DNA of 64,000 nt from IMG/VR virus record IMGVR_UViG_3300009177_000029, positions 105,064-169,063 of that record. One strand, 5' to 3'. Under the pieces are notes generated by a model. The model did no database searches. It worked only from the letters and a program-made list of their open reading frames with translations, and was not told where the DNA came from. Both the position numbers and the translations under genes were made by a program. Shown here piece after piece: positions 1-64,000 of the stretch. The DNA is from a virus (taxonomy: Duplodnaviria > Heunggongvirae > Uroviricota > Caudoviricetes). Positions within the stretch are counted from its first letter, which is position 1, and every line of letters starts with the position of its first letter.

Positions 1-199
1 CACCTAGCTCACCATGCAGAGCATCAATCAAGTTTTCCAACTCATCGACGTCTGCTTCTTCCTTCGTAGTCATCCCATTGTCCTTGAACATCTGGTGTAG
101 TGACTCAACAAAGGCGATTGCGTCCAAAGCCTTTTCACGGGCTTCATCGGCTGGGTCGCGTTCCTCCTCAATCTGCTTGGCTGCTTCCTCGAAGTTCAT
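1..199 (-). CDS. hypothetical acidic protein (C-terminal part; gene continues beyond window start)
   Basis: Open minus-strand frame from ATG 199-197 to window edge (MNFEEAAKQIEEERDPADEAREKALDAIAFVESL...); ATGA overlap with upstream RHH gene stop; not in ORF track because truncated. Confidence 0.35.
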   Translation of the reverse strand, partial: MNFEEAAKQIEEERDPADEAREKALDAIAFVESLHQMFKDNGMTTKEEADVDELENLIDALHGELG

Positions 200-390
200 G
201 GCGTCACAGGCTCCACATCAGGAAGTGCTTCCTTGGCGATCATGCCCAATGAAACCATCACAGAGGTCTCGATGAACGATGATGCGCTGATGTTTGCTGC
301 TTCACAGTGCTTCCTCAGTGCATCGAGCACCGCAGGATCGATCGTGATAGACGTGCGCGTCTTGGCTTCCTTCTTCTGCTTTTCTTCCAT
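196..390 (-). CDS. ribbon-helix-helix (CopG/Arc-like) DNA-binding protein
   Basis: Internal Met of ORF 196..474; sequence KTRTSITIDPAVLDALRKHCEAANISASSFIE fits RHH beta-strand+two helices; starts 1 nt after GNAT stop. Confidence 0.4.
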   Translation of the reverse strand: MEEKQKKEAKTRTSITIDPAVLDALRKHCEAANISASSFIETSVMVSLGMIAKEALPDVEPVTP

Positions 391-391
391 T

Positions 392-811
392 TCAAACCTT
401 CCTTGTCCAGTACAGAGCGTCATCAGAGTTTCCCCAAGGCAAATCAGGCTTGTAGAGCTTGAATCCACTTGCAATCAGATTGTTGCTTGAGAAGACGTTA
501 TCTAGGTCAGTATACGTGATCACCGTTGATACGCCACAGCTTTTTGCCCAGAGCAAGCGCTTGCGAATCAATGCTTTCTGCAATCCAAGTCCACGATATT
601 CTGGAAGAACACCAGCGCGGCACAGATATACACGGCTCTTTTCCTTGAGGAAAACCGCACCTGCGTACGCAACTGGCGTCTTTCCATCGTATACGATCCA
701 CCACACACCCTCGTCAGTGTTGACTGGATGATGTTCCTTATAGTTGAACACAGTTGCATCAAGTGCATGTACAGCGTTCACATCTTTGGTCTGGCGGATT
801 CGTAGTTTCAT
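392..811 (-). CDS. GNAT family N-acetyltransferase
   Basis: 139 aa; acetyl-CoA binding motif A R-G-L-G-L-Q-K-A-L-I (Q/RxxGxG/A) and overall GNAT-size fold. Confidence 0.65.
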   Translation of the reverse strand: MKLRIRQTKDVNAVHALDATVFNYKEHHPVNTDEGVWWIVYDGKTPVAYAGAVFLKEKSRVYLCRAGVLPEYRGLGLQKALIRKRLLWAKSCGVSTVITYTDLDNVFSSNNLIASGFKLYKPDLPWGNSDDALYWTRKV

Positions 812-819
812 GGCTCACC

Positions 820-1668
820 TCAGGCGTTGCCGTCGTATACCTTTCCATTCCATGCGAAGTGACCATCGTTCATCACAACCACAAATGGGCTGCAATACTT
901 GTTATCTGGTCCGTAGAGTTCCAGAATGGTGAACCCGCGCTGCCAATCAGGGTCGTTGGCATACTCGTGGTCACCTGTCATGCAGGGATTGGCGATTGCG
1001 ACCGCTGTACGGCCGCGAGAGGTCTGGCACATCATCTGTGCGCGGTGGAAGTGCCCGAACACCTCCGAGGTGCCCATGGTCTTGGTGAGACGGTTGGCAG
1101 CTAGGTGCTTGCCTCCACCGTACTTACCAGACTGATTGTGGCCGTGACGAAGCACGAAGGGACCACACTGTAGGCCCTTGTTGACCGTATCCTCACGAGT
1201 CCACGTGATTCCCTTGCGAAGACCCTGCAAATAGCACTGATCTTCAAGGGTGAGACCGAGGGCGTCCTTCAACGCGTGGGCAGCATGCATGTGCAAGAAC
1301 TTCTGCCAGCGTTCATCGTGATTGCCTTCACAGATGATTAGCTGCACACCCGGATGGATGTCACGCAACTCGTTCATTTCCTTCACAAACATCTTGATCT
1401 GAGGGATGGCGTTCACAGGCGCACCGGGGCCCTGTGTGTATCTGCTCATCATTCCGAGGTCGATGAAGTCTCCAAGGACTACGACCTTATCAGGCTTGAC
1501 GTCTGCATACCACTTCTTGAATGCATTCCATGTTGCAGGGTCATGCAAATCGAAGTGAATGTCGCTCACAATGGCGACGAGTTCTGACTGGTTTGTTACG
1601 GCACTTAGCTTCTTTTTCTTTGTTGTCATGCAATCCTCATAGGCGAGTTCTCGGTCAGAGAAACCCAC
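820..1668 (-). CDS. calcineurin-like metallophosphoesterase (Ser/Thr phosphatase or Mre11-like)
   Basis: Motifs DIHFD (DxH), VVLGDFIDLG (GDxxDRG-like), GNHDE (GNHE), RHGH present in canonical order. Confidence 0.7.
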   Translation of the reverse strand: MGFSDRELAYEDCMTTKKKKLSAVTNQSELVAIVSDIHFDLHDPATWNAFKKWYADVKPDKVVVLGDFIDLGMMSRYTQGPGAPVNAIPQIKMFVKEMNELRDIHPGVQLIICEGNHDERWQKFLHMHAAHALKDALGLTLEDQCYLQGLRKGITWTREDTVNKGLQCGPFVLRHGHNQSGKYGGGKHLAANRLTKTMGTSEVFGHFHRAQMMCQTSRGRTAVAIANPCMTGDHEYANDPDWQRGFTILELYGPDNKYCSPFVVVMNDGHFAWNGKVYDGNA

Positions 1669-1982
1669 AGATCATGCACACGCTTGACGTATGCCGCTGG
1701 GAGCGTCTCTACGGGAGGCAGTTCTGACCGCGTGTCAGCCTTTGGCGTATTGGCGATGTTGGGGTGCGCAGAACTCAAACGTCCCGTTCTCGTCAACACA
1801 TTGAATGTCTTAGCAGCGTTCTGTCGGCTCAAGAAGCCTGCACAGCGTTGTGAACACGTAACACGCTTGCCAGTGGCTGCATAAGGTGTTTGACACACCA
1901 CACAGATCCTGGCGAAGTCACCTTCTGGTCCGTTCATCGTTCCTCCGTGTGTGAGTATGAGTCGTGCGCCGGAGTGTGTCAA
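1626..1982 (-). CDS. hypothetical zinc-ribbon protein
   Basis: ORF track; CVVCQ...CSQRC cysteine pairs; start uncertain (possibly internal Met). Confidence 0.3.
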   Translation of the reverse strand: MTHSGARLILTHGGTMNGPEGDFARICVVCQTPYAATGKRVTCSQRCAGFLSRQNAAKTFNVLTRTGRLSSAHPNIANTPKADTRSELPPVETLPAAYVKRVHDLWVSLTENSPMRIA

Positions 1983-1999
1983 GGTCGATCAGGAACTGC

Positions 2000-2305
2000 T
2001 CACTTACCAGGCTTGGTGAATGAATCCGAGGTCTTGTGTTTACCTGTGTCATCCTGCGGTGCCACAACTCGGCGCAAGTCTCGTGCACTTTCTTTTGACG
2101 ACCTTGTAATCGTCTTAGCTTCTGCGAGAGTAGCTCCCATTTCAGCAGCTACTGCGACGACAGAAGGCGGCACAACTTCAATCTTTACAGGCTTAGGCTC
2201 CATGTTGTACTCGACATGTTCCTCAAGACGACCAAGACGAAATCGAAGCTTGTTAAACTCGATTTCCAAGTCCTTGATCTTCCTTTGGAGTGCATCGAGA
2301 TCCAT
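2000..2305 (-). CDS. hypothetical coiled-coil protein
   Basis: ORF track; heptad-rich KIKDLEIEFNKLRFRLGRLEE; ATGA-type junction with neighbour at 2305. Confidence 0.35.
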   Translation of the reverse strand: MDLDALQRKIKDLEIEFNKLRFRLGRLEEHVEYNMEPKPVKIEVVPPSVVAVAAEMGATLAEAKTITRSSKESARDLRRVVAPQDDTGKHKTSDSFTKPGK

Positions 2306-2634
2306 CAGCGAGTCTTTGCCAACTGCAAGAGAAGTTCATGCATACGATCAAGCTTTTCATCTAGCTTACTAGTATTCTGCACAAGTTGATTCACGAGACC
2401 ACGCATTTCGGACATTTCATGCTTAGCAGCAAAAAGTTCCTTCGCGCGTGAACGTTCCTCTTCCAACTCTTGCTTGACGTGTGCCACCATCGCCTTGTGA
2501 GCAGCGTCAATGATGCCAGGCTTCTCTTCCTGGATCACAGATTGGGTTCGGGTCTTGTGAATCGCGAGTAGTGCCGGGATTGCCAGCGACGTGACTACAA
2601 GCGAAATGATTGCGATGATCTCAGCCATGCCCAT
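2305..2634 (-). CDS. hypothetical membrane-anchored coiled-coil protein
   Basis: N-terminal hydrophobic helix AEIIAIISLVVTSLAIPALLAI followed by charged coiled coil. Confidence 0.35.
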   Translation of the reverse strand: MGMAEIIAIISLVVTSLAIPALLAIHKTRTQSVIQEEKPGIIDAAHKAMVAHVKQELEEERSRAKELFAAKHEMSEMRGLVNQLVQNTSKLDEKLDRMHELLLQLAKTR

Positions 2635-2644
2635 AGGGAACTCC

Positions 2645-3013
2645 TCAGGACTGGTATTGAACTACGAAAGCTTCATAGGCCGACGTACCATCAGCGGCCT
2701 CAGCATAGACGTACGTACTCCCCCTAGAGTTGGCATCGTCTGATTCTGGAACAAACGGAATCTGAGACCATGGACCATACACAACGTCACGAGTTGGGTC
2801 CACAGCACCCGCACCCAGAGCCTTGTTACCAGAGAAGCGTACACGTACACCTCCGGCACCAACAAGAAGCAAGTGAATCTTGCCCTCGCTCAAGGATCTA
2901 TGCGTCTGCGTCTCAGCAGTACCTGTGCCCGCCAAACGCTGTGGCGTACGATTGCCAGGAACCTGGTCATCGACTAGTGGCGGAAGAGGGAAAAAGTTTC
3001 TGAACAACATCAT
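2645..3013 (-). CDS. hypothetical protein
   Basis: ORF track, 122 aa, co-oriented in operon. Confidence 0.3.
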   Translation of the reverse strand: MMLFRNFFPLPPLVDDQVPGNRTPQRLAGTGTAETQTHRSLSEGKIHLLLVGAGGVRVRFSGNKALGAGAVDPTRDVVYGPWSQIPFVPESDDANSRGSTYVYAEAADGTSAYEAFVVQYQS

Positions 3014-3077
3014 GACACCTCAGTATGGCATAGCCAGACAAGTATTCTAGCTTACCTAACTACCGAGGTCAATCGTA

Positions 3078-5051
3078 TCATCCGATTACACACATGTCGC
3101 CGTCACAAAAACGGGATGTGAGTTCATGCTTCGCGTCTGTAGTATCAAGAGGCGTAATACCGCTCTTGATCGACTCGTATTCGGTCTGCGAGATTGTTTC
3201 GTACGGTGCTTGTTCGTAGCCATGGTCTTCTAGTGGCAAGAACGACACACCCTTGAGTCGAGTCTCATACAGTTCCAAAGCGTACTTGATGTCCAACGCT
3301 TCTTCACTATCGAACGTGACCGTGACCGACACTTGGTTATCAGCCCAGAACTGCTGCATCTGTGCTGCAAGTTCAAGCTGTTCCCACATCGTCACGTCAT
3401 CCTTGCTTCGATCGTAGTTTCGTTCCTCAACCGGGAACGATGCCACCACCGTGTTCGGACTGTACTTATCCTTCTCGATTGGGTAACCGGCTGTACGCAA
3501 CTTCTCGACCAGTGGAGAAGTATCCTGCAAACGCACACGACGAATATAGTAACGTGCGTGAGGGAAGTGAATGCCTGGCGTGACACCTGGAAGCAAGCTG
3601 ACCGTGCCGGAAGGCTTTACACTCGTCACCTTGATGGATGTACGTACACAGAGCCAGTCAGCATACACGCGATCGAGATCACGAAGGTATTCGTAACCCT
3701 TATCACAGAACGTGCTGAGAAACTCGCGACGCCCGAACTTCTGCATTGCCTGGACGATACCGCTCATGGAGCAACCAATGCGTCGGTTGCGCATCATGAC
3801 CGTGTTCGTACGGTCATCATGCGTTGGCATCAGCGTGACAGTCTTCGCATACAAGTACGCGTACTTCAACGTCTTCTTGTAGTCTTCGAAGTTCTCATGC
3901 AAGCCCGGGAACGTTTCAACCAAGCAGCACAGTTCTCGGTCTTCCAAGGACTGTTCTACACATGGATTTGCACCCATGACACGCATGTCGGAGAAATCAG
4001 GCTCTCGTCCCATACGTCCGAACTTGCGAGCATTGTCCAACCACTGGTATCCAGGCTCACCGTTCTTGGAGGTCATACCAGCTACGATACCATAGGGCAT
4101 ACCGACCTCTGCAAACACAGAGTTGTTCGATGCCCAGCGGTGGTGCATCAATGCATCCTTATTCATGTCTGGATTCTTGAGCAACAAGAACTCTTCGTCT
4201 TGAGGATCACCAAAGGCAATCTCAGCAGAACGACGTACGTTACCTGCTACGACACAGCGTCCGATCAGGTTACAAATGTCCACAATCGCTGTGGAATCAA
4301 TAGTTTGACCGTACAATGGCTCAAAGATGGTTGAGATAGAGTGAACTAGCTCTTCCAGCGGCGCAGGACCGCTGGCGACTCCACCGAACCCTCGGATTGG
4401 TGCTCCGGCTGGTCGTACTCTAGAGTAATCGATTGTTTCCGGGATCGAGCCTCTGCCGACATGGGCATCGAGATAAACACGAAGCAGAGACACCCAACCC
4501 TCTCTAGTGTCCTCTACAACGAAAGTACCGTTGATTGAGGCAGGCTTCTGGATCTTGACGAGACCGACACCCTTGGTATCGAAGCCAACACCCACGCCGA
4601 GCATCAACATGTCCATCAACCAGCAGAATGGGTCTGCAAAGTCAACAGCAATACCCTTCGTCGAAACGAATCCGCAGTTATTGAGAGCTGCACCACCAAG
4701 ACGGTCGATAGCAGGAGAACCCATCATCCACAGACCACGACCAGGTGGAAGCCACTTGAAGGCCCACATGCGTCGGAACATTTCCTGAGCAGAACGCTGC
4801 GCCTTGCGGTCATCCCACGGAAGACGCAAGTTCTTGCAGTGACGCTTCTGCACGTCGTAGGTACCTTCGACTACGCGCTTGCACGTCTCCCAGAACTCTT
4901 CCAGAGACTCATCTGGCTTCGTGCGAGCATACGTACGCTTGTAGACAACATAGCCTAGGCCGTTGTAGCCCCAGGCTGGTTGTTTGTCTCGGTACTCGTC
5001 AAGGAAAGAATCGGAAAGCTTGAAAGATCGAATGGAATCAGCAGCACTCAT
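3078..5051 (-). CDS. nrdJ: ribonucleoside-triphosphate/diphosphate reductase, adenosylcobalamin-dependent (class II)
   Basis: 657 aa; N-terminal YVVYKRTYAR, LNNCGF, GVGVGF, active-site NPCVEQ (N-x-C-x-E) with CC pair, C-terminal Cys cluster; matches monomeric class II RNR architecture. Confidence 0.8.
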   Translation of the reverse strand: MSAADSIRSFKLSDSFLDEYRDKQPAWGYNGLGYVVYKRTYARTKPDESLEEFWETCKRVVEGTYDVQKRHCKNLRLPWDDRKAQRSAQEMFRRMWAFKWLPPGRGLWMMGSPAIDRLGGAALNNCGFVSTKGIAVDFADPFCWLMDMLMLGVGVGFDTKGVGLVKIQKPASINGTFVVEDTREGWVSLLRVYLDAHVGRGSIPETIDYSRVRPAGAPIRGFGGVASGPAPLEELVHSISTIFEPLYGQTIDSTAIVDICNLIGRCVVAGNVRRSAEIAFGDPQDEEFLLLKNPDMNKDALMHHRWASNNSVFAEVGMPYGIVAGMTSKNGEPGYQWLDNARKFGRMGREPDFSDMRVMGANPCVEQSLEDRELCCLVETFPGLHENFEDYKKTLKYAYLYAKTVTLMPTHDDRTNTVMMRNRRIGCSMSGIVQAMQKFGRREFLSTFCDKGYEYLRDLDRVYADWLCVRTSIKVTSVKPSGTVSLLPGVTPGIHFPHARYYIRRVRLQDTSPLVEKLRTAGYPIEKDKYSPNTVVASFPVEERNYDRSKDDVTMWEQLELAAQMQQFWADNQVSVTVTFDSEEALDIKYALELYETRLKGVSFLPLEDHGYEQAPYETISQTEYESIKSGITPLDTTDAKHELTSRFCDGDMCVIG

Positions 5052-5068
5052 TACTCATACCTATTTCT

Positions 5069-5377
5069 TCAACACAACGCCGCATACGTCGATTTGAGGT
5101 GAACGATCAGCTTAGCACGCTGCTCTTTGTCGATCGACAACAAAGGTGTCTCGATTGACGATTTGTGAAGCGTAGAACCCCGCGGCGTGTTTACTACATG
5201 GTAATCCTGGTAGATGCATATCTTACTGGAATCAGGTGTGATTGCGAGGCACTCAACAAACTCCCGAAGCCAGCATCCAGGAAGTCTCATCCCGGGCATA
5301 CCTGCTTGCTTGAAGTGAAAGCGTATGAACAGGTCATCGTCCTCACCCTTACACTCTATCTCTAGCGGAGTGCCCAT
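5069..5377 (-). CDS. hypothetical protein
   Basis: ORF track 102 aa. Confidence 0.3.
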   Translation of the reverse strand: MGTPLEIECKGEDDDLFIRFHFKQAGMPGMRLPGCWLREFVECLAITPDSSKICIYQDYHVVNTPRGSTLHKSSIETPLLSIDKEQRAKLIVHLKSTYAALC

Positions 5378-5378
5378 A

Positions 5379-5579
5379 TCAGTAATCCTTCTTCAAGACG
5401 GCAGGATCGAGCCATTCCTTCAACCCGTTGTTCCACTTGACCAGAACGCGGTCAAAGCGCTTCGGTCCCTTCTCGGAATCGTAACGATGGCGTTCGACGA
5501 TCTTACCAGAACTGCCAAACACATCATCGGCAGTTAGCAAACACACTCGCATACCAACGTACGGTTCTGTGCGTTTCAT
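5379..5579 (-). CDS. hypothetical protein
   Basis: ORF track 66 aa, tightly packed with neighbours. Confidence 0.3.
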   Translation of the reverse strand: MKRTEPYVGMRVCLLTADDVFGSSGKIVERHRYDSEKGPKRFDRVLVKWNNGLKEWLDPAVLKKDY

Positions 5580-5851
5580 GATTCCTCAGGGAATGCAGAC
5601 TTTAGTGCACGGATGATGAGACGCCACATGTTGTAGGACAAGCGTGGGTAGTCCTTGACCTCACCTGTCCTAGTCATCTTGCCACCGTCCCACGGAGCAC
5701 GTGTCTCACCCTTACGACAGACGCCGACCGTGTAGTCTCCACGATTCGGATCACCATTAGTGGTGTCGTCGTTTGCGATGTACATACGGCCCAGCTCCCG
5801 AGACCGAGACGGATGGACGGCACTGACGAGTTCAACCTTGACTACAATCAC
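5576..5851 (-). CDS. hypothetical protein
   Basis: ORF track 91 aa; 4-nt overlaps on both sides. Confidence 0.35.
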   Translation of the reverse strand: MIVVKVELVSAVHPSRSRELGRMYIANDDTTNGDPNRGDYTVGVCRKGETRAPWDGGKMTRTGEVKDYPRLSYNMWRLIIRALKSAFPEES

Positions 5852-6222
5852 AGCTTCCAGTCCTCGTCACGGAGCAGTTGTGAATCGAGGCCATGTCCGT
5901 TGATAGCAAGTTGTCGATACTCGATAGGCACACCACGCTTGATAGCGTCATCGATTCCGTACTGCATGCCCTTGCTGATTCCGAGGTCCGTGTAGACCAC
6001 CGTGGCCTGTGCTACCTGGCGCCAAGCGAAACCAGCTTGAATGCCATGGTTTCGCTCTTCTGGGATGAGGTCATTCAGCACACCATCCTGCGTGTACAGA
6101 AGATGGCTTGCGTACGGTGCCTCACCTCTCATGAGGCAATCCTTCATACACATGCGTGCGTAGCGAACGTTTGTCTCAACGTCACCAGCGTATGGTGACT
6201 CAAGAACTACCAATCGGTACAT
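5848..6222 (-). CDS. nucleoside 2-deoxyribosyltransferase-like (DUF4406-like) protein, tentative
   Basis: VVLESPYAGD...NVRYAR...GEAPYASHLLY pattern resembles the small phage/bacterial deoxyribosyltransferase-like family; assignment by memory only. Confidence 0.3.
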   Translation of the reverse strand: MYRLVVLESPYAGDVETNVRYARMCMKDCLMRGEAPYASHLLYTQDGVLNDLIPEERNHGIQAGFAWRQVAQATVVYTDLGISKGMQYGIDDAIKRGVPIEYRQLAINGHGLDSQLLRDEDWKL

Positions 6223-6225
6223 GTT

Positions 6226-6822
6226 TCACCTATTCCATGCCGGCTCGACTGCACGGTCGAGAACCGAAGGATTCATCATCTCCCAAGCCTGGGGACAGAC
6301 GAACACCATCCCGTACTTCTGCCACGTGCCAAGCACATAGCGATCATCCTCGAAGAAAAAGAACGGTCCCTTCAACTCCTCTTGATGAACGTAGTCGAGA
6401 AACATTTCTTCCTTCATCTGAGAAGCTGGCTTTCCAGTGTCCTTCATGGGTCGCATGATGAGGAAATCGCCATCTTGCTTGTACCCATGCTTGATGAGCC
6501 AAGCATCAGTCACGTAACGGTGCTTGGAGTTGCGTCCAGTCATGTACGTGATCGTGAATCCGTGTTCACGCATAGCGTTGATTACATCCAGAGAATGTGG
6601 CTGTGGTTCATCCAAAGCCATCAACTCAGGCTGTAGGAACTGGTCCCACGCTCCCTGAGGAGTGTGATGCTTCTCGCCTCCGCAGTTCTTGCAAACAGGT
6701 CGGTGTTCACCACCCATAGGCATCTTGCAGCCCGCACATACTCGCTTGAGCAAAACCGCGCGATGATCGTTGTTTGCGATCGTAGTGTCGATGTCAATGA
6801 TTGCAACAGGTGTCATGCTCAC
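6226..6822 (-). CDS. HAD-superfamily phosphatase with inserted zinc ribbon (polynucleotide 3'-phosphatase-like)
   Basis: HAD motif I IIDIDTTI (DxDxT), motif II YMTGRNS, motif IV FFFEDDRYV; CAGC...CKNCGG insertion. Confidence 0.55.
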   Translation of the reverse strand: MSMTPVAIIDIDTTIANNDHRAVLLKRVCAGCKMPMGGEHRPVCKNCGGEKHHTPQGAWDQFLQPELMALDEPQPHSLDVINAMREHGFTITYMTGRNSKHRYVTDAWLIKHGYKQDGDFLIMRPMKDTGKPASQMKEEMFLDYVHQEELKGPFFFFEDDRYVLGTWQKYGMVFVCPQAWEMMNPSVLDRAVEPAWNR

Positions 6823-7400
6823 ACCCTACCACGCCCACGCTTGTCGTCAACCACAACGCTCACATCCACTTGCATGACGCGCTTGGTTGGTCGAGACGAA
6901 TACACCTTTCCTGTGCGAAGTAGGACGTAGTGAACGTCTTGGTCATCGAGGTCGATCGAATCGATTACCATGTATACATTCGCAGGGTTGACAGCACTAG
7001 CGAACCTAAAGGTTTCACCCGGCCCCAGCTCTTCGAGCGGTAGTGACCCGGGGATAACGACTTGAACACGACGAGTGGATTGCGGATACCTACGGTCCAG
7101 TCGCAGTTCCCGAACTTGCCGAGCGTAGTAGGCGTCCCAGCCTTCACGCGGTTCCTCTTCCTGGAAGTCATCGTATGCATATTCATCTGGAAAGTAGTCT
7201 TCTGCTGCCATGGTTTCTCTCGTTTCGTATCTTGGTCGACAGTTACCGCATAGTGGGGACGACTGTCCACAGCTACACTCAGATCCGTCAGGGTTGTAAT
7301 CCGCTGGATACATACACGTCTCCTCTTTGATTCCTGGATCTTCTGATCCATCAGGATCTGATCTTCCAAGGAATCTACTTGACCTCTCGGTCCCTCTCAT
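6819..7400 (-). CDS. hypothetical acidic protein
   Basis: ORF track 193 aa. Confidence 0.35.
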   Translation of the reverse strand: MRGTERSSRFLGRSDPDGSEDPGIKEETCMYPADYNPDGSECSCGQSSPLCGNCRPRYETRETMAAEDYFPDEYAYDDFQEEEPREGWDAYYARQVRELRLDRRYPQSTRRVQVVIPGSLPLEELGPGETFRFASAVNPANVYMVIDSIDLDDQDVHYVLLRTGKVYSSRPTKRVMQVDVSVVVDDKRGRGRV

Positions 7401-7476
7401 TCAGTTGAGTCAGAACAATGGTACCCGGTATTACGGATGTTGTCAAGTGAGATCCTGCATGGGCGAATAGATCGTT

Positions 7477-7950
7477 TTACAAGAGGTCCCACTCGTATTC
7501 TATGTCGTCTTTAGGTACCACCACAACCTGTTGTACCGTTGGCACATGGACCAGTTGTTCTACCCATACCAGTAGTGGTTGGAACGGCAGGTTGACCATC
7601 AGTTCTGGCCATGTGAATATGTCCTCGTAAGCTAGCACTTGCTCGATCGAAGCTGACGCGTAGTCCGCGAACTCATCGACTAGAACATGAATGCCGCCAG
7701 AAGGTATGAGTTCGCCGCAAGGGTTTGCAGACTTCACGTGTCGCTGGACACTAAGTTGAATACTGTGCCTCTTGATTGGCTGCGGCTGATGTATGTCCTC
7801 AGGCATGTGTACGACAGGATTTGCATCCTTTCGTGTCATCATGTGCACCGTGTATTGTTCACCTTCATGCGTGAAATGGAAGAACGGCACAGGTTTCGCC
7901 CGGGGCATTGCTGGCGTCGTCATTTCCATAACAGGGAGAAGTGTGGACAT
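7477..7950 (-). CDS. hypothetical protein
   Basis: ORF track 157 aa. Confidence 0.35.
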   Translation of the reverse strand: MSTLLPVMEMTTPAMPRAKPVPFFHFTHEGEQYTVHMMTRKDANPVVHMPEDIHQPQPIKRHSIQLSVQRHVKSANPCGELIPSGGIHVLVDEFADYASASIEQVLAYEDIFTWPELMVNLPFQPLLVWVEQLVHVPTVQQVVVVPKDDIEYEWDLL

Positions 7951-8016
7951 ATCACCACCAAAAGGTAAACAAATACAAAGAAGATCAGATCATACTCGGG
8001 GAGTATAATGGGTTTG

Positions 8017-8430
8017 TTATTGTTGATCCCGGCGCTCGCGTGTATTATCCCTGTACATGATTGCTGTTGGATACAGGGTCAACACGGTTCCACCGAACGT
8101 ACACATGACCATCGCGCTGAGTAGTTCTGTGGTCCCCGTGAAGGTCGCCAGAGCCGCCAGGACCATCGCACCCACCGCCATAGCCTCACCACCCATGAGA
8201 ACGCCGTACAGAGCCACACGGGCGGCGGAAAGCGGCTTGCGGTCCCAGCCCACGAAGAACGGGAACAGCGACACAGCGATGACGCCCAGAACGGCTGCAA
8301 GGGCAACCTTCGTCTCAGAATCGAATGGACTGAGGAGCACGCCCCAGATCGCACCCATTGTGATACGTCCTAGGAACTTCGCTGGAAGAGCGACAAACGG
8401 ATGCCGGGTAAGTAGGCTGAACATGTTCAT
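8017..8430 (-). CDS. hypothetical integral membrane protein
   Basis: Four predicted hydrophobic helices (GAIWGVLLSPF, LAAVLGVIAVSLFPFFVGW, LYGVLMGG..AVGAMVLAALA, LSAMVMCTFGGTVLTLY). Confidence 0.4.
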   Translation of the reverse strand: MNMFSLLTRHPFVALPAKFLGRITMGAIWGVLLSPFDSETKVALAAVLGVIAVSLFPFFVGWDRKPLSAARVALYGVLMGGEAMAVGAMVLAALATFTGTTELLSAMVMCTFGGTVLTLYPTAIMYRDNTRERRDQQ

Positions 8431-8774
8431 TCCTCCTTGCCAGACAGCTCTTGTTTGATCACTTCCTCTTTCAGCACCTTGATTGCGAAGGTACCAATGA
8501 GCGTCCTCGGAACTATCCGAATCTGCCAGGTATCCTTCACAAAGTGGAACTGGATGTCGAAGTCCGCACCGACGACCATCGTACGGGTGAACTTGCGGAA
8601 AATCGCGCCAAGCAGCCCAGAAAACGGTCCGCTCTCAGCAAACGCTTGCTGGTAGAACTCCTGGCGAATGGAGCCGATCGTCGGCGGCACAGGAGGACCG
8701 GATGTGTTACTGTTGATGGACTGCTGTGCGGCTAGAGCCTGTTGCACAATCATCTGTCGAGAGTTTGCCATTGT
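8427..8774 (-). CDS. hypothetical protein
   Basis: Internal Met (MANSRQ) of ORF 8427..8843 chosen to limit overlap with upstream gene; start uncertain. Confidence 0.3.
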   Translation of the reverse strand, partial: TMANSRQMIVQQALAAQQSINSNTSGPPVPPTIGSIRQEFYQQAFAESGPFSGLLGAIFRKFTRTMVVGADFDIQFHFVKDTWQIRIVPRTLIGTFAIKVLKEEVIKQELSGKEE

Positions 8775-9264
8775 TGACCTCGTTTGGGGTGGTTGCGTCC
8801 ATATTACCACCCGCACACGCGTCGTCAAGGACCGTGAAGGCATGAGCCAACACTTTCAACTCGATGTTGATGTACTCTATTTTGAGATAGGGAATGTGTC
8901 CGACGTCGAGGGCTGAAAGCTCGTAGCCGCCAACAAACCTATCCACAGACTCAAGGTCGCCAGCCAACCCAGCGCGGTAAGCAGCTTCAATCTCTTGTTG
9001 AACCTGTGCTTGCTTAGCGTTGTGTGCCTCAACATCCGACATTGAGTGCGAGTTGTAGACCTGGCGATAGATAGTCGCTAGAGGTGCCATCCACGGCTGC
9101 CAGGAATACGTCCCATCATCGTCGCCCGAGTTCACGTGAATCATATGAGCCCACATATCATCCATTTCTTCTTTCGTGAAGATACGGGCGTGGTGTTCAT
9201 CAGTATGTTCGTCGTGAGCAGCTTTGGCCGACATATGCAGTTGGAGCAGTTCTTTCCTGTTCAT
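8707..9264 (-). CDS. member of GLWELA-motif paralog family
   Basis: Contains EAAYRAGLAGDLESVDRFVGGYELSALD and W-rich N-region similar to 9280..9639. Confidence 0.4.
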   Translation of the reverse strand: MNRKELLQLHMSAKAAHDEHTDEHHARIFTKEEMDDMWAHMIHVNSGDDDGTYSWQPWMAPLATIYRQVYNSHSMSDVEAHNAKQAQVQQEIEAAYRAGLAGDLESVDRFVGGYELSALDVGHIPYLKIEYINIELKVLAHAFTVLDDACAGGNMDATTPNEVNNGKLSTDDCATGSSRTAVHQQ

Positions 9265-9279
9265 GGTATCACCTACGTA

Positions 9280-9639
9280 TCACGACCCTTGATACGCTAG
9301 CTCCATCAAGCCGACGTAGCGGTTGTATGTGTCCCAATCTCGCTTGAGCCCAGCCTTGTACGCACGTTTCAGAGCTTCTGGGTCGCTAACGTGGCGATTC
9401 TTCTTGTAGATCTCGATGAGTGGGTTCATCCAGTCTTCATGACCGATCCAAGACGACATGGCCAACAAACCACAGCAATATCTGTGCAGACCAACCGTAT
9501 CATCCCGGTACATGCTCTTCACCCACCAATCATACGGATGGTCTAGGTTAATCCTCGTGAGCCAGAAGCAACATGTCCACAGTGACCCAATCGCCTCGTC
9601 GACCCGCTCGAATAGCCGTTCCAATGTCTTCATGGTCAA
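9280..9639 (-). CDS. member of GLWELA-motif paralog family
   Basis: C-terminus ALKRAYKAGLKRDWDTYNRYVGLMELAYQGS. Confidence 0.45.
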   Translation of the reverse strand: MTMKTLERLFERVDEAIGSLWTCCFWLTRINLDHPYDWWVKSMYRDDTVGLHRYCCGLLAMSSWIGHEDWMNPLIEIYKKNRHVSDPEALKRAYKAGLKRDWDTYNRYVGLMELAYQGS

Positions 9640-9850
9640 CTCCTAGTCTCAAGCTAAGGGCAGCAATAGGACGCAGCCAATCCAAGGCACGAGTAGAGTG
9701 TTGCTTCGTAGTACCCAAATACTGGTCCATGAGTTCGAACACGCGAGCAGTAATCTGAGCATGCTCTAGATACTCAAGCTGAATCTGCTTTCGAACAGCA
9801 GCATCCATGATCTTCTTTGGCTTCACAGGTTCACGCTCTCGTTTACGCAT
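9548..9850 (-). CDS. hypothetical protein, C-terminus resembles GLWELA family
   Basis: C-term TAIRAGRRGDWVTVDMLLLAHED; overlaps next gene by ~92 nt in another frame. Confidence 0.35.
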   Translation of the reverse strand: MRKREREPVKPKKIMDAAVRKQIQLEYLEHAQITARVFELMDQYLGTTKQHSTRALDWLRPIAALSLRLGVDHEDIGTAIRAGRRGDWVTVDMLLLAHED

Positions 9851-10302
9851 CAGTCCCTACCTAGCTCACGTTGAGTGTACAAGATCTCATACCTCTTGAG
9901 CAACCTCGCAGCGGCACCATTTCTCGGTAGGATGACGATTTCATCTTTACTATCTACACTGACAGAGAACCTAGGACGCGTACCAAGTGTAGTCCCAGCC
10001 TGCAACAATATGTTTTCGATTGCCGAGACACACTGTGCACGTGTTTGCCCATGGTTGTATATGTCCTGCACAGTACACTTTCGGATCACAGCCATCGCAG
10101 CATACTCAGCACAATGCTTTGCCCAAGTTTCCTGCAAATCAGCCGCTTTATTCATGATCTGGACGAAAGCCAACTCCGGCTCCGACAATCCAGATTCAGT
10201 CATACGATCCGCAACAGTTCTAACCTCAGCACTCATCCTCTGGATCCTGAAACTCAGCCGCAACAGCATCTTCCGACCACTGCATGACCGCAGCCTTGCC
10301 AA
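9850..10302 (-). CDS. hypothetical protein
   Basis: ORF track 150 aa. Confidence 0.35.
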   Translation of the reverse strand: MARLRSCSGRKMLLRLSFRIQRMSAEVRTVADRMTESGLSEPELAFVQIMNKAADLQETWAKHCAEYAAMAVIRKCTVQDIYNHGQTRAQCVSAIENILLQAGTTLGTRPRFSVSVDSKDEIVILPRNGAAARLLKRYEILYTQRELGRD

Positions 10303-10516
10303 ACTGGTTCTTTCCAGTGATACGGATGATCAAAGCATCCTTGTCAGGCACAACTGACACCTCAAACAAGTCAGTCTCATGTCCCTTCTTGAATGGCGAG
10401 CAAAACTCCATCAAATCCTCGATGAGAGTAGCACCATCCGCATACTGGTTCCTCTTGATGTTCGGTTGACGCTTGAGAACACGGTCAATGACTCGCCACA
10501 TAGCTTCGCTCTTCAT
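10226..10516 (-). CDS. hypothetical protein
   Basis: ORF track 96 aa; start possibly internal Met. Confidence 0.3.
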   Translation of the reverse strand: MKSEAMWRVIDRVLKRQPNIKRNQYADGATLIEDLMEFCSPFKKGHETDLFEVSVVPDKDALIIRITGKNQFGKAAVMQWSEDAVAAEFQDPEDEC

Positions 10517-10719
10517 GTTTGGTCCTTTCTACGAGGGTACAAGTTCATGGCACAGATAACACCGAACACAAAGTATATGTTGGACAGGATAGCGAACACA
10601 GCCGCAGTCCACGACACCCACCAACAAGCAACCCAGAAGCAAAACATGACCGCAAAGCAGCCAAGCATCCACTTCCACCACCTAAGATGAGCTTCCACGT
10701 CGTATGTCTCAGTAGTCAT
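10513..10719 (-). CDS. hypothetical small membrane protein
   Basis: 68 aa with two hydrophobic helices (CFAVMFCFWVACWWVSW, AAVFAILSNIYFVFGVICA). Confidence 0.35.
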   Translation of the reverse strand: MTTETYDVEAHLRWWKWMLGCFAVMFCFWVACWWVSWTAAVFAILSNIYFVFGVICAMNLYPRRKDQT

Positions 10720-10722
10720 ACG

Positions 10723-11421
10723 TTAGTCTAGCAGAGACCACTCAGTCTCAGCCACGACAATATCCGATTCCTCAATCACACCCATACGTTTACGCATCGC
10801 AAGGGCAACAAGCTTCCTCAAGCACTCATCTACATGCTTCAAGAACACTTCCTCAAACGCAGTGTCAGTCTCTTCCGAAGTATTAGGCGGCGGCATACCC
10901 ATTTCTGTGAAAAGTTGAGCCTGAATACTCTCACCTGGCCCCGATTCGAGGTCATTCATGGCAAAAGTATCATCCACCGACGTCCAAACACACGGTCTAG
11001 CGAACGCCCAAGAGTCTATGCCTTTGGTATGACACACAAAGTCGAACCAAACAGCCGTATTTAGGCCCGAAGAGTCCCTCAAAACACTCGCTTTAGTCAC
11101 TTTGAGCAGCATTTCGAACGATGTAGTGGTACCCACATCCGTACGGACAGGCAAACTGACCTCTAGAAACCCTTTATCGAGGGTATACGCAGCGAGTACC
11201 ACACCATCCGCATGCATAAACGACCCCTGTGTGTTCAACACACGCCTCTTTAGGTCCATCGTTCTAAGTGTGCCCATCCGAAACTCCTCCAATCCGAGCT
11301 TAGCACGCTCATACTGGCGATCCACTGAGAACGCCTCCCTACAAGATCCCGGCCGAAAATGAACTTTCTCTCCATGGCGGGTATCAACTGAGAGCGTCTC
11401 CCGCATGACACGTGTCAACAC
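10723..11421 (-). CDS. hypothetical protein (first gene of leftward arm)
   Basis: ORF track 232 aa; faces the non-coding repeat hub. Confidence 0.4.
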   Translation of the reverse strand: MLTRVMRETLSVDTRHGEKVHFRPGSCREAFSVDRQYERAKLGLEEFRMGTLRTMDLKRRVLNTQGSFMHADGVVLAAYTLDKGFLEVSLPVRTDVGTTTSFEMLLKVTKASVLRDSSGLNTAVWFDFVCHTKGIDSWAFARPCVWTSVDDTFAMNDLESGPGESIQAQLFTEMGMPPPNTSEETDTAFEEVFLKHVDECLRKLVALAMRKRMGVIEESDIVVAETEWSLLD

Positions 11422-11589
11422 CTATACTCGACGGGTACTATTTTTCAAAAATCTAATATCCGGAGGCAGGTACAGGACTTACCCGACCCCAAGGAATCCC
11501 TTTTGATACGTGCTTGTCAACCGTACCCCTTTTGATACATGGCCCATTCCGTGCATACGTATCTCCCCGGATACATGAGGAAATGTGTG

Positions 11590-12480
11590 CTATGTAGGAC
11601 AATGTAGGCACACAGGGACAGGGTGGGTACTCATCCCACATTCACTCTACTGTAGGTAATATGCACACATGTAGTATTACGTAGGGCAGTGTAGGTGTTA
11701 CCAGAATCGCAGAGACTGAGAATCAAACACGATTATACTAAGGCTAGAGTTTAGGTATTGAGAGACACTCCGCGCCGAGCCCTACGCGATCGCTATGTAG
11801 GACATTGCGCACACTTACCTACACATTGGCATACCAAAGCATTGCAAAACGCTATGTAGGCAAAGGCTTACATTGACTCACATGTAACCGATGCTCGAAT
11901 GTTCAGGCTTTGCAAGCGTAAGCCATTGCGGCGCCTATACGCCTCGCAGAGACACAATCGGGGCGAGCTACGGCTAGGTATGGGGAACGTTGTAAAGATC
12001 GATTCTGGCGAGGCTATGTAACACATTGATAGTATTAGAGAAACACATGTCAGTTTACAGCTTACATGTGGGTTTACGTAGTATTGACACCTACATCGCA
12101 GGCAATAGTCATGCCACCTACAGTGTGCGTTATGTAGGTGTTTGCACACATTGTGTGTAGTGTAAGGAAATGTGTTCCGAGGAAGGGAAATGTGGGCTTA
12201 GGTAGTATGCTGTAGGACAATACTCACACTGTAGGTGAATGTAGGCAAAGACTCACATCATAATATGATGTAGGTGTTTTGGTTACACTGTAGACAATGT
12301 GGGTAAGTGTAGGGAAAAGGTTTACACGTAGGGAAAGGTGAGGCTATGTAGGGAAATGTATGCGTTGTGGGATAGCTGTAGGTGACACTACGTGTATTGT
12401 ATAGGCACGTAGTGTCATTGGCACAACCTACATGTGTGGAAATGTAGTCTGGCACATGTGAGGCAATGTAGGTGCGAGCT
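11590..12480. repeat. dense array of short TGTAGG/CCTACA and CTCACA/CACACA motifs (>25 copies, both orientations, ~20-bp spacing) in divergent non-coding hub
   Basis: Direct reading: ctatgtaggacaatgtaggcacaca, actgtaggtaatatgcacacatgtag, ctcacactgtaggtgaatgtaggc, gctatgtagggaaatgta etc.; ORF-track ORFs here translate to low-complexity junk. Confidence 0.6.
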
Positions 12481-12635
12481 AAGCTCACGTAATCATTGAG
12501 GAATAGACCGATTTTACTATGGCGGTAAACGGCCGCCGGTGTGCCACATTGTGCCACGACGCAATAGGCCAATGAAAACAAGCATTTAGCTCGCATTGCC
12601 CCGATTCGCCACGTGCCCCGTAATGACCCGAAATC

Positions 12636-12729
12636 GCTAAGTATGCGAAATCATTAGGCTTACATTAGCACACATGAGTCGTTTCGGGGCAGTGTGAGGC
12701 ATCACACAGAGGCTAAGTATGCGAAATCA
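12636..12729. repeat. 18-bp direct repeat gctaagtatgcgaaatca (two copies, 12636-12653 and 12712-12729)
   Basis: Exact match seen in sequence in the non-coding region upstream of the rightward arm. Confidence 0.45.
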
Positions 12730-12872
12730 CTCGGATCCGCTATAGGTTGAAAGGCTGAACAAACTAGCAGTGTTGAAATAAGCTAATAGAATCGCTTACT
12801 TACGTCGTTGGCACGACGGCTGCAACGTCTCGCGTAGGCGCAAAGCCGCGGCGAGAGGCATCGAAAAAGCCT

Positions 12873-12900
12873 TTGACCGCTTCTCGTTCTCTGTTAGTGT
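12873..12900 (+). promoter_or_regulatory. candidate sigma70-like promoter for rightward arm
   Basis: TTGACC-N16-TAGTGT ~65 nt upstream of gene 12968; SD aagagga before ATG. Confidence 0.3.
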
Positions 12901-12967
12901 CTCCCTTCCCATTGTGGGAAAACCGTTCCGCCTCGGATGTTAAGGCGTGTCAGAAGAGGATCGCACC

Positions 12968-13243
12968 ATGGCCAATCGCACCGTCACGATCGAGGGTCGC
13001 AACGTCACGATCACGCGTGAGACCCCCAAGGGACCCAAGGTCACGCACGAGACGATCGTCTCGTTCGCGGAAGGGGGCGCCATCGCTTCCGAGTCGGCCC
13101 GTGTGGCGCTCGCACTGGCGCGCACCGATGGTGCGTACCGTCGCCAGGGTGCGGCCGCTGCGCGTCGTGCGCTGGCCCCGATGCGCGATGCACTCCGCTC
13201 GGCGCTGGACGCCTCGATCGCGGAAGCGCTCGCCGCGGAGTGA
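12968..13243 (+). CDS. hypothetical Ala/Arg-rich protein (GC-rich island)
   Basis: Met with SD aagagga 7 nt upstream (MANRTVTIEGRNVTITRETPKG...); ORF track 12947..13243. Confidence 0.4.
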   Translation: MANRTVTIEGRNVTITRETPKGPKVTHETIVSFAEGGAIASESARVALALARTDGAYRRQGAAAARRALAPMRDALRSALDASIAEALAAE

Positions 13244-13315
13244 GCTAGGCCGAAACCTAGGGGGCGCAAGCCCCCGATGGTCTGTGCGTTACGCGCACAC
13301 TGACGATGGCCCCAC

Positions 13316-13982
13316 TGTGAACACCATTTCACATAAGCACGCGCCCGACGCATTCGCCACGTGTGGCGTTTGCTTCGCCCTTGCCGTGCGTGCGGAACGT
13401 GGCCCCGTTGTGCGTGCGAGCGGCACCGATCGTGCGGCCGATGCGCCCGTGTGCGCGCCCGTGCTTCCGATCGCAACGGATCGCGTTGTGGCGCATGCGA
13501 TCGTCGATCACACGATCGCAGCGGTCAAGCGTGCGCGTGCTCTCACGTCGGATCCTCGTGTCATTCTCGGCGCTTTCGAGTCAACGCAAGTCAAGATCGG
13601 TGCGCCTGCTACGGCTGCGCGCTCCACTGTCACGCTTGCGGCTCGTGTCGAGTCGGGCGAGGCGATCGATGCGATCCACGCTCTAGACCGTGACAATACG
13701 GGCGCGTTGCCGCGTAACCGTATGCGCGTGCGTGGCTCGCATGGCAGTGCAGGCCCGTCCGAGGCGCCTCAGGCGTTCCCGACGGCTGATACCGTCACGG
13801 GCGCCCGTGAGGGAGCACGCGGTAAGGCGTGCGCTGATATGGTGCGCCTTTGCGAGCGCTATCGTACGTCCAGCGGGCGCGATAAGGCGCTCGCGCGTGA
13901 CGCAATCCGCTTCCTACTCGACACGTGGCAGGATGACGCGGTGCGAAATGCCGCGATCTCCGGAGGATTCCCCGCACGCTGA
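13316..13982 (+). CDS. hypothetical protein (GC-rich island)
   Basis: C-terminal two-thirds of ORF 12873..13982 looks protein-like; its N-terminal part overlaps 12968..13243 and is RS-rich, so that part is wrong-frame; start guessed at GTG 13316. Confidence 0.3.
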
Positions 13983-14015
13983 AACGGTATCACATATGCG
14001 CGCAGCCGATACCGG

Positions 14016-14155
14016 GGCGCCCACTAACCCAAGCGTAAACGCTACGCCCGACGTGTATCCGCTGATACACTAGGCTCTAAGTGTTTACCGCGACGCTACC
14101 AAGCGAGCGACCCTCACGGGCGAGCGACTAAGGTATGCGTGGGTTAGTGGGCGCC
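14016..14155. repeat. 140-bp element bounded by 16-bp perfect (22-bp imperfect) inverted repeats ggcgcccactaaccca / tgggttagtgggcgcc with internal hairpins
   Basis: Seen directly; internal gtgtatc-cgct-gatacac hairpin and duplicated gcgagcgac. Confidence 0.45.
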
Positions 14156-14356
14156 TTAGCGCGTTATCATGGAGTTTATGACAAACGCTGGTAAAGCCTA
14201 TCTTTTCGTTAGGTTACGGTCGGAATCCAACACGGGTGTAGAGTTAGATCCACCACGTGTGAAAGAGATTCCGTATCGGCCGCTACCGACTGTGCGTAAA
14301 TGCACATGTTCTTACCATGGCGATCGAGTCTACTGCTATTGCAGCAAGGGGTGATC

Positions 14357-14842
14357 ATGCGTATCGCAATCGTGTGTCTGCTACTTCTCGCGGGATGCTC
14401 TGAGATCGTGCGGCCGAACACGCGTCTACTCGACGCGGATAGCGGGCCGATGGTCGGCGATGGCTCGACGTTGCCCGATACGGGCACGGGAGACACGGAT
14501 AGCGGCTCACCCGTGGATCCTGACGCGGGCTCGGATGCTGGCGCGATGGGAACGTGTGACATGTTCCCCGCTGGTAGCGTGGCCATGGTCGCGCAAAACG
14601 ATTGTGGCTTCGCTGCCACACAGATCGCGGTGAGTGAGGTCGACTGCCCCCACCACATGCTTTCGGGACACATGACGATCGTGTGTGATCACACGTATCG
14701 CACGGTTCCCGTGACGTCGGATGCACTCGAAATCGACTGCGATGGTGGTACGTTCTTCTGTGCTACTGTTCTCGGCGCCGATGGTACACTCACGGTTGAG
14801 TGTACCTCGCCCGGGGGATCGTCCTGCTCTCTCACGTTCTGA
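14357..14842 (+). CDS. Cys-rich secreted lipoprotein
   Basis: Signal peptide MRIAIVCLLLLAGC with lipobox LLAGC; SD gcaaggggtg; Asp/Gly-rich linker then 10 Cys. Confidence 0.5.
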   Translation: MRIAIVCLLLLAGCSEIVRPNTRLLDADSGPMVGDGSTLPDTGTGDTDSGSPVDPDAGSDAGAMGTCDMFPAGSVAMVAQNDCGFAATQIAVSEVDCPHHMLSGHMTIVCDHTYRTVPVTSDALEIDCDGGTFFCATVLGADGTLTVECTSPGGSSCSLTF

Positions 14843-14856
14843 GAAAGGTATGAATC

Positions 14857-14973
14857 ATGCGCTTGGTACGCACGTTCCTCCTGTTCACCATCCTCGTTCT
14901 CGTGGCCGGATGGGTCGCGGGGCAGTACATCGGCGATCACATGCATTTCGAGCCTGTCGCGGGCTCGCACTAG
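14857..14973 (+). CDS. small single-pass membrane peptide (38 aa)
   Basis: MRLVRTFLLFTILVLVAGWVAGQYIG..; SD gaaagg 9 nt upstream; alternative frame in ORF track is His/Arg junk. Confidence 0.3.
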   Translation: MRLVRTFLLFTILVLVAGWVAGQYIGDHMHFEPVAGSH

Positions 14974-14975
14974 CC

Positions 14976-15140
14976 ATGGTGCGTTTCGTCACGAAACATC
15001 CGTGGCTCACGGTGCTTCTCATGCTCTGTGCGTCGTGTGTGGCGTTCGGCCCCGCGGCGACTGGCGCATGGATTCACTACCACGGCATACAGGCAATCGT
15101 CGGCGCGTGGCGCTTCGTGCGCACGTTGATCGCTGGCTAA
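14976..15140 (+). CDS. small membrane protein (54 aa)
   Basis: MVRFVTKHPWLTVLLMLCASCVAFGPAATGAWIHY..; internal Met of ORF 14721..15140. Confidence 0.3.
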   Translation: MVRFVTKHPWLTVLLMLCASCVAFGPAATGAWIHYHGIQAIVGAWRFVRTLIAG

Positions 15141-15280
15141 TGGTCCCGTGGAATGTGGTCAACGCAATGTTGACCGTTATGTGGTCGCGCTATTGGTGGC
15201 TTCGCGACAACAAGCGCGAGGCCGAAGCCTATCACCTCGAAATGGCAATCATTTCGGCAACTAAGGCGTTGAAATCATGA
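15140..15280 (+). CDS. small hypothetical protein (46 aa)
   Basis: TAATG overlap with previous; MVPWNVVNAMLTVMWSRYWWL... Confidence 0.25.
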   Translation: MVPWNVVNAMLTVMWSRYWWLRDNKREAEAYHLEMAIISATKALKS

Positions 15281-15432
15281 TGCGAATCAAAGCCTTCGTG
15301 TCTCGCGATGCTCTGGTCCTCTGGACGTTGCGTGGACGCTTCCGCACGTGTCGCTACATGCTGCGATGGGTCGATCTGTGGATCGCGGGATGGTCCCTTG
15401 CGATTCTCGTGATCGCGTTCTTCCGAGGGTGA
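15277..15432 (+). CDS. small membrane protein (51 aa)
   Basis: ATGA overlap; ...WVDLWIAGWSLAILVIAFF hydrophobic helix. Confidence 0.25.
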   Translation: MMRIKAFVSRDALVLWTLRGRFRTCRYMLRWVDLWIAGWSLAILVIAFFRG

Positions 15433-15435
15433 AAC

Positions 15436-15621
15436 ATGAATCTCTTCGTGTTGTTCATGGGTTGGCGCGGCTGTTTCATGGTCGTTGCTCAATCGCGCGG
15501 CGAAGCGTTGCGCCTCATCTTGGATCAAGGTGCGGCGGAATACTACGAGAAACCGATCAAACAGGAAGATCTCAAGGTCTATCCTGTGGGTGAGGTCGTG
15601 CGCTGCTGGGGCGATGAGTGA
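15436..15621 (+). CDS. small hypothetical protein (61 aa)
   Basis: ORF track. Confidence 0.3.
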   Translation: MNLFVLFMGWRGCFMVVAQSRGEALRLILDQGAAEYYEKPIKQEDLKVYPVGEVVRCWGDE

Positions 15622-15739
15622 AACGCCCGGTCAAGGTGCCACGTCCAGCGCCAAAGGTTTATCGTATCGATAGACCACACTGCAAAAACATTCTGTGTGT
15701 CAACTTCGCACGAATCAACTGCGATGTGTTGGAGAAGCC

Positions 15740-15988
15740 ATGCTCCTCAAAGATGCACTGATCAAAGTGGGCTTTGCGTGTGCAGGCGGTGAGGTACGCC
15801 GCAAGTGTATGCAAGGTGCGGTCAAGGTCAACAATGTGCGTGTGGATGATTCCACGCTCACGTTGATCGATGGTAAACACAAGCTGACAGTAGGTCGATT
15901 CTCGTGTTACCTCGAAATCAAGCGCGGTGGATTGATTACCACCGTGCAATACCTCGATCCAGTCAAGATCGGGACAGTAAAGCTTTGA
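15740..15988 (+). CDS. S4-like RNA-binding domain protein
   Basis: LLKDALIKVGFACAGGEVRRKCMQGAVKVNNVRVDDSTLTLIDGKHKL matches S4 pattern (R/KLD..L...G...S..E..R.i..G.VkVNg..V.d....v..gD). Confidence 0.4.
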   Translation: MLLKDALIKVGFACAGGEVRRKCMQGAVKVNNVRVDDSTLTLIDGKHKLTVGRFSCYLEIKRGGLITTVQYLDPVKIGTVKL

Positions 15989-16027
15989 CGTCAGAGCCAC
16001 ACTCAAAAGGTGTGGCTTTTTGGCGTT

Positions 16028-16498
16028 ATGGGAAACCTCTACATCATGATCGGCGTTCCTGGCAGCGGCAAGAGCACAGAAGCGAAGCGCATCATGCGCA
16101 CGCATAGTGTGATTCGTGAACGCGTCGAGATCGTCTCCGCGGACACATACTTCATGAACGAGAACGGCGATTATGCCTTCAATCCCAAGGGTTTGGGTGA
16201 GGCGCACGCCGAGTGCTTCCGTGATGCATGTGACTACGCCACGCGTGGTGTGGACTGCATCATCGTGGACAACACGAACCTGACCAACGTTGAGCGAGCG
16301 CCCTACTATCAGTTGGGTGTGGCGTTCGGCTACAAGGTGCACATGGTGTGGGTGCATCCCGGCCTCACGTGTGAGGAGTTGGGCGCACGCAACGTGCACG
16401 GCGTCAGTGCGGAAAAGATTCGCACGATGTTCCAGCGGTTCGAAGGCGTATTGCCGCCGCATTGGAAAGTCCAACAGCACAACGTCAACGGGGTGTGA
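16028..16498 (+). CDS. P-loop polynucleotide kinase-like protein (T4 Pnk kinase-domain-like)
   Basis: Walker A IMIGVPGSGKST at N-terminus, IIVDNTNL (Pnk-like D-x-T-N) and small size. Confidence 0.6.
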   Translation: MGNLYIMIGVPGSGKSTEAKRIMRTHSVIRERVEIVSADTYFMNENGDYAFNPKGLGEAHAECFRDACDYATRGVDCIIVDNTNLTNVERAPYYQLGVAFGYKVHMVWVHPGLTCEELGARNVHGVSAEKIRTMFQRFEGVLPPHWKVQQHNVNGV

Positions 16499-16500
16499 CC

Positions 16501-16956
16501 ATGTTCGCCGATCTCAACGACCTTCACGACTTCTGTCGAGAGACGTTCTACTACATCCACGAGGGTGCAGGGCGTGCCGCGTACGACAACCCGTATCAAC
16601 CGGGTTGGGTCGTGAAGGTGCCTCGCAACCTCGCCACACACGAGACGGGCGGGCTCGGACAACAAGCATATGAGATCAGTGTGCTCAAGCGCATTGCTCA
16701 TCTTCCGTTCTGTCCGAAGTTCTGGGTCGAGTACATCCCGACCAAAGAGAACTTCTCGATTCCTGTCATCCACATGGAAAAGGTTGTGCCTCTCACGGGT
16801 GACGAGAAGGTCACGCATCTTCCGTGGTGGTGCAGGTACATCCACGATGGTGCGCAAATCGGCTGGACGAACAAGGGCGGAATCGTTCCGTACGATCTCG
16901 GCTACTTCGTGGAAGTCGAGGATCTAGTCCAAGCGGCAGCGGCGCAGCCACTGTGA
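16501..16956 (+). CDS. hypothetical protein (possible atypical kinase-like)
   Basis: IHDGAQIGWTNKGGIVPYDLGYF weakly resembles catalytic-loop/DFG region of small atypical kinases. Confidence 0.35.
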   Translation: MFADLNDLHDFCRETFYYIHEGAGRAAYDNPYQPGWVVKVPRNLATHETGGLGQQAYEISVLKRIAHLPFCPKFWVEYIPTKENFSIPVIHMEKVVPLTGDEKVTHLPWWCRYIHDGAQIGWTNKGGIVPYDLGYFVEVEDLVQAAAAQPL

Positions 16957-17091
16957 ACGCGACACAAGCCATTGCAGCAACCCTACTCCTCATCGGTCTC
17001 GTGCTGATGTTCATGTTCATGTTCATGTGGAGGTATCTGTGAAAAAGCTTCCTCCGGTGTTCCCAATCAAGTTCCCTGCACCACTGCCGAA

Positions 17092-17292
17092 GTGATGGGC
17101 ACGTTCAAATACTACACGACTCTTGCAGTCGTGAAGGAATGGCGTGTCTATCACTTGTGGGTTGACCGCTTCGGCGTGTTCAACCCTGTAGGTGTAGGCT
17201 TCGATCGTGACGGCTACTACATTCGTGTAGAGAAGTTCGAAGCGACCGAAGAACGTGTGGCATGTATGGCCACGTGGATTGCTGAGCGTTGA
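17092..17292 (+). CDS. hypothetical protein
   Basis: ORF track 66 aa. Confidence 0.25.
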   Translation: MMGTFKYYTTLAVVKEWRVYHLWVDRFGVFNPVGVGFDRDGYYIRVEKFEATEERVACMATWIAER

Positions 17293-17406
17293 CTCTGGGC
17301 AGGGCTTTGGAAGCGCTTGTGCCTCATATGCACAAGTATGACCGTTCGATTCGGTCCCGCACCATTCGTGTCATAGTGGCACGTACCAAAGAGAGGAAAG
17401 GTTTCT

Positions 17407-18129
17407 ATGAGCCAAGAGAAGAAGACCGAGACCGCCGCCGAGAAGACCAACAAGCTCATCCCCGAGATGCGCACGACGATGCTGCCCGCCATCACCGAGA
17501 AGCTCGGCGCGATCGTCGGCTTCGCGTTCGATGCGTTCCTGCTGCTCGTCTCGCGCGTCTGCGAAGACGTGTTCAAGATGCAGGCCGATTTCCAGCTCGT
17601 GAAGATGGTCATCGAAGCGCACAAGGCGCAGTCGAAGCTCGATGCCGAGACGATCAAGGATCTCAACCGTCGTCTCTCCGACATGACGTCGGCGCGTGAC
17701 ACGGCCACGTCCCTGCTCAACGCACGCATCGCGGAGCTGGACGATCTCAAGCGTCGCACGAGTGGTGCGCTGCTGACACTCGGACAGGTGTGCGGCGTCG
17801 GTGGAGGCACGCAGTTCGAGCCCGTGCACGTCACCCGTGGTGACCTGACGTTCGAGGAAGCGTTCTACCTCTTCATGGGACGCAAGATCGAGGCCATCAA
17901 GTGCTACCGTGAGCGCACGGGTCGTGGTCTCGCGGACAGCAAGGCGGCGGTCGAGGGCTACAGCCCGAACTCGAAGCTGTGGCAGGACATGAAGACGCTC
18001 ACCGAGCGCTGGGGCCAGGGCTGCTACGTCGCAACGAACCCGCCGAACAACGGCCGTGACCTCATGATGCAGGATCTGCGCGTCCAGCCCAAGGCGTTGA
18101 CGAGCACGTACGTCTCGCGACTCGGGTGA
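17407..18129 (+). CDS. protein with ribosomal L7/L12 C-terminal-like domain
   Basis: SD agaggaaagg; FEEAFYLFMGRKIEAIKCYRERTGRGLADSKAAVE parallels L7/L12 CTD [24 protein letters not shown]; N-terminal helical part. Confidence 0.5.
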   Translation: MSQEKKTETAAEKTNKLIPEMRTTMLPAITEKLGAIVGFAFDAFLLLVSRVCEDVFKMQADFQLVKMVIEAHKAQSKLDAETIKDLNRRLSDMTSARDTATSLLNARIAELDDLKRRTSGALLTLGQVCGVGGGTQFEPVHVTRGDLTFEEAFYLFMGRKIEAIKCYRERTGRGLADSKAAVEGYSPNSKLWQDMKTLTERWGQGCYVATNPPNNGRDLMMQDLRVQPKALTSTYVSRLG

Positions 18130-18136
18130 TCCACTC

Positions 18137-18214
18137 GGCACAAGCGGAAACGTTTGTGCCACTTATTGAGTAGAGGAGACGGGGCTGTTAAGCGGCTCCT
18201 CTACTCAATAAGTG
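18137..18214 (+). terminator. tandem stem-loops after gene 17407..18129 (7-bp stem, then 19-bp perfect stem)
   Basis: ggcacaa-N10-ttgtgcc; ccacttattgagtagaggag-N17-ctcctctactcaataagtg; no U-tract. Confidence 0.4.
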
Positions 18215-18245
18215 TAGGGTGTGACAACTAAAGAAGAGGTGTAAC

Positions 18246-18560
18246 ATGAATGCAATCGTTCTCGCGTCGGATTCCCTCAGTCATCTTCACATCTTCATGT
18301 GCCTTGGTCTCGTGTGCATGGGCACGATGATCGCCACGATGGGCGGCGCCATGTTGGCATGGTCGATGCTTCCGTTCTCGCCCTCGGATGCCATGTCCGA
18401 GCCGAGCGAGTTCCATTCGACCGCGGCGCAGCAGCGGTATGCCGCCACGCAGTGGAAGCTCGCAAACGTTCGCGCTGAGCGTGCACGTCTTCTGCTGGAG
18501 CCCAGTGACTCCACTCTCGCCACGCGTATCGAAGGCGTGCGTTCCATCGTGGTGTGCTGA
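18246..18560 (+). CDS. hypothetical membrane protein
   Basis: HIFMCLGLVCMGTMIATMGGAMLAWSMLPF hydrophobic segment; SD agaagaggtg. Confidence 0.35.
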   Translation: MNAIVLASDSLSHLHIFMCLGLVCMGTMIATMGGAMLAWSMLPFSPSDAMSEPSEFHSTAAQQRYAATQWKLANVRAERARLLLEPSDSTLATRIEGVRSIVVC

Positions 18561-19393
18561 TGCATACCTATGCTGGTGAATCCCCGTCCAAGACTCTTAC
18601 GCGCATCCTGTATTGGGAGACGCTGAAAGAGCACTTGGGCCATGACTTCAAAGACTCTCACCTCGTATTGTGTGGTGAGGGTGGCGACGTGCGACAAGCA
18701 CAAGCGCTCAATGCAGGTCCGGTTACGGCCGTAGACCTCGACAAAGAGCGTCTCAACAAGGCCAAGCGTGCGTTCCAGCGTCAGCATGGAAATCTGCGCC
18801 GCCACGATTTCGTGCACGGCAACATGTGTGAGATCGAAGGCAAGTTCGCACACGTGTTGCTCGACTGGTGCGAAGTGGTGCGCCCCGAGACGATGGAACG
18901 CAGCTTGCGTATCCTCGATCGCACGCTTCGTGAAGGCGGCATGTTCGGTCTGTGCTTCTCGTATGGGATGCAAGGCCGACCACGCAAGGGTCAACCGCCC
19001 TTGTTCGCCTGCATCGAGGGCGAGACGCGTGAAGAGAAGGTCATGCGGCGTATCAAGTACGTCAATAGCTGGCTGCAACTTCACTGCGGAAAAGCTGCGC
19101 CTGCGATGGTGGGCGCGTGGTACTACGACTCATCGACGGCCGAGAAGAAGGGCTCGCCGATGGTCTACATGCTGTTCGACACCTCAAAGCCCTTCACTGG
19201 CATTCCCAAGCCGGTGTTGTGCAAGTGGAACGAAGAGCAGCGTGAACAGGAGGCACGTGAAGCCTTCGAAGATCACAAGGGCTCATACTTCGCAGACTCG
19301 TCACGCGTGTCTGACAGGTTCATGTTGAACCCGAAGAAGATCGGTGCGTGGCATGCGTGGCAGACCATGCGAGCGAGGAAACATGCGCCTTAA
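18554..19393 (+). CDS. putative class I SAM-dependent methyltransferase
   Basis: HLVLCGEGGD (motif I-like), VTAVDLDKERL (acidic end of beta2), VLLDWCE (motif IV-like); tentative. Confidence 0.4.
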   Translation: MLMHTYAGESPSKTLTRILYWETLKEHLGHDFKDSHLVLCGEGGDVRQAQALNAGPVTAVDLDKERLNKAKRAFQRQHGNLRRHDFVHGNMCEIEGKFAHVLLDWCEVVRPETMERSLRILDRTLREGGMFGLCFSYGMQGRPRKGQPPLFACIEGETREEKVMRRIKYVNSWLQLHCGKAAPAMVGAWYYDSSTAEKKGSPMVYMLFDTSKPFTGIPKPVLCKWNEEQREQEAREAFEDHKGSYFADSSRVSDRFMLNPKKIGAWHAWQTMRARKHAP

Positions 19394-19706
19394 ATGCAGC
19401 GTCAAAGAGCTGGGTGATGTGATGTACAAGTCATTCACTCAACACATGCTTCCTCCGGTCGAGCTGAATCGCAGCGACTGCTCATACGTCGTAGGTGAAA
19501 TCATGGCCACGTTCCGAGACAACAGCGAGATTCATCCTGGCCATCAGCTCTTGCGTGAGCGCATCCCGAACACGCATCGACGGCGCACGCTGGTGATTGA
19601 TATGTGTGCGTTTGGTGTGAAAGACACCATGTTCCGTCGCAACGTGGCGATTCTGTTCACGGACGAAGAGATCGAACAGATCGAAGCGTTCATCAACAGC
19701 ATCTAA
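19383..19706 (+). CDS. hypothetical protein
   Basis: Internal Met of ORF 19344..19706. Confidence 0.3.
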   Translation: MRLKCSVKELGDVMYKSFTQHMLPPVELNRSDCSYVVGEIMATFRDNSEIHPGHQLLRERIPNTHRRRTLVIDMCAFGVKDTMFRRNVAILFTDEEIEQIEAFINSI

Positions 19707-19718
19707 TCGACCGCGCGC

Positions 19719-20006
19719 ATGGCCACGCATCCGTCCATCATCGCAGAGCGCAAGCGTTTGCGTAGGTTGGGATTCTTTCCCACCGCCGGACGTGTGCTAT
19801 CCCACCAGCGCCTTGGTGCTCACTACATGCGTGTGGTAGAGTACCACACCAACGGTTTCTCGTCTCTGTATGTTGAGGCATACGAGACACATGCCAAAGC
19901 TCGCAAGGCTAAGATTGTGCCTTTGAATGAGCTGGTGCACCTAGTTCAAAACGTTTCTCCTCGCGAGTACAAAGCGATCACGAGTCGCAGAAAGCCACGA
20001 ACATGA
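19719..20006 (+). CDS. hypothetical protein
   Basis: ORF track 95 aa. Confidence 0.3.
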   Translation: MATHPSIIAERKRLRRLGFFPTAGRVLSHQRLGAHYMRVVEYHTNGFSSLYVEAYETHAKARKAKIVPLNELVHLVQNVSPREYKAITSRRKPRT

Positions 20007-20191
20007 AGCTCACACTCAAGGTCACGAAGAAGACGACAATCACGCTTTCCGATCTGGGAAAGCTTCTCGGCATGAACATCACGGCTGTCGAGCTGAATCA
20101 CAGCCATGACTATCGTGGTGATACGTGTGGTCTCGCACAGAGCATCACCATCACCTCGGAGACCGAGGAAGCGCGTGAGGTGCCACAGTGA
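20003..20191 (+). CDS. hypothetical protein
   Basis: ORF track 62 aa, ATGA overlap. Confidence 0.3.
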   Translation: MKLTLKVTKKTTITLSDLGKLLGMNITAVELNHSHDYRGDTCGLAQSITITSETEEAREVPQ

Positions 20192-20289
20192 CCAAGCAAG
20201 AAATCTTCGACGAGATCATCGCGCCCTCAGGCATGGTGCTTGCGGGCGTGGTGTTCGCGTGGTTGGTGTGGATGATCTAGGAGGTTCTC

Positions 20290-20547
20290 ATGACTCTCAA
20301 CACTGCCTTCGGGCGACGGTTCACGGAAACCGTTTTCGTGTCCAAGACCGATGCAACGGGCAAGCCGGTGGGCTACGATCGCGTGCCGGCGATCTGGGAC
20401 CACCACGATCAGCCGGTCGCCGATCGTGCGTACTACCCGGGCGACCCGATGAGCGCGGCGAGCCGTGTGCTCACGCAGAAGACCGTCAAGGCCAAGGCCG
20501 AGCGTGATGCTCGTGAGGCCTCCAACAAGGCCCGCACGCGTCGCTGA
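20290..20547 (+). CDS. hypothetical protein
   Basis: ORF track 85 aa; SD ctaggagg upstream. Confidence 0.35.
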   Translation: MTLNTAFGRRFTETVFVSKTDATGKPVGYDRVPAIWDHHDQPVADRAYYPGDPMSAASRVLTQKTVKAKAERDAREASNKARTRR

Positions 20548-21000
20548 GTGCTTCACAGACTGTCGTGAGACAGGCAGCTTGTAGCAGGCGAGGAGTATAG
20601 TTAGTGGTACATATAGCCTTCAATGGCGAGTGTAAAGTAAGATGGCGTCACACCACTAACGTGCCGCGACATAGTATGCTCTTGATTCTGCTACATGTCG
20701 TCAAGCGTATAGAGCGCGGGTACGCACCCACAATCTAACGAGGGTCGGCACACCATGCTTCGCTAATCAATCGGTTTCTCTGTCGAGAGTTGGCCGCCTC
20801 ACCCTACTTGTATTCATGTGGCCCACGCTGATTCCTTCTAGGTGCATAGAAGAGGGAGCGTGTCATAAAGCACCAATCCATCGTCAATCGATGGCGACTC
20901 CACACATGTTGTGGACAGTCGCATGGACGTTGAGAGGTTCCTCACACCCACCTCTCGCCTACTCAACGTCCATGCTAGTGTCTACACCACGAGGAAACAC

Positions 21001-21171
21001 ATGTCACAACACTACGAGACCAATGACAAGTTCGTGCCGCTCGTCAATCGCATTCGTATGCTTCTCGCATACATGAGCGAGGAAGACGTAGCACGTAAGC
21101 TCGTGGGAGAAGGTCAATCGCCAGCCGACGTGTGGCTGTGCGTCATGGCAGCGCGGATTCTCGACAAATGA
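21001..21171 (+). CDS. hypothetical protein (56 aa)
   Basis: Internal Met with SD gaggaaacac; first gene after 440-bp non-coding gap. Confidence 0.3.
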   Translation: MSQHYETNDKFVPLVNRIRMLLAYMSEEDVARKLVGEGQSPADVWLCVMAARILDK

Positions 21172-21440
21172 TTCACTACCGCATATCGCGGGACTACACA
21201 GCGTGTGGTGCTGCCATACGTGCAGTAGTGTCGATTGGGGATGAGTGGAATACCTATCCCAAAGCGCTACTGCACACACTCGAAGACAAGCATGGCAACA
21301 TGAACACTTTCGGGTGTCCAGGTTGTGTGCGATCAGACGTCTTTTGTGAAGCAATCGCTGCGGTTGAAATGGGCATGTATTCATCACAAGAGTGGCATAC
21401 GCATCTTGTAGGCACATGGAAAGGTGCCGATGATGCCTGA
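21168..21440 (+). CDS. hypothetical Cys-containing protein
   Basis: ATGA overlap; 90 aa. Confidence 0.35.
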   Translation: MIHYRISRDYTACGAAIRAVVSIGDEWNTYPKALLHTLEDKHGNMNTFGCPGCVRSDVFCEAIAAVEMGMYSSQEWHTHLVGTWKGADDA

Positions 21441-21509
21441 GACGCGCATCGTGCTCTTCATCGTAGTCATTCTGCTAGTGTTCGCACTAGGGCAATCGCT
21501 GGGTGCACA

Positions 21510-21821
21510 ATGAGCGAGGAAACACATGTGGAAAACCCATCTTCACAGCCTGATTCGGCAAGCGAGGGAAGCGGAGATCAAGAAGTGGTCTTCCTTCCTT
21601 GTCGCCGATGTGCCTCATGCGACGGATCAGCACATCCAGCCAGTGGATGTGAGTATTCTCCCACCATGCTCATCTGCGGACGCTGCATCCGTGAAGCATG
21701 GCGCTGGATCAAGGGACACACCAACCTCGACAAACGAGTAGGTGCCAAAGTCAAGGGTGCCGCTCGTGTGAGCTTCTACGAAGCCGCAGGAAGGAACAGG
21801 CCCATCGACAATGGAATCTGA
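21510..21821 (+). CDS. hypothetical Cys-rich protein
   Basis: ORF track 103 aa, CRRCASCDG...CGRC. Confidence 0.3.
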   Translation: MSEETHVENPSSQPDSASEGSGDQEVVFLPCRRCASCDGSAHPASGCEYSPTMLICGRCIREAWRWIKGHTNLDKRVGAKVKGAARVSFYEAAGRNRPIDNGI

Positions 21822-22650
21822 GATCAGACACTACGTATCAAATACATGGATCAGTCCGCAGCCTACCGCGTGTGGATTGACCGGGCAAAGTGTGCCACCG
21901 AATAGCTGTATCGGCTATCCGGGCAAGCACATTACTTGTGCTGAGTGTCTCGATAGCTATGCCTACGAGCAGGATGAGATCGAGTACGATCTCTACGAGA
22001 CCACACAGAACTCCAAGCCTGTGGCTTGGATGCGCAGGCAATCACTGAGTCGCCTCGACAACAAAGAGGTGAATCATGTCATTGGTATGCTCGCGAGCGA
22101 GAATCCAGGAAACACAGACGAAGAAGCACACAAACAGTGGTGGGAGCGCTGCTGGTACTTCGTTGGTTGTGTAATCAACCACTATCCTGGCTTTGTAATG
22201 AAGCTAGTACGGCCTTTGGCACGACAAAAGCCGCGTGGTGCGTTGTTTCCTGTTGAGGCTGCACGTCTTTTGAACTTTCGTCGTGCGCTAGGATTGTCCA
22301 TGACTTCGGTGGCGTCCAGCGCCAACCCAATCTACAGCCTTCCTCGCGATCTGGCAGCGAAGATCGGCTTCGCACCGATAGGCCATGTGCAGCCGTGTGT
22401 GGATCAAGACGAGTATGCACAGCGCATATTCGAACACCAGCAGACAGGCCAGCGCTTGGGTCAAGCAATGTTCAATGCATTGTATGACCTGTGTCCTGAG
22501 CTTGCCAACAGCATCAGAGGCACGGACGCCGATTGTTTCCACAACGACAAGCTGGTTGCACCGTTCATGCAGCGTGCTATCGGTGTGTTCACAGACGAAG
22601 AAATGCTCCAAGGTGCTCGTCACATTCTCAAGCAAGTAGGAAAGCCATGA
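21811..22650 (+). CDS. hypothetical protein
   Basis: ORF track 279 aa. Confidence 0.4.
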   Translation: MESEIRHYVSNTWISPQPTACGLTGQSVPPNSCIGYPGKHITCAECLDSYAYEQDEIEYDLYETTQNSKPVAWMRRQSLSRLDNKEVNHVIGMLASENPGNTDEEAHKQWWERCWYFVGCVINHYPGFVMKLVRPLARQKPRGALFPVEAARLLNFRRALGLSMTSVASSANPIYSLPRDLAAKIGFAPIGHVQPCVDQDEYAQRIFEHQQTGQRLGQAMFNALYDLCPELANSIRGTDADCFHNDKLVAPFMQRAIGVFTDEEMLQGARHILKQVGKP

Positions 22651-23633
22651 CCAACTTCGACGATCCTCGCATCGCAGTCATCGAGACGACGCCCATGTGG
22701 GCGGGTGATCTCGCCATCACGGACGTGGACAACGCGCTCAAGGCCGAGGGCCTCGATGATGCGTTGCTTCCGGCACAGCCTTCGCGTGCGGTCGCGATGC
22801 GCCGTGCGTTCCAGGAGTGTGCGCCGCGTGGTGCTCGCATCGATCCGCTGCCGGCTGGCATGGGAGTTGCTATGTCCCTCAAGGACGTGGCTGCTCTCGA
22901 TCTCGAAGCCCTGGCCACGGCGTCGGGTCACGACGTGCGATCGGCTGCGTCGTACCACACGCAGTTCTCGGCAAAGATTCTCGTGCAGAACATCAACGCC
23001 TCGGAGATCGAGACGCTGACGTTCACGCCCGACGATCACGTGATGACTCCGCTCGTGCGTGAGGTCTATCGCGCCAAGCGTGAGCAGTACAAGGCCAGCG
23101 AGGATCTCTCGGTCTGGTTCTCGCAGACCATCATCCCGGCTGTGGGTGGTGTCGGCAAGCGCTCGCGTGGTGGTGTGTACTACGTGCCCGCTGCTCGTCG
23201 TGAGGTGCTGCTCAAGGTCGCGTCGGCGCTAAGCAAGCTCTCGCAATCGCATGCGATTCAGCGCATGGTGGCGGGTGTGAGCATCCCCGTCTACCAGCTC
23301 ACGCACGGTGGAAAGCTGTGCCTCGAACCGCGCTACTCGGACGATTCCGCTGCGATGGAGATCCTCATCGACGGCGTGATTCGGGATACCGACAGTGCCC
23401 TCGACGGCCTGTCGGATGCTCTCGACGTGAAGGAGGGCAAGCGTCCGCTGGGCAAGCGTGGGCTGGCCACCAAGAAGAAGGAAGCTGCCGTGCTCGAAGC
23501 ACAGCTCGCCTCGTGGGAAAGTGTGTGCAGCGTTTCCCTCGATCTTCTGCGCAACCGCCTCAGTGAAATGCAGGCGGCGATCGGCACCGCAGAGCTGGCT
23601 GCCGAGCTGGCCGATGCCGAGGCCGACAAGTGA
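22647..23633 (+). CDS. hypothetical protein (upstream partner of macro-domain gene)
   Basis: ATGA overlap with previous; 328 aa; GTGA-coupled to macro gene. Confidence 0.4.
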   Translation: MTNFDDPRIAVIETTPMWAGDLAITDVDNALKAEGLDDALLPAQPSRAVAMRRAFQECAPRGARIDPLPAGMGVAMSLKDVAALDLEALATASGHDVRSAASYHTQFSAKILVQNINASEIETLTFTPDDHVMTPLVREVYRAKREQYKASEDLSVWFSQTIIPAVGGVGKRSRGGVYYVPAARREVLLKVASALSKLSQSHAIQRMVAGVSIPVYQLTHGGKLCLEPRYSDDSAAMEILIDGVIRDTDSALDGLSDALDVKEGKRPLGKRGLATKKKEAAVLEAQLASWESVCSVSLDLLRNRLSEMQAAIGTAELAAELADAEADK

Positions 23634-24130
23634 CCATCATTCACTACGTCCGTGGTGATGCCACGGAGCCACGTGGTGATGGACACAAGATCATCGTGCA
23701 TTGCTGCAACGATATCGGTGCTTGGGGCGCTGGTTTCGTACTGGCAATCTCGAAAAAGTGGCCGCATGTCGAGGATGCGTATCGTGCTCTCGGAAGCTAC
23801 GCGCTGGGTGACGTCCAGTTCGTGAAGGCAACCGAAGATATCACGGTCGCGAACATCATCGGCCAGCACGGAATCGGCGGCATGTCTCGTGCCTTGGATA
23901 GTGGTAGAAAGCTGTCCGCAGGATATCGCGACAAGCATCCACCGATTCGGTACGAAGCGATCGAGCAGGGCCTGAGGGTCGTGCGCTATCGTGCCACGAA
24001 TCATGCGCATCTTGCTTCGGTTCACATGCCTCGCATGGGCTGTGGCCTGGCTGGTGGTTCGTGGGACACGATGGAGCCGATCATCGCGAAGGCTCTACAA
24101 GATCTCGAAGTGACGGTCTACGACTTCTGA
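23630..24130 (+). CDS. macro-domain protein (ADP-ribose binding/hydrolase)
   Basis: GDATEP (GDITE-like), IVHCCNDIGAWGAGFVLAI (glycine-rich ADP-ribose pocket), HMPRMGCGLAGGSWDTMEPII. Confidence 0.7.
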   Translation: MTIIHYVRGDATEPRGDGHKIIVHCCNDIGAWGAGFVLAISKKWPHVEDAYRALGSYALGDVQFVKATEDITVANIIGQHGIGGMSRALDSGRKLSAGYRDKHPPIRYEAIEQGLRVVRYRATNHAHLASVHMPRMGCGLAGGSWDTMEPIIAKALQDLEVTVYDF

Positions 24131-24137
24131 GGACAAC

Positions 24138-24581
24138 ATGGGATATAGCGACGAGTGGAAATACATCCTGCGTGAAGAGCTTCCGTATTACATGGATGCT
24201 CGAATCGACAACGAGCCATTTTCACTCGTCGTTCATCCCAGACTTCTCAAAGAGCTTACCAAGACTGCGGGTTCATTGCAGTTCACGCCACAGATTTTGG
24301 TGGATGGGGTCAACTATCACTTCAAGTGCAGCACGATACTTCGTCGCACCGACCTTAGTGACCCTTTCTTAGCCAACCGAGTTCCATCACGATCCGAAGT
24401 GGATTACTCCACTTGGTATCTGTGGAAGACCGTACGGGATCCCAGGTCCATTCGAGAACAGCAAAGCACGTACATAGGTAACGCCGTGGCTGGTTGGTAT
24501 TCCAGTCACATCGCAATCGTGACGTCCATGCTGGGCCTCAATGATAAGGACGAGAGACGCGAATGGAAGCCACCAACATAG
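24138..24581 (+). CDS. hypothetical protein
   Basis: ORF track 147 aa. Confidence 0.35.
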   Translation: MGYSDEWKYILREELPYYMDARIDNEPFSLVVHPRLLKELTKTAGSLQFTPQILVDGVNYHFKCSTILRRTDLSDPFLANRVPSRSEVDYSTWYLWKTVRDPRSIREQQSTYIGNAVAGWYSSHIAIVTSMLGLNDKDERREWKPPT

Positions 24582-24753
24582 CCGCTCGGCACGCATGCAG
24601 CAAATGCTTGCGCAAGGTGTTGAGTGTGAGGCTTCGCACTTGTCCTGCCACTTGTCTTCTGGTACGTATCTGTGATGGATGCGTCGTCCAGCAACGACAA
24701 GCGCACAACCTGCGTTATGCTCTGAGAAGCATGCGTCAGGCAAAGATGCTGTG

Positions 24754-24990
24754 ATGGATGAGATCATAGAGATGATCGATATCTGTGTGGATGCAAGATG
24801 CAGACGCATAGAAGTATCAGGTCAACTCTGGGAAACGCTGAGGGATTGGTACGAAGACCAAGACCTAGATAAGTACACCGACCGTCCTTATGGACGGTAC
24901 AAGTTCTATAGGATTGGCGTGAAAACGTTTCAGTTCTGTTCACAAAGACAGTTTCTGGGTGTCCTGCAACACAAGCTAGAGAGGGAATGA
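24754..24990 (+). CDS. hypothetical protein
   Basis: Internal Met of ORF 24679..24990. Confidence 0.3.
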   Translation: MDEIIEMIDICVDARCRRIEVSGQLWETLRDWYEDQDLDKYTDRPYGRYKFYRIGVKTFQFCSQRQFLGVLQHKLERE

Positions 24991-24993
24991 GAA

Positions 24994-26139
24994 ATGCTCC
25001 ACGCAGACATGCTCGCGATCGCAATCCAAGTCAACGTCACCACCCTGTGCACGGGCAAGCCCGGCATCGGCAAGACGGCCATCGTTCGTGCCATCACGAA
25101 GCAGATCGAGCTGGCCAAGCATGGTGGCAAGGGCTTCCCGTTCGTCGTGACGAACGCGGCTCAGGGCATGGCCGAGGACATCGGCGGTGCTCAGGTGCCG
25201 AATCACGAGAACAAGACGATGGAAGGCTACATCATGGGCGCCATCAAGACGTTCGTGATTCACGGCAAGGGCGTCCATCTGTGCGACGAGTACGGCTCGG
25301 CGAACAACAACTACCGTGCTGCCATGCTCTCGGTGAACGAGGGTCGTCTGTACGGCGACCATCATCTGCCGAACGTGGCAGTCGTGTGCTGCATGAATCC
25401 GCCCGACATCGCCACGAACGGTGCGGACATGACGCCGCCCGAGAGCAATCGTTTCTTCTGGCTGCCGTGGAACCTCGAAGACTCGGCGTGGTTCGACTAC
25501 ATGCTGGGTGGCAACGGTGCGGCAACGCAGGTTCCCATCCTGCCCGACAAGTGGGAGGATAGCTATCTTCCCAAGGCCAAGAGCCTCATCGTCTCGTTCC
25601 TCAAGCGCAATCCGAAGCGCATCCACGACATGCCGCCCCCGGAGAAGGCCACTCAACCGTGGCCGTCCAATCGTTCGTGGGAGTACGCGGCTCTCATGCT
25701 CGGTGCGACTCGTGCGGCGGGCTTCGATCTCGCGTCCGACCACGTGCATGCTGCGGTCTGTGGCTGCATCGGTACGGCCGTGGGTGACGAGTTTTTCGCG
25801 TGGGTGAAGGACATGGATCTCCCCGATCCGGAAGAGCTTCTCGCAGATCCCGCCAACGCTCACAAGCTGATCCATTCGCGCCACGATCGTGCGATGGTCA
25901 CGCTCGAAGCGATGGCAGCGGCTGCGTGCGAGAAGTCCAACAAGAACTTCCCGAAGCGCTGGGAGGCTGCGTGGGAGATCCTGCGTCCGGTCATCCAGTC
26001 GCATCAGGATCGCGCCGAGCCCGCGGCGAAGATCCTCGCACGAAACAAGCCGCCTGGATGCAACTTCCCGCAGGAAGCTGCCGCGCTGCTCAAGGTTCGC
26101 CGTGAGGTCGGCATCAGTTCCTCGGGTGTGGCTCGATAG
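24994..26139 (+). CDS. MoxR-type AAA+ ATPase (AAA_5/CbbQ-like)
   Basis: Walker A CTGKPGIGKTA; Walker B HLCDEYGSANNNYRAAMLSVNE; sensor CCMNPPD...NRF matching MoxR ATqNP...DRF. Confidence 0.75.
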   Translation: MLHADMLAIAIQVNVTTLCTGKPGIGKTAIVRAITKQIELAKHGGKGFPFVVTNAAQGMAEDIGGAQVPNHENKTMEGYIMGAIKTFVIHGKGVHLCDEYGSANNNYRAAMLSVNEGRLYGDHHLPNVAVVCCMNPPDIATNGADMTPPESNRFFWLPWNLEDSAWFDYMLGGNGAATQVPILPDKWEDSYLPKAKSLIVSFLKRNPKRIHDMPPPEKATQPWPSNRSWEYAALMLGATRAAGFDLASDHVHAAVCGCIGTAVGDEFFAWVKDMDLPDPEELLADPANAHKLIHSRHDRAMVTLEAMAAAACEKSNKNFPKRWEAAWEILRPVIQSHQDRAEPAAKILARNKPPGCNFPQEAAALLKVRREVGISSSGVAR

Positions 26140-26192
26140 TTCGTCAGCCCTGGTTGCGATTACTAGATCAATACAGGGCTATGAGGTAAACA

Positions 26193-26372
26193 ATGCTGGA
26201 AAAGTGGTTCGACTATCTCATTCTGGCGTGGCTTCTTGAGCGTACAGAGGATGCGTACAAACGCCGTCATCCTGCAATCAAGAGCAAGGCGTTTGGTAAA
26301 GCAGCCCATGATCTAGCTACGGGCATGATTCGTGCTCGCAACCGCATCATCTACGAAGGGATTGTCAAATGA
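26193..26372 (+). CDS. small hypothetical protein (59 aa)
   Basis: SD gaggtaaaca; ATGA overlap with next gene. Confidence 0.3.
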   Translation: MLEKWFDYLILAWLLERTEDAYKRRHPAIKSKAFGKAAHDLATGMIRARNRIIYEGIVK

Positions 26373-27271
26373 ATCAGCCGTTGCGTCCCGGAATGCGTCC
26401 GAGCAAGTTCGGTCCCAATCCGCTCGTGAACAAGGAAGAAACGGTGGATGATATCATCCAGCGTGGGCGGATGCTCGCAGAGCACAACGTCCGCAGTTTC
26501 ATTCCTGGCCTGCGAGCTTCGAACATCCTGATCGAGCCTCGCATCCCGACGATGGGCATCGACAAATACTGGCGCACGTACTGGAATCCACGTGCGGTTA
26601 TGTGGATGGTGCGTGCGGCTCAGGCTGTGAGCAAGCAGCATCCGTGTCGTACGTGTGGTGCATCTTCGCATCACAAGTATGCCTACATCGCGGGCATCTG
26701 GATTCACGAGATCGGTCATCAGGTCTTCCGCCATCGTACGCGCATGGACGAGGCCGGGTTCACGAACCGCAGCAAGGGTAACATCGCCCAAGATGCGGAA
26801 ATGAATGACGATATCCCCGAGATCGGTCAAGCGGCCGAGAAGTGGGGCGCTCTACCTCAGAACGATTCTCCCACACCGGCAATGTGTTTGCCGAGTCGTG
26901 TGATGGTCGATCAGGCCGAGTACGACAAGTGGAACAAGCTGGGCACGGCTGCCTTCAAGATGCTGACTGGCAAAGACATGTGGGATGTGTATCATCCCGT
27001 CGGTGCTGGTCAGCCTGGCATGAAGGAGATTCCGTTCCTGGTGTTCCCGGAAGCGATTCCGACGGCACCGAACGTGTGGACGAAGCTCGACAAGCACAAG
27101 ATCTTCGAGGTCTACTACGAGCAGATTCCCGATCCGGTGGACATGACTGTCACGATCGTGGCCATGTCGCAGGACAAGTCTGGTAACATGACCGGCACCG
27201 CGACGTGTGATATCATCTTCGAAGGCGCTCAGCAGGACGTGGCTGCACAGGGAGTAGGAGAAGATAAATGA
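26369..27271 (+). CDS. putative zinc metallopeptidase-like protein (DUF2201_N-like) partner of MoxR ATPase
   Basis: HExxH motif HEIGHQVFRH; position between AAA+ and vWA genes. Confidence 0.5.
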   Translation: MNQPLRPGMRPSKFGPNPLVNKEETVDDIIQRGRMLAEHNVRSFIPGLRASNILIEPRIPTMGIDKYWRTYWNPRAVMWMVRAAQAVSKQHPCRTCGASSHHKYAYIAGIWIHEIGHQVFRHRTRMDEAGFTNRSKGNIAQDAEMNDDIPEIGQAAEKWGALPQNDSPTPAMCLPSRVMVDQAEYDKWNKLGTAAFKMLTGKDMWDVYHPVGAGQPGMKEIPFLVFPEAIPTAPNVWTKLDKHKIFEVYYEQIPDPVDMTVTIVAMSQDKSGNMTGTATCDIIFEGAQQDVAAQGVGEDK

Positions 27272-28281
27272 GCACGCTCACGATCGACTCGCCCGTTCCT
27301 GGTCTTCGTCTCAAGCCGGACGGAAAGATCAAGGAAATCAGGGGCAAGGGCACGCCTGGTGATGCGGTTGTCGTCACGCTCGACAATCATGTGCTGGGTG
27401 TTGTCGAGGTCGATGCCAACGGTGACTGGTGCCTCAAGGGCAGCGGCTCCGGTGATGGCGACGGCCAAGGCAAGCCCGATTCCCGGGGCAACGGTGGCCC
27501 TGGAAAGGGCGAACAGGAAATGTCCGACCACGGCAGCGGCTCCGATGGAGAAGCCCGTGGATGGGAAGCTGGTGACCCTGGCGAAAACGGCAACCCTGCT
27601 GGCATCGCCGAGGCTGAGGGTCAGGCTGTTCGTCGTGACGTGGCCACCAAGATCAAGGACCCGTCAAACAACCGTGGCACGCTCCCCGCTGGGTGGAACG
27701 TGTGGGCGGATACGATGCTACAGCCGCCGAAGGTTCGGTGGCAAGACAAGCTCCGTGCCATCGCTCGCCAGGCTGTCCAGCGTGTGCGTGGCGAACGTAT
27801 GAGCACGTATCGTCGGCTTGCACGCACCTCGATCGTGAGCAACTTCGGGGTCATCAAGCCCACGACGTACGATATTGTGCCCACGGTCGTCATCGTCGTG
27901 GATACGTCCGGATCGATGGGTGCAGGCAAAGGTTCGCGCCTGGAACGTGCTCTGTCCGAGTGTGAGGCCATCCTCAAGCTCAACAAGGTCAAGAGCTACT
28001 TCCTCGATTGCGACGCAAACGTGTACGGTACGGCACAGGACATCAAGTCCGTGTGCAAGGCGCAAGTGCATGGTGGTGGTGGCACGGATATGGCACTCGG
28101 TGTCCGTGCAGCACTCAAGAACAAGCCCAAGCCCGATATCATCGTGCTTCTCACGGACGGTGAGACTCCGTGGCCTGAGGCTCACGAACTGACGAAGATC
28201 AAGATGATCACGTGCATCTGTGGTCCGATCGGAGAGGAACGTATCCCGTCGTACATGAATCCCATCTTCGTGGACGACTGA
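27268..28281 (+). CDS. von Willebrand factor A (vWA, DUF2201-like) domain protein
   Basis: MIDAS VVIVVDTSGSMG (DxSxS), later GGGTDM and LLTDGE; Gly/Asp-rich low-complexity N-terminus. Confidence 0.65.
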   Translation: MSTLTIDSPVPGLRLKPDGKIKEIRGKGTPGDAVVVTLDNHVLGVVEVDANGDWCLKGSGSGDGDGQGKPDSRGNGGPGKGEQEMSDHGSGSDGEARGWEAGDPGENGNPAGIAEAEGQAVRRDVATKIKDPSNNRGTLPAGWNVWADTMLQPPKVRWQDKLRAIARQAVQRVRGERMSTYRRLARTSIVSNFGVIKPTTYDIVPTVVIVVDTSGSMGAGKGSRLERALSECEAILKLNKVKSYFLDCDANVYGTAQDIKSVCKAQVHGGGGTDMALGVRAALKNKPKPDIIVLLTDGETPWPEAHELTKIKMITCICGPIGEERIPSYMNPIFVDD

Positions 28282-28518
28282 AAGAGTTCGGCAACTCACG
28301 CCAACCAAATAAAGCTGATAGCTGTATCGTAGAAACGGTCGATACAGAAGGAGCCACTAAACGTTTACACCGTATTGATCGCAGCGGTGAAGAAGTGAGT
28401 AGCGATTCCCTGTTGCAGAACGGTGGGTTATCCGTTCTGCACCCTAATCAATACAGCAGACGGTTGGTAAGTCTGAATGGAGCAGAAATCTCTGCTGTGT
28501 TGATTCGGGAGGTGTGGT

Positions 28519-28758
28519 ATGAAGGTCAAGTACGGAAAAGGCAAGACCGAGTTTGGTCCCGGAGTTAGCATCGAACTGTCCGGTGAAGACGTGGCAGTTG
28601 CGATCGATGCGTTCCTCGTCGCGAACCACGTAAACGTGCAGGGTCCTCGCACGATCACTGTGAACGGCGAGCTGTGCAAGACGGGACATATCTATGTTGA
28701 TCCCTCCGGCTGGGTAGAGGACAAAAACTCGTACTGGTCTGGACGAGGCCCGAAGTGA
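28519..28758 (+). CDS. hypothetical protein
   Basis: ORF track 79 aa; SD gggaggtg. Confidence 0.35.
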   Translation: MKVKYGKGKTEFGPGVSIELSGEDVAVAIDAFLVANHVNVQGPRTITVNGELCKTGHIYVDPSGWVEDKNSYWSGRGPK

Positions 28759-28902
28759 AAGCCACGCTGGCGTTTCTTCGCATGCGTGCTCTGGCCACTG
28801 CCACCGAGCGGATGGACATTCACAAACATCCAGCGGTCGTGAAGATCGAGTTGGATCTACAACGCAAGTTCAAGACAGCACTCCACAACCAACAGGTTTC
28901 CG

Positions 28903-29370
28903 ATGTCAACTAGCCCCATCGTCGAGTTCTATTGCCGACAAGGCACGGACTGCAACGGCCGTCGTTTCGGTTACTTCATGCAAATGAATGACGAGGAACG
29001 TGAGTACGTGCACGACTACATCCAGTGGATGTTTCCGCTGATGGAGGGCAGTCGGTTCAATCCCGATGCGCCGGTCCTCACAACAGAGGACGTGAGTGAA
29101 CTCACGCAACATCCAACGGCTCAGTACCGTCTGCACCTGGCCATGCTACGAATGCAAGTGTTCTATCACGAGAACAAGCATTGGCGTGTGGAAGGTGACC
29201 ACAACCACATACGTATCACACGCATCCTCAAGTGCCTGACTCTTCTGGGAGCCAAAGACTTGGCCAAAGAGTTCTACGACTTCCTGTGTTCCTGTGAAGA
29301 ACAGTCCGAGTTCCAGAAGGCGTGGCCTTTCTGGCACGCGGCCATGCAAACGACCGCGCCCGCGGTGTAG
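28903..29370 (+). CDS. OGFr_N-like (opioid growth factor receptor conserved-region-like) protein, tentative
   Basis: FYCRQG...YVHDYIQWMFPLMEGSRFNPDAPVLT...MLRMQVFYHEN recalls OGFr conserved region (IQWLFPL, FN..AP.L). Confidence 0.4.
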   Translation: MSTSPIVEFYCRQGTDCNGRRFGYFMQMNDEEREYVHDYIQWMFPLMEGSRFNPDAPVLTTEDVSELTQHPTAQYRLHLAMLRMQVFYHENKHWRVEGDHNHIRITRILKCLTLLGAKDLAKEFYDFLCSCEEQSEFQKAWPFWHAAMQTTAPAV

Positions 29371-29378
29371 GGGTTCAC

Positions 29379-31595
29379 ATGCAGATTCCCGAGACTACCA
29401 TCGACGTCGAAATGGACAGCATCGAGTCGGAAGACGTCGAGATGGGCGTGGAGCTGAGTGCTCACGCATATGGTGTCCTCAGCAAAGGCTTGTACTCGGA
29501 TCCCTTCCGAGCCATCGTGCGTGAGTTGTGCTGCAATGCACGTGACGCACAGGTGGACAACGGGAACGCGGAAAAACCTTTCGAGGTTTGCCTGCCCAAT
29601 CCGATGGCGCCAGTATTCTCAGTCCGTGATTACGGGAAGGGAATCGCGCCGGAGAACATCAAGACTCTGTATACGTACTTCAAGAGTACGAAACAGGCAT
29701 CGAATCTACAGACTGGTTTCTTCGGTCTGGGATCCAAGAGCCCGTTCGCGTACACGAAGAAGTTCACGTGTATCAGTCGTCACGAGGGCGTGAAGTATCA
29801 CTTCTCTGTTCACCTCAACGCGAACGGGAAGCCCGGTACGCTGCTTCTGGCACAGAATCCGACGGATGAGGCTTCTGGTCTCGAAGTCTCGTTCTCTGTC
29901 GAGCCTCAGGATTTCGCGAACTTCCACAACGCAGCACGCCGTGCGTTGACGCCGTTCGCGATCAAGCCGACCATCCATGGAGTACACGGTAAGTTCTTCC
30001 AGGAAGAGCCCAAGCCTTTCCTGGAAGGACAGGGCTGGAAGCTGTACTCGAACCAATATGACCGCACGACGGGTCGTTATGGTTCGACGGCAGTTTCTTC
30101 CCTGACTGCACGCATGGGATATGTGGACTATCCCGTCGATGCGCAGGGCAAGAGCGGCATCAGCAAGAATGCGTCACAGCTTTGTGGCGCTCTGCTGTTG
30201 ATCGAGTTCCCCACTGGTGCGTTCGAGATCACGCCTGCGCGTGAAGCAATCCAGTGGACGGAATACAGCATCAACAACATCAACGAGCGGCTCGAAAGCA
30301 TCTACGAAGAGTTGGTGGCTCACGTCACCGAGAAGGTGTCGAAGGCTTCTTCTCTCTGGAAGGCAAACATTGCTTTCCAGAAGCTGATCGAGAATGGTCC
30401 GCTAGGTCAGTTGGGCATCCGGCCTACGTGGAATGGCCGGTCTGTCACCGGCAGTATGCACATTCCACACGAGTTCGATCTTCGCGCCATTCGTGCGACG
30501 ATGCCACGTCGTGATACAGAAGGCAAGAACGCAGCATCTGTCACGGAACTGTCTCAGCCGGTTCGTCCGCATGAGACACACTTCTACTACACAGACTTCA
30601 CTGGTTCGATGGCTCGAATCGTGAACTACGTACGTGACAAGTTCGCACGGAACCAGGAGTGTTACGTAATCGTTCCCATTCGCGAAGTCGAGGAGACTGA
30701 TCCTCGTCATGCGGAGTGGATGGTTCGTCATCCTAGTTCGCTGAACAATCCGTTCAATCCGAAGATTCTCAAGCGCAAGCCGACCTTCGACAAGGGAAAG
30801 CTTCCTGAGTTCCTCAAAGCCTTTGGCATCGAGGAGTCGGATGTGACGATGTGTTCGACGGTGCCACAGCGCCCTCGTGCAGCATCCTCACGACAAGCTC
30901 GCCTTGTGGGATCGAAGGCACGTGCCTTCTCGTTCAAGACGGAAGCATGGGGATCTGCGGCGGATCGGTATTGGGACGAAGCCGAGGTCGATCTGGCTGC
31001 GGTGAAAGAGGGCGTGTACGTCCAACTGGATTCGTGGCATCTTGTCAACACTGTGTTGGGCAAGCGTCCTCGTGAGTTCAAGTCGTGGCTCGAAGACTTC
31101 ACTGGCGCTGGTTTGACTTTGCCTCAACTCATTGGGGTGAAGACTGCTGACATCAAGAAGTTCGAGAAAGCTTCGAACTGGATCACGCTCGATCAGTACG
31201 TGCTGCGTACTCTGAAAGAGAAGTGGGCAGATCCCGAGTTCCAGTTGTGCTACAAGACGTGGTTGCTTCACGACCACGATACGTACTTCGAACACCTCGC
31301 AGCCTTCCAAGACAAGAAAGGATTGTCCGCTGGCTTCAAGAAGCTCGTCGAGCAGATTCACAAGGTCGTCACCACTGGTCCCACGACGCGTCACTTCCAC
31401 ACTTGTCTGCCTGGTTCGGCAGACTTTTACGGTGAGACTCAAACTGTGGACGGTGTTACGAATGCCCTTGTGACTCAGGCACTCAAGAGCTATCCTCTGT
31501 TGCCTGCGCTACTCGCAGACCGTCCCTCTCACTGGACCGTTCCCTACAAAGCAGTCATCGAATACTGCAAGCTCATCGACAACCAAGAAAGGTAG
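29379..31595 (+). CDS. rIIA: rIIA-like GHKL (histidine kinase/Hsp90-like) ATPase protein
   Basis: Bergerat-fold boxes: N box ELCCNARDAQ, G1 VRDYGKGI, G2 GFFGLGSKS; ~738 aa; followed by rIIB-size gene. Confidence 0.5.
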   Translation: MQIPETTIDVEMDSIESEDVEMGVELSAHAYGVLSKGLYSDPFRAIVRELCCNARDAQVDNGNAEKPFEVCLPNPMAPVFSVRDYGKGIAPENIKTLYTYFKSTKQASNLQTGFFGLGSKSPFAYTKKFTCISRHEGVKYHFSVHLNANGKPGTLLLAQNPTDEASGLEVSFSVEPQDFANFHNAARRALTPFAIKPTIHGVHGKFFQEEPKPFLEGQGWKLYSNQYDRTTGRYGSTAVSSLTARMGYVDYPVDAQGKSGISKNASQLCGALLLIEFPTGAFEITPAREAIQWTEYSINNINERLESIYEELVAHVTEKVSKASSLWKANIAFQKLIENGPLGQLGIRPTWNGRSVTGSMHIPHEFDLRAIRATMPRRDTEGKNAASVTELSQPVRPHETHFYYTDFTGSMARIVNYVRDKFARNQECYVIVPIREVEETDPRHAEWMVRHPSSLNNPFNPKILKRKPTFDKGKLPEFLKAFGIEESDVTMCSTVPQRPRAASSRQARLVGSKARAFSFKTEAWGSAADRYWDEAEVDLAAVKEGVYVQLDSWHLVNTVLGKRPREFKSWLEDFTGAGLTLPQLIGVKTADIKKFEKASNWITLDQYVLRTLKEKWADPEFQLCYKTWLLHDHDTYFEHLAAFQDKKGLSAGFKKLVEQIHKVVTTGPTTRHFHTCLPGSADFYGETQTVDGVTNALVTQALKSYPLLPALLADRPSHWTVPYKAVIEYCKLIDNQER

Positions 31596-31602
31596 ACCGC
31601 AA

Positions 31603-32712
31603 ATGTCCAAGAAAATCGCATACATGCTCCTCGATCGCCACCTCTCCATCGTCATCGACGGCCATCCGCACGAGATCGATGCCAAGCATCCGCATCGCGC
31701 GCAGATCATCGCGCTCCTCAAGCGCCCGGAGGGTGAGACCGAGAAGGCCGAGGGTGTTCGTGCCGAGGCGCTGCTCAAGGCCATCAAGGCAGACAAGCTC
31801 GATCTTCGTGTCCTCGCCAACAAGGTTGGCTGGGAGGACGTGAAGGTAGACCACGGCGTGGTCACCGTCAAGGGCAAGCCGATGCGCACGTCCCTGACGC
31901 AGCGTATCGTCGAGTTGCAGGCCGCTGGTCTGCCGTACGATGCGTTCGTGCGCTTCCTCGTGAATCTCCAAGAGAATCCGAGCCAGGAGAGTCGTGACGC
32001 TCTGTTCGATTTCCTCGAACGCGGCCGCTTTCCGCTCACGGACGATGGCTGCTTCCTCGGCTACAAAGGTGTGGTCGAAGGCGTGCTCAACGGCAAGAAA
32101 ACGCTGGTCGATCAGCACTCGCACTCGTTCGATATGTCTCCGGGCAACGTCCACGAGATGCCGCGTGACAAGGTGGACGACAACCGCAACTCCGCGTGTG
32201 GTGCAGGCTTCCACGTCGGCACGATCGACCATGCTCGTGGCTTCGGTGCGCACATGATCGTCGTGAAGGTCAATCCTCGCGATGCGGTGAGCGTTCCCAC
32301 GTCGGACACGACCAAGCTTCGCTGCTGCCGCTACGAAGTCGTGAACGAGTTCAAGGATGCGCGGAACGCGAGGGAACTGGCACTTCCGGTCTACACGGAC
32401 AGCCAGATCAAGGATCGTCACTTCGAGAGCAAGACCGTGGTGGCTCAGCCGGCTTCCTCGCTCTCGGACCTGACGCGTGACCAGTTGGTTCGCAAGGCTG
32501 TGGACTCGCAGCTCGTGGAGTCGGTCAACGAGGCTCGCATGCTCGGCAAGGATCTGCTCGTCAAGACTCTCACGCTCGGCGCACTGCCGTTCGACGAGAT
32601 GACGATGACGGAGCTTGCGGCTCTGGCGGTTCGTCGTCATCACTTCACGAGTGATTCGGCGGCTCGCAAGGCTGGTCGTGCGAAGATGATCGCGTCGCTC
32701 ACTGCGGCATGA
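31603..32712 (+). CDS. rIIB: rIIB-like protein (tentative)
   Basis: 369 aa gene 8 nt downstream of rIIA-like; size/position as T4 rIIB; no direct motif recognised. Confidence 0.35.
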   Translation: MSKKIAYMLLDRHLSIVIDGHPHEIDAKHPHRAQIIALLKRPEGETEKAEGVRAEALLKAIKADKLDLRVLANKVGWEDVKVDHGVVTVKGKPMRTSLTQRIVELQAAGLPYDAFVRFLVNLQENPSQESRDALFDFLERGRFPLTDDGCFLGYKGVVEGVLNGKKTLVDQHSHSFDMSPGNVHEMPRDKVDDNRNSACGAGFHVGTIDHARGFGAHMIVVKVNPRDAVSVPTSDTTKLRCCRYEVVNEFKDARNARELALPVYTDSQIKDRHFESKTVVAQPASSLSDLTRDQLVRKAVDSQLVESVNEARMLGKDLLVKTLTLGALPFDEMTMTELAALAVRRHHFTSDSAARKAGRAKMIASLTAA

Positions 32713-33299
32713 ATCTGAAAGAAGCTGCATACTCACTACAACGTGAGGCGTGGCGAGGATTGGTAAAAGATATGTACGGTCGCACACCTTCTATCCCAAC
32801 CTTTCCGCTGGCCACGGACTGGCGTTCGAATGGACGTCCCGCAGATCCGAGGAGCAGCTTCTACATGATTTGTCCGAACTGCAAGCAAGAACTCATGATT
32901 CCGGATCGCGGGCATGGGAATGCTTTGCGACGTCACAAGCGTGGAACGAACTGCCGACGTGACACCGAAATCCTCAGCATGAATGCGAAGGGTTTCTTCA
33001 CGTTCGGCGGTCGTCACACCAGCAAGCATTCACGATGGCTCATCCCGTTCTCCAAGCGCGGTAAGTGGTTGGAGTTCTTCCCTGAGACTATCGTGAGCTT
33101 CGTGCGCTGGAAGCACGGTGGCACGGTGCCACAGTTCGCGAACAATGACCTGCAAGCGTTCCTGCGTCAAACCATTGACGAACAACAGAATACGCTGGCT
33201 GGTCTCGTGTTGCAGCACGAGTACGCGAAAGAGGATGGTTTGTTCGGTATCCCGGATGACTCCACATGGGAAGGCGCGATCATCAATCCACCTTTCTGA
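32709..33299 (+). CDS. hypothetical protein with Cys/His cluster
   Basis: ORF track 196 aa; CPNCKQE...HG..H..C. Confidence 0.35.
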   Translation: MNLKEAAYSLQREAWRGLVKDMYGRTPSIPTFPLATDWRSNGRPADPRSSFYMICPNCKQELMIPDRGHGNALRRHKRGTNCRRDTEILSMNAKGFFTFGGRHTSKHSRWLIPFSKRGKWLEFFPETIVSFVRWKHGGTVPQFANNDLQAFLRQTIDEQQNTLAGLVLQHEYAKEDGLFGIPDDSTWEGAIINPPF

Positions 33300-33346
33300 T
33301 TGACAACGACGGTTCCTGGTAATATCCTACCAACTCGGAGGCTCGA

Positions 33347-33565
33347 ATGAAGAATCGAAAGCAGTTCAAGGGTGCTGGCTTCAACCTCGAAGCGGCAAAC
33401 ATGTCGGTCACGTGCGCGGTGGAGGAAGCTCGCAAGCGTGGCTATCTGTCGCCCCGTGATTGCGAGGGTCTCACCCACGCGGAGACGGACCAGTACATGC
33501 GGCTCTGTCGCATGGAGTGGGGTGTGACGGAGTGGGAGAACAGTCGCGTGCAGGAGGCTGCGTGA
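33347..33565 (+). CDS. hypothetical protein
   Basis: ORF track 72 aa. Confidence 0.3.
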   Translation: MKNRKQFKGAGFNLEAANMSVTCAVEEARKRGYLSPRDCEGLTHAETDQYMRLCRMEWGVTEWENSRVQEAA

Positions 33566-33936
33566 TGGACAAGCTTCTCGAAGGTTTCGTCGCGATCATC
33601 CTCGGCGTGCTCGTGCTGGCTTTCAGCGTGCTCGTCGGTGCGGCAATCACCGTGCCACTGGTTCTTCTGAGTGCGTACATCGGCCAGGATCTCTGGGCCA
33701 TGTACATCCTTCCGCTCTGCGGAGTTCCGGTGCCCAGCATCTGGATCATGGCTGGTCTGATGGTCGTGGTTCGCTTCTTCAAGGGTGTGGAGTTCCCCAA
33801 GGAAGAGGATAAGGACAAGAACAAGAAGAAGAGCGAGACTCCGATGTGGGATGCGGCGAAGCCGTTCGTCTTCCAGCTTCTCTTCCTGCTCATCATGTGG
33901 GGCGAGGCGAATCTCTGCTTCTGGTTGGCGTCGTGA
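33565..33936 (+). CDS. integral membrane protein (3-4 TM)
   Basis: ATGA overlap; helices FVAIILGVLVLAFSVLVGAAITVPLVLL, IWIMAGLMVVVRFF, FVFQLLFLLIMW. Confidence 0.4.
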   Translation: MDKLLEGFVAIILGVLVLAFSVLVGAAITVPLVLLSAYIGQDLWAMYILPLCGVPVPSIWIMAGLMVVVRFFKGVEFPKEEDKDKNKKKSETPMWDAAKPFVFQLLFLLIMWGEANLCFWLAS

Positions 33937-34199
33937 TGCGCACGGCAATCCTTTTGTGTGCACTGCTCGCAGGTTGCGAGGTCAGTGATGACACGGCGGA
34001 TCATGCGCTTCACAACGAGGGTCTCCACCGTGCCACGTATGGCGGTCCTGCCGTCTTCTCGTGTCACGATGGTGATGATTGGTCACGAACCTTCCTGGCG
34101 TATCGCACGGTCCTCGATCGTGACGGGCGTCCGGAGGAACAACAGGTGTCCGGAGTCATCTGTTGTGGCTTTCTCACCTGTGTGGTGAGAGTCGACTGA
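33936..34199 (+). CDS. small lipoprotein
   Basis: GTGATG overlap; MRTAILLCALLAGC lipobox. Confidence 0.4.
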   Translation: MRTAILLCALLAGCEVSDDTADHALHNEGLHRATYGGPAVFSCHDGDDWSRTFLAYRTVLDRDGRPEEQQVSGVICCGFLTCVVRVD

Positions 34200-34301
34200 T
34201 CTACGAGGGCTGCGTCTCATTAATCGCAGGGTTCCCTAGATGACATGTGGCAGTGTCAACCTGTCTTTTAACCAGGTTAGTTTGTATCATCCGGTCTACG
34301 A

Positions 34302-34325
34302 TTGTACGTGCGGCCGCACGTACAA
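34302..34325. promoter_or_regulatory. 24-bp perfect palindrome ttgtacgtgcggccgcacgtacaa
   Basis: Self-complementary over all 24 nt, in 225-bp intergenic region upstream of gene 34425. Confidence 0.5.
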
Positions 34326-34424
34326 CGGCGATAGATTGGGCTCATGATACAGCATTTGTGGGTTCGATTCCCACCTAGGGTATTGGGTAGCAATCTCGCT
34401 ATTCATGTTTGATCGGAGAAGTGT

Positions 34425-34880
34425 ATGCGCACAGAGATCGAAATGGAGAATGGTCGGAAGCGTGAAGAGCACATTCGCATCGACTTGCAGGGTCTTTGCG
34501 GGGAGTGCAACCTCAACTGGTTCTCGTACCAGGAGTGTGCCAACTGCAAGGAGATCGTCGAGAACTGTGCGTGCAAGAAGGAGAAGCGCGCACATCGCAC
34601 GGTCTACTTCATCCACGAGAACGGTGTGACGACCGGAGCGAAGTACCTCCGCAAGCAGGAGATGGCAGAGAACGTGCTTGCGTTCTCTATCCATCGTCTC
34701 GTGCCGAAGAATCGCAACCGCGATTTCGTGGCATGGGCAGGCGTCAGGGGCGCTCGCATCCTCACGACGATGAGCGAGGAGTCGCGCAACGAGGTTCGTC
34801 GTGCGAAGGCGGCTCTCGAAGCCATGAAGGAAGCGTCTGCCGCTGGTGAGACGGTGGCGGTCACGGAGGTGGCGTCATGA
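34425..34880 (+). CDS. zinc-finger protein
   Basis: CGECN...CANCKEIVENCAC cysteine cluster; SD ggagaag. Confidence 0.4.
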   Translation: MRTEIEMENGRKREEHIRIDLQGLCGECNLNWFSYQECANCKEIVENCACKKEKRAHRTVYFIHENGVTTGAKYLRKQEMAENVLAFSIHRLVPKNRNRDFVAWAGVRGARILTTMSEESRNEVRRAKAALEAMKEASAAGETVAVTEVAS

Positions 34881-35068
34881 TTCCCGCGAACTTCCCGCAT
34901 CGTCACGAGAAGCGTGCCAAGGAAGCGGTCGAGCGCCAGGAAGCGTTCGGAAAGCTTTCCCCGCAGCAGCGTCTGACCCTTCTCGATGCTCGCCTCGGTG
35001 CGGGTGTCGGTGCGAAGCGTCAGCGTGCGAAGCTGTCCAAGCTGATCGAGAAGGCAAGCAAGAAGTAG
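34877..35068 (+). CDS. hypothetical basic protein
   Basis: ORF track 63 aa, ATGA overlap. Confidence 0.3.
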   Translation: MIPANFPHRHEKRAKEAVERQEAFGKLSPQQRLTLLDARLGAGVGAKRQRAKLSKLIEKASKK

Positions 35069-35102
35069 TCTCAACCGCAACACAACGAAAGGAAACAAGA
35101 AA

Positions 35103-35495
35103 ATGGCAAAGCTCACGGCGTCCCAGAATCAGTGTGTCAGTCAGATCATGACGGCCTTGCAGGGTCAGATCTACCTCTACGGTGATGCGGGCAACGAGAT
35201 GCGCCGAAACGTCGAGCGCATCATGGGCACGAAGAACGGAGCAGTCATTCTGACTGCCTTGCAGAACGCCCTCTCGCGTGCGCAGTCCGACAGTGTGCAG
35301 CTCAACTCTCAGATGACTGCCAGTCGGCAACGGATCGAGTCGCTCGTGCGAGACAACCAGCGTCTGACGGACGATCGTGCTCGTGAGCAGCGTGAACACA
35401 GTGCGCGCAACCAGGAAGTGGCCGACCTGTTGGCCATCCTCAGCCAGACGACGCAGGCTCTCACGAAGAAGAGCATTCACGGTCGAGGCTACTGA
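35103..35495 (+). CDS. hypothetical coiled-coil protein
   Basis: ORF track 130 aa; SD aaaggaaaca. Confidence 0.35.
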   Translation: MAKLTASQNQCVSQIMTALQGQIYLYGDAGNEMRRNVERIMGTKNGAVILTALQNALSRAQSDSVQLNSQMTASRQRIESLVRDNQRLTDDRAREQREHSARNQEVADLLAILSQTTQALTKKSIHGRGY

Positions 35496-35497
35496 AC

Positions 35498-35857
35498 ATG
35501 AGTGCCTGGAACGACAGTGGATGCAGCGATGGCCAGGATTTGGACGACTCCGGTTGTTCCGATGGCGAGTCGGAGGACGTGAGCAAGGCCGCAATCGAGG
35601 CCGAGTACAAGAAGACCTTCGAGCGCATCAAGCCCCAGATCTTGGAGTGCTGCAAGATGGCAGAGCAGGCGTACAAGGACGCCGTTCGTCTTGCGGAGGC
35701 TCATGGCGTTCCGTTCAACGCGAACGTCATCGGGCGTCATCACACGTACATTCCTCAGATTCCTGAGGAGAAGCGTGAGGTGGTGAACGCGGTGGCTGGT
35801 ACCTGGATCAACAGTGAGAGTGAAGGCGGCTGGACGAATAGCAGTACAAACTGCTGA
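35498..35857 (+). CDS. tandem paralog 1 (GIPF...GW..S..C family)
   Basis: AEAHGVPFNANV...GGWTNSSTNC; shares layout with next two genes. Confidence 0.4.
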   Translation: MSAWNDSGCSDGQDLDDSGCSDGESEDVSKAAIEAEYKKTFERIKPQILECCKMAEQAYKDAVRLAEAHGVPFNANVIGRHHTYIPQIPEEKREVVNAVAGTWINSESEGGWTNSSTNC

Positions 35858-35866
35858 GGAGGAAAC

Positions 35867-36178
35867 ATGTACGACGAAGATGACGAAGACGATACGGACG
35901 AGAAGACGCCAGAGCAGCAGGAACTGGAAAACAAGTTCCGAGCGACTGTCGAGAAGTACATGCCTGAGATCGAGGAGAAGCTGAGTGCGGCTTCGAAGCT
36001 CATCGACGAGGCATGTGCGATCTCGGAGAAGCACGGAATCCCGTTCCACGGAATCACGAACAACGTCAGTGACACCTATCGTCCGGAGAACATTCCGGAT
36101 GTGAGTGATGACCTCATCGACGAACTGTGCGGCGCGTACGGCGAGTACGAGGGCTGGCAGCACTCGGGGCTTTGCTGA
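35867..36178 (+). CDS. tandem paralog 2
   Basis: TVEKYMPEIEEKL...SEKHGIPFHG...LIDELCGAYGEYEGWQHSGLC. Confidence 0.4.
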   Translation: MYDEDDEDDTDEKTPEQQELENKFRATVEKYMPEIEEKLSAASKLIDEACAISEKHGIPFHGITNNVSDTYRPENIPDVSDDLIDELCGAYGEYEGWQHSGLC

Positions 36179-36180
36179 TC

Positions 36181-36468
36181 ATGGCGGATCAAAAGAGCGT
36201 CGAGGAAGCGTTCCGCAAGACTGTGGAAGAGCACGGTCCGGAGATCGAAGCACAGGTCGAGAAGGCACGGGAAGCCATTCGTGAAGCTGTGAAGCTTTCG
36301 AAGCAGTACGGAATCCCGTTCCGTGGTCCGCCGGGGAACTACAGCGATAGTTACATCCCGGAGTCGATGCCCAAGGACTTGGACACGGATCTGATCGACG
36401 AGCTGACTGGCGCGTACTACGGAGAGTACAGCGACGGTTACCCGGGTTGGCAAACCAGTCACTGCTGA
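36181..36468 (+). CDS. tandem paralog 3
   Basis: TVEEHGPEIEAQV...SKQYGIPFRG...LIDELTGAYYGEYSDGYPGWQTSHC. Confidence 0.4.
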   Translation: MADQKSVEEAFRKTVEEHGPEIEAQVEKAREAIREAVKLSKQYGIPFRGPPGNYSDSYIPESMPKDLDTDLIDELTGAYYGEYSDGYPGWQTSHC

Positions 36469-36478
36469 GGAGACGAAC

Positions 36479-37387
36479 ATGTTGCTCATCGGAAGTCGTG
36501 CACTAGCTATTCGAGCGCCCAAGATCCTTGGCCGCAAGCCTTTGGATTTCGACTTCATTGCCACTGAGGCGGAAGCCAACCAGTGGATCAGTGAAAACGC
36601 GGAGCTTCTCGGCGAGTCTCGTATCTACATGGTCAATCCCCACAAGCTCATTGTGGAAGGATCGGTCCCTGTGGAGTTCGAGCTTATCGAGCCGGATAGT
36701 AGTGCACGGCTTCTGGTGGATGCAGCCGTGGCAGATCCTGCCACGATCGATACGGGCAAGTTCGGACTTGTTCCGAGCTTGAACACGCTGTTTCTCATCA
36801 AGAGTTCGCACAAGTATCTCAAGAACAGCCCACACTTCTGGAAGACGGCTGTGGATTACCACATGATGAAGGCTGCCGGTGCAATCATCGAGCCTCACAT
36901 GATGGACGTGCTCAAGCTGCGTGAGAAGGAAACCTACACGTACAAGCACCCGAAGCTGAATGTCTCGAAGAAGCAGTTCTTCGATGGCGATCAAGTCAAC
37001 TATGTGCATGATCACGACTCGATTCACGAGGCGGTCAAGCACCTGGACAAGCCTGCGTATCGGTACTTCTCTGCCGATGGTGAACAGGTGAAGTCTGACA
37101 AGACCAAGTTCTTCAACTGTTCGCGTGAAGTGCAGTTGTTCTCGGTCTTGGAGGAAAGCTATGTGCTTTCCATCGAGCGCTCGCAAGTGCCACATCCTGG
37201 TGTGATGACGCCAGAAGCGAGTTTTCGATTTGCACTCAGCAAGGTATGTAGTAGCATTGCCTCTGGGTGGTGGCGCGCATACGCCTACGAGAACATGTTC
37301 ACGGTTCTAAACATGTACTCGGAAACATACATGGACAAGTTCCGAGAGGGTCTCGCCAATGGCACCGTCAAACCGCACGTTCGATAA
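36479..37387 (+). CDS. putative Pol-beta-superfamily nucleotidyltransferase-like protein
   Basis: N-terminal LIGSRALAI...DFDFI fits minimal NTase hG[GS]-x(9-16)-DxD pattern; tentative. Confidence 0.3.
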   Translation: MLLIGSRALAIRAPKILGRKPLDFDFIATEAEANQWISENAELLGESRIYMVNPHKLIVEGSVPVEFELIEPDSSARLLVDAAVADPATIDTGKFGLVPSLNTLFLIKSSHKYLKNSPHFWKTAVDYHMMKAAGAIIEPHMMDVLKLREKETYTYKHPKLNVSKKQFFDGDQVNYVHDHDSIHEAVKHLDKPAYRYFSADGEQVKSDKTKFFNCSREVQLFSVLEESYVLSIERSQVPHPGVMTPEASFRFALSKVCSSIASGWWRAYAYENMFTVLNMYSETYMDKFREGLANGTVKPHVR

Positions 37388-37610
37388 CAAGTTCCTCGAC
37401 AACGTTCACTACGTGACGTGGGGAATGAAAGACGCAGCGTGCAAGTCAGCGACGCTTGTGCAATCGTCAGCGTTTCTGTCGTCTGTGACGTGCAAGAAGT
37501 GTCGCAACTCGAAGGTCTTCAAGGAACACACCATCCTCAAAGAAGTAGGCTGCAATGGCAACTTCACGGAGTTCTACGAAGCGCTCAAAGAGCGTGTTGT
37601 CCTAGACTGA
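37359..37610 (+). CDS. hypothetical protein
   Basis: ORF track 83 aa; overlaps previous gene end. Confidence 0.25.
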   Translation: MAPSNRTFDNKFLDNVHYVTWGMKDAACKSATLVQSSAFLSSVTCKKCRNSKVFKEHTILKEVGCNGNFTEFYEALKERVVLD

Positions 37611-37651
37611 ATGCGTGGCAGGGAGCGTAGTACCATGCTAGGCTCCCTGCC

Positions 37652-38461
37652 ATGACTACCTACTTCAACGACCACCTCGACTACGCCAGAGACCCAACAA
37701 ATGGACACTATCTGCTACGCTATCGCGTATGCAAACAGTGTCTTCATACATTTGATCCCGAGCCCGTTGAACCTGCATATCCCAGAGTTCAAAACGCGGA
37801 GACAAAGGCAGAGTATGATCAAGAAATGGTCATGTTCCAGCGCCGTCACGATGTTTGGGAAAAGGACGTTCTAGACCACCTACAAGGGCATCCGCTCATC
37901 AAGTGTGAGCACTGTGCCACTGTAGTGAAGAAAAGTGCCCTCAAAGCTCACCAGAAAACCTTTGGCTGTACGGTCATGCGTAGACAAAGGATCATGGAAG
38001 AGAAGGGCTTCAAGAACATACAAGAAGACTATAGCATCATGTCTTCGGTAGTGAATGTTCTTGCTATCAAGATGCTACATGATACGGCATACAGTAACGA
38101 CCACTTTGATAGCGAAGAGGTACGCGAGCTGATCCATCATGAACGCGACGAAGCCAAGCGCCTGCTGACCCGTCTAGGAGGCATCAGGTTGGCCTATACG
38201 CGGTATAACAAGATCAACCCGAACCTGGATGCGGATGACCCGGCACAGGGCTGGCAGCTCGTTGCATGGGCTCCTGGTGACACGGCGCTCGCACTCAAGG
38301 AAGTCTTCAAGAAATGGCACAGAATCCCATGGAATCAAACGTCGCAAAATCTGGACGTGAAGATGGAGGCGTACTACCGCATGTGGGAGTGGCTCCAATC
38401 CGACGACGATACACGTTTTGCGATGATCGGTCTCTGGGAGCTAGCCGACGCTCCGTTGTAA
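37652..38461 (+). CDS. GLWELA-family paralog with C2HC zinc finger
   Basis: CEHCATVVKKSALKAHQKTFGC + RRQRIMEEKGF; C-term FAMIGLWELADAPL. Confidence 0.45.
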   Translation: MTTYFNDHLDYARDPTNGHYLLRYRVCKQCLHTFDPEPVEPAYPRVQNAETKAEYDQEMVMFQRRHDVWEKDVLDHLQGHPLIKCEHCATVVKKSALKAHQKTFGCTVMRRQRIMEEKGFKNIQEDYSIMSSVVNVLAIKMLHDTAYSNDHFDSEEVRELIHHERDEAKRLLTRLGGIRLAYTRYNKINPNLDADDPAQGWQLVAWAPGDTALALKEVFKKWHRIPWNQTSQNLDVKMEAYYRMWEWLQSDDDTRFAMIGLWELADAPL

Positions 38462-38508
38462 GCGAACCTACACAGGTTAGCTACGACGATGTGCTTGCTC
38501 GTCGCGAA

Positions 38509-38994
38509 ATGTGGGAGCAGATCCTACAGGACATCCCTGTCCTTGTGGGCAAGGTAGACCCGCAGGCACACAAGAAAGGCAATGCTCTCTGTGTGTATTG
38601 TGGTCAGCTCTTCACATTCGGAATGCTTCCGCGCCACGAGAAGTCCTTCGAGTGCATCGCTCGCCGTAATGCGTTTCGAGCCTACGAGGATGGATACGTC
38701 CAGTACCACCGAGGATACAACGCTGGCACTCTGAGCCGCTCTACGTGGGCACAACCCTTTCTCAAGACATACAAGTCTGAGACTGGCAAAGAGCGTTGGG
38801 ACAAGCCACTCATGCTTGTCGAGCGCTATTGGGCACGAGATTGGTGGCTTCCCATAGCCTACATGACTCGTGACCTGTCTGCACCCATCCGACACTTGCA
38901 CATGAAAAATGTGCTAGAGCTGTACGAAGCGGGTGACATGGACGGCATCGACGCACTTGTTGGTGGCATCGAACTTGCTAAGGCTGCACTATGA
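38509..38994 (+). CDS. GLWELA-family paralog with C2HC zinc finger
   Basis: CVYCGQLFTFGMLPRHEKSFEC; C-term LELYEAGDMDGIDALVGGIELAKAAL; start chosen at internal Met. Confidence 0.4.
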   Translation: MWEQILQDIPVLVGKVDPQAHKKGNALCVYCGQLFTFGMLPRHEKSFECIARRNAFRAYEDGYVQYHRGYNAGTLSRSTWAQPFLKTYKSETGKERWDKPLMLVERYWARDWWLPIAYMTRDLSAPIRHLHMKNVLELYEAGDMDGIDALVGGIELAKAAL

Positions 38995-39320
38995 CTGTGC
39001 CATATGTCTCGAATCCAGTACCAATGTGGTTGCAGGAAGCCGGGCGTTTCACCCGTCTCAAGGATCTGAGACTCGTGTCGAATGACCCCAATCCTAACAC
39101 CGCACGGGCACGTGTACGAGACAGATGGATTCAGTTGTATCCATCAAGGGCATTCTATCATCCATTCGCCATTCAGCTCTACAAGATTCTGTCAAAGAAC
39201 ACCTTGTATGTGAATGTTGATACGTTGGAAGAGAAATACTTCACGGCGTTAGAGCGTTGGCACAAAGGTGATCCAGACTTCGACGCGTGGCTCGGAATCA
39301 TGGAGCTAGCCAATGACTGA
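38991..39320 (+). CDS. GLWELA-family paralog
   Basis: C-term ALERWHKGDPDFDAWLGIMELAND. Confidence 0.4.
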   Translation: MTVPYVSNPVPMWLQEAGRFTRLKDLRLVSNDPNPNTARARVRDRWIQLYPSRAFYHPFAIQLYKILSKNTLYVNVDTLEEKYFTALERWHKGDPDFDAWLGIMELAND

Positions 39321-39891
39321 ATCTCGAAGGCTCCGCAAGATGCGTGCCGATGAAGCACGTAGGCGTGAAGAACAGTTCATGCACCAAGGTCTGATGAGGC
39401 CAAATGATTGGGCCGAAGAGTGGATGGCCGTATCAGAGGAAAGGCTTGATCGCCTGGTCAAAGCTGGCCTAGTTCGGCTTGGTCCTAAGCCATACGAACC
39501 AAAGCTTGGCCCTAACGAATGGCGCATAGCGGCTCGTCAGCCTATGTTCGTAGAGCCGATGGCCCTGTCGGTGTACCGACACCTCGAAAAGAAGTACCAA
39601 AACGAATTCAATGGTACAGCCCACGAAAACTTCGAGAAAGAGTTCTTCGACATCATCCAGAAATGGCTGGATGACAAGTCCTGTGAAGACGCTATTCTCG
39701 GAACCCTTGAGCTAGAGGCAGAGAGCTTCGAGAAGCTCGATGTGACTATGCTCCGAGGAATCTCTCCACAACAACAGCGTGCTTCTCTAACTGCACTACA
39801 ACACGTCGAGAACATGCTGTATAAACAAACAATACTGACTGAGGAGGACATGTATGGTCTCGACGCACTCATCGAATCCGATGACCCTTGA
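39313..39891 (+). CDS. hypothetical protein, divergent GLWELA-family-like
   Basis: KWLDDKSCEDAILGTLELEAE segment. Confidence 0.35.
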   Translation: MTESRRLRKMRADEARRREEQFMHQGLMRPNDWAEEWMAVSEERLDRLVKAGLVRLGPKPYEPKLGPNEWRIAARQPMFVEPMALSVYRHLEKKYQNEFNGTAHENFEKEFFDIIQKWLDDKSCEDAILGTLELEAESFEKLDVTMLRGISPQQQRASLTALQHVENMLYKQTILTEEDMYGLDALIESDDP

Positions 39892-40195
39892 CGAAGACGG
39901 ACTACCGGCTCTCATCGAGCCGAAACCTGTGGGATATCGGGAGCCTGCCGGACATGCTCCTCCCGAGCCACCTGCACGGTTCTTCATTGTGTACATACGC
40001 AGTGAAGCTGCCAGTCGCGTCGCACGGGCACCAACGCTTGTCGTGGAAGAGTTCGATCTCCAAGAGGAAGTCGAAGCTCGTGTCATCGAGTTGAACATCC
40101 AGGGCATGACCAACGACGCACCATACGTCTTCTATGGTCACAAGAGTCGTCCGAAGGTCGAAGTCGAGAAACTCTATCGCGTGGAGTACAAGTGA
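39854..40195 (+). CDS. hypothetical protein
   Basis: ORF track 113 aa. Confidence 0.35.
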   Translation: MVSTHSSNPMTLDEDGLPALIEPKPVGYREPAGHAPPEPPARFFIVYIRSEAASRVARAPTLVVEEFDLQEEVEARVIELNIQGMTNDAPYVFYGHKSRPKVEVEKLYRVEYK

Positions 40196-40350
40196 TGCAC
40201 TGGTGTCATGAAGAAACCCTGGCTCTGTTGAGCCTCATTCCGTTCGCAACGTACTACATCGCATGGCTGCGTGTGTGGTGGCACAAGAAGTTCCCCAAGA
40301 AGTGTCCACATCACAATCATGATCAAGAGACTCACAAGGATCAGGAGTGA
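40195..40350 (+). CDS. small membrane protein (51 aa)
   Basis: TGATG overlap; LALLSLIPFATYYIAWLRVWW helix. Confidence 0.3.
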   Translation: MHWCHEETLALLSLIPFATYYIAWLRVWWHKKFPKKCPHHNHDQETHKDQE

Positions 40351-40491
40351 TTCTGGGATCACGCACGATATCAACGTCAGGATCCATGGTTCGATATTAC
40401 CGTGAGCCTGTCAAGGTATGAAACGTGACACCGTGATGATTGTCACATACGATCCGCTGGCTGAGTGCTACAACGCAAACTGAGGTGACCC

Positions 40492-40824
40492 ATGAAGGTG
40501 TTTCTTGTCGAAATGACTGTGACGGTTCCGGTGGTGGCAGAGGACGAGGATGCGGCTGTGATGGTGCTCGCGAACGATCCCGAAATCGTTTCGGACGTCA
40601 TTAATCAGCAGTGTGCTCACTTGGCCGAGGGTGATGACAGCGACGTGATTCTCGTTGCCCATGAGCTTCGTGCCGAAGACATCACTGGTGCCGATGCTGA
40701 CTGGTCGGACGTAGTGCCATTCGGTGACGAGTCCGATGCCACCATCGCAGAACGTCTGCTCGACGAGCCCGAGGAAGAGTCTTCGGACGGCCTGTGGAGC
40801 GAGCCTCAGCACGAAGACGACTGA
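40492..40824 (+). CDS. hypothetical highly acidic protein
   Basis: ORF track 110 aa, D/E-rich; SD gaggtgaccc. Confidence 0.35.
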   Translation: MKVFLVEMTVTVPVVAEDEDAAVMVLANDPEIVSDVINQQCAHLAEGDDSDVILVAHELRAEDITGADADWSDVVPFGDESDATIAERLLDEPEEESSDGLWSEPQHEDD

Positions 40825-41051
40825 TGGCTATCAAACGCCAAGTACAGACCCTAGACAGTACAAACCAAGTAGAATGGTTGTACAGAGATCAAATCTTCCA
40901 GACAGACGAAGAAGCCAGCGTTTGGGTTTCTTTTGTCGTTGGCGCACTGCATGGCAGGAGTGAGTCTGAGGCTTGTCGAATGGCAGACAGACTTCTTGAT
41001 CAGTTTCGAATCCGCAGATACGAAGACACTGACGTTGGGAGGATTCCGTAA
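40824..41051 (+). CDS. hypothetical protein
   Basis: TGATG overlap; internal Met of ORF 40794..41051. Confidence 0.3.
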   Translation: MAIKRQVQTLDSTNQVEWLYRDQIFQTDEEASVWVSFVVGALHGRSESEACRMADRLLDQFRIRRYEDTDVGRIP

Positions 41052-41566
41052 TGGGTCTAATCAAGCAAGATAAGATGGAGTCGGGGCTTACTCCGGAGAA
41101 AATCATGGAGTTGGCGCACAAGGCACGTGCTGCCTGGTCGGGAAAGTTCTCTTCTGAGAAGCAAATCAAGGAGGTTGTGTTCGAGCGACTCAATACAGCT
41201 TTCGAAAGTGTGATTCTCAACACGCTCGGCATCAAGAAGGATACGTGGGACGGTTGGAAGATCGATGAGACCAACGGTCGCCGCACGGAGCTTTCGCGCC
41301 GCATCGCCTCGGAAGCCGAGAAGGTCGTTCCGCTTCTCATGGAGAAGCACAAGAAGCTTTTCACCGAGGACGTGCTGACCAAAGAGCAGGTTCTTGGCCT
41401 CAAGAAATACTACAGCGAACAGGTCATGTACAAGATGCGAGATGCTGTTTGCAAGCTGGCAGACGCCAACGCTGAGGCGATTGCTAGGGAACTCATGGCT
41501 GAGGAGACTGCTATGGTAGAAGACCTTCTCAATCGAGATCTGGGTGGAGAGGAGCTTGCCAAGTGA
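41051..41566 (+). CDS. hypothetical protein
   Basis: ORF track 171 aa. Confidence 0.4.
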   Translation: MGLIKQDKMESGLTPEKIMELAHKARAAWSGKFSSEKQIKEVVFERLNTAFESVILNTLGIKKDTWDGWKIDETNGRRTELSRRIASEAEKVVPLLMEKHKKLFTEDVLTKEQVLGLKKYYSEQVMYKMRDAVCKLADANAEAIARELMAEETAMVEDLLNRDLGGEELAK

Positions 41567-41708
41567 ATCCCGAAGAAGACAAGGACATCGAAAAGCTTCG
41601 AGACGAAGCTTTCTGGGATGATGATGGCGCTCTCGTGTTCGAAGAGGACGACGAGGACGACTACAACGATCGAGCATTGGGCCGCGAATACTGAGAACGA
41701 GGAGCACC

Positions 41709-42635
41709 ATGGTTGAGCTATTCCAGAATCCAAACGTTGCGACCGCTCTAGTTGAGCGACTTCCTTGCGCTTTTGCGCCCAGCGTCGATGGCAAGATGGG
41801 AACGCACTACGCCATGGTGCTCCTCGACAAGAAGGGCAACGTAATCTACGTTGGCTCTGAGTGTGAGCACAAGCACGGCGAAGGTGTCCAGGTTCTCCAC
41901 GAAATGGGTGACCAGGATTCCACGCTGTGTTATGTGGTCACTGCCGCTTTCCGCAAAGCTTTGCGGACGCTACACGATCATCCTGATGCGGTACTCAATG
42001 AGAAGGATCATCGACCGAAGGATGCGAACATCCTCACGGGTCACATGTGGCAAATGTTCTCGAAGGTGTTTTCGGACAGCATCGAGAAGCACAACAAGCA
42101 TGTGTACGAGCGCACGGTCTGTGACTGGTCTCGGCATGACTTTCGCCTTGCTGCATTGCAGCGGACGGTGAATCAAGTGACGGGTTCGTTGCTCGGACTT
42201 CCCAAGACGATCGAGACGGGTAGTTGGCCGGGCAAGGGAACTGTGCTGGGTGCTACCGTCGTCGAACAGGTGGAGTATCCGCTCGTGCTGGACGTCAAGT
42301 ACAGTGAGTGCTACACGATGCACTTCCACAACTGGTCGCGAAGCTTCGCGACTCGTGAGGCTGGCTCGTGGACTGTGGACGAGGACGCAATCAAGTCCTT
42401 CGCCAAGGACAATCACACCACGTTCGAACGTGCTGGTCGCTTCTCGAAGCTGTATGACGAGCGACGCTGCCTGTTCTGTGCGGAAGATTTCCAGCGGATG
42501 AGCAAGCATACTCAGGGAGCACGGCACATCGACCGCGTTCTTGAGATCGCTAAGCTGACGTGCAAGGCTACGAGTCGTATGGGCTTGCAGATGCTCAACA
42601 ATCCCCGAACTCGTTCTGTCTTCATCAAGAGGTAA
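41709..42635 (+). CDS. hypothetical protein
   Basis: ORF track 308 aa; SD gaggagcacc. Confidence 0.4.
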   Translation: MVELFQNPNVATALVERLPCAFAPSVDGKMGTHYAMVLLDKKGNVIYVGSECEHKHGEGVQVLHEMGDQDSTLCYVVTAAFRKALRTLHDHPDAVLNEKDHRPKDANILTGHMWQMFSKVFSDSIEKHNKHVYERTVCDWSRHDFRLAALQRTVNQVTGSLLGLPKTIETGSWPGKGTVLGATVVEQVEYPLVLDVKYSECYTMHFHNWSRSFATREAGSWTVDEDAIKSFAKDNHTTFERAGRFSKLYDERRCLFCAEDFQRMSKHTQGARHIDRVLEIAKLTCKATSRMGLQMLNNPRTRSVFIKR

Positions 42636-42637
42636 TC

Positions 42638-42922
42638 ATGTCCGAAACTCGCTACGGCATCCTACAAGTTCCGGAGAGTCACTGCGGATCGCAGCGGTCT
42701 CCGTTCCATGTCTTCCACGAGCAGAAGAACGACTGTTTCATGGTCGTTCCTGCGCCGCCTGGAATCGACGTGGAGACCTTCATCGAAGCTGGTGAGCCGG
42801 ACTTCACCTTGGAGTTCATCGTCACGATCTGGGCCAAGGACGAAGCCGAGGCACAGAAGCGGAAGGATGAGATCGAAGCGTGGCATCGCCTTGACGGTGC
42901 TACGGGTCCGAGCTATCACTGA
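42638..42922 (+). CDS. hypothetical protein
   Basis: Internal Met of ORF 42560..42922 just after previous stop. Confidence 0.35.
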   Translation: MSETRYGILQVPESHCGSQRSPFHVFHEQKNDCFMVVPAPPGIDVETFIEAGEPDFTLEFIVTIWAKDEAEAQKRKDEIEAWHRLDGATGPSYH

Positions 42923-42925
42923 ACG

Positions 42926-43213
42926 ATGGAAGCCACACTCACCGAGTATCGCGTTCGCTACATCCAGGCAGTCTTCACTGCCAAGCGTTTGTTGGACATG
43001 GCTGACGAAGCGAAAGCTTTGGACATTGCCAGTGACAAACCAAACCAGCCTTCGGCACACGATTGCCTGGTTGCAGCGGCCGAACAGTACACAAAGCGTT
43101 TCGAAGCCATCGCAATCGAAGCGTTCAAGGCGTTTCCTGGTGAGGCGGCCAGGGCATTGGCCTTCGACGCGAGTTCTACGCACCTCTCCGCACCCGAAGA
43201 ACCCAAAGCATGA
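42926..43213 (+). CDS. hypothetical protein
   Basis: ORF track 95 aa. Confidence 0.3.
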   Translation: MEATLTEYRVRYIQAVFTAKRLLDMADEAKALDIASDKPNQPSAHDCLVAAAEQYTKRFEAIAIEAFKAFPGEAARALAFDASSTHLSAPEEPKA

Positions 43214-43497
43214 CTCATACTCCGACTGGTGTCTTGTCATTCGTAGCGACCTACATGGATGAGGCTCGTGAACGAGAGCGACGTGCCACCAGTCTGAGTG
43301 AGACTGAGGCATACCACAGCGCTATCACGATGGCACTAGAAGCGAAGATGCTGAAAGAGAAGGCAGGAATCGAGTTCCTTCTCTGGGCTCTTGCAGCCTT
43401 GGCCATGCCCGCTGAGCCGAATCCATGGCAAGAGCATCTTGCCAAAGAGAAGGCAGAGCGTGAGAAGAAAGAACAAGCAAAGAAGGAGATGAACTGA
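43210..43497 (+). CDS. hypothetical protein
   Basis: ORF track 95 aa, ATGA overlap. Confidence 0.3.
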   Translation: MTHTPTGVLSFVATYMDEARERERRATSLSETEAYHSAITMALEAKMLKEKAGIEFLLWALAALAMPAEPNPWQEHLAKEKAEREKKEQAKKEMN

Positions 43498-43946
43498 TGG
43501 GTGTCCATAAGAAGGTGAGTAGTGCTCGTGGTGTAGCCACTCACAGAGCTTCACAGCCGTCAGGTCAGTGGCTGGACGACTACGGCAATCCTGCTCCGTC
43601 TCCGAACGCTTCGTACTCCGACCAGGAAACGATTCGTGCACTGACGAAGAAGCCACCCGCAGGCAATCCTGACCCGAACAACTACAAGGTTGTCAAGGCC
43701 AAGGAACTTGCAGGACACCTGATTCTGCAACTCAACTACCCAGATTGTACGAACTACGAGGGAAACAAGATTCTCGTGTTCAAGGGCATCACGTTGATCG
43801 ACCTCATCAATCAGCGCAAGATCGACCCACACTTCTTCAAGCACAGTCAGTACAAGTCTCCGATTGCTCGATTCGAGCCAACGGACATGGGCTGGATCAT
43901 GGCAGAAACCTTCGTGACTGCATGGTCAACCGTGAGGACGCGATGA
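43497..43946 (+). CDS. hypothetical protein
   Basis: ORF track 149 aa. Confidence 0.35.
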   Translation: MGVHKKVSSARGVATHRASQPSGQWLDDYGNPAPSPNASYSDQETIRALTKKPPAGNPDPNNYKVVKAKELAGHLILQLNYPDCTNYEGNKILVFKGITLIDLINQRKIDPHFFKHSQYKSPIARFEPTDMGWIMAETFVTAWSTVRTR

Positions 43947-44140
43947 CACCGTTGGAAGCTCTTGAAGAGCGTAAGCGAACTGCACCAGAACAGAAGATCA
44001 ACGCCTGCTTGCCAGCAGGATCACCTATGTACTTCTACTGCAAAATGTGTGGGCACCTTGCAGACAAGTTGCCAGAAAGCTACACCTGGCGTCCAAAGCA
44101 ACTCTGTGCGGACTGTCAGGCACTGAAAGACACACAATGA
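43943..44140 (+). CDS. small zinc-ribbon protein
   Basis: ATGA overlap; CKMCG...CADC. Confidence 0.3.
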   Translation: MTPLEALEERKRTAPEQKINACLPAGSPMYFYCKMCGHLADKLPESYTWRPKQLCADCQALKDTQ

Positions 44141-44319
44141 AGTACACAATCGCAGTCTCTTGTACGGTGACCATCAACGTCGAGACCGACGAGCTAGACG
44201 AGGCGCATGCTATCGCACAGAGCCGTGTCGATGACGCACTGCAAACTCTCATCAACGACCGAACCTTTCCAGGAATCATCCGCGCTGAAACGTGGAATAC
44301 CGAGGAAACTGACGAATGA
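44137..44319 (+). CDS. small hypothetical protein
   Basis: ATGA overlap; 60 aa. Confidence 0.3.
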   Translation: MKYTIAVSCTVTINVETDELDEAHAIAQSRVDDALQTLINDRTFPGIIRAETWNTEETDE

Positions 44320-45392
44320 AATACCTCAATGAAGGCGACAAGCACTACGTACAAGGCTCTGGTAAGAGCCCGTATGAGATTAAGAAGGTCGGTGGTGTGG
44401 TCTCTTGTTCGTGCCCTGCATGGCGCAATCTAGGAGGTTCCATCGACAATCGTGTGTGCAAGCACATCAAGAAGGAAATCGATCCTACTTGTTTGCTGCC
44501 ACAGGCACAGACTCAAGCGGTTGCGTCCGGTAATCCTTTCCCGGCAACTGCACCTAAGGCGACCCTCGCACCATCGCAGCCTAAGGCTGTGGAGGCACCG
44601 CCTCTTCTCTTGGCTCATTCCTTTGAGAATGAGGATCCGACTGGCTGGTGGATGAGCGAAAAGCTCGATGGTGTTCGTGCCTATTGGGACGGTGAGAAGT
44701 TCATCAGCCGATTGGGCAACGAATACCATGCGCCTGCTTGGTTCAAGGCTGCGATGCCGCAAGGTGTGAAGCTTGACGGTGAGTTGTTCATGGGACGGAA
44801 ACGTTTCCAGGAAACCGTATCTACCGTTCGTAAGCTCGTGCCTGATGACAACGAATGGAAGGGCATCATGTACATGGTGTTTGATGTGTTGGATAACCCA
44901 GACACGTTTGAAGCACGTGTGACATACATCAACAAGCTGCGAAATCCACCGCAGCGTGGTGTAGGTGGACAATATCAGAACACAGAATACTGGCTACCTT
45001 TGGGACAACAGAAGTGTAATGGTGTTGACCATCTTCGTGCCGAGCTTGCGCGTGTGGAGGCTCTCGGTGCAGAGGGTCTCATGCTGCGCCAGCCTGGTTC
45101 AAAGTATGAGGCAGGCCGTAGCCATACGCTTCTAAAGGTCAAGTCGTTCTTCGACGCTGAGGCTGTCATCGTCGGGAAAGAGCCAGGTAAGGGCAAGCAC
45201 AAGGGTCGCATGGGCGCACTTGTTTGTCAGATGCCTGACGGCAATACGTTTGCTGTTGGTTCTGGGTTCACAGACAAGCAGCGTGAGAATCCTCCTGCGG
45301 TCGGTACGACTATCACGTATCGATACCAGGAACTCACCAAAGATGGTAAGCCTCGATTTCCAACCTTCGTTTCTGCTAGGGACTACGAATGA
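44316..45392 (+). CDS. ATP-dependent DNA ligase with N-terminal Cys/His zinc-binding region
   Basis: Motif I SEKLDGVRAYW (KxDGxR), III LDGELF, IV/V EGLMLRQPGSKYEAGRSHTLLKVK, VI PRFPTF; N-terminal CSCPAWRN...CKH. Confidence 0.85.
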   Translation: MKYLNEGDKHYVQGSGKSPYEIKKVGGVVSCSCPAWRNLGGSIDNRVCKHIKKEIDPTCLLPQAQTQAVASGNPFPATAPKATLAPSQPKAVEAPPLLLAHSFENEDPTGWWMSEKLDGVRAYWDGEKFISRLGNEYHAPAWFKAAMPQGVKLDGELFMGRKRFQETVSTVRKLVPDDNEWKGIMYMVFDVLDNPDTFEARVTYINKLRNPPQRGVGGQYQNTEYWLPLGQQKCNGVDHLRAELARVEALGAEGLMLRQPGSKYEAGRSHTLLKVKSFFDAEAVIVGKEPGKGKHKGRMGALVCQMPDGNTFAVGSGFTDKQRENPPAVGTTITYRYQELTKDGKPRFPTFVSARDYE

Positions 45393-45646
45393 CTGACCGA
45401 AGTGCAGCGGCTAAGAAAGCCTGGGTGACGATTCGACGCAAGCGTGAGACCAAGAAGCGCATCGAACGCAGCCAGCAAGAAGCCAAGATCAAAGAGTTCA
45501 CACGAGAATCCTTTGCTCTGTTCGCTGTGAACGAGGAAGTGATCTACAACAACAAGCGCACTGTCATCACGGCTGTGCAGCCGGATCGTGTGCAAGTCCG
45601 TGGAAATGCGAACTGGATTTCCATCAACGACGTGAGGGAACTGTGA
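45389..45646 (+). CDS. hypothetical basic protein
   Basis: ORF track 85 aa. Confidence 0.35.
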   Translation: MTDRSAAAKKAWVTIRRKRETKKRIERSQQEAKIKEFTRESFALFAVNEEVIYNNKRTVITAVQPDRVQVRGNANWISINDVREL

Positions 45647-46086
45647 GCTACATCATCTTTTGGTCGATCATCGCTGGCTACGTGCTAGGTTTCGGTCATG
45701 CACGGTTCAGTGACTACGCACTGAGGAACAAGATGTGGCCATACAACAAGCCTGACAACCATGAGCGTGGCATGCTCAACAAAGACGGTCCGTATCGTGA
45801 GCCTGCAAAGGTTCCGTTCATGGTCACTCGGGATCAGCAGCAAGCGCTGGCAGACCTTGGTTACTCCAAGGATCAGCGTTCACAGATGAAGCCTGAGGAA
45901 GTGCACACGATCATCGAGAAGCAGACTGGCCCGAAGGTTGTTCGGAGTGGGCCAAAGCAGTTTCAGGAAGATTGCATCGACTGTGGCACTGTATTCACGT
46001 ACACGTTTGCAGACACGTTCAACACCTTTGGTGGACGTGATGTAAAGTGTCCGAGTTGCGGAAAGCACAACATTCATCTAGCTTGA
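45643..46086 (+). CDS. hypothetical protein with N-terminal TM helix and C-terminal zinc ribbon
   Basis: YIIFWSIIAGYVLGF; CIDCG...CPSCGKH. Confidence 0.35.
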   Translation: MSYIIFWSIIAGYVLGFGHARFSDYALRNKMWPYNKPDNHERGMLNKDGPYREPAKVPFMVTRDQQQALADLGYSKDQRSQMKPEEVHTIIEKQTGPKVVRSGPKQFQEDCIDCGTVFTYTFADTFNTFGGRDVKCPSCGKHNIHLA

Positions 46087-46298
46087 GTTCACCCGGTCGC
46101 TGGATCCTGTGAGCGCGCTCATGGGTCGCTTGCGCATCATCGAGGCTGATTTAGTTCAAAGCGACTGTCAGTCTGCACAGTAGGCCGCCAGGTGCACTGA
46201 GGAGACAAGAGTAACGTTCCTTGTGGGTGCAGTGAAAGCAACGGTTCTACACTTGGTGTTGTTATCCTGGTTCGATTCCGGGAGGCTGGATAGGAGAA

Positions 46299-47705
46299 AT
46301 GACAATGCGTTCAAACCTGATTCTCGATACGGATAGCTACAAGGCAAGTCATGAGGGTATGTACCCGCCTGGCATGGACAGCATGTTCTCCTACTTGGAG
46401 AGTCGTGGTGGTCTGTACAAGCACACGGTGTTCTTCGGGTTGCAGTATCTTCTCCGCGAGTATCTCTCCACTCCGATCACGCCTGCGGATGTGATCGAGG
46501 CGGAAATGTTCTTCAAGGACCATGGCGAGCCGTTCAACGCTGGTCCGTGGAACAAGTGCATCGAGAAGTTCGGTGGCTATCTGCCGATCATCATTCGTGC
46601 CGTCGAAGAGGGAACCGTAGTTCCTACGCACAACATCCTCATGAGTGTCGAGTCCTCGGGCAAGGACCCTGAGGTTGCGTCAATCGTTTCCTACATGGAG
46701 ACGATGCTCATGCGCATGTGGTATCCCATCACGGTGGCTACCACGAGCTACGAGTGCAAGCGTGTCATCATGCGGCACCTCAAGAAGACATCGGATGACC
46801 CGAAGGCCGAGATTGGCTTCAAGCTTCACGACTTCGGTGGGCGTGGTGTATCGTCGAGGGAAAGCGCCGGGATTGGTGGCGCTGCGCACCTTGCGAACTT
46901 CATGGGCAGTGATACGGTCGAGGGCATTCGCCTTGCGAACCTCGTGTACCACTCGCAGATGAGTGGTTTCAGCATCCCTGCAACCGAGCACTCTACCATT
47001 ACCTCTTGGGGTCGAGACAAGGAAGACGAAGCCTATGCGAACCTCGTCAAGCGCTTCTGCAAGCCCGGTGCACTCGTCGCCTGTGTCTCGGATTCGTATG
47101 ACCTGTACCGCGTTGTGGAACAGGTTTGGGGAGGTGACATTGGTCGAATGGTTGAGAGTAGTGGTGCTACTCTGGTCATTCGCCCTGATAGTGGAGACCC
47201 TGCGAGTGTTGTGTGTAATGTGCTCGACCTGATGAAGCGCAAGGTTGGCATGAGCATGAACAGCAAGGGTTACTACGTCCTTCCGAAGCACTTCCGCATC
47301 ATTCAGGGAGACGGCGTGAATCCTGTGTCCATCGACGAGATTCTCACGAAGATGGAACTCAGCGGTTACAGTGGCACGAACATCGCGTTTGGCATGGGTG
47401 GCGCACTGCTACAGAAGGTCGACCGTGATACGCAGAAGTTTGCGTACAAGTGTTCGTCCTGCACTGTGAACGGTGTCAAGCGTGACGTGTTCAAGGATCC
47501 GGTCACGGATCATGGCAAGATGAGCAAGCGCGGTGAGCTTGACCTCATCGAGAACGAGCGCGGTGACTTTCAGACGGTCACGCGTACGAGTCTCACGGAC
47601 GACAAGAGTCTACTCAAGGTCGTCTACAAGCCCGGCTTGATCGTACTCAACCAGGATCTGCAATCGATTCGCGGACGTATCGATGCAGCTCTAGATCAAG
47701 AGTAA
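46299..47705 (+). CDS. nadV: nicotinamide phosphoribosyltransferase
   Basis: N-terminal LILDTDSYKASH signature of NAMPT/NadV family, 468 aa, GGG/RPDSGD segments. Confidence 0.85.
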   Translation: MTMRSNLILDTDSYKASHEGMYPPGMDSMFSYLESRGGLYKHTVFFGLQYLLREYLSTPITPADVIEAEMFFKDHGEPFNAGPWNKCIEKFGGYLPIIIRAVEEGTVVPTHNILMSVESSGKDPEVASIVSYMETMLMRMWYPITVATTSYECKRVIMRHLKKTSDDPKAEIGFKLHDFGGRGVSSRESAGIGGAAHLANFMGSDTVEGIRLANLVYHSQMSGFSIPATEHSTITSWGRDKEDEAYANLVKRFCKPGALVACVSDSYDLYRVVEQVWGGDIGRMVESSGATLVIRPDSGDPASVVCNVLDLMKRKVGMSMNSKGYYVLPKHFRIIQGDGVNPVSIDEILTKMELSGYSGTNIAFGMGGALLQKVDRDTQKFAYKCSSCTVNGVKRDVFKDPVTDHGKMSKRGELDLIENERGDFQTVTRTSLTDDKSLLKVVYKPGLIVLNQDLQSIRGRIDAALDQE

Positions 47706-47706
47706 C

Positions 47707-47880
47707 ATGAAAGCCCACTCGTGGACACCCATTCCGGTTGGTAAACGAGCGAAAACAACATTGAACTGGCCCATGTGCTCCGCATGTGGGCTTGTTCGCT
47801 TGAAGAACTCTGCTACAGAACGCGCGGTACGTGAACCGTGTGACCCAGAAGGCGAACTCAAGAAAGGTAAGAAGCGATGA
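47707..47880 (+). CDS. small Cys-containing protein (57 aa)
   Basis: Reading frame ending in ATGA overlap with next gene; CSACG motif. Confidence 0.25.
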   Translation: MKAHSWTPIPVGKRAKTTLNWPMCSACGLVRLKNSATERAVREPCDPEGELKKGKKR

Positions 47881-48287
47881 CTACGTATCGCGAAGACAGC
47901 AGAGCCGAAGAAATCAAGGCACTGACTGCAAGGCTTACGCACGCGAATAACTTGCTTCGTAACAAAGAAGCAAGGGTTGTCCAACTAGAGGCATCCAATC
48001 AGAGTCTTGAACAACAGATCCGTGAGACGGACCATACGCGTAGAGACCGGATGGAACGAATCGTACAGTATTCGAAAGCTTTCACGGCTCTCTGTCTCAC
48101 CGTGTCTGTTTGCTTGTTTAGCCGTGGTTGTATGGACTCTATCACAGAGCACGATACGCAAGAACAAGTGGAAGCGGCTGCTCGATGTTCGCGGGTGTGT
48201 GAGCTAAGTCATGCGGAAGTGTTGACTTGTCGTGCACAATGGGTATCGTGTATTGACGATACTCACGTTGAAGGCCATCAGTTCTGA
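47877..48287 (+). CDS. hypothetical coiled-coil protein
   Basis: ORF track 136 aa. Confidence 0.35.
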   Translation: MTTYREDSRAEEIKALTARLTHANNLLRNKEARVVQLEASNQSLEQQIRETDHTRRDRMERIVQYSKAFTALCLTVSVCLFSRGCMDSITEHDTQEQVEAAARCSRVCELSHAEVLTCRAQWVSCIDDTHVEGHQF

Positions 48288-48294
48288 GGAAACC

Positions 48295-49401
48295 ATGAAT
48301 CTCGAAAAGCTTCGTGATAGTGCGGTCCCGCCTCGCGTCTATGTGATTGCGACGGGAGCCGGGTCTTCCATCCAGCAAAAGCTTTGGCGCCTTCCTGGCG
48401 CCAGCAAGTATCTCGTGGGCGCACAGTTCCCGTATGCTTGCGAAGCTACTCAAGAAGTATTGGGCTTCAAGCCTGACCACTTCGTGAGCGTCGAGACGGC
48501 CATCGCGCTTGCACAACGCGCCTACTACCATGCACTGGCTGCGAAGCGTCCTGGGGCTGCTGTGGGCCTGGGAATGACGTGTTCTGTGGCCAGTCTCGAA
48601 GAGCATCGTGGCGAGCACCGTATTATCACTGCGGTGGTAACTGACAACGTTTGTTTGTACGAAGAGTTTCCGCTCAAGAAGGGCGTCGGAAAGAAGACTC
48701 GTGCAGACGATGATGAGGCTGCTGAGGGCACGGCTCTTGCCATGCTTGCAACGGCACTCGGTCAGACGGTCAACGAGGACATCGCGCCTGTGGATGGCCA
48801 GGCTCTAGGTCGAAAGGTTTGGTTCGAGCGTCCACTTCATGTGCATGGCGCGTGTTCTGGTGTTCCGCTGAATGGTACACCGAAGCGTCCTGGTGCGCGA
48901 TTGTTGTTCGTGCCAGGTGCGTTCAACCCACTACACGAGGGTCACGAAAACCTGATTCATGCTGCGAAGTTGACCAGCGGAAGAGAGCCGATTCTGTCCA
49001 TCACGGCCAATCCACCGCACAAGCCGCACTTGACAGTACCTGAAATGATCGCTAAGGTACGACACCTGAAAGACCACGCAGTCTACTTCAACCAGGATCC
49101 ACTGTTCATCGATCAGGCGCGTCGCTTTCCTGGCGCAGCGTTTGCAATCGGTGCTGATGCGATGCATCGCATGCTCGACCCCAAGTGGTGTCCTGTTGAG
49201 CCCATGCTTGAGGAGTTCAAGCAGCTCGATACCAAGTTCTATGTCAGTTCACGACTCGTCGGAACTGAGTACATGGACTCTCTGGAAGTTCTGCGTGCCC
49301 ACAACATGAGCCTAAAGTATGTGGGCATGTTCCATGGAGTCGAAGTGCCACGTCTAGACATTTCTTCAACCCAAATCCGCAACGCACAAACGAAAGAGTG
49401 A
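48295..49401 (+). CDS. nicotinamide-nucleotide adenylyltransferase domain protein (C-terminal NMNAT; N-terminal domain unknown)
   Basis: FVPGAFNPLHEGHENL (HxGH nucleotidyltransferase motif) with downstream ISSTQIR; SD tgaggaaacc. Confidence 0.55.
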   Translation: MNLEKLRDSAVPPRVYVIATGAGSSIQQKLWRLPGASKYLVGAQFPYACEATQEVLGFKPDHFVSVETAIALAQRAYYHALAAKRPGAAVGLGMTCSVASLEEHRGEHRIITAVVTDNVCLYEEFPLKKGVGKKTRADDDEAAEGTALAMLATALGQTVNEDIAPVDGQALGRKVWFERPLHVHGACSGVPLNGTPKRPGARLLFVPGAFNPLHEGHENLIHAAKLTSGREPILSITANPPHKPHLTVPEMIAKVRHLKDHAVYFNQDPLFIDQARRFPGAAFAIGADAMHRMLDPKWCPVEPMLEEFKQLDTKFYVSSRLVGTEYMDSLEVLRAHNMSLKYVGMFHGVEVPRLDISSTQIRNAQTKE

Positions 49402-49404
49402 ACC

Positions 49405-49629
49405 ATGGCAGCCGATAAGAAGACTCAGGTCGATGATCCTCACCGCCATCGCGTCTCTGGAATCAGTGGACGCACCGCAGGCAAGATGCACCGTCAGTTC
49501 CGTGCAAAGCCTTCGAGCGAGCGTCGTGGCCTTCGTCAGAAGGTTGCGCTTCGTCCCATGGGCAAGGGCCGTTTCGCGAACGGCTGCAAGTACAGCACGA
49601 TGGCTGGCGAACCGATCCCGGGGTGCTGA
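49405..49629 (+). CDS. hypothetical basic protein
   Basis: ORF track 74 aa. Confidence 0.3.
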   Translation: MAADKKTQVDDPHRHRVSGISGRTAGKMHRQFRAKPSSERRGLRQKVALRPMGKGRFANGCKYSTMAGEPIPGC

Positions 49630-49630
49630 A

Positions 49631-49834
49631 ATGCTTCTCACTGCACGTGAACAGCAACTCATGCTCTTCGCAGTTCGTGCTGGCTACTTTGCCGGCATGA
49701 GTCGCGAAAAGACTTCTGACGAAGTGTTGATCAAGAAGGCGACGGATTACTTCGTCAAGGTCAACACGCCCGTCGAAGGCAACAACATTTCCAAGGCTCC
49801 TACCAACAACGACCACGAACAGGACGGTAACTGA
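49631..49834 (+). CDS. hypothetical protein
   Basis: Met just after previous stop; internal part of ORF 49433..49834. Confidence 0.3.
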   Translation: MLLTAREQQLMLFAVRAGYFAGMSREKTSDEVLIKKATDYFVKVNTPVEGNNISKAPTNNDHEQDGN

Positions 49835-50112
49835 TGGAAACCATGCAGCAACTTCGCAACGCTCATCGTCTCGCGACCCTCAGCAAGCGCATCGAGACGA
49901 AGGGCGACGGCAAGAAGGTCAAGACGGTCACCCGTATCTCCAACATCACGCTCAAGGCTTTCGCAGAGCAGAATGGTGTGGCGGGGATCATCACTCGCGC
50001 TCACCAGGCCGCGAACAAGCCTCGCTCTCCGGAGAAGAAGGAACGCACGCGAGCCGCCTCGACTGCCAAGAAGACGAAGAAGGACAAGAAGTCTTCCACG
50101 GTGACGAAGTGA
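49834..50112 (+). CDS. hypothetical protein with lysine-rich C-terminal tail
   Basis: ORF track; KKERTRAASTAKKTKKDKKSS. Confidence 0.35.
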   Translation: METMQQLRNAHRLATLSKRIETKGDGKKVKTVTRISNITLKAFAEQNGVAGIITRAHQAANKPRSPEKKERTRAASTAKKTKKDKKSSTVTK

Positions 50113-50606
50113 GAACATACCTTTTCGTGGTGCCACAGCAAGCGTCTGTGAACCATCACGACTTCAAGGACAAGCTGATTGCCGAGAATGTCAAGATTCT
50201 CAAGGGAGAAGAGTTCCCGGCAACAGCTTTCCTGAGCGTGAAGGATCTCATTGGTGACCCCAATGTGCACCTTTCGGACAGTCTGTGTGCAAAGCTTGTG
50301 CCTCGCAACGACTGCAATGTGTTGAAGCGTGAGCCCGTACTGGACGAGCACGGCACGCAGCGGCACATCAAGGCTGAGCTTCTCTGGCACTATTCCTGGG
50401 GTGACCAGGATATCTCGTCTCTTCCGCAGGATCTGCTGGAAGCGATAGCATGGGACTTGCACGACCACCCTAACTTCGTGCACTTGTGTGTCGTCGATGA
50501 CACTCCTGAAAAAGTCCTTGACGAGTCAGAAGAGGAAGAGTATGATTCTTCCTCGAACGACGAATCGCCCGTAGAAACAGCCGAAAACGAGGAACATCAT
50601 GAGTGA
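50109..50606 (+). CDS. hypothetical protein with acidic tail
   Basis: ORF track 165 aa. Confidence 0.35.
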   Translation: MRTYLFVVPQQASVNHHDFKDKLIAENVKILKGEEFPATAFLSVKDLIGDPNVHLSDSLCAKLVPRNDCNVLKREPVLDEHGTQRHIKAELLWHYSWGDQDISSLPQDLLEAIAWDLHDHPNFVHLCVVDDTPEKVLDESEEEEYDSSSNDESPVETAENEEHHE

Positions 50607-50949
50607 AGATCAGAACTGTGAATGTGGTGACCCGGAATGCGGAAACGGCAAGGAAGCCTCTTGGGAAGAGGGCGTCAACGACGTCTTCGACAAGGCTTTC
50701 GACTCCATCGAGGAGTTGGTGAACCGCGGTGAGAAGCCCATCGCACTCTGCATCTTCTCGATCAGTGAGAAGGGAAACCTGGTCTATGAAACGGCCGGTA
50801 TTGGTCCTTCCGCCATGACCGCGATGCTTCTGTCCGAGTGTTGTCTACAGGTGAGCGATCGCCTGGAAGAGCAGGCGCTAGCAACGCCTGGCTTCAAGGA
50901 CATGCTGGCAAAGATGGAGTCTGCTGAGAAGCAGACGTCGAAGAGCTGA
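50599..50949 (+). CDS. hypothetical protein
   Basis: ORF track 116 aa. Confidence 0.35.
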   Translation: MSEDQNCECGDPECGNGKEASWEEGVNDVFDKAFDSIEELVNRGEKPIALCIFSISEKGNLVYETAGIGPSAMTAMLLSECCLQVSDRLEEQALATPGFKDMLAKMESAEKQTSKS

Positions 50950-50996
50950 AACAGAGAACCCTAACCCAAACCAAGAAACAAGAAAAGAGAAATACC

Positions 50997-51383
50997 ATGA
51001 CCACCGAGAACACGACCGAGACGACCACGACGACTGTTGACATCAACGCCCTCATCGCCACGATGAACGCCCGCAAGGCTGACGTCGAGACGGCACAGCT
51101 CGCCTACGAGGCTGCGCTTCGTGAGGTTGCAACCGTCAAGCCGACGTTCCAGATCGGCGACCAGTGGTACCAGATTCGCCACCGCAAGGATTCGAAGCTG
51201 GGCCGCCCGCTGACGTACATCTGTGAGCTGGATGCCGAGCCCAAGACGTGGCTTGGTGGCAAGCGTGGCCCGCGCACCACGGCGACCGCTTCGGCGCCTG
51301 CGGCAGAGGCGACCATGCAGCACGTGGCTGATGGTGTCGCAGCAGAGGCCGAGACGAGCGAGACCGTCGTCGTCATCGACTGA
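50997..51383 (+). CDS. hypothetical protein
   Basis: ORF track 128 aa. Confidence 0.35.
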   Translation: MTTENTTETTTTTVDINALIATMNARKADVETAQLAYEAALREVATVKPTFQIGDQWYQIRHRKDSKLGRPLTYICELDAEPKTWLGGKRGPRTTATASAPAAEATMQHVADGVAAEAETSETVVVID

Positions 51384-51388
51384 TCCTA

Positions 51389-51417
51389 GAGGGCTCAAGT
51401 CACAAGCTTGAGCCCTC
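51389..51417 (+). terminator. 11-bp perfect stem-loop gagggctcaag-N7-cttgagccctc after gene 50997..51383
   Basis: Seen directly; no U-tract; 10-mer gagggctcaa recurs at 51583. Confidence 0.4.
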
Positions 51418-51615
51418 ACTTCTAAGTAGTAGGCTGGTGTCAAGGAGGCGGTCTGTGGCGAGTTACATGCCTGATCTGACACTGGTGATGGGCGCATGGC
51501 CACATCCTAACACTGACACTCGCGCAGGGCGTTCGTGCCCGTAAACGTGCGGGTCCGTGAAGGGACTGATTTGCTCTACTGCTTAGAGTTGAGGGCTCAA
51601 CAACAAAGGAAACAT

Positions 51616-51966
51616 ATGGCTGCTCATCTACATGAACTGTTCTATCGCTGCAAGAACGAAGACGGCACGGTCACCCTGACACTCTTCTCAAGTCTCTCCC
51701 GCAACTCTACGGAGTGTGGAGGTGACCTTCTCAAGCTCATCGATGGGCTTGCGAAAGAGAAAAAGCACCTGACGGAGAGTCGCGACGCCATCCTCTACAA
51801 GATCGACGGTGTTTGCGAGTACATGATTTCTCGTGAGTTCTATCTTTGGCCCAACAACGAGGGAAACCATGACCGAAAGAATCCTGGCAAGGGACAGCAG
51901 AGGCGCGACCGCTACGAATCACGAGGTTCGAGAAGCCCTCGCCCACCTCAGCCACGAGCAGCTTGA
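51616..51966 (+). CDS. hypothetical protein (3' end may be frameshifted into next ORF)
   Basis: SD aaaggaaaca; C-terminal ~45 aa looks like wrong-frame translation of overlapping ORF 51833..52042. Confidence 0.3.
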   Translation: MAAHLHELFYRCKNEDGTVTLTLFSSLSRNSTECGGDLLKLIDGLAKEKKHLTESRDAILYKIDGVCEYMISREFYLWPNNEGNHDRKNPGKGQQRRDRYESRGSRSPRPPQPRAA

Positions 51967-52042
51967 TCGCTACTGGCGGGCAGTGAAGGTGTGGTTCAAT
52001 CCGCAGTCGAAGACCTTCGAGTTCGAAGACAGGAACGTCTGA
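51833..52042 (+). CDS. hypothetical protein
   Basis: ORF track 69 aa, overlaps previous by 134 nt. Confidence 0.3.
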   Translation: MSSIFGPTTRETMTERILARDSRGATATNHEVREALAHLSHEQLDRYWRAVKVWFNPQSKTFEFEDRNV

Positions 52043-52248
52043 TGGTCCTCCTAGACTTGATTGTCGCCGTGATTGCTACAGTCGTGATCTTTTCCCTTGG
52101 ATTCGGAATCTCCAAGGCACACAGTCGTACTCTTCAACGAGAGTATGAGCGCGGTGTCTTGGATGGGCAGAACAAGGCAGAAGCTTACGTGCATTCCGTT
52201 GTGAGAGAAGTGCTAACCCAGGAACTCAAGAAGGATATCTACCGATGA
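52042..52248 (+). CDS. small membrane protein
   Basis: TGATG overlap; LLDLIVAVIATVVIFSLGFGI helix. Confidence 0.3.
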   Translation: MVLLDLIVAVIATVVIFSLGFGISKAHSRTLQREYERGVLDGQNKAEAYVHSVVREVLTQELKKDIYR

Positions 52249-53108
52249 ACAAGATGCTCATGATTCTTTTGGTCGCTCTCAGTTCCCTCATGGCCATTGG
52301 CTGTGGATGTACTACGGTCGCTCCGGGTACGGTCGGAATCGCAGTGGGCTGGAATGGTGTGGATGACAACATCCGTCATCCGGGTATGGTGGTGTACAAT
52401 CCCATCACTACCAGCATCCTTCCGATGAGCACGCAGACCGAGGTCTACGAGATGGCTGGACAGGACAGCATCCATGTGCTCACGCAGGATCAGCTTTCGG
52501 TGGACTTGGAGGTCACTGTCTCGTTCCACTTGAATGAGACCGACGCCGTTCAGGTGTACACGCTCTACAGTGCGGACTATGCGGGTCGTATCATCCACCC
52601 GATTGTTCGTACCGCAGTTCGTGACGCTGCGTCGCAATCCACGGCACTCGCACTGGTGGATCACCGTGATGAGCTACAGGCTCGCATGGAGTCTATGGTG
52701 CATGACCAGATTGTGTCCACTCTATCAAGTCGTGGTCTACCGGCAGACAGCTTTGTCGTGGAGAACGTGCTTCTTCGCAACATCGACTTGCCGCAGAGTC
52801 TGGACGACAGTATTGCAGCCGTCCAGCAGCAGCACCAAGCCACGCAGCGTCAGTTGGAGCTACAGGCTACTGCAACGGCAGAGGCTGAGAGTGCTCGCAT
52901 CCGAGCCGAAGGTGCTGCACGTGCAGCAGTTGCCGCAGCACAGGGTCAGGCGGATGCAAACCGTCTTCTCGCCCAGAGCTTGACGCCTGCGGTTCTTGAG
53001 TCTCGTCGGATCGAGCTGACTGGACAGCTTCTCGCGAACGAGCACACCCGTACGATCGTTCTCCCAAGCGGAACTACGCCGCTTTTGCAAATGGCCTCTG
53101 ATCAGTGA
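52245..53108 (+). CDS. SPFH/band-7 (HflC/K-, YqiK-like) lipoprotein
   Basis: Signal/lipobox LMAIGCGC; SPFH core and Ala/Glu/Gln-rich coiled coil EAESARIRAEGAARAAVAAAQGQADANRLLAQSL. Confidence 0.6.
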   Translation: MNKMLMILLVALSSLMAIGCGCTTVAPGTVGIAVGWNGVDDNIRHPGMVVYNPITTSILPMSTQTEVYEMAGQDSIHVLTQDQLSVDLEVTVSFHLNETDAVQVYTLYSADYAGRIIHPIVRTAVRDAASQSTALALVDHRDELQARMESMVHDQIVSTLSSRGLPADSFVVENVLLRNIDLPQSLDDSIAAVQQQHQATQRQLELQATATAEAESARIRAEGAARAAVAAAQGQADANRLLAQSLTPAVLESRRIELTGQLLANEHTRTIVLPSGTTPLLQMASDQ

Positions 53109-53131
53109 ACAACAAGAAAGGAAAGTGAAAC

Positions 53132-53566
53132 ATGGCAATCAAGCGATACACGAAGGATAGCAAGGACGTTCTCATTCTGCGAGCATGTGCGCCGGACATG
53201 ACGAGCCGTGATGGCTTCAAGTACCCGCGTCGTGGCCCGGTGTCGGATGTCTCCGGACAGTTCGTACGGAACACGAGCTGTGGCAATGGTTTGCACGGAT
53301 GGTTGTGGGGTCGTGGCGCACGAGACGTCATTCCGCACTACGCGCGTCCTGTTGGCAAGTGGCTCGTGCTACGTGTTGAGCGCAACACGGTGTGCGGCTT
53401 GGGCGGAAAGGTCAAGTTTCCGCGAGGCTCCGTCGTGTTCTGTGGAACGAAGCGTGAAGCTGGCGCGTACATCCGCGCTCGTCGTCCACTAGAGCATGAC
53501 TTTAATGTCTACGGTCACATTGATCGTGGCATGGAGATCTCTCCGAGCGGCGGTGACAAGTTCTGA
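53132..53566 (+). CDS. hypothetical protein
   Basis: ORF track 144 aa; SD aaaggaaagtg. Confidence 0.35.
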   Translation: MAIKRYTKDSKDVLILRACAPDMTSRDGFKYPRRGPVSDVSGQFVRNTSCGNGLHGWLWGRGARDVIPHYARPVGKWLVLRVERNTVCGLGGKVKFPRGSVVFCGTKREAGAYIRARRPLEHDFNVYGHIDRGMEISPSGGDKF

Positions 53567-53710
53567 GCTTGCGGTAGTACGTAAGCCGTGCTATTCTTCT
53601 CGCGGGAGTTAAGATGCGTTTACCTCGTGATTTGCATGTTGTTGCCATGATTACCGGACGAAAGGGTGGAGCCTTCAAGGACACTCGGTCTGGTCGTGGT
53701 GGCACGCGCA

Positions 53711-53737
53711 ATACTCAGCAAGAGCTACTTGCTGAGT
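53711..53737. promoter_or_regulatory. perfect 11-bp palindromic hairpin tactcagcaag-agct-acttgctgagta
   Basis: Seen directly ~30 nt upstream of gene 53765. Confidence 0.4.
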
Positions 53738-53764
53738 ACGAGGACTCCCGCGAGGAGAGTCACG

Positions 53765-54622
53765 ATGGGCAGGAAAGTAGATCTAGAAAGAGCAGCACTA
53801 GTTGAGAAGCTTGGCGTAAGCAAGACCAAAAACTGGTCGAAGAAAGAGCTTCTAGAAATGGAAGCCAAGCGAGTAGCCAAGGAAGAAAAAGCAGCCGAGA
53901 AGAAGGCAATGACGGACATGATTGCAGGTCCGCCACCAACAATGCCAGCGGCTGAGCTACAGATTCCGTACGACCTACGCACCACACCGGATGACCCGTT
54001 CAATGGCCTCACAGAGCGTCAGAAGAACATCGCGCGTCTCCGTATGCGAGGTCTGTCACAGCAGACGATTGCCAACCTAGTTGGTGTCGCACAACCAATC
54101 ATTTCCAAGGAACTGGCGCGTATCAAGGAATGGCAAGCTGAGCAAGGCGCTAGCGTTGACCAAGCCGCTACAGTTGGCCACGTTCGATCAGTGTATTCCG
54201 AAGTGACAGAGGCGGCATGGCTTCTGTTCTCGAAGGCACAGAACGCTATGTTGGGTGAGAACCCCAATCCGAACGCGTTCGCCGATTCAGTGAAAGCACT
54301 TGCAGTCGTAACATCCTCGACGCAAGCACATACCAAGTTCCTCATGGACATGGGTATGTTGAAGAAGGCAGCACAAGAGATCAAGCACGTCATTGAGCCG
54401 TCTCCGTTCATCGCAAACTGGAAAGACGGATCTGCGAAGAAGAAGCTTGCGGACACGCTCGTTTCGAGTCAGCTTCCAGCATTGCCTGAGCCTACACCTG
54501 ACGACGTGATTGAGGGTGAGGTTCAAGAACAAGAAGTTGACATCGTGGTGCCGGCACCAAAGGTTTCTGATTTGGCTGAGCCTACGCCCGATGTAGAGGA
54601 GATTGAGCTTGAAGCCGAATAA
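53765..54622 (+). CDS. HTH (sigma-70 region-4-like) protein; possible terminase small subunit or transcription regulator
   Basis: LTERQKNIARLRMRGLSQQTIANLVGVAQPIISKELARI fits sigma70_r4 HTH; acidic C-terminus. Confidence 0.4.
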   Translation: MGRKVDLERAALVEKLGVSKTKNWSKKELLEMEAKRVAKEEKAAEKKAMTDMIAGPPPTMPAAELQIPYDLRTTPDDPFNGLTERQKNIARLRMRGLSQQTIANLVGVAQPIISKELARIKEWQAEQGASVDQAATVGHVRSVYSEVTEAAWLLFSKAQNAMLGENPNPNAFADSVKALAVVTSSTQAHTKFLMDMGMLKKAAQEIKHVIEPSPFIANWKDGSAKKKLADTLVSSQLPALPEPTPDDVIEGEVQEQEVDIVVPAPKVSDLAEPTPDVEEIELEAE

Positions 54623-55367
54623 TCAGTACGACCTAAGCCAGAACGCTAGGATGCACGCAGACAAGCATCCCTGTGTACCAGATCCGTATAGCCGCAATGG
54701 ATTCTTCGTAGAATCGGAGTTTCCTATGGCGAGTGAGTCGGTTGAGTACACTGACGGTATAGACACTTGGACTGAACAAGATGCTTGCAGCGGCACTCTG
54801 CCGGAGAGAAAACTCGACTCTTTGGAGAAAGAGTTTGAGAAGGGCATGGCCATCAGTATTGAAGAGCAGTTCGCTAAACGCGGATTTGTTAACGTCCCAA
54901 AGACTGTCATCGAACGCCTAGAAGCTCAGGCACGTGAAATAGTCAATGGGGCGTCCATGCCAGGTGTAGTGTGTGCCGAGGTCAACGTACAGCCTGAGTA
55001 TGAAGAGATCTTGGACGGTCGTCTCATCAAAGACATGGACGGCATTGAGGCAATGGTTCGTGTAGTCTCGAAGCATATCGAGATGGCCGAGGGCCTTGGT
55101 GCCAATGAGGATGGAACACTGGCTGTAGACCTGACTGCGGAAGAGTGGTCCTGGTTGGTGGTCTACGCGCAGTATTTTCAACAAGGTAAACCTGTACGCT
55201 TCCATGACGACTCTTGGACGATGCCGAAGCAGCATCATGGGTTTGCCAACCGTAAACCTGTTACCTTCACGCACCCTGTTACCTTCACGCACACCGCGAT
55301 TGAGAAACCGCGAGAACTTACCGAAGCTGAGAAACTACAGGAACGCATCAGGAAGGGACTGATATGA
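54603..55367 (+). CDS. hypothetical protein
   Basis: ORF track 254 aa. Confidence 0.35.
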   Translation: MSLKPNNQYDLSQNARMHADKHPCVPDPYSRNGFFVESEFPMASESVEYTDGIDTWTEQDACSGTLPERKLDSLEKEFEKGMAISIEEQFAKRGFVNVPKTVIERLEAQAREIVNGASMPGVVCAEVNVQPEYEEILDGRLIKDMDGIEAMVRVVSKHIEMAEGLGANEDGTLAVDLTAEEWSWLVVYAQYFQQGKPVRFHDDSWTMPKQHHGFANRKPVTFTHPVTFTHTAIEKPRELTEAEKLQERIRKGLI

Positions 55368-55942
55368 CATCCGTACGAATGATTGAGGCAATCCGTTACG
55401 CTACGCTCATGCATGGGACGCAGAAGCGTAAGGCGGCTAACCGCATGCACGTCCCGTACATGGTTCACCCTCTTGAGGTGACTGCCATTCTGATCGAGAA
55501 TGGTGTGACGGACGAAGACACGCTCATCGCCGCCGTCCTACACGATGTGCTTGAGGATTGCCGTGACAACGGAGCCAATGAGGAAGCTATCCGAAACAAG
55601 TTCGGTGAAGCAGTTCTCGGCTACGTCCTTGAGAACACGGACGACAAGGCACTCGATAAGAACGAGCGCAAGCGTTTGCAGGTTATCAACGCAGTTCACA
55701 AGAGTGCGCCCGCAGCACTCGTGAAGGCGGCCGATAAGACCAGCAACATGCGAGACATTGTGCGTGTTCCTCCGGGTTGGCCGCCTCACATCATCCGAGC
55801 GTACGTGCAGAATGCACGTGACGTCGTGAAGGCGCTTCCTGCGGAAACGTGTAACGCAGGCATTCGTGCAGCGTTCTACCAGGCGTCTCAGGATGCCTTG
55901 GATGCGGCTGCCGAGATGGAGGCCAATGCCAAGAAAGTCTAA
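55364..55942 (+). CDS. HD-domain metal-dependent phosphohydrolase
   Basis: HPLEV...LHDVLED (H...HD...D) motifs; ATGA overlap. Confidence 0.6.
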   Translation: MTSVRMIEAIRYATLMHGTQKRKAANRMHVPYMVHPLEVTAILIENGVTDEDTLIAAVLHDVLEDCRDNGANEEAIRNKFGEAVLGYVLENTDDKALDKNERKRLQVINAVHKSAPAALVKAADKTSNMRDIVRVPPGWPPHIIRAYVQNARDVVKALPAETCNAGIRAAFYQASQDALDAAAEMEANAKKV

Positions 55943-55961
55943 GAAGTCTCGTGGCGAGACG

Positions 55962-56321
55962 ATGAAGGTTATCGAAGCTCTCGCGGAGATTCTAGACGAA
56001 GTTGAACCCGAAACGAAAGAGGTTCAACTCCCGGTTCTTAACTGTAGCACCGGCTGTATTCAGAAAGCTATGGCAGCTCAGATCGTACTCGAAGCACTGG
56101 CTTCTACGATCTGGGAACCGGCTGAGTACAAGCACAACGGCTATGAGTATCTTGTCACTGATATCTCACTTGTAGTATTGACCAAGGATCGCCAAACGTT
56201 TGGAGTCACTATCCAAGCCATCAACAATCCGCGAGAGGAGAAGGAAGATATCCTTCTCCACAAGTTCTTGACCAACTACGTACCTGTGAGGCAGATCAAT
56301 GTCAAAGACTATCAGTCGTAA
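55962..56321 (+). CDS. hypothetical protein
   Basis: Internal Met of ORF 55866..56321; alternative start 55926. Confidence 0.3.
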   Translation: MKVIEALAEILDEVEPETKEVQLPVLNCSTGCIQKAMAAQIVLEALASTIWEPAEYKHNGYEYLVTDISLVVLTKDRQTFGVTIQAINNPREEKEDILLHKFLTNYVPVRQINVKDYQS

Positions 56322-56559
56322 AGCTCGGCATCGTCAGGTCTTCACGTTCGTGCTGTTCCATGGCAACTTCATGCACTCAATCGCGAAGCAAGCGTTTGTA
56401 GGAGTCGAGGATGCGAGGGAATCTGCCCGGAGTAAGATTGACTCGATGTGCCAGAAGCTAGGCATTGGCAAGTCCTACTTCACCTTCGAAGTGCTGCCTC
56501 TTCGTCTCATCAGTGAGACGAAACGCCCGAAGAAGTCACTGTCTCGCGGACCCTATTGA
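56299..56559 (+). CDS. hypothetical protein
   Basis: ORF track 86 aa. Confidence 0.3.
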   Translation: MSKTISRKARHRQVFTFVLFHGNFMHSIAKQAFVGVEDARESARSKIDSMCQKLGIGKSYFTFEVLPLRLISETKRPKKSLSRGPY

Positions 56560-56583
56560 CACGCGGCCGAGCCGCGTTATAGT
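56556..56583 (+). promoter_or_regulatory. sigma70-like promoter TTGACA-N16-TATAGT with hairpin spacer, upstream of HerA-like ATPase gene
   Basis: ttgaca 56556-56561, spacer acgcggc-cga-gccgcgt palindrome, tatagt 56578-56583, then SD ggag and ATG 56612. Confidence 0.4.
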
Positions 56584-56611
56584 AACGACTCACTCAAACG
56601 GAGATTGGAAC

Positions 56612-57958
56612 ATGACCAATATGATCGACCTTGGTTCCAAGACGGACCGTGACGGCAAGCTCATTCCTGTCAGCCTCAAGGCTGCTGCCCTCACGACCCA
56701 CGCGTGCATTGTTGGTGCGACTGGCTCCGGTAAGACGGGTCTGATCATCGGCATGATCGAAGACATGGTGCGCCAGGGTATTCCTTGCGCAGTCATCGAC
56801 ATCAAGGGTGACATGGCGAATATCGCTCTACAGCCGAGCGGTGAGATTCGCGACAAGATGAGCATCCGCTTCCTCACGCCAGGGGCAGACCACGGTGAGG
56901 CAGTCAACATTTTCAGTGGCATTGCGAACCCGGACCGAATCACGTCCACGGTGAGCACGCTCTGCAAGATGATTGGTGTGGAGAGTGATCCGCTGCGCTC
57001 CAAGCCGCATGCACTGATCTCGAACATCATCCAACACCGTCTCAAGAACAACCTGCCGATCACCATCATCGACGTGATGCAGGGCATTCAGGATCCGCCT
57101 TTCGCATACCTCGGTATGATGGAGGTGGACGATGTGATGCCTGCTGCCTCGCGTGGAAAACTTGCGGCGAAGTTGAACAACCTGCTCGCAGCGCCTGGCT
57201 TCCAGACGTGGCGTGAAGGTATCGACATCAACATCGATCGCCTGTTCCGTGCACCGGCTGGCAAGACGCCTGTGATCATCTTCTCGGTGGCTCACCTCGT
57301 GGATGACACGGAGCGTACATTCGGCATCAGCATGTTCCTTGAGGAAATGGTTTCCTGGATGCGCAAGCAGCCGGGTACGAACGACCTCAAGTCGTGTCTG
57401 ATTCTCGACGAAATGTATGGTGTGATGCCTCCGGCACCGCACAACCCGCCGACGAAGAAGCCGCTGCTGACGATGCTCAAGCAGGCTCGTGCACACGGTC
57501 TGGGCGTCATGATCTGTAGCCAGAATCCCATGGACCTGGACTACAAGGGCATGTCGAACGCACAGACGTGGCTCGTGGGTCGTCTACAGACGGAGCGTGA
57601 CCGTGACCGTGTGGTCAAGGGAATCTCGTCGTCTACTTCACAGGATGAGCGTGTGTTGGGTACTACGATCGCTCGGTTGCAGCCTCGTCAGTTCCTTGTC
57701 GTGCGCCCGAATGGCACGGCAGTGTTCACGACGAAGGATTGCAGCGCGACGCTACAGGGTCCTATGTCTCCTGCTGAGATTCGCTATCTCTTCGAGACGG
57801 GTATCACGGACGAGCTTGGGCTCATGGACAAGCTGGCAATCCAGCTTGACCTGGCACGAGCGGACTTCGAGGCTCACCCGAAGGACGAAACGAAGTGGAA
57901 GGCTTTGGAGGATATCCAGGCCCAGATCGATGCGGAAGCAAGCAAGGTAGGTCGATAA
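56612..57958 (+). CDS. HerA/FtsK-superfamily P-loop ATPase (DUF87/DUF853-like)
   Basis: Walker A IVGATGSGKTG followed by AVIDIKGD; Walker B CLILDEMYG; ICSQNPMDLD (QrP-like) motif. Confidence 0.5.
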   Translation: MTNMIDLGSKTDRDGKLIPVSLKAAALTTHACIVGATGSGKTGLIIGMIEDMVRQGIPCAVIDIKGDMANIALQPSGEIRDKMSIRFLTPGADHGEAVNIFSGIANPDRITSTVSTLCKMIGVESDPLRSKPHALISNIIQHRLKNNLPITIIDVMQGIQDPPFAYLGMMEVDDVMPAASRGKLAAKLNNLLAAPGFQTWREGIDINIDRLFRAPAGKTPVIIFSVAHLVDDTERTFGISMFLEEMVSWMRKQPGTNDLKSCLILDEMYGVMPPAPHNPPTKKPLLTMLKQARAHGLGVMICSQNPMDLDYKGMSNAQTWLVGRLQTERDRDRVVKGISSSTSQDERVLGTTIARLQPRQFLVVRPNGTAVFTTKDCSATLQGPMSPAEIRYLFETGITDELGLMDKLAIQLDLARADFEAHPKDETKWKALEDIQAQIDAEASKVGR

Positions 57959-57959
57959 C

Positions 57960-58283
57960 ATGCACGAAGAATCTGATGATGATGAAGTGGTGCCTCTCGA
58001 TTTCAATGAAGAACTCGGGGACTACTCACTACCTGACAACGTACGTCGTGCGCTAGTGCTGGCATGTCTGCGCCGCTTCATCACAGATCCTGATCTATTC
58101 GATCCGGACGATTTCAACGAGGCTGACAACAAGTTGGCTAACGCCGTTATGTTTCATGGCCCGTACGACGATTTCCAGATTGCGATGGAAAAGGCTGTAC
58201 GGATGCGCGCAATCGTGGTAACACCTCATTGTGTGTGGACCGAAGAGAGCAAACCTCATTACATCGTGAGTCTTTCGAACTAG
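57960..58283 (+). CDS. hypothetical acidic protein
   Basis: ORF track 107 aa. Confidence 0.3.
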   Translation: MHEESDDDEVVPLDFNEELGDYSLPDNVRRALVLACLRRFITDPDLFDPDDFNEADNKLANAVMFHGPYDDFQIAMEKAVRMRAIVVTPHCVWTEESKPHYIVSLSN

Positions 58284-58290
58284 GAGCACC

Positions 58291-58908
58291 ATGCTGAACC
58301 GTCTACGCCTCATGTTTCTGAACGCTTGTGTCTACATTGCAGCCAAACTTACTGCTGCGGCACAGTACATCTTCTCGGCTAGTGTTGGCCTCGCCATGAA
58401 ATGGGAGGCCAAGGAAGGTAAGCCGACAGCGGCAGTGGCAAAGGTCGAAGTGGCAAAGGAAGAGCCTGCTCCGGTCGCGGAGAAGCCCTCGGAGCGCCAT
58501 CGTCGACGTCGTAGGGAACGTACCAACGTCGAGGCTCCAAAGGCTGCTGAGGCGCCCACAGAGGCCGCAAAGCCAGCCCCGAAGGATCGACAGGCACTGG
58601 CACCAGAAGTCAATCCTTTCAGTGCGGGTGGCGTCGATGGTCCAGTTCCAATGTGCATGGATCCGCTGCCTACGTTCGTCATCTTCGAGGCAATGTTCAA
58701 CAAGAAGTACGGACGTAATGGTCGCTGCCCACTGAATGTGAGTGGGAATGCTCACGCATACACTGCACTGGAACTCTACACACTGCTTAGTAGGATCCAG
58801 TCGGATGGTGAGAAGGCCGGTCCTGTATACAACGCGCTCTATGGCACGTGTGTCAGCGTCATCCTGCACCAGCACGGGAAGCAGATTCAGGCAAAGGAAC
58901 TCAACTGA
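58291..58908 (+). CDS. hypothetical membrane-anchored protein with Ala/Pro/Lys-rich linker
   Basis: N-terminal hydrophobic helix; [14 protein letters not shown] low-complexity. Confidence 0.35.
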
Positions 58909-59300
58909 TGAAGCTCGCAGTCTGTATGGTCGTCTACAATCCGGAGGGAAAGCTGTGCATCGTTTCTCGAAAGAAGCGTGCTGGCGACTGGAACTTGCCT
59001 GGTGGCAAGGTTGACCCAGGTGAGACTCCCTCCGCAGCGGCTCTTCGCGAGCTAGTAGAGGAGACAGGGCTCTTGGGTCACAAACCCAAGTATGTCTTCT
59101 CTTCGGCTATCGAGGACTACTGTGTGGACTGTTATGTCATCCAAAGCTATCAAGGTGACATTCAGCAGATCGAGGGTGAAGGTGAGGTTCGTTGGGGTAG
59201 CTGGGACGACTTGCTACAGCCGGAACGTGCCTTCTTCGAGTACAACACGAAGCTTTACGAGCACCTCGTGAAGTTGGACATGGCGAACGTGAAGAAATGA
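58908..59300 (+). CDS. Nudix hydrolase
   Basis: Nudix box [23 protein letters not shown] (Gx5Ex7REUxEExGU). Confidence 0.75.
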
Positions 59301-60103
59301 GACAGTATCTCACCAACCTAGATCCCGAAGACGAGAAGCGGGCGCAAGCCGCAGCCACGAACAAATCTTTCGTCAATCGTCATCGATCAAATCAGTATCC
59401 GAAGACGTGGTGTGCGCAGTGCGGACACTTCTTTGGCAGCGAACCGTCGTGGGGTTCTCATGCAGATAGGCCAGCACACTTCTACGACCTACCAAGGCAT
59501 GAGAGGAAAGCAATCCTAGTCAAGTTGGAGACACCGGAGTACAAGCTGTTTCACAACAGTGTTGAACTTCACATGATCGATAAGCACCACTTTAAGAAGT
59601 GCGATCAATGTGGTGTACTCGTCAAGAACATCAAGACACATCAGAAGTCTATCGCGTGTTTGTGTACGGCCAAGCAGCGCCAGATGGAAGACCAAGGCTA
59701 CATGCAGGTTGGTCACATGATGGCTGTGTTCGAGGAGCTACTGCAAGACGACTTGCAAGCGCGTCTGTCGAAGGTCGGTGATGTAGTCGAGTTCGACCGA
59801 ATCAACGAAGAGTTCGAAGCAGAGAAGAAAGAGTTGGTCAAATCTCTCGCTATCCAGAACGTGGTGAGTGACTACTCCAAAGCTCAAAACTCCTTCGGAA
59901 ATACGTTGGGTTGGCAGTGGCGTCCTTGGGTGCCGCTTGACATCGGAGAAGGATTACTCTTTCTCTACAAACACATCAAGAAGAGCAACGATCGCAAGAA
60001 ACTACCCGGATACCTACAAGAGTTGAGAAACTTCACGAAAGCCGATGACGCAGGCAAGCAAGCAATCCTTGGCCTGTGGGAGTTGGCGGAAATGGTACCA
60101 TGA
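59297..60103 (+). CDS. GLWELA-family paralog with C2HC zinc fingers
   Basis: CAQCGHFF..H; [20 protein letters not shown] + [11 protein letters not shown]; C-term [12 protein letters not shown]. Confidence 0.45.
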
Positions 60104-60672
60104 AGATTCTATTCCTAGACGTCGATGGTGTGCTCAATGATGAGCAGACGTGCAAACGCGCTACATGGAAGGATGACCGAACGTTCTTCCGTCCTCTGTA
60201 CGTTGAGCGTGTCAATCGCATTCTGGCAGCTACAGGTGCCAAGCTAGTAATCTCTTCGTCGTGGCGTGTTCGTTACTCCACTCTCGAAGAGCTAAAGGCT
60301 GCGTTCCACAAGTTTGGCTTTGACCCAGATCTGGTCATTGACAAGACGCCAACTGGATACCGCAGTCGCCGGATGAGTGAGACTATGTACCGTGGTCTCG
60401 AAATCCAGCACTGGCTCTCGGACAACGCTGAGAATCACGACGTGGAATCAATCGTGATTCTTGACGATGACCAGGATATGCTCCATCTTGACCATCGTCT
60501 GATTCGCACTGAGGGATTTCGAGTTCCACTAGATGGCGGAATCAGCGAAGCTCAGGTTGCCGAAGCAATCGCACTGTTCAATACGCCCGACGATGTGCAC
60601 AAGCGCTTTGATTGGGACCAGTTTGTAGACAATCGCCAAGCCCACCTCAACTACTTGAAGGACAAGTCATGA
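60100..60672 (+). CDS. HAD-superfamily hydrolase (RNA-repair 'Swiss-army-knife' HAD-like)
   Basis: Motif I ILFLDVDGVLN, VISSSWR, ILDDD. Confidence 0.5.
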   Translation: MKILFLDVDGVLNDEQTCKRATWKDDRTFFRPLYVERVNRILAATGAKLVISSSWRVRYSTLEELKAAFHKFGFDPDLVIDKTPTGYRSRRMSETMYRGLEIQHWLSDNAENHDVESIVILDDDQDMLHLDHRLIRTEGFRVPLDGGISEAQVAEAIALFNTPDDVHKRFDWDQFVDNRQAHLNYLKDKS

Positions 60673-61076
60673 CTACCTGTTGCACGCCAGCGAAGATCCA
60701 GTACCTCCACGATCCCAAGGTTCCTCAGCGAGTTCTTACTCTCGTGTCCCGTGTGAACGGCGACAAGGTGGAGTATGGCTTTTCCTTGAACCGTCCCACC
60801 CGTTGGGTGAAGGCTGCTTTCAAGGACCGTCGCTACGAGGACTTGATCAAGGGCGACCAGTTCTCCAAGCAGCGCGGCCGTCAGATCGCGGAAGGTCGCT
60901 TGAACGCGGAGCCGATGGTGGCCGACCTTGTGGGTCGTGAACCTGACGTGGCCATTCTCGAAACGCTTCGTGATGCGAGCGACAATGCGTTGATTCGCAG
61001 GATTGCCCAGGGCGCTCTCTCCCACAGGGAGTTGAGCGAAGCACTCGCAAAGCTGCAAGCGTTGGTCACGAAGTGA
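60669..61076 (+). CDS. hypothetical protein
   Basis: ATGA overlap; 135 aa. Confidence 0.35.
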   Translation: MTTCCTPAKIQYLHDPKVPQRVLTLVSRVNGDKVEYGFSLNRPTRWVKAAFKDRRYEDLIKGDQFSKQRGRQIAEGRLNAEPMVADLVGREPDVAILETLRDASDNALIRRIAQGALSHRELSEALAKLQALVTK

Positions 61077-61130
61077 CGGGACTAGGGAGACTGCCTACGG
61101 GTGGTCTCCCTCTTCTTGTTTGGAGAAACT

Positions 61131-61781
61131 ATGACTATCAATCTATCCCTAGAACAGCGTGCACACTTGGCTACCTTGTACGGCGAGCCACAACGCAGGT
61201 ATCACACACTTGCACACGTTCACCAGCTTCTGCGCGAAATCGAAACCTTGAAGGTCGATCAAAAGACCAAGGAAATCCTCGAAGTCGCAGCGTGGTTCCA
61301 TGACTCGATCTACGATCCTCTTGCTCCAAAAGGCAAGAACGAAAACGACAGTCATCAGCTACTTATGTACTCGACACTAGGAAACCTGACCGGGAAACTA
61401 GCTGCCGGATACTGCATTCTGGCGACAAAAGACCATATCGTACCCGCAGATACGACTCCCGAAAACCAGGAAACGATAAAGCTGTTCCTGGATCTAGATC
61501 TCTCGATCCTGGGTCAGTCAGAGGACGACTATCTCACGTATGCTGTGCAAGTGGGGCAGGAATACATCCTCGCGGGTCTACCGGAAGAGAAGTACATTGC
61601 TGGACGTATGGTCTTCTTGCAAAAGAAGCTCAGTGCCCATGCTCCGCGTCACATCTATCATACCCAGGAGTTCCGTAACAGGTATGAAGCCGCTGCGCGA
61701 TTCAACATCCAAGATGAGTTGAATCGTTTGCAGGCAATGCTTGACCGCAAGAAGACACCAGCGCCAGAGTACAAACTCTGA
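61131..61781 (+). CDS. HD-domain phosphohydrolase-like protein
   Basis: RRYHTLAHVHQ...AAWFHDSIYDP (H..H...HD..D). Confidence 0.45.
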   Translation: MTINLSLEQRAHLATLYGEPQRRYHTLAHVHQLLREIETLKVDQKTKEILEVAAWFHDSIYDPLAPKGKNENDSHQLLMYSTLGNLTGKLAAGYCILATKDHIVPADTTPENQETIKLFLDLDLSILGQSEDDYLTYAVQVGQEYILAGLPEEKYIAGRMVFLQKKLSAHAPRHIYHTQEFRNRYEAAARFNIQDELNRLQAMLDRKKTPAPEYKL

Positions 61782-61802
61782 TTACTGCTCTACGTCTACT
61801 AG

Positions 61803-62237
61803 TTGGCCTCTAATGTTGATGACTTGAAGCCTAGTGACCTTTGCGCGGTCATAGGTTGGCTTCTCATCGGTATGAGCCTTAGGCTCGGGCACAAGCGTTT
61901 CGGTACGCTCCGGACACAGAATATCGATCGTGATGACCATACTGCCTCCTGTCTATACAGTATGGTCATACAAATCTGGTTTGTCAACATGCACACTCCT
62001 GTAGCGTTATTTAACAGAGCCCGGGTGTTACACGAGCTAGTGTTTCGCCCGCCACGTCCTCCGTTCAAGTATCAGGAATGGATGGACTCATTGGCTGACC
62101 ACGTAATCTACAGACGCACAGGAAAGTACGTGGACTTCAACGCCTTGAAAGAGGCGTACGAGGCTGGACTAAGCGGTGACATGGACAAAGTAGACCTCTA
62201 TCTCGGTATGCACCAACTAGCAAAGGAAGAAGACTAA
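61803..62237 (+). CDS. GLWELA-family paralog
   Basis: C-term LKEAYEAGLSGDMDKVDLYLGMHQLAKEED; start uncertain. Confidence 0.4.
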   Translation: MASNVDDLKPSDLCAVIGWLLIGMSLRLGHKRFGTLRTQNIDRDDHTASCLYSMVIQIWFVNMHTPVALFNRARVLHELVFRPPRPPFKYQEWMDSLADHVIYRRTGKYVDFNALKEAYEAGLSGDMDKVDLYLGMHQLAKEED

Positions 62238-62501
62238 ATGCCGTGTACGTACTATACCCCGGGTGAAGAAGCTGCGATGGCGAACGCTGAAAACCGCAAG
62301 CTCGCAGAGCAAGTCAACCAGTTGACACGTTTGCTCTGTCTGGCTTCCACGGTCGTCGTTGAGCAAAAGAAGCTCAAGGTGCCACAGTACAACGAGCTTG
62401 TAGACTGGTGGGAAGCGCACAAGAAGCACGACATAGAGCGAATCAAGAAGGAAGCCCTGGCCAAGCTCACGGCAGAGGAACGCAAAGCTTTGGGCCTATG
62501 A
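62238..62501 (+). CDS. hypothetical coiled-coil protein
   Basis: ORF track 87 aa. Confidence 0.3.
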   Translation: MPCTYYTPGEEAAMANAENRKLAEQVNQLTRLLCLASTVVVEQKKLKVPQYNELVDWWEAHKKHDIERIKKEALAKLTAEERKALGL

Positions 62502-62848
62502 TGCTGCGTCACTCGAAGAACTATCTACGCTTCATCTTTGTAGCGGAGCTACTAGCTCGTGCCACGGCATTTGTAGCTGCGATGTTCAAGGTCTTGTTCT
62601 GGTTCCGTTATCCGATTGAGGATTGGCCGCACTTCAAGATCTGGATCAACGCCGTCTATTCTCACAAGCGAACGTACCCCTACCTCTTCTGGGAGAAACA
62701 CATGAGACACTTCTATATCAAGCTACACATCCTTCGTCGTGAGCTAGAAGACTACAACGAAGAGGTCACAGGCTTCTTGAAGGAAGACGAAAAGAAGCCT
62801 GTTCTTGCTCCTCGCAAGCCACTCACGTGGCGGGACACGGTGCTGTGA
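62498..62848 (+). CDS. hypothetical membrane protein
   Basis: ATGA overlap; FIFVAELLARATAFVAAMFKVLFWF. Confidence 0.3.
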   Translation: MMLRHSKNYLRFIFVAELLARATAFVAAMFKVLFWFRYPIEDWPHFKIWINAVYSHKRTYPYLFWEKHMRHFYIKLHILRRELEDYNEEVTGFLKEDEKKPVLAPRKPLTWRDTVL

Positions 62849-63285
62849 TGGCCTTCGACCCTACTACTCCGAAGATTGCGGTTGATATCGTCCTTCGCTG
62901 CGGTCGAAAGATTGCTGTGATCGAGCGCAAGTGGCCACCGCTAGGCTTTGCTCTCCCTGGTGGCTTCGTGGACGTCGGAGAAACTCTGATGCATGCAGCT
63001 TGCCGTGAGACTCAAGAGGAAACTGGCATTGTCATCGGAGAAGACCAACTGCAAAGTCTGGGCTACCTAGATGACCCGAAGCGTGACCCACGACGTCACG
63101 TAATCTCGTTTGGGTTTATCGCCCACCTTGCTCCTATTCAAATCGAGTATGCCGCCGCGGCTGATGACGCAAAAAGCCTCCGCTGGGTGGATATCTTCGA
63201 CTACAAGAAGGAAGGCATCGAGTTCGTCATGCAACACGATATCTTTGTCACTCGTGCCGATCGTCACGTTCACTGGCTTCCATGA
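62848..63285 (+). CDS. Nudix hydrolase (second copy)
   Basis: Nudix box GFVDVGETLMHAACRETQEETGI; TGATG overlap. Confidence 0.7.
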   Translation: MAFDPTTPKIAVDIVLRCGRKIAVIERKWPPLGFALPGGFVDVGETLMHAACRETQEETGIVIGEDQLQSLGYLDDPKRDPRRHVISFGFIAHLAPIQIEYAAAADDAKSLRWVDIFDYKKEGIEFVMQHDIFVTRADRHVHWLP

Positions 63286-63623
63286 GCGAACACGAGTCTC
63301 CGGTCTACATCCCTAGAATGCACAAGTTTGGTTGGAAGAAACCAACACTGAATGGCCATATCAGCCTCGTGCGTTCTAGGTTACCTGCTTCGCAGATAGC
63401 TCAGTGGGATGCATTGTTCGATGATCCGGAAGGGTTCATACCTTCGTGGGTGGTTGACTTCCTGTGTATGGAATACGCGGAACGCCACGTGAAGCACCCA
63501 CGCGACTCCAAGTATTTTGGCTGGGAGTTGAAACCCATTTCCAAAGAGTTGCTGCAAGCAGCTTTCGATAAAGACTGGATGAAGTTCGACAGTATCATCG
63601 GCTTGTACGAGTTGGCCAAATGA
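63282..63623 (+). CDS. GLWELA-family paralog
   Basis: C-term LLQAAFDKDWMKFDSIIGLYELAK; starts MSEH like next gene. Confidence 0.4.
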   Translation: MSEHESPVYIPRMHKFGWKKPTLNGHISLVRSRLPASQIAQWDALFDDPEGFIPSWVVDFLCMEYAERHVKHPRDSKYFGWELKPISKELLQAAFDKDWMKFDSIIGLYELAK

Positions 63624-63979
63624 GTGAACACGCACTTCTACTTCCATGTTTGCTAGGCAGCGACGGCAACACCGAACGCTCTAGAGCATTCAATCTCATC
63701 CTGTCTTCTATGCCTTGGCCTGAGAGCGACAAGTGGTACGCCTTGTTCAAGAGCCAAGCAGGTTACGCACCTATGTGGGCGCTAACATTGCTGCAATACT
63801 CGAAAGAGTTTGAGCGTAGATACGACCAGGATGACCAAGGTAGAAGTGGCTGGATCACACAACCTAAATATACCATTCCACAAGAGTGGATAGACGCGTT
63901 CCATGCAGGTCTCAAGAACGACTGGCAGACGTTCGACAGTGTGCTAGGACTATGGGAGCTTTCTAAAGCAAAGGACTGA
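63620..63979 (+). CDS. GLWELA-family paralog
   Basis: C-term WIDAFHAGLKNDWQTFDSVLGLWELSKAKD. Confidence 0.4.
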   Translation: MSEHALLLPCLLGSDGNTERSRAFNLILSSMPWPESDKWYALFKSQAGYAPMWALTLLQYSKEFERRYDQDDQGRSGWITQPKYTIPQEWIDAFHAGLKNDWQTFDSVLGLWELSKAKD

Positions 63980-64000
63980 ATGGACAATAACACACTACGC

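Follow-up and report, generated by a model that had tools for sequence, protein, structure and literature searches.

Gene content and layout of the divergent region

The window analysed here is a 64,000-nucleotide stretch of DNA from an uncultured soil phage, and it contains a gene-free hub of 1690 bp that lies between two divergent operons (Table 1). The credible genes to the left of the gap are all on the minus strand and those to the right are all on the plus strand, in agreement with an earlier note made from the sequence alone. The same note had described the gap as non-coding, which is the case, although the gap is slightly larger than was given there. The most likely start of the left gene is ATG 11277, because a GGAGGAG Shine-Dalgarno sequence lies upstream of it, the MG(T/S)L start of the protein is kept in three lineages and the frame upstream of this ATG is not conserved. 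The right gene starts at ATG 12968.

Both flanking genes encode orphan proteins. The 184-aa product of the left gene has no match in Pfam, PHROG or PDB. No relatives of the 91-aa protein were found among 1.8 billion representative proteins, or in searches of viral and genome contigs, and its AF2 model is of low confidence (pLDDT 62.6) and too poor for a fold search. None of three flank proteins gave a match when PDB sequences were searched. Proteins identical to both flanking products are encoded on contigs of 69 and 169 kb. As had been claimed, no credible ORF exists within the hub; the minus-strand ORFs found there (93 and 112 aa) lack both conservation and codon-position bias, and owe their existence to CCTACA having no stop codon in any frame.

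Table 1. Features of the hub and its flanking genes (positions are those of the window; ".", no strand assigned).
Feature	Position	Strand	Remarks
First leftward-operon gene, 184 aa orphan	10723-11277	-	Homologue P0002 61% identical
Whole non-coding hub	11278-12967	.	Gene calls, start-codon conservation, no conserved ORF, homologous hubs
Block I	11440-11541	-	Near-invariant in three lineages (alignment A2)
ATTTTTCAAAAAT, within block I	11440-11452		
CCCTTTTGATAC repeats (two), within block I	11498-11512, 11527-11541		Repeat family D19
Left TGTAGG array	11590-11872	+	~13 sites (≤1 mismatch), mostly forward; unalignable between lineages
Central conserved block	11876-12105	.	80% identical to lineage B; non-coding
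ACATGTNNGTTTAC sites (two), in central block	12045-12058, 12064-12077		
Candidate leftward sigma54-like element TGGCATGACTATTGCC	12101-12116	-	2 mismatches; TGTAGG directly before
Right TGTAGG array	12117-12480	+	Lattice occupancy 16/37
Perfect 12-bp inverted repeat TGACACTACGTG / CACGTAGTGTCA, arms 11 bp apart	12383-12417	.	Inverted repeat I25; second conserved motif
Block IV, last 65 bp of right array	12415-12480		Kept in all lineages
Block V	12480-12740	.	~75% conserved; conserved in L017
Direct repeats GCTAAGTATGCGAAATCA, in block V	12636-12653, 12712-12729		Repeat family D7
Sigma54-type -24/-12 promoter TGGCACGACGGCTGCA	12809-12824	+	~135 nt upstream of first rightward gene
First rightward-operon gene, 91 aa orphan	12968-13243	+	82-86% identical across lineages; within 67% GC island

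The hub consists of two arrays of the hexamer TGTAGG together with a set of conserved blocks. Block I probably serves the leftward operon as its promoter/operator zone, and its TGATAC repeats and the TTTTTGAAAA element are found at the same relative place in L007, a locus with a ribonucleotide reductase (RNR) that is 68% identical. The central block contains the invariant TGTAAAGATCGATTCT as well as the 40 bp of lowest GC in the hub (12018-12057, 30% GC). Elements of the right-hand part recur elsewhere too, GTGACACTACGTG in L007 and L017, and TAAGTATGCGGAATCATT of block V in L007. Support for RNA structure in the central block is weak, the three conserved blocks show no covariation (terms +2.56, -3.56 and +0.31 kcal/mol) and the hub has no match in Rfam; RNA-gene readings of these blocks were tested and abandoned.

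Enrichment, spacing and conservation of TGTAGG

Counting the two strands together, the hub holds 20 exact copies of TGTAGG/CCTACA. When its sequence was shuffled 1000 times with dinucleotides preserved, 1.1 copies were obtained on average and never more than 7, and no 6-mer of any kind exceeded nine copies in any shuffle. The similar density on shuffled sequence that the earlier note had named as a refutation is not seen. Between 11590 and 12480 there are 15 exact copies of TGTAGG and four of CCTACA, compared with 10 and 14 in the other 62 kb; the enrichment over the rest of the window is ~30-fold for both strands and ~95-fold for the forward strand. The longer form ATGTAGG occurs nine times in this region and is not found elsewhere in the window on the forward strand. 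The previous count of at least 25 copies holds when variants are included, as 29 forward and 9 reverse sites (38 in all) lie within 11560-12500 at ≤1 mismatch, but not for exact copies. The motif does not occur in the other intergenic regions of the 64-kb window, and a copy that had been pointed out just upstream of gene 18246 (at 18213) is consistent with chance. A pair of copies at 17187/17193 lies within a small ORF, where it encodes VGVG.

Conservation of the sites is limited to a core of 6-7 bp; the base following GG varies (A/T/C/G), there is no relation between the spacers, and no tandem repeat was detected in the hub by TRF. A core that is kept between unrelated spacers, with no tandem repeat, is what would be expected of a selected binding site and not of slippage. 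On inspection, the 107-bp higher-order repeat to which repeat family D1 had pointed was not confirmed. TGTAGG bears some likeness to the complements of DnaA boxes, to CsrA sites and to LexA boxes, but this was too weak to be retained.

The sites had been described as spaced by 19-29 bp, or roughly two helical turns. This is not borne out as such, and the steps are multiples of ~9.7 bp (9-11, 19-20, 29-30 and 39 bp); one helical turn is ~10.5 bp. For periods of 9.65-9.8 bp the Rayleigh R lies between 0.63 and 0.78 (p = 0.0005-0.008 against randomly placed sites), with the periodicity being significant in lineage A only. In the right array, 16 of the 37 positions of a 9.69-bp lattice hold a site with ≤1 mismatch, against a background occupancy of 1.2%. 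The minority reverse sites are on the same lattice with an offset of 6.4 bp, which is the centre-to-centre distance of the half-sites in the palindrome CCTACATGTAGG, present twice in the related hub of L016. This offset and the palindrome would fit dimer-type recognition. The words CTCACA and GCACACA, previously noted as often preceding the copies, correspond to degenerate reverse half-sites of partial palindromes (YACA-N0-1-TGTAGG).

Homologous hubs were identified in L013, L014 and L015 (~98% identical), in L017/L018 and in L016. The hub is found in three metagenomic lineages with 20, 12 and 10 exact sites, where 0.6-1.3 are expected, and TGTAGG is the top or near-top enriched 6-mer in all three. 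The arrays cannot be aligned between the lineages, whereas the flanking blocks are 75-95% identical; the motif is maintained while the arrays turn over. Among the ~98% identical strains, SNPs turn near-sites into perfect ones at 12194, 12294 and 12460/61. A 25-nt composite, TGTAGGACAATGCGCACACTGTAGG, is common to the hub and L007. The earlier suggestion that these are binding sites for a regulator is consistent with the core-only conservation, the helical lattice and the recurrence in three lineages, and TGTAGG behaves as a selected, putative protein-binding site.

The RNR relatives L001-L004 and L006 have no comparable hub within 10 kb. At the nucleotide level, neither the hub nor 24 kb of the window had a match among 50,697 phage records. 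The closest cultured phages are distant matches at the protein level (rIIA ~30% and RNR 46% identical), there is no synteny with DSL-LC01, and an exact 34-mer of the array is absent from IMG/VR. Four matches from a scan of metagenome contigs with conserved 20-mers (L009-L012) were attributed to chance. In the literature on the motif and on sigma54-dependent phage promoters, nothing directly relevant was found.

Sigma54-type promoter elements

Sigma54-type promoters are present in the hub and in the hubs of its relatives, which the earlier note had missed. The window contains a single exact match to TGGCAC-N6-TGCW, the rightward element at 12809-12824, which has one mismatch to TGGCACG-N4-TTGCW; taken alone this match is not significant, as 0.4 are expected and at least one occurs in 34% of shuffles. 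Lineage B keeps this promoter with a different N4, TGGCACGTGCGCTGCA, and the -12 GC is lost in L016. On the other side, the lineage B sequence at the place aligned with the candidate leftward element is TGGCCTAAGCCTTGCT, in which GG and TTGC are kept and the spacer is different (compared by eye in alignment A2, unscored). As a sigma54 promoter this leftward candidate is weak on its own.

Perfect sigma54 promoters lie in the hubs of more distant relatives. L016 carries a divergent pair of sigma54 promoters, of which one is perfect and the other has a single mismatch; each abuts a copy of CCTACATGTAGG, and each palindrome lies ~120 bp upstream of the opposite start. The L007 hub has four perfect sigma54 promoters, and the L005 hub has at least six perfect ones in tandem, one every 26 bp. 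In L007 the TGTAGG composite is downstream, not upstream, of these promoters.

The hub resembles sigma54 promoter and enhancer systems in having -24/-12 elements here and in its relatives, and L016 does so further in that each palindromic site at its divergent promoters is ~120 bp upstream of the opposite one. It differs from them in having tens of sites instead of the usual two or three, and in the position of the window arrays, 330-1200 bp upstream of the 12809 promoter, which is further than typical upstream activating sequences. The direct repeats of block V precede the transcription start predicted for the sigma54 promoter by ~200 and 124 bp, and as candidate upstream activating sites these AAGTATGCGAAAT repeats (-200, -124) are better placed than the arrays. 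A further difference is that no enhancer-binding protein was found: neither the Sigma54_activat family nor a GAFTGA motif was detected in the window or the loci. Any such AAA+ enhancer-binding protein may be the host's own. It is not, to our knowledge, an established pattern for a large lytic-type phage to depend on sigma54.

Possible functions of the hub

Phage genomes rarely contain long conserved non-coding regions, and those that have been studied mark key functions in cis, namely origins, packaging, injection control or genetic switches. The interpretation we tentatively favour for this hub is a cooperative protein-binding array that controls the divergent early operons. A putative sequence-specific DNA-binding protein would read the half-site (A)TGTAGG(T), the full palindrome CCTACATGTAGG being found in a relative. 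Because the sites are about one helical turn apart, contact between neighbours is possible, and on the ~9.7-bp lattice the bound proteins would be positioned to touch; they could coat two ~300-bp stretches as a cooperative nucleoprotein assembly. The arrays flank the conserved core and would be upstream of the outward promoters of two divergent, presumably early, operons, one of these promoters being predicted to be of the sigma54 type. As an enhancer-like or operator-like array, the assembly would most likely work as a switch or a fine control of divergent early transcription. Protein binding, the identity of the binder and transcriptional regulation by this binding are all things that we infer here, and no DNA-binding regulator or enhancer-binding protein was recognised in the window (Pfam at 1e-3 over nearly all ORFs; no GAFTGA).

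Winged-helix response regulators (PhoB, PhoP, OmpR and CpxR) and MraZ boxes use direct repeats of 5-7 bp at 10-11 bp centre-to-centre, in 2-8 units. The hub is similar to these in its short, helically phased direct repeats of variable copy number, and differs in having many more units and a palindromic form too, and in that no such regulator is found in the window. With ~38 sites over 900 bp the hub is far above known operators and enhancers, and its sites mostly point one way with no mirroring about the two promoters; both observations count against the array reading.

The main rival, which is possible but less probable, is that the hub is a replication origin, in which TGTAGG would serve as short iterons for a phage initiator or helicase loader and the core would melt between the arrays. 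Its analogues would be the origins of staphylococcal pathogenicity islands (SaPI), P4 ori/crr, polyomavirus pentamer origins and the phased low-affinity DnaA sites of oriC. The hub lies at the strand switch, and the minimum of the cumulative GC skew falls within it, although gene orientation and the G-rich motif both confound this skew. As in iteron and short-repeat origins (P1/F/lambda, the SaPI hexamer sets and the P4 ori/crr octamers), there are many, mostly direct, copies of a short word in two clusters around a core, here a conserved one of 230 bp with the lowest-GC stretch of the hub. The region is also non-coding and long, which is unusual in a compact phage genome, and its copy number differs between lineages as that of iterons does. 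Against this, no initiator, primase, helicase or polymerase was recognised among the ORFs of the 64-kb window and the flanking genes are orphans; there is no strong AT-rich unwinding element, as the lowest-GC 40 bp are still 30% GC, and a single DnaA box (one mismatch) is present in the hub, without enrichment or a cluster. The geometry differs as well, with a 6-7 bp core on a ~9.7-bp, one-turn lattice that is about half occupied over 900 bp, where classic iterons are 17-22 bp at two turns. Rather improbable is a structural cis site, which would be a T5-like injection-stop, a packaging site or terminus, or a centromere-like site with a filament-forming adaptor of the parC/ParR or omega-heptad type. 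A strict short-period lattice with sites in either orientation is typical of parC and omega-type operator-centromeres, where cooperative, filament-like binding takes place upstream of an operon, and the hub shares this lattice and mixed orientation; however, the known lattices have steps of 7 or 10-11 bp with every position filled over 70-160 bp, whereas that of the hub is sparse over 900 bp and has no detected partner genes. No ParA, ParM, ParR, tubulin or terminase was detected nearby, and no ribbon-helix-helix genes either. Several metagenomic contigs begin within the hub (L005, L007, L014, L015 and L018), but contig breaks are also expected at repeats and strain variation, and the hub is internal to the long contigs of the window and L008, with >50 kb and >86 kb on one side. 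In its anatomy the hub resembles the iss region of the virulent phage T5, which is non-coding over 1662 bp (~1.7 kb), dense in direct and inverted repeats and palindromes, and conserved in order while the neighbouring genes diverge (bioRxiv 10.1101/866236). The T5 region differs in lying in the terminal repeat and in having paired DnaA boxes, which are absent here.

Two further explanations place the function in transcription of or from the arrays themselves. It is very unlikely that the arrays give rise to a transcript in which AUGUAGG (or CCUACA) works at the RNA level, for instance by binding up an RNA-binding protein as a sponge. Candidate promoters do aim into the arrays (12116, minus strand; in L016, 9270, minus strand, and 9371, plus strand) and the strand bias of the sites is strong, but a helical lattice of 9.7 bp and half-sites arranged as palindromes belong to duplex DNA, covariation and an Rfam match are both lacking, and the variable base after GG does not agree with a GGA-type CsrA motif. 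Least credible of all, and rejected here, is a battery of promoters for a phage-encoded RNA polymerase, single-subunit or otherwise, or sigma factor, which was part of what the earlier note had considered. In its favour are the superficial CTCACA...AGG resemblance pointed out there and a weak sigma/HTH-like match in ORF 53666-54622. The 9.7-bp spacing is, however, too tight for the sites to be separate promoters, and the motif is restricted to the hub and absent upstream of the other genes of the window, and sigma70-like matches are at the expected level (2 found, 2.4 expected). Nor is the analogy with single-subunit RNA polymerases supported, as there is no conserved ~20-bp promoter and no such polymerase in a Pfam search of nearly all window ORFs.

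Returning to the cooperative array, a more speculative and rather unlikely extension is that this phage clade runs its divergent early programme via host sigma54. The hub would then be a 'super-enhancer', in which ~40 phased sites nucleate an activator or scaffold assembly that fires both ways, and it may couple to origin firing. If so, the tandem sigma54 promoter arrays of relatives such as L005 could titrate sigma54 holoenzyme off host genes.

The hub supplies a very strong candidate binding word, the geometry of a 9.7-bp lattice with a palindromic unit, and natural variants whose copy number ranges from 10 to 20, and the binding protein could be fished out directly, for instance with a (TGTAGGNNNN)n or CCTACATGTAGG probe. 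The sigma54-type promoters, which in relatives are perfect and sometimes in tandem, suggest that the enhancer-dependent transcription of the host may be something that a group of large uncultured soil phages relies on or manipulates. If the use of sigma54 is confirmed, it would be an unusual strategy for early genes, and would narrow the host range of these phages to phyla that carry sigma54.

The gap between the divergent operons

The window (64 kb, GC ~53%) carries rIIA/rIIB homologues, a class II ribonucleotide reductase (RNR), NAMPT, a cytidylyltransferase-like protein, DNA ligase, a MoxR-like ATPase with a VWA partner, NUDIX and HD proteins and many orphans, a gene content that suggests a fragment of a large tailed phage. 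A search of 50,697 phage records gave no match at the nucleotide level, and cultured phages gave only distant protein-level matches; relatives came from rhizosphere JGI samples and other ENA and Logan assemblies. As the earlier note had observed, the gap separates a left side with minus-strand genes only from a right side with plus-strand genes only. The cumulative GC-skew minimum also lies here. For the left gene the most likely start is ATG 11277, where the MG(T/S)L beginning is kept in three lineages; the frame upstream of it shows no conservation. With the right gene beginning at ATG 12968, the gap, or hub, spans 11278-12967.

Both flanking genes are orphans, and proteins identical to both are carried on contigs of 69 and 169 kb. 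The 91-aa flanking protein, for which the structure model is unreliable, has 82-86% identity between lineages, and the left-flank protein of the same lineages only 61%. Two orphan genes (12968-13243 and about 13190-13982) occupy a GC island of 66.7%, and what is presumed to be the leftward operon's 5' leader contains a 20-nt direct repeat, with a weaker third copy in the rightward leader.

The absence of a credible ORF was borne out, and a coding role rejected, as substitutions are even across codon positions and each frame has stops in at least one lineage. The hub was also rejected as a recognisable RNA (no Rfam match in the hub; three conserved blocks gave no convincing covariation) and as a DnaA-box cluster (just one near-match). 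Sigma70-like promoters are not enriched in it (2 vs 2.4 expected). Elsewhere in the window ARAGORN called a tRNA-Met, which may be spurious or unusual, all Rfam tRNA matches being below the gathering score. Two further non-coding stretches, which gave nothing with ARAGORN or Rfam, finish in tRNA T-arm-like GGTTCGATTCC with genes just downstream.

Copy number and phasing of TGTAGG

The reported enrichment of TGTAGG/CCTACA is confirmed: 11590-12480 has 15 forward and 4 reverse copies, against 10 and 14 in the other 62 kb. The hub total of 20 compares with a mean of 1.1 and a maximum of 7 in 1000 dinucleotide-preserving shuffles, in which no 6-mer had more than 9 copies. Allowing up to one mismatch, 11560-12500 contains 29 forward and 9 reverse sites, and all nine forward-strand copies of ATGTAGG are within the hub region. 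TGTAGG was not found in other intergenic regions of the window. A pair at 17187/17193 lies within a small ORF, and the lone copy at 18213, which the earlier note had pointed out, is at chance level; it directly follows a long perfect hairpin, 3' of gene 17407-18129, that resembles an intrinsic terminator but has no clear T-run.

The sites are 9-11, 19-20, 29-30 and 39 bp apart rather than the 19-29 bp described previously. Tandem Repeats Finder reported no tandem repeats in the hub, and no sequence beyond the core C(A/T)ATGTAGG(T) is common to the sites, the spacers being unrelated. A Rayleigh peak is seen at 9.65-9.8 bp (p = 0.0005-0.008 vs randomly placed sites), and the right array follows a 9.69-bp lattice in which 16 of the 37 positions between 12124 and 12472 carry a perfect or one-mismatch site (1.2% expected). 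The nine reverse sites share the forward period (R = 0.89) with an offset of 240 degrees, or 6.4 bp, which is the half-to-half spacing within the palindrome CCTACATGTAGG. The CTCACA/GCACACA words noted before TGTAGG are present, as degenerate left halves of CCTACATGTAGG-type palindromes.

Homologous hubs and sigma54-type promoters

Homologous hubs were reached via flanking proteins in three lineages: A (the window and the contigs L013, L014 and L015, about 98% mutual identity), B (L018 and L017, the latter being one contig with L008) and C (L016). Their alignment is a mosaic of conserved blocks and arrays that cannot be aligned between lineages, and in each lineage TGTAGG ranks first or close to first among enriched 6-mers (20, 12 and 10 exact copies). 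Perfect CCTACATGTAGG occurs twice in L016, and SNPs among lineage A strains turn near-sites perfect at 12194, 12294 and 12460/61. The more distant contig L007 (RNR identity 68%) has TGTAGGACAATGCGCACACTGTAGG, TAAGTATGCGGAATCATT and GTGACACTACGTG in common with the window hub; its own hub of 3.4 kb is mostly non-coding, with tgaatttataatttttgaaaacta three times and GTGACACTA several times.

The window has a single exact match to TGGCAC-N6-TGCW (12809-12824), which precedes the first rightward gene by about 135 nt and is not significant alone (expected 0.4). Lineage B retains both of its elements with a changed spacer, TGGCACGTGCGCTGCA. Two copies of AAGTATGCGAAAT precede the predicted start of the 12809 promoter by about 200 and 124 bp; L016 lacks both, and the -12 GC of this promoter. 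Perfect TGGCACG-N4-TTGCW elements are present in the hubs of relatives (L016, L007 and L005). L016 has a divergent pair, one perfect and one with one mismatch, each directly preceded by a palindrome, so that each palindrome is upstream of the opposite promoter, ~120 bp from its start. A strong L016 hairpin, which looks like a bidirectional terminator, is placed between this pair and the central block; the window has no such hairpin at the aligned place. The L005 array points away from the RNR-side operon and is cut by the contig end; further repeat families come after the array, with three copies of CACCGCGTGACCATACA and two copies each of two longer repeats.

Features of the hub, the window and related contigs
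Feature	Sequence	Position	Remark
20-nt direct repeat	ATC(C/A)ACTGAGA(A/G)CG(C/T)CTCCC	window 11320-11339, 11383-11402	third copy 12891-12905
Block I		window 11440-11541	near-invariant
Left array		window 11590-11872
Central block		window 11876-12105	A vs B identity 80%
Weaker leftward sigma54-like element	TGGCATGACTATTGCC	window 12116-12101	adjoins a TGTAGG
Right array		window 12117-12480
Blocks IV and V		window 12415-12841	identity about 75%
Sigma54-type element	TGGCACGACGGCTGCA	window 12809-12824
GC island		window 13000-14000	genome ~53%
tRNA-Met call		window 17293-17363
Hairpin	cttattgagtagaggag...ctcctctactcaataag	window 18160-18212
Non-coding stretches		window 33937-34424, 46087-46298
Sigma54-type promoters		L007 1432+, 1677+, 2917-, 2957-	four independent perfect copies
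Hub of L007 (IMGVR_UViG_3300033121_000603)		L007 1-3480
Repeat	(T)TGATAC	L007 3200-3330	nine copies
Tandem perfect -24/-12 elements	TGGCACGAAGGTTGCT	L005 (IMGVR_UViG_3300002835_000308) 1-240	at least six, every 26 bp
Hairpin	AAAATCCATGCC...GGCATGGATTTT	L016 9180-9215	T-runs on both strands

Possible roles of the hub

The cis-element array in this conserved phage control hub is real and statistically very strong. At the level of sequence, the analysis establishes TGTAGG as a selected, helically phased, dimer-compatible candidate DNA recognition word, which in lineage A has expanded to about 40 copies. These form two arrays, located upstream of the outward-facing promoter zones that serve two divergent operons. 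From this we infer a binder and any effects it may have on transcription or replication. Pfam searches of nearly all window ORFs gave no initiator, enhancer-binding, winged-helix, ribbon-helix-helix or Par protein, and there is no GAFTGA motif in any frame.

The earlier note had proposed an iteron-type origin and/or promoters or regulator sites. We tentatively rank regulator sites first, as an enhancer- or operator-like cooperative assembly, because of the position of the arrays relative to promoters, the palindromic form and the way the palindromes and sigma54 promoters are physically coupled in L016. A short-iteron replication origin is a possible but less likely role: the strand switch and the arrangement of two arrays around a core speak for it, but an initiator, DnaA boxes and an unwinding element are missing (no strong AT-rich element in the hub; lowest-GC 40 bp, 30% GC). 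The transcription and origin readings could both be right. It is rather improbable that the hub has a structural role, as a site like T5 iss, a centromere or a terminus; the T5 region resembles it strikingly in size and repeat density but differs in having DnaA boxes (10.1101/866236). Action of the arrays at the RNA level is very improbable, and a promoter battery the least probable of all; the suggested analogy to single-subunit RNA polymerase promoters was not supported, as Pfam found no such polymerase in nearly all window ORFs.

The hub fits best as a new form within a known class, that of multi-site nucleoprotein control regions. Cooperative enhancer- or operator-like assembly on the arrays would control divergent early transcription, and their link to sigma54 promoters, which is unusual, can be put to the test.

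Follow-up and report, generated by a model that had tools for sequence, protein, structure and literature searches.

Gene content of the locus

The locus lies within a 64-kb window (the whole 64,000-nucleotide stretch of DNA that was analysed) from the genome of an uncultivated large phage carrying the phage genes rIIA/rIIB, RNR, NAMPT and ligase. The features described below between positions 15740 and 18560 are all on the plus strand, and both open reading frames singled out in an earlier note are present as it described them. The ORF at 15740..15988 starts with ATG, has a GGAG 6 nt upstream and encodes a candidate S4/TyrRS-C-terminal-like RNA-binding protein of 82 residues, in agreement with the call for database protein P0002. 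The ORF at 17407..18129 encodes a 240-residue protein, identical to database protein P0001, that is referred to here as the L12-like protein. Behind the S4-like gene is an intrinsic terminator at 15996..16021 (GCCACACU, loop, GGUGUGGC and UUUUU; dG −24.6, z −5.95), which is kept in the related phage L001 at about 10249-10275. This terminator is missing from the listing of the consensus scan. The gene at 16028..16498 encodes an AAA_33 P-loop kinase of polynucleotide-kinase-like type (Pfam AAA_33, E 1.7e-15; PHROG 2071 ATPase, E 2.4e-27; PHROG 505 polynucleotide kinase, E 7.8e-13). Further downstream are an 18-codon proline-rich micro-ORF (17039..17095), a degenerate tRNA-like element (17293..17363) and a small conserved hairpin (17367..17383) that sits between this tRNA slot and the Shine-Dalgarno sequence of the L12-like gene. 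Two stem-loops follow the L12-like gene, and beyond them lie a gene for a 104-residue hydrophobic protein (18246..18560), which is 60% identical in L003, and a SAM methyltransferase gene (18554..19393), for which Methyltransf_25 is recorded on an identical contig.

The earlier note, by pairing the S4-like and L12-like genes, had implied a translation-apparatus cluster, but the locus is not a conserved unit of that kind. Transcription of the S4-like gene has its own terminator ahead of the features downstream, an unrelated ORF occupies the place of this gene in L003, and the intervening genes differ in L001. The kinase gene is kept together with the L12-like gene in L003 and is absent from the ~0.75 kb that follows the S4-like gene in L001, up to the contig end. 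Constant across the related loci are only the tRNA slot, the L12-like gene, the hairpins and the small membrane protein, whose gene is also found behind the hairpins in L061 and L062. The S4-like gene is separately terminated and is no fixed partner of the L12-like gene.

The S4-like protein

The S4 pattern that the earlier note saw in the 82-residue protein is recovered only at sub-threshold level, and TyrRS C-terminal domains lead its PDB sequence matches (E 0.05-0.2). The match to Pfam S4 (PF01479) has E 0.004 and 17.3 bits against a cut-off of 22.8, that to SYY_C-terminal (PF22421) has E 0.002 and 18.4 bits against a cut-off of 27, and NCBIfam gave no match. By hhalign the protein aligns with residues 362-411 of E. 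coli TyrRS (E 0.042, probability 1%). The likeness to S4 and TyrRS C-terminal domains consists of the pattern LxDaLxxxGfaxsxxeaRRxixqGaVkvNnxrv, a subsequent G-x-x-x-L-x-x-G-R hairpin of the kind that ends TyrRS, and a basic charge (14 K+R vs 7 D+E), whereas the N-terminal R-L-D and S-R signature residues of the usual S4 proteins are lacking. The only homolog is P0003, which is 80% identical overall and identical over the first 35 residues; across the first 56 codons, the conserved part of the protein, 14 differences are synonymous and 8 are non-synonymous. No match was found among 50,697 phage records, and scans of IMG/VR and of the genome collection with the family returned nothing. The AF2 model, built from two sequences, has a pLDDT of 49.5 and a helix-helix-strands order of secondary structure that an alpha-L motif would allow. 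Foldseek returned only unrelated structures (RelE/ParE, Ragulator), all at E≥0.27, a search that is uninformative because of the low pLDDT of the model. Judged from its sequence, the protein probably has an RNA-binding fold of the S4/TyrRS-C-terminal type, while a coincidental resemblance is a considerable possibility.

Architecture and distribution of the L12-like protein

The AF2 model of the 240-residue protein, built on a 4-sequence alignment, has an overall pLDDT of 74 (~76-86 at residues 150-200) and divides the chain into three parts: N-terminal long helices or coiled coil (residues 10-121), a disordered linker of ~25 residues (122-147) and a C-terminal helical domain (148-226). The N-terminal 130 residues match nothing in Pfam or the PDB. 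The long N-terminal helix is of the kind typical of coiled-coil oligomers, and we infer from its length in the model that the protein oligomerises. Near the start of this helix is a hydrophobic segment (33-51; hydropathy maximum 1.4-1.9 at residues about 33-58), and its hydropathy suggests that it could possibly insert into a membrane.

A search of 1.84 billion cluster representatives found only three full-length homologs, with 34-41% identity. Using the alignment of the family in another search, this time word-indexed, added no full-length members, a metagenome scan gave motif-level matches and no new full-length relatives, and a scan of IMG/VR with the family found nothing. Neither a tblastn search with the whole protein nor a search with the DNA of the region matched any of the 50,697 phage records, and PADLOC reported nothing for this or the 82-residue protein. 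These searches indicate a four-member family restricted to one phage lineage; over the four phages the gene is under purifying selection and kept in synteny.

A single L12-type α-hairpin

The earlier note compared the end of the L12-like gene with the C-terminal domain (CTD) of the ribosomal stalk protein bL12. True homology is found to helices 4 and 5 of that domain, but it does not extend to the domain as a whole. Residues 159-185 match positions 11-37 of the 67 in the Pfam Ribosomal_L12 profile (PF00542) with E 0.0015 and 19.3 bits, below the gathering cut-off of 25.9; the homologs score 24.9 (P0005), 21.1 (P0007) and 30.8 bits (P0009), so that P0009 alone passes. A PDB search with a profile built from all four family sequences ranked 13 bL12 chains at the top (best E 1.8e-4), followed by EF-Ts. 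The hhalign alignment to E. coli L12 covers residues 65-91 (E 2.3e-5, 41% identity), and that to EF-Ts covers residues 9-28 (E 2.1e-4, 50% identity over 20 residues, IKCYRERTGRGLADSKAAVE). These profile-level matches indicate that the L12-like motif is real and beyond chance. The core of the C-terminal domain is one α-hairpin of ~35 residues, TFEEAFYLFMGRKIEAIKCYRERTGRGLADSKAAVEGY (17848..17961, codons 148-185), equivalent to helices 4-5 of the bL12 CTD and to helices 1-2 of the EF-Ts N-terminal domain.

Residues K160, I161, I164, K165, R168, G174, L175, D177 and K179 align with K65, V66, I69, K70, R73, G79, L80, E82 and K84 of E. coli L12, and none of the nine varies within the four-member family. 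The protein therefore carries the conserved α4-α5 residues that contact EF-Tu and EF-G, as these are given for bL12 in the passage of PMC6110070 that cites Kothe 2004. Because the hairpin also occurs in hundreds of variously fused bacterial proteins (see below), this conservation may simply reflect the fold or a different partner.

The likeness is limited to about 27-38 of the ~68 CTD residues, with alignments stopping after α5, and the complete β1-α4-α5-β2-α6-β3 fold of ~68 residues is not found. The AF2 model is all-helical, with no β strands and no α/β fold. The earlier note had counted a predicted structure lacking a bL12-CTD-like α/β fold as refuting a full mimic, and at face value that is the outcome. 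TIGR00855 is not matched, no N-terminal bL12 dimerisation/uL10-binding domain is present, and the neighbours are phage ORFs rather than an rplJ-rplL context. Given the all-helical model, the early end of the alignments and the closer likeness to a non-ribosomal repeat module described next, calling the protein a mimic of the L12 CTD is an overstatement.

The hairpin in non-ribosomal repeat proteins

Searching with the 240-residue protein by phmmer matched repeat proteins with E-values down to 4.6e-23, and these themselves match Pfam L12 with E up to 5.8e-38. In all, 909 proteins were recovered at E≤1e-3, nearly all through the stretch of codons 148-185. From the first 150+ matches we drew a consensus of 407 repeat units of non-ribosomal proteins, G-[RK]-K-I-x-A-I-K-x-Y-R-E-x-T-G-x-G-L-x-[ED]-[AS]-K-x-A-V-[ED], to which the phage protein conforms. 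It fits all positions with a conservation of 75% or more, including G158, K160, I161, A163, I164, K165, Y167, R168, T171, G172, G174, L175, K179, A181, V182 and E183. By sequence, the phage motif is closer to this widespread module than to bL12, Y167 included. The phage hairpin is one member of a large family, whose free-standing units occur, mostly as tandem repeats, in bacterial proteins other than ribosomal ones; many of these proteins have a membrane anchor. Its fusion partners in hundreds of bacterial proteins are zinc ribbons, membrane anchors, TIR domains, NHL propellers and S1 domains. Tandem units (two or more) are not found in the phage family, all four members of which have a single unit. 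Pfam DUF6793, which occurs in such repeat proteins, has no match in the phage protein or its full-length homologs, and a literature search for it returned no papers.

RNA elements flanking the L12-like gene

The micro-ORF (VKKLPPVFPIKFPAPLPK) has a GGAGG Shine-Dalgarno sequence and a stop codon overlapping the ATG of the next ORF. Its peptide is conserved in four phages, with 6-10 synonymous and 0-1 non-synonymous codon differences among the window, L003 and L001; an IMG/VR scan with the back-translated micro-ORF found nothing. The tRNA-like element is a pseudo-tRNA with a CAT anticodon loop, called by ARAGORN as tRNA-Met(CAT), although its acceptor stem contains two C-C mismatches. It scores 25.7 bits against Rfam tRNA (RF00005; cut-off 29) and lacks the D arm, and a functional initiator or elongator tRNA-Met was rejected on the basis of the score, the missing arm and the acceptor mismatches. 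At this position L061 has a bona fide tRNA (61.9 bits), and L003 and L062 have tRNA-like elements; the T arm is 100% paired, with compensatory changes in three of its five pairs. The hairpin at 17367..17383 (CGUGUCA-UAG-UGGCACG), a 7-bp fold in the window, is present in all four loci, with 97% of cells paired and one fully compensatory pair (C-G/U-A).

Past the L12-like gene, the two consecutive stem-loops placed by the earlier note at 18137-18214, one with a 19-bp perfect stem, are confirmed, with a joint dG of −58.1 and z of −9.2. Hairpin 1 (18136..18160; CGGCACAAGCG-GAAA-CGUUUGUGCC) lies 7 nt past the stop codon and has 10 bp, dG −17.9 and z −5.7. Its 24 nt are invariant in the four phages, and its sequence has no second copy in the window; scans of IMG/VR and of 185,579 bacterial genomes did not find it. 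Hairpin 2 (18160..18214; dG −35.4, z −7.8) contains the 19-bp stem, and just one close inverted repeat in the 64-kb window is longer; counterparts in L003, L061 and L062 keep its position, with sequence and length differing per phage. Rfam has no family for either hairpin. The sequence behind them, GUAGGGUGUGACAAC, has no U run, and we rejected an intrinsic terminator because these strong stems, unlike the one behind the S4-like gene with its UUUUU, lack a U tract. A generic repeated intergenic element was rejected because the hairpins are unique in the window. A role in stability alone does not explain the total sequence invariance of hairpin 1.

Proposed role and alternative explanations

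The best explanation of the locus as a whole, which we advance tentatively, combines a three-part phage protein, binding of a translational GTPase off the ribosome, an RNA-processing context and a separate S4-like gene. The 240-residue protein would oligomerise through its long helix and present the tethered hairpin much as the ribosomal stalk presents the L12 CTDs. The hairpin would in turn engage a translational GTPase away from the ribosome, helix D of EF-Tu being the best-documented partner of the α-hairpin, and the factor might be sequestered, relocated or shielded during infection. The transcript of the gene carries the tRNA or tRNA-like element and the small hairpin ahead of the Shine-Dalgarno sequence, with the GAAA hairpin and the long stem past the stop. 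These could act as processing or stability signals, purely by conjecture through RNase P at the tRNA-like element and RNase III at the long stem, with hairpin 1 as a putative 3' protective or protein-binding hairpin.

The hairpin may instead be a generic, promiscuous protein-protein adaptor with no role in translation here, in which case the (possibly membrane-anchored) coiled-coil protein would join the conserved downstream small membrane protein in binding a different partner of host or phage origin. We give this reading the same tentative weight: more than 900 non-ribosomal proteins have the unit, joined to parts as varied as TIR, NHL propeller, zinc ribbon and transmembrane anchors, the phage unit fits their consensus better than it fits bL12, the hydrophobic segment and the conserved neighbouring membrane protein agree with it, and the decayed tRNA is the sole translation gene nearby. 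Against it, bL12 and EF-Ts are the only contexts in which the function of the hairpin is known, and both use it to bind EF-Tu or translational GTPases (PMC4739770); moreover, one fusion partner is the RNA-binding S1 domain, and the tRNA slot precedes the L12-like gene in all four phages. A true stalk substitute, taking the place of host bL12 on uL10 and so reprogramming the ribosomes, a role that has been proposed for virus-encoded ribosomal proteins, is highly improbable. Virus-encoded bL12-domain proteins do exist, embedding the L12 piece in larger polypeptides and associating weakly with ribosomes (Mizuno et al. 2019, PMC6375957), and for one of them a single peptide was detected in ribosome fractions, but tagged viral bL12 could not be purified with ribosomes (PMC6375957). 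In the present protein the N-terminus bears no likeness to a uL10-binding domain in Pfam or the PDB, and the CTD match is partial, with no β strands predicted. With an incomplete bL12 domain and no uL10-binding domain, the protein cannot therefore sit on the stalk as bL12 does.

A single module for translation or tRNA repair, made up of the S4-like and L12-like proteins with the kinase and the tRNA-like element, is very unlikely. Its supposed parts do share a strand over 2.4 kb, the kinase is of polynucleotide-kinase-like type and the 82-residue protein has a likeness to a TyrRS domain that binds tRNA, but the intrinsic terminator cuts the S4-like gene off from the rest, and the gene contents of L003 and of L001 (up to its contig end) differ as described above. 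Nor is it credible that neither protein is related to L12 or S4: both single-sequence Pfam matches are under curated cut-offs, and about 100 ORFs in the window were open to pattern matching, but for L12 the profile-level matches and the transitive links rule out a chance resemblance.

A bolder extension of off-ribosome GTPase binding, which we regard as unlikely, is a stalk decoy: an oligomeric, possibly membrane-tethered scaffold whose L12-type hairpins on flexible tethers would capture or relocate EF-Tu (or EF-G/IF2) during infection. The tRNA-like element and the invariant GAAA hairpin would serve to control its own mRNA, perhaps through feedback binding or through processing that depends on a factor. 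The hundreds of bacterial membrane-anchored, TIR-fused or S1-fused hairpin-repeat proteins would then be unrecognised tethers or sensors of translation factors. If the hairpin does bind translational GTPases, the protein would represent a compact phage case in which the minimal factor-binding element of the stalk is used outside the ribosome, and would give a first functional handle on the very large bacterial repeat family annotated as L7/L12 (DUF6793-type, with some TIR immune-effector fusions). The flanking RNA elements may hold more immediate experimental interest than the protein, namely the invariant 24-nt hairpin, the decaying tRNA that keeps its acceptor and T arm, and the proline-rich micro-ORF under purifying selection.

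Comparison with known systems

With the bL12 CTD (PF00542) the phage protein shares α4-α5, K-[VI]-x-[AV]-I-K-x-x-R-x-x-T-G-x-G-L-x-[ED]-[AS]-K-x-x-V-E, as well as the preceding segment ending in G (LFMG, corresponding to KAAG in bL12) and a flexible tether that joins an N-terminal self-association region to the hairpin. In contrast to bL12, strands β2 and β3 and helix α6 are undetectable and the β1 equivalent is predicted to be helical; the protein is also twice as large, lacks the N-terminal uL10-binding domain and is encoded outside an rplJL context. The EF-Ts N-terminal hairpin (Alva et al. 2015, fragment 24) has all-helical surroundings, as does the phage hairpin, and the model suggests a UBA-like packing of the third helix; however, no other EF-Ts domain is present, and the match is statistically less secure than that to bL12.

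Phage proteins with an L12-like piece are a class already reported in 2019. The viral context and a significant Ribosomal_L12 profile match at the family-profile level place the present protein in it as one more member, with the domain assignment corrected to the L12 hairpin alone rather than the α/β domain. As in the proteins of Mizuno et al. 2019 (PMC6375957), the L12-like piece lies inside a larger, otherwise unrelated phage polypeptide, and contexts vary among phages. The matches in those proteins are reported to span approximately the whole domain (about 60-70 residues), whereas here only the hairpin is matched and no sequence similarity extends beyond the motif, the tblastn search of 50,697 phage records with the whole protein having found nothing. 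Other hypothetical phage proteins with one hairpin unit in a small protein are Xanthomonas phage X1 WEM34523 (130 aa, KVEAIKSFRAATGAGLLEAKQVVEHY) and Streptomyces phage Peebs gp3 (146 aa, KIQCIKQLREKTGLGLKDSKDIVDAY), both weak matches (E 0.2-0.8 on a 62-aa query) with flanks and lengths unrelated to the 240-residue protein. The X1 gene lies ~0.5 kb from a CCA-adding enzyme gene. The best sequence match to the phage unit is found in the tandem-repeat proteins annotated as ribosomal protein L7/L12 (partial PF00542 plus DUF6793, NCBIfam PRK06771), which often resemble it further in being membrane-anchored and in having spacers that are Pro/Ala-rich or disordered. They carry 2-6 units where the phage family has one, and they offer no counterpart to the N-terminal coiled coil of the phage protein or to the ~55 residues that follow its hairpin.

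Homology of the L12-like protein

Both open reading frames described in the earlier note, 15740..15988 and 17407..18129 (+ strand), are present in the window. The second encodes a 240-residue protein that had been likened to the C-terminal domain of ribosomal protein L7/L12. The Pfam Ribosomal_L12 profile matched this protein with an E-value of 0.0015 and 19.3 bits (cut-off 25.9), aligning residues 159-185 with profile positions 11-37 of 67, and a PDB sequence search with the protein alone returned only two matches, both bL12 chains (E 0.26 and 0.56). Searched against solved structures, a profile of the C-terminal region of the four phage family proteins ranked thirteen bL12 chains first (best E 1.8e-4) and EF-Ts next (E 0.33), and hhalign placed the family profile on E. 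coli L12 residues 65-91 (E 2.3e-5) and on EF-Ts residues 9-28 (E 2.1e-4). Because of these profile matches and alignments, the homology of the ~35-residue hairpin unit to L12 and EF-Ts is, as judged from sequence, genuine. The residues aligned with the factor-contact positions of L12 (K160, I161, I164, K165, R168, G174, L175, D177 and K179) are invariant in the family.

The likeness does not extend to the whole domain. The AlphaFold2 model, built from a shallow four-sequence alignment (mean pLDDT 74), contains helices at residues 10-33 and 35-121 (pLDDT ~87-92), a disordered stretch at 122-147 and six helices within 149-226. It has no β strand and thus lacks the α/β fold of the bL12 C-terminal domain, and a Foldseek search of the PDB with this model retrieved no bL12 and no match below E 4.6. 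None of the L12 sequence alignments reaches past Pfam position 44 of 67. Pfam and PDB searches gave no match for the N-terminal 130 residues, and therefore no uL10-binding domain is present. As far as can be tested from the model and the alignments, the protein is not an L12 C-terminal domain. A hydrophobic segment, LGAIVGFAFDAFLLLVSRV, spans codons 33-51 (17503-17559; Kyte-Doolittle mean 1.9); its hydrophobic type is kept in the four homologs (19-residue mean 1.4-1.9), as is a central acidic residue, and it is possibly a membrane anchor or else the core of a helical hairpin.

Relatives and the repeat-unit family

When 1.84 billion cluster representatives were scanned exhaustively with HMMER, the 240-residue protein drew 909 matches at E<=1e-3. 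Only three of them (P0005, P0007 and P0009, 34-41% identical) are full-length relatives; a second search seeded with an alignment of these relatives found no further full-length members. All remaining matches are confined to query residues ~150-185, which are matched two to six times per protein. These are non-ribosomal proteins composed of tandem ~30-35-residue units (G-R/K-K-I-E-A-I-K-x-Y-R-E-x-T-G-x-G-L-K-E-A-K-D-A-V-E) with Pro/Ala-rich spacers, often with an N-terminal zinc ribbon and a C-terminal membrane anchor. Pfam finds in them a strong partial Ribosomal_L12 match (positions ~10-37) together with the C-terminus of DUF6793, while NCBIfam reports TIGR00855 (L12) and PRK06771, both under curated cut-offs, and a still weaker match to EF-Ts over its first 30 residues. 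The phage protein agrees with a 407-unit consensus at all positions conserved at >=75%, including Y167, where bL12 has V or A. Some sources name the tandem-unit proteins 'ribosomal protein L7/L12', and for several bacterial members this label looks like a systematic misannotation. Bacterial fusions join the unit to a TIR immune-effector domain (P0159), S1 RNA-binding domains, NHL/β-propeller repeats, zinc ribbons or C-terminal membrane anchors, the examples being database proteins from outside the window (P0159, P0097, P0067/P0117 and P0012/P0066).

Conserved RNA elements around the L12-like gene

Conservation was compared across four loci, the window and the related phage loci L003, L061 and L062. 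Directly upstream of the L12-like gene is a tRNA slot (window 17293-17363; L061 1-68; L003 3523-3592; L062 638-712), which in L061 holds a bona fide tRNA (Rfam 61.9 bits, UUU anticodon loop) and in the window, L003 and L062 holds sub-threshold tRNA-like elements (25.7, 19 and 22.8 bits) that retain the acceptor stem and T arm. ARAGORN calls the window element tRNA-Met, yet its acceptor stem carries two C-C mismatches and it has no D arm. Pairing of the T arm is maintained in each of the four loci, and three of its five pairs show compensatory changes. Between this element and the Shine-Dalgarno sequence of the L12-like gene, a small hairpin (CGUGUCA-UAG-UGGCACG, 17367-17383) is also kept in the four phages, and one of its pairs, C-G/U-A, is compensatory.

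The two stem-loops reported downstream of the gene (18137-18214) were borne out by folding (-58.1 kcal/mol, z = -9.2), the second having a 19-bp perfect stem. Hairpin 1, 24 nt with the sequence CGGCACAAGCGGAAACGUUUGUGC (CGGCACAAGCGGAAACGTTTGTGC), begins 5-8 nt past the stop codon (window 18136-18159; L003 4291-4314; L061 ~826-849; L062 ~1488-1511) and is invariant in the four phages, although the flanking proteins are just 33-41% identical. There is no second copy in the window, none was found in IMG/VR or Rfam, and none was found in 185,579 bacterial and archaeal species (one genome each). Its G-U pair implies that it functions as + strand RNA, and its invariance suggests sequence-specific recognition. 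The long hairpin 2 (18160-18214 in the window) occurs in all four loci and differs in sequence and length from phage to phage. In all four, the hairpins are followed by a conserved gene for a small membrane protein. The next gene in L003 and the window encodes a methyltransferase; the contigs of L061 and L062 stop short of this position. The tRNA slot, the small hairpin and hairpins 1 and 2 may serve as processing, stability or regulatory signals.

Upstream of the tRNA slot, a proline-rich micro-ORF of 18 codons, (V/M)KKLPPVFPIKFPAPLP(K/R), has a strong Shine-Dalgarno sequence (window 17039-17095; L003 3462-3518; the related phage L001 10782-10838; L062 560-631). Among three phages its codons show 6-10 synonymous and 0-1 non-synonymous changes; conservation is at the peptide level, a clear signature of purifying selection as read from codons. 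In the window the stop codon of the micro-ORF overlaps the point where ORF 17095-17292 begins; the product could act as a leader peptide, a stalling peptide or one directed at the ribosome. In L062, the micro-ORF, tRNA-like element and L12-like gene are closely preceded by a GIY-YIG endonuclease gene (22-549, - strand), which hints at a hotspot for mobile or homing elements in this part of the genome. Compared with the proposed link of the L12-like protein to translation factors, the conserved RNA surroundings of its gene are the more distinctive feature.

The S4-like gene and the genomic setting

The S4 assignment of the basic 82-residue product of 15740..15988 drew matches to Pfam S4 (E 0.004) and the TyrRS C-terminal family SYY_C (E 0.002), both below cut-off and not significant alone. 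The best PDB sequence matches were TyrRS C-terminal domains (E ~0.1), eS4 was also matched, and hhalign placed the protein on E. coli TyrRS 362-411 with a probability of 1%. The AlphaFold2 model is unreliable (pLDDT 49.5) and the fold search made with it uninformative; the model's order of elements, helix-helix-strand, would fit S4. The protein has a single homolog, P0003 in L001; the first 35 residues of the two do not differ, and the first 56 codons of their genes show 14 synonymous and 8 non-synonymous differences. These lines of evidence agree, each weakly, and we somewhat favor an S4-type fold.

A canonical intrinsic terminator (15996-16021, dG -24.6, UUUUU tail), which a consensus terminator scan of the window did not pick up, directly follows the S4-like gene, overlaps a GTG at 16010 at which the kinase ORF may start, and has a conserved counterpart in L001 (~10249-10275). 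A single module of the S4-like and L12-like genes was rejected because this terminator lies between them, because L003 has an unrelated 73-residue ORF in place of the S4-like gene and retains the kinase and L12-like genes, and because L001 has no kinase gene in the ~0.75 kb between its S4-like gene and the contig end.

The two genes are situated among a run of small rightward genes in a large uncultivated phage, for which the best database contig with the same genes is 169 kb. Genes in the window run leftward to ~12 kb and then rightward; among them are rIIA/rIIB, ribonucleotide reductase, NAMPT and an ATP-dependent ligase. The rIIA shares only ~30% identity with that of any deposited phage. 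The kinase (16028-16498) matches PHROG polynucleotide kinase as well as the PADLOC CARF-PDDEXK-AAA model (E 6.9e-16), and the methyltransferase (18554-19393) matches PADLOC mad2 (E 3.9e-10); all of these matches probably reflect generic domain resemblance. Among close inverted repeats in the window, the one at 20907-20989 is the longest (28-nt arms, 86% complementary, 27-nt spacer).

Proposed function and comparison with known systems

The domain layout and the family-wide invariance of the residues aligned with L12 factor contacts are established features of the protein. The long helix may oligomerize, and by analogy with L12 and EF-Ts the tethered hairpin would bind a translational GTPase, most likely at helix D of EF-Tu, and would do so off the ribosome. 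This link to translation factors is a reasonable reading of the 35-residue module. We give equal weight to the unit being a general adaptor, in keeping with its fusion to TIR effectors, NHL propellers, S1 domains and membrane anchors and with a literature search that found no published function for DUF6793. Replacement of the ribosomal stalk itself is unlikely, since the protein lacks the uL10-binding domain and half of the C-terminal domain. The earlier observation is confirmed in part and its interpretation supported in part.

Ribosomal protein bL12 is the second most common virus-encoded ribosomal protein; its domain usually lies inside larger phage polypeptides, in contexts that differ among phages, and evidence for ribosome association is only weak (Mizuno et al. 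2019, PMC6375957). Single hairpin units were also found by motif-level tblastn in hypothetical proteins of two cultured phages, Xanthomonas phage X1 (WEM34523, 130 residues, L066 1914-2306), where the gene is ~0.5 kb upstream of a CCA-adding/repair enzyme gene, and Streptomyces phage Peebs (the small protein gp3, L067 1207-1647), and in a 595-kb uncultured phage. Phage proteins with a piece of L12 are therefore already known, and what is new here is the hairpin-only form with a coiled-coil N-terminus. In contrast to the viral bL12-domain proteins of Mizuno et al. (2019), the present family has only the hairpin of the L12 domain behind that N-terminus, and unlike ribosomal bL12 it has neither the uL10-binding domain nor a complete C-terminal domain, half of which is absent.

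Follow-up and report, generated by a model that had tools for sequence, protein, structure and literature searches.

Does this phage locus encode two enzymes that together rebuild NAD+ from nicotinamide, and what is the domain that precedes the adenylyltransferase motif in the second of them? NAD+ reconstitution by phages (NARP1, NARP2, and NARP3) has recently been recognised as a general means of escape from NAD+-depleting immunity. The window, i.e., the whole 64,000-nt stretch of DNA that was analysed, belongs to a ~169-kb soil phage; a GpA-type large terminase is encoded ~6 kb beyond the window's end and identifies the contig as phage. When the 6-kb locus was compared with 50,697 phage records by Megablast, nothing matched, leaving the phage with no close isolate, and an exact 41-mer search of IMG/VR recovered no copy of the phage.

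The first gene of the pair occupies an open frame at positions 46299..47705 (+; 468 aa) whose translation opens MTMRSNLILDTDSYKASHEG and contains the DSYK signature that the sequence-only reading had reported. While the frame is real, the start assigned to it in that reading is probably not the one used: ATG 46305 is the likelier start, being preceded at a distance of 8 nt by AGGAG and used in the public gene call for the same contig (466 aa), which places nadV (Nampt; nicotinamide phosphoribosyltransferase) at 46305..47705. The product matched Pfam NAMPT_N (PF18127; E 8e-24) and NAPRTase (PF04095; E 1e-50), the NCBIfam equivalog PRK09198 (584.5 bits vs. a cutoff of 405), and PHROG 448, "nicotinamide phosphoribosyl transferase" (E 7e-143). 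Its closest match was NadV of Myxococcus phage Mx1, with 52% identity; NadV of phi-Grn1/VH7D-type Vibrio phages, which we take to be KVP40-like, shared 43% identity with it along the full length. Roles of the Nampt motif residues are known in part from human NAMPT. Others were taken from a published study (PMC12774641), and all of the motifs tested (TDSYK, DFGxRG, the autophosphorylated His in AxEHS, RPDSG, GDG, and GxGG...RD) were present, the translation reading DTDSYK, HDFGGRGVSS, PATEHSTITSWG, IRPDSGDP, IQGDGV, and GMGGALLQKVDRD. Taken as a whole, these matches identify the ORF as a bona fide NadV/Nampt, and by its sequence it probably groups with the phage Nampt of NARP2 type. The two positions of the NARP1 "selectivity clamp" helix, located by counting from the conserved Arg (as in PMC12774641) with no Namat sequence compared, are tentatively A and K in NadV, i.e., non-aromatic. 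Scans of parts of the window and of the 10 kb beyond its end turned up no PRPS/Adps-like gene. A tRNA T-arm-like motif was noticed in the spacer 5′ of nadV; ARAGORN, Rfam, and folding (z = +0.57) gave nothing there. A promoter and terminator scan stayed at background level.

The proposed pairing of NadV with an NMNAT-superfamily protein was borne out. The two genes lie on the same strand, separated by 590 nt into which two small ORFs are tightly packed. According to the ORF listing, these are 47707..47880 (+; 57 aa) and 47877..48287 (+; 136 aa, coiled-coil-like), and they gave only sub-threshold family matches in Pfam, NCBIfam, and PHROGs. In two syntenic relatives (L094 and L102), whose fusion proteins are 59% and 48% identical to that of the window, no gene was called between nadV and the fusion gene, and the gaps were 58 nt and 258 nt.

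The second gene, at 48295..49401 (+), encodes a protein of 368 aa. A GAGGA ribosome binding site lies 5 nt before its ATG, overlapping the stop codon of the preceding ORF, and the N-termini of homologs align to this start. As the earlier reading had claimed, ~200 aa precede the sequence PGAFNPLHEGH, and they were found to consist of a folded, conserved domain and a linker (AlphaFold2: mean pLDDT 93.2, pTM 0.90). The N-terminal CinA/PncC-fold domain (aa 1-165; 48295..48789, +) was recognised by Foldseek and by Pfam CinA matches in relatives. The linker (aa 166-198; 48790..48888, +) was recognised by low model confidence at aa 194-198 and by its varying length across the family alignment, and the C-terminal domain (aa 199-368 plus stop; 48889..49401, +) was predicted from Pfam, PDB, and hhalign matches to be a pyridine-mononucleotide adenylyltransferase of Pof1/NadD-like type. 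PHROGs had no family for the protein, and Pfam and NCBIfam labelled it only as generic cytidylyltransferase-like. A CinA-NMNAT fusion was not described in the libraries or literature searched, and the protein is an undescribed two-domain type.

The HxGH motif previously noted in the C-terminal half is present at aa 207-217 (nt 48913-48945). Its H214 and H217 are invariant in 48 homologs, as are S357, S358, and R362 of a second motif, DISSTQIR (ISSTQIR at 49360-49380); further motifs of the domain are NPPHK (K243), FIDQAR, and GADAMHRMLDPKW. Pfam CTP_transf_like scored 32 bits with the fusion protein and was matched by 47 of the 48 family members. The best solved relatives were NadD chains of the PDB, down to E 3e-8, and Foldseek likewise returned NadD structures (3mlb, 5deo). 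Profile-profile alignment to the fungal Pof1 family using hhalign covered the whole domain (166 columns; probability 99.2, E 9.4e-20), and like-for-like comparison gave E 1.1e-10 for Pof1 alone vs. E 1.1e-6 for E. coli NadD alone. FNPxHxxH, the invariant Lys of NPPHK/NNADK, F(I/V)DK, G(A/F)D..R..DPK(W/Y), and SS(T/S)xxR are common to the family and Pof1; H43, K74, and R227 of Pof1 align with H217, K243, and R362 of the fusion protein, and both ATP-binding motifs of Pof1-type enzymes, T/HxxH and SxxxxR, are present. When 120 fungal homologs were retrieved, they scored 27-71 bits against the family HMM, in the nucleotidyltransferase region only. H43 is essential for NAD+ synthesis by Pof1, and the recombinant yeast enzyme has low apparent catalytic activity (PMC13191266). 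These results show the C-terminal domain to be an NMNAT-superfamily nucleotidyltransferase, closest to fungal Pof1 and then to bacterial NadD, and the whole-length alignments speak against the cytidylyltransferase unrelated to NMNAT that had been raised as the contrary outcome.

Curated NadD cutoffs were not reached by the fusion protein (TIGR00482, 31.5 bits vs. 112.45; PRK00071 models, 17-25 bits vs. 150-197), and it did not match PRK05379, the bifunctional NMNAT/Nudix model. Such low NadD scores would fit a nucleotidyltransferase that acted not in NAD+ synthesis but on some other phosphorylated substrate, such as an ADP-ribose-derived signal or a cofactor precursor, with the CinA-like domain binding or processing the same molecule. 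Weaker but real matches to PPAT and other HIGH-superfamily nucleotidyltransferases, the unusually basic conserved surface of the N-terminal domain, and the ADP-ribosylglycohydrolase and PARP genes found among the neighbors of homologs in other viruses fit the same idea. We nevertheless consider it very unlikely, given that it is Pof1 NMNATs in particular that give the strong match across the whole domain, with NadD next, that linkage to NadV recurs in independent viral lineages, and that the N-terminal domain has its origin in an enzyme that binds NMN, with residues retained at the positions aligning with that enzyme's phosphate and ring contacts to NMN. NadD enzymes are known to prefer NaMN. 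Given this preference and the likeness to NadD, including the PPH(K/R) motif, the domain might make NaAD instead of NAD+; both the choice between NMN and NaMN and the job of the CinA-like domain are matters that we infer.

For the N-terminal domain, a Nudix, CinA, or ADPR-related identity had been suggested. Foldseek returned CinA structures (2a9s, 4ct8, 6mr3, 5kol) with a probability of 1.00 and E values of 3e-5 to 3e-4, the first two at E ~3e-5 with a target-normalised TM of up to 0.69. Pfam CinA (PF02464) scored 19.0 bits with the window protein, below the gathering cutoff of 23.5, and was matched by 22 of 48 family members at E<=0.01 (best E 7e-6); at least one relative, P0134, passed the cutoff with 27.4 bits. 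Sequence and model thus point to a CinA/PncC (NMN deamidase) fold in the N-terminal half (aa 1-~165). The CinA option therefore stood as to fold, but the catalytic lysine of the deamidase is absent. Residue columns were read in alignments A1 (48 sequences) and A3 (21 sequences), residue roles were mapped from PMC5384747, and equivalences with PncC outside aa 20-82 rest on secondary-structure position. The Ser/Lys dyad of AtCinA (S31/K63), in which both Ala mutants are inactive (PMC5384747), corresponds to T20 and T52 of the fusion protein. The T20 column of A1 holds T in 39 sequences, A in 4, C in 2, and S in 1, whereas the T52 column holds T, L, M, Q, V, or F, and never K, among the 69 aligned sequences. 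Residues G35, S37, and Y47 show little or no variation and align directly with AtCinA G46, S48, and Y58, which contact the NMN phosphate and ring; R136, invariant at the start of the last helix, occupies the site of the phosphate-binding R145 of AtCinA (an equivalence by position only), and the conserved T95 aligns with AtCinA T105. The conserved basic residues of the domain (R105, H108, R109, K129, and R136) exceed the needs of one phosphate, hinting at a different or larger ligand.

The CinA-like domain could conceivably have kept its NMN deamidase activity by pairing Thr20 with a base at a new position (e.g., K129 or H108). The protein would then be bifunctional, converting NMN to NaMN and then to NaAD, which would feed host NadE. 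A fusion of PncC-like and NadD-like domains would make metabolic sense, linking NadV to a NaMN-preferring adenylyltransferase, and agrees with the PPH(K/R) motif and overall NadD homology of the C-terminal domain, with Thr or Ser at position 20 in 40 of 48 members, with the conserved T95, and with the retention of residues at substrate-binding positions. Against this, the general-base Lys, whose K63A replacement inactivates AtCinA (PMC5384747), occurs in 0 of 69 aligned sequences, several members have Ala or Cys at the nucleophile position, and inactive homologs are known, since E. coli YfaY has a CinA domain and no NMN deamidase activity (PMC3855486). In addition, NMN is the substrate of Pof1 (PMC7072712), which among characterised proteins is the nearest to the C-terminal domain, and no NadE gene was seen in the window. 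On balance, we regard retained deamidation as improbable. We favor instead an N-terminal domain derived from the NMN deamidase PncC/CinA that has lost the general-base lysine while keeping residues at ligand-contact positions. It would most likely bind NMN or a related nucleotide without deamidating it, serving capture, hand-over, or regulation, and it probably also acts as the dimerisation unit; these two suggestions are the weakest of the scheme.

The sequence-only reading had taken the N-terminal domain fused to NMNAT to be the novel part. The fusion is not particular to phages: the protein belongs to a large family found mostly in bacterial genomes. A word-index search yielded 62 homologs, and 2,423 clusters (50% identity) matched at E<=1e-30, numbers far beyond chance; among the 150 of these matches that were listed, essentially all were full-length. 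Homologs occurred in at least 316 bacterial species, in lineages that include SAR86, Dehalococcoidia/SAR202, Latescibacterota, Gemmatimonadota, and Planctomycetota, as well as in huge phages and giant-virus MAGs, and tblastn of the fusion protein against phage records found only the huge uncultured phage LR745208. NadV was beside the homolog in none of 80 bacterial loci, and the ten largest neighbor clusters in these loci, once annotated, contained nothing NAD-related; the neighbors were lineage-specific housekeeping genes (photolyase-like, GH3, glucokinase, SSF transporter, sulfite reductase, UbiD, and others). NadV lay 0.06-2 kb from the fusion gene in the window, in L094, L102, and L012, and in L006 and L008, two giant-virus MAGs in which nadV and the fusion gene form a divergent pair. 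It was absent within 6-10 kb in 6 of 11 distinct virus-like loci (L005, L007, L095, L096, L099, and L101). The protein thus clearly works also without a neighboring NadV. In Myxococcus phage Mx1 the equivalent slot, 1.3 kb downstream of nadV, is taken by a stand-alone NMNAT. Joining of the Mx1 genes was considered as an origin of the fusion and rejected, as hhalign found no similarity to the Mx1 NMNAT or to the ORF before it, implying that the fusion is a non-orthologous replacement.

Two Nudix genes are present farther along the window. Nudix hydrolase 1 (58908..59300, +; 130 aa; Pfam NUDIX E 1.5e-20) is a likely functional partner of the module. Nudix hydrolase 2 (62848..63285, +; 145 aa; gene call and NCBIfam matches) is of the ADP-ribose pyrophosphatase type, which is the type fused to NMNAT in NadM-Nudix enzymes, and among NCBIfam models it best matched the Nudix portion of the bifunctional NMNAT/Nudix models PRK05379 (E 7e-12) and NtrR, an ADP-ribose-responsive repressor. 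In viral loci the fusion gene was repeatedly found beside NadV and/or a Nudix gene; a Nudix gene is directly 5′ of the homolog in L101 and between the homolog and NadV in L012. P0134 is itself a triple fusion (NUDIX + CinA + CTP_transf_like), and its Nudix domain is 37% identical to Nudix hydrolase 1 (BLASTP, E 4e-27).

We think it fairly probable, from predicted activities, that the two genes form a NARP2-type, two-step NAD+ salvage module (nicotinamide to NMN to NAD+) with a non-orthologous NMNAT. NadV would join nicotinamide and PRPP to give NMN, a step well supported by homology, and the C-terminal domain would then move AMP from ATP onto the mononucleotide, via its HxGH and ISSTxxR motifs, to yield NAD+, as homology and gene linkage suggest. 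At least one of the phage's two stand-alone Nudix hydrolases probably acts together with these enzymes, a role played by the fused Nudix in NadM-Nudix. Such a module would keep NAD+ available during infection, including under TIR-, SIR2-, or SEFIR-type cleavage by host defenses. This counter-defense role is what we infer by analogy with NARP2 and from a gene content rich in NAD/ADP-ribose functions, the phage encoding a DarG-like macrodomain, two Nudix proteins, NADAR, and YAcAr/SLOG. The same enzymes might instead provide a general boost of NAD+ for replication and for NAD-consuming enzymes of the phage. NARP2 raises NAD+ even when no defense system is present (bioRxiv 10.1101/2024.02.11.579819), many large phages carry genes for NAD+ synthesis (PMC7824862, PMC11662467), homologs in bacteria sit among unrelated housekeeping genes, and viral fusion genes often have no adjacent NadV. 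We hold this purpose to be possible but somewhat unlikely, since macrodomain, NADAR, SLOG, and Nudix genes are typical of NAD/ADP-ribose conflict and the DNA ligase adjacent to the module is ATP-dependent, so that the module does not serve an NAD-dependent ligase. The metabolic and counter-defense purposes are not mutually exclusive.

Read jointly, the data allow a broader proposal, which we advance tentatively and short of calling it probable: CinA-like + Pof1/NadD-like proteins may be an unrecognised, widespread class of pyridine-nucleotide enzymes in which a degenerate NMN-deamidase domain was repurposed as an NMN-binding, channelling, or regulatory module, or for new chemistry via Thr20, H108, and K129, and the enzyme may have been acquired by viruses on repeated occasions and combined with NadV and Nudix as a separate way of restoring NAD+ during immune depletion. 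Current surveys detect NAD+ reconstitution via known NMNAT types. As this NMNAT has no PHROGs match and only a generic Pfam/NCBIfam label, phages of this kind may be missed or scored "Nampt only". In hundreds of uncultured bacterial species, including the abundant marine SAR86 and SAR202, the two-domain protein may be the main or an alternative NMN/NaMN adenylyltransferase. Yeast Pof1, to which a "non-canonical" role is ascribed, gains many prokaryotic and viral relatives with a candidate NMN-binding domain.

Among known systems, NadM-Nudix and NadR (HIGH nucleotidyltransferase + Nudix or P-loop kinase; PMC7824862) similarly fuse NMNAT to a second NAD-cycle domain and are used by large phages, phi-Grn1 being an example of a phage NAD+-synthesis system in that survey; a CinA-like partner is not among its phage NMNAT architectures. 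PncC/CinA proteins (E. coli YgaD, A. tumefaciens 2A9S, T. thermophilus CinA) share with the N-terminal domain their fold, the G-x-S and Tyr contact positions, and an Arg at the likely phosphate-binding position. In the window family, however, the catalytic Lys is missing, the catalytic Ser is not conserved, ESCTGG is replaced by (A)TG(A/G)G, and the fusion partner is NMNAT rather than a MocF/COG1058 domain; the domain resembles YfaY, the known inactive homolog. Bacterial NadD has the same fold as the C-terminal domain, the PPH(K/R) motif, and the best solved-structure matches, but is more distant than Pof1, and the window protein falls under the NadD equivalog cutoffs and has an extra N-terminal domain. 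Yeast Pof1 (YCL047C) is the best profile-profile match, over the whole domain, with HxxH, the invariant Lys, FxDK, GxDxxxRxxDPK(Y/W), and SSxxxR in common, although it is eukaryotic and only ~20% identical, and its fungal homologs, mostly of 240-320 aa, match the nucleotidyltransferase region only. NARP2, i.e., Nampt and NatV of Vibrio phage KVP40 (Osterman et al., bioRxiv 10.1101/2024.02.11.579819), differs in that NatV is NadM-like with a Nudix domain and not orthologous to the Pof1/NadD-like, CinA/PncC-like fusion, while the window's Nudix genes are separate and 10-14 kb away. Common to both are a phage Nampt next to an NMNAT-superfamily gene, an associated Nudix, and a predicted route from nicotinamide and PRPP through NMN to NAD+.

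The window encodes, at 46299..47705 (+), a 468-aa ORF that begins with MTMRSNLILDTDSYK and matches the NAMPT family, in agreement with its earlier assignment as NadV in the sequence-only reading. The product was recognized by Pfam NAMPT_N (E 8e-24) and NAPRTase (E 1e-50), by the NCBIfam equivalog PRK09198 (584.5 bits against a cutoff of 405) and by PHROG 448, "nicotinamide phosphoribosyl transferase" (E 7e-143). Direct reading of the translation revealed DFGGRG, PATEHS, RPDSG, QGDG and GMGG...RD, which are motifs of human NAMPT, including the autophosphorylated His of PATEHS. The true start of nadV is probably not 46299 but the ATG at 46305, which follows AGGAG at a distance of 8 nt and is also the start given in the public gene call for the contig. 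The 212-nt spacer before nadV holds a tRNA T-arm-like sequence, CCTGGTTCGATTCCGGG, at 46268-46284. In this spacer ARAGORN detected no tRNA, Rfam gave no match and folding was no better than for shuffled sequence (z +0.57); the T-arm-like stretch is probably a chance occurrence or a decayed tRNA. The closest NadV of an isolate was that of Myxococcus phage Mx1 (52% identity; genome of 169.6 kb), and full-length identity to NadV of Vibrio phages such as phi-Grn1 and VH7D, which are presumably KVP40-like, was 43%. This relationship, and the lack of a PRPS/Adps-like gene in the scanned parts of the window and in the 10 kb downstream, argue for a PRPP-using pathway of the NARP2 type (nicotinamide to NMN to NAD+) and not NARP1.

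The second gene of the proposed NAD+ salvage pair, at 48295..49401 (+), was found to encode 368 aa with PGAFNPLHEGH at aa 207-217, as had been read from the sequence, and a second nucleotidyltransferase motif, DISSTQIR, at aa 355-362. Its ATG is preceded at 5 nt by GAGGA, a stretch shared in part with the stop codon of the ORF before it. An AlphaFold2 model (mean pLDDT 93.2, pTM 0.90) consisted of two packed domains and a linker whose only uncertain stretch was aa 194-198. In an alignment of 48 homologs the two halves are jointly conserved, with G91, G106 and R136 among the invariant residues of the N-terminal half and H214, H217, K243, S357, S358 and R362 among those of the C-terminal half.

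The C-terminal domain (aa ~199-368) matched Pfam CTP_transf_like with 32 bits. Its best solved relatives were NadD enzymes, both by sequence profile (8aih, E 3e-8; 1kam, E 1e-7) and by Foldseek (3mlb, 5deo, 3e27). Because motifs such as GADAxxRMLDPKW resemble yeast Pof1, Pof1p and 120 fungal homologs were retrieved, 15 were aligned, and the resulting profile was compared with that of the family. The match extended over the whole C-terminal domain (166 columns, probability 99.2, E 9.4e-20), and in a like-for-like test of single sequences against the family profile, Pof1 scored E 1.1e-10 vs. 1.1e-6 for E. coli NadD. The alignment pairs H43, R227 and the invariant K74 of Pof1 with H217, R362 and K243, respectively, of the fusion protein. 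Pof1 has been catalogued as an NMN adenylyltransferase, unlike the dual NaMN/NMN enzymes Nma1/2 (PMC7072712), and its H43A mutant makes no NAD+ (PMC13191266). Taken with the aligned residues, the Pof1 and NadD matches speak against a cytidylyltransferase unrelated to NMNAT, the outcome that the earlier assignment had named as its refutation. The substrate could be NMN or NaMN, since the PPH(K/R) motif of this domain is also found in bacterial NadD.

The N-terminal domain (aa 1 to ~165), which had been put down as a domain of unknown function, is indeed a real domain, but its fold is a known one, that of CinA/PncC, with altered catalytic positions. The top Foldseek matches were the CinA/PncC structures 2a9s, 4ct8/4cta, 6mr3 and 5kol, with a probability of 1.00 and E-values from 3e-5 to 3e-4. 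Pfam CinA was sub-threshold on the window protein (19.0 bits vs. 23.5) and was matched by 22 of its 48 relatives (best E 7e-6); one relative, P0134, exceeded the cutoff with 27.4 bits. [quoted passage not shown] Residues were mapped by aligning the domain to 2a9s, 4ct8 and E. coli PncC with HMMER and hhalign. CinA G46, S48 and Y58 aligned with G35, S37 and Y47 of the fusion protein, all invariant or nearly so, and the invariant R136 lies at the start of the last helix, as does PncC R142/R145, from which position we infer that it is the equivalent residue. Further conserved basic residues (R105, H108, R109 and K129) lack a PncC counterpart. The dyad residues S31 and K63 aligned with T20 and T52. 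Lys never occurs at position 52, either in the 48 homologs or in a second alignment of 21 bacterial and viral sequences, the residues there being T, L, M, Q, V or F. Position 20 was T in 39, A in four, C in two and S in one of the homologs, and T in 14, A in three and S in three of the 21 sequences. With the mononucleotide-contact positions kept and the dyad positions changed, the domain is, judged from these alignments, a PncC derivative that has lost the known catalytic machinery. The main rival explanation is that the deamidase is still active, with Thr as its nucleophile, and yields NaMN and then NaAD for the host NadE; the conserved Thr20 and Thr95 and the NadD-like features lend this some support, whereas the universal loss of the catalytic Lys and the occurrence of Ala or Cys at position 20 speak against it. 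A precedent for the catalytically altered derivative is E. coli YfaY, a CinA-domain homolog with no NMN deamidase activity (PMC3855486).

An exhaustive profile search retrieved 8,165 clusters at E<=1e-3, of which 2,423 reached E<=1e-30; among the 150 matches listed, nearly all spanned the whole profile and most were 340-420 aa long. When each species was represented by one genome, homologs occurred in at least 316 bacterial species, mainly of Chloroflexota (Dehalococcoidia, SAR202), SAR86, Latescibacterota, Gemmatimonadota, Planctomycetota (including the cultured Bremerella cremea) and Rokubacteria. The two-domain protein belongs to a large, mainly bacterial family and is not a phage novelty. 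Full-length identity of the bacterial homologs to the window protein was 25-33%, and one homolog with 41% identity sits in a Planctomycete-like chromosomal context. Among viruses, the gene was present in a phage of 452 kb (L005), in giant-virus MAGs (L006 and L008), in two IMG/VR records (L007, L012), in an uncultured 485-kb phage from GenBank and in several large virus-like metagenome contigs; a BFVD entry with no more specific name than "Cytidyltransferase-like domain containing protein" is a further viral homolog. Neither NCBIfam nor PHROG holds a curated family for the protein, and literature searches found no published description of the CinA-NMNAT architecture. One member of 885 aa (P0147) has an N-terminal extension of ~490 aa with no Pfam match and is thus a further fusion, one that might give a hint at function.

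NadV was encoded within 8 kb of the fusion gene at none of 80 bacterial loci, where the ten largest neighbor clusters were annotated as unrelated housekeeping genes. In the window, nadV lies 590 nt upstream of the fusion gene, and in two syntenic relatives it lies 258 nt (L094) and 58 nt (L102) upstream, the fusion proteins having 59 and 48% identity, respectively, to that of the window. The two genes form a divergent pair in both giant-virus MAGs. In L012 (IMG/VR UViG_3300002231_000147, 7959-11542), the fusion gene is frameshifted and falls into two ORFs, 7959-8549 and 8509-8835; behind it come a Nudix gene and, ~1.3 kb downstream, NadV. This copy could reflect an error in sequencing, a pseudogene or programmed frameshifting. 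NadV was absent within 6-10 kb of the fusion gene at six other viral loci (L005, L007, L095, L096, L099 and L101). A second partner that recurs in viruses is Nudix: P0134 is a triple fusion of Nudix, CinA and NMNAT, and in L101 a Nudix gene directly abuts the fusion homolog. The window has two stand-alone Nudix hydrolases, at 58908..59300 (+), with 37% identity to the Nudix domain of P0134 (E 4e-27), and at 62848..63285 (+), which best matched the Nudix half of NadM-Nudix bifunctional NMNAT/ADP-ribose pyrophosphatase models. L101 also carries a WGR-PARP protein along with the abutting Nudix gene (1002-2405, 9492-9992), and L099 an ADP-ribosylglycohydrolase (5221-6195) 1.8 kb upstream of the fusion gene.

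The window belongs to a 169,081-bp soil-metagenome contig, ERZ27252350 k141_5171420, which is identified as a phage by a GpA-type large terminase ~6 kb past the window end. At 23630-24130 (+) it encodes a 166-aa macrodomain protein whose only NCBIfam match was the DarG antitoxin (E 8e-11), a DNA ADP-ribosyl glycohydrolase, making it a candidate for countering DarT-type defence or processing ADP-ribose. Just past the window end, at 10699-17391 of L098 (the same phage; window coordinate = L098 coordinate + 53281), are Dam, NADAR, YAcAr/SLOG, a CCA-adding enzyme, the terminase and ParB. The NAD/ADP-ribose genes of this phage thus comprise NadV, the fusion protein, two Nudix hydrolases, the DarG-like macrodomain, NADAR and YAcAr/SLOG, a set that has been tied to NAD+-centred conflict in comparative work on jumbo phages (PMC7824862). 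The DNA ligase encoded 1 kb upstream is ATP-dependent, and feeding an NAD-dependent ligase is therefore not the purpose of the module. A small SpoT/RelA-type HD hydrolase at 55364-55942 (+) (Pfam HD_4; TIGR00691, E 1e-17), conserved in L094 and L102, possibly hydrolyses (p)ppGpp or another alarmone.

Elsewhere in the window, a nucleotide-metabolism/RNA-repair-like set (392-1668, 3078-5051 and 6819-7400 on the minus strand; 16462-16956 and 60076-60672 on the plus strand) includes a class II (B12-dependent) ribonucleotide reductase, GNAT, a metallophosphatase, a HAD/PNKP-type phosphatase, an AAA_33 kinase and a HAD_SAK_2 domain. At ~12000-12800 the predominant coding strand changes from minus to plus, with an increase in GC from 0.49 to 0.57 and a reversal in the sign of the GC skew; the long, Arg/Ser/Pro-rich ORF at 12873-13982 may not be a real gene. 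The sole tRNA gene within the window is tRNA-Met (CAT) at 17293-17363 (+). Eight otherwise unlike ORFs (9280-9639(-), 37652-38461, 38991-39320, 39313-39891, 59297-60103, 61803-62237, 63282-63623 and 63620-63979) have in common a ~25-aa module, ...D(W/F)..F...(I/L)G(L/M)(W/Y/M)EL(A), located at the C-terminal end in seven of them, and may be a paralogous family or bear a common C-terminal tag.

Taken as a whole, the earlier interpretation of the pair as NAD+ salvage genes is largely right, with two corrections, the N-terminal fold and the mainly bacterial family. By homology, NadV converts nicotinamide and PRPP to NMN. The C-terminal domain of the fusion protein, judged from homology and linkage, would adenylylate NMN, or possibly NaMN, with ATP. 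The N-terminal pseudo-PncC domain may bind the mononucleotide or a related nucleotide without deamidation, and might act in its capture, hand-over or regulation. This domain probably also serves dimerisation, given that CinA enzymes are dimers whose active site takes a residue from the partner subunit (PMC5384747). By analogy with NARP2, the module could restore NAD+ during infection, including under NAD+-depleting defence (bioRxiv 10.1101/2024.02.11.579819). The pathway logic is already known, whereas the enzyme family is uncharacterised yet widespread. In Mx1, a stand-alone NMNAT lies 1.3 kb downstream of nadV, with a macrodomain gene nearby; this NMNAT has no detectable similarity to the fusion protein, which argues that the latter is a non-orthologous replacement in the same slot. 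Membership of NARP2 in the strict sense would call for a NatV-type Nmnat and demonstrated function, and the locus is best classed as NARP2-like, its NMNAT being a new variant.
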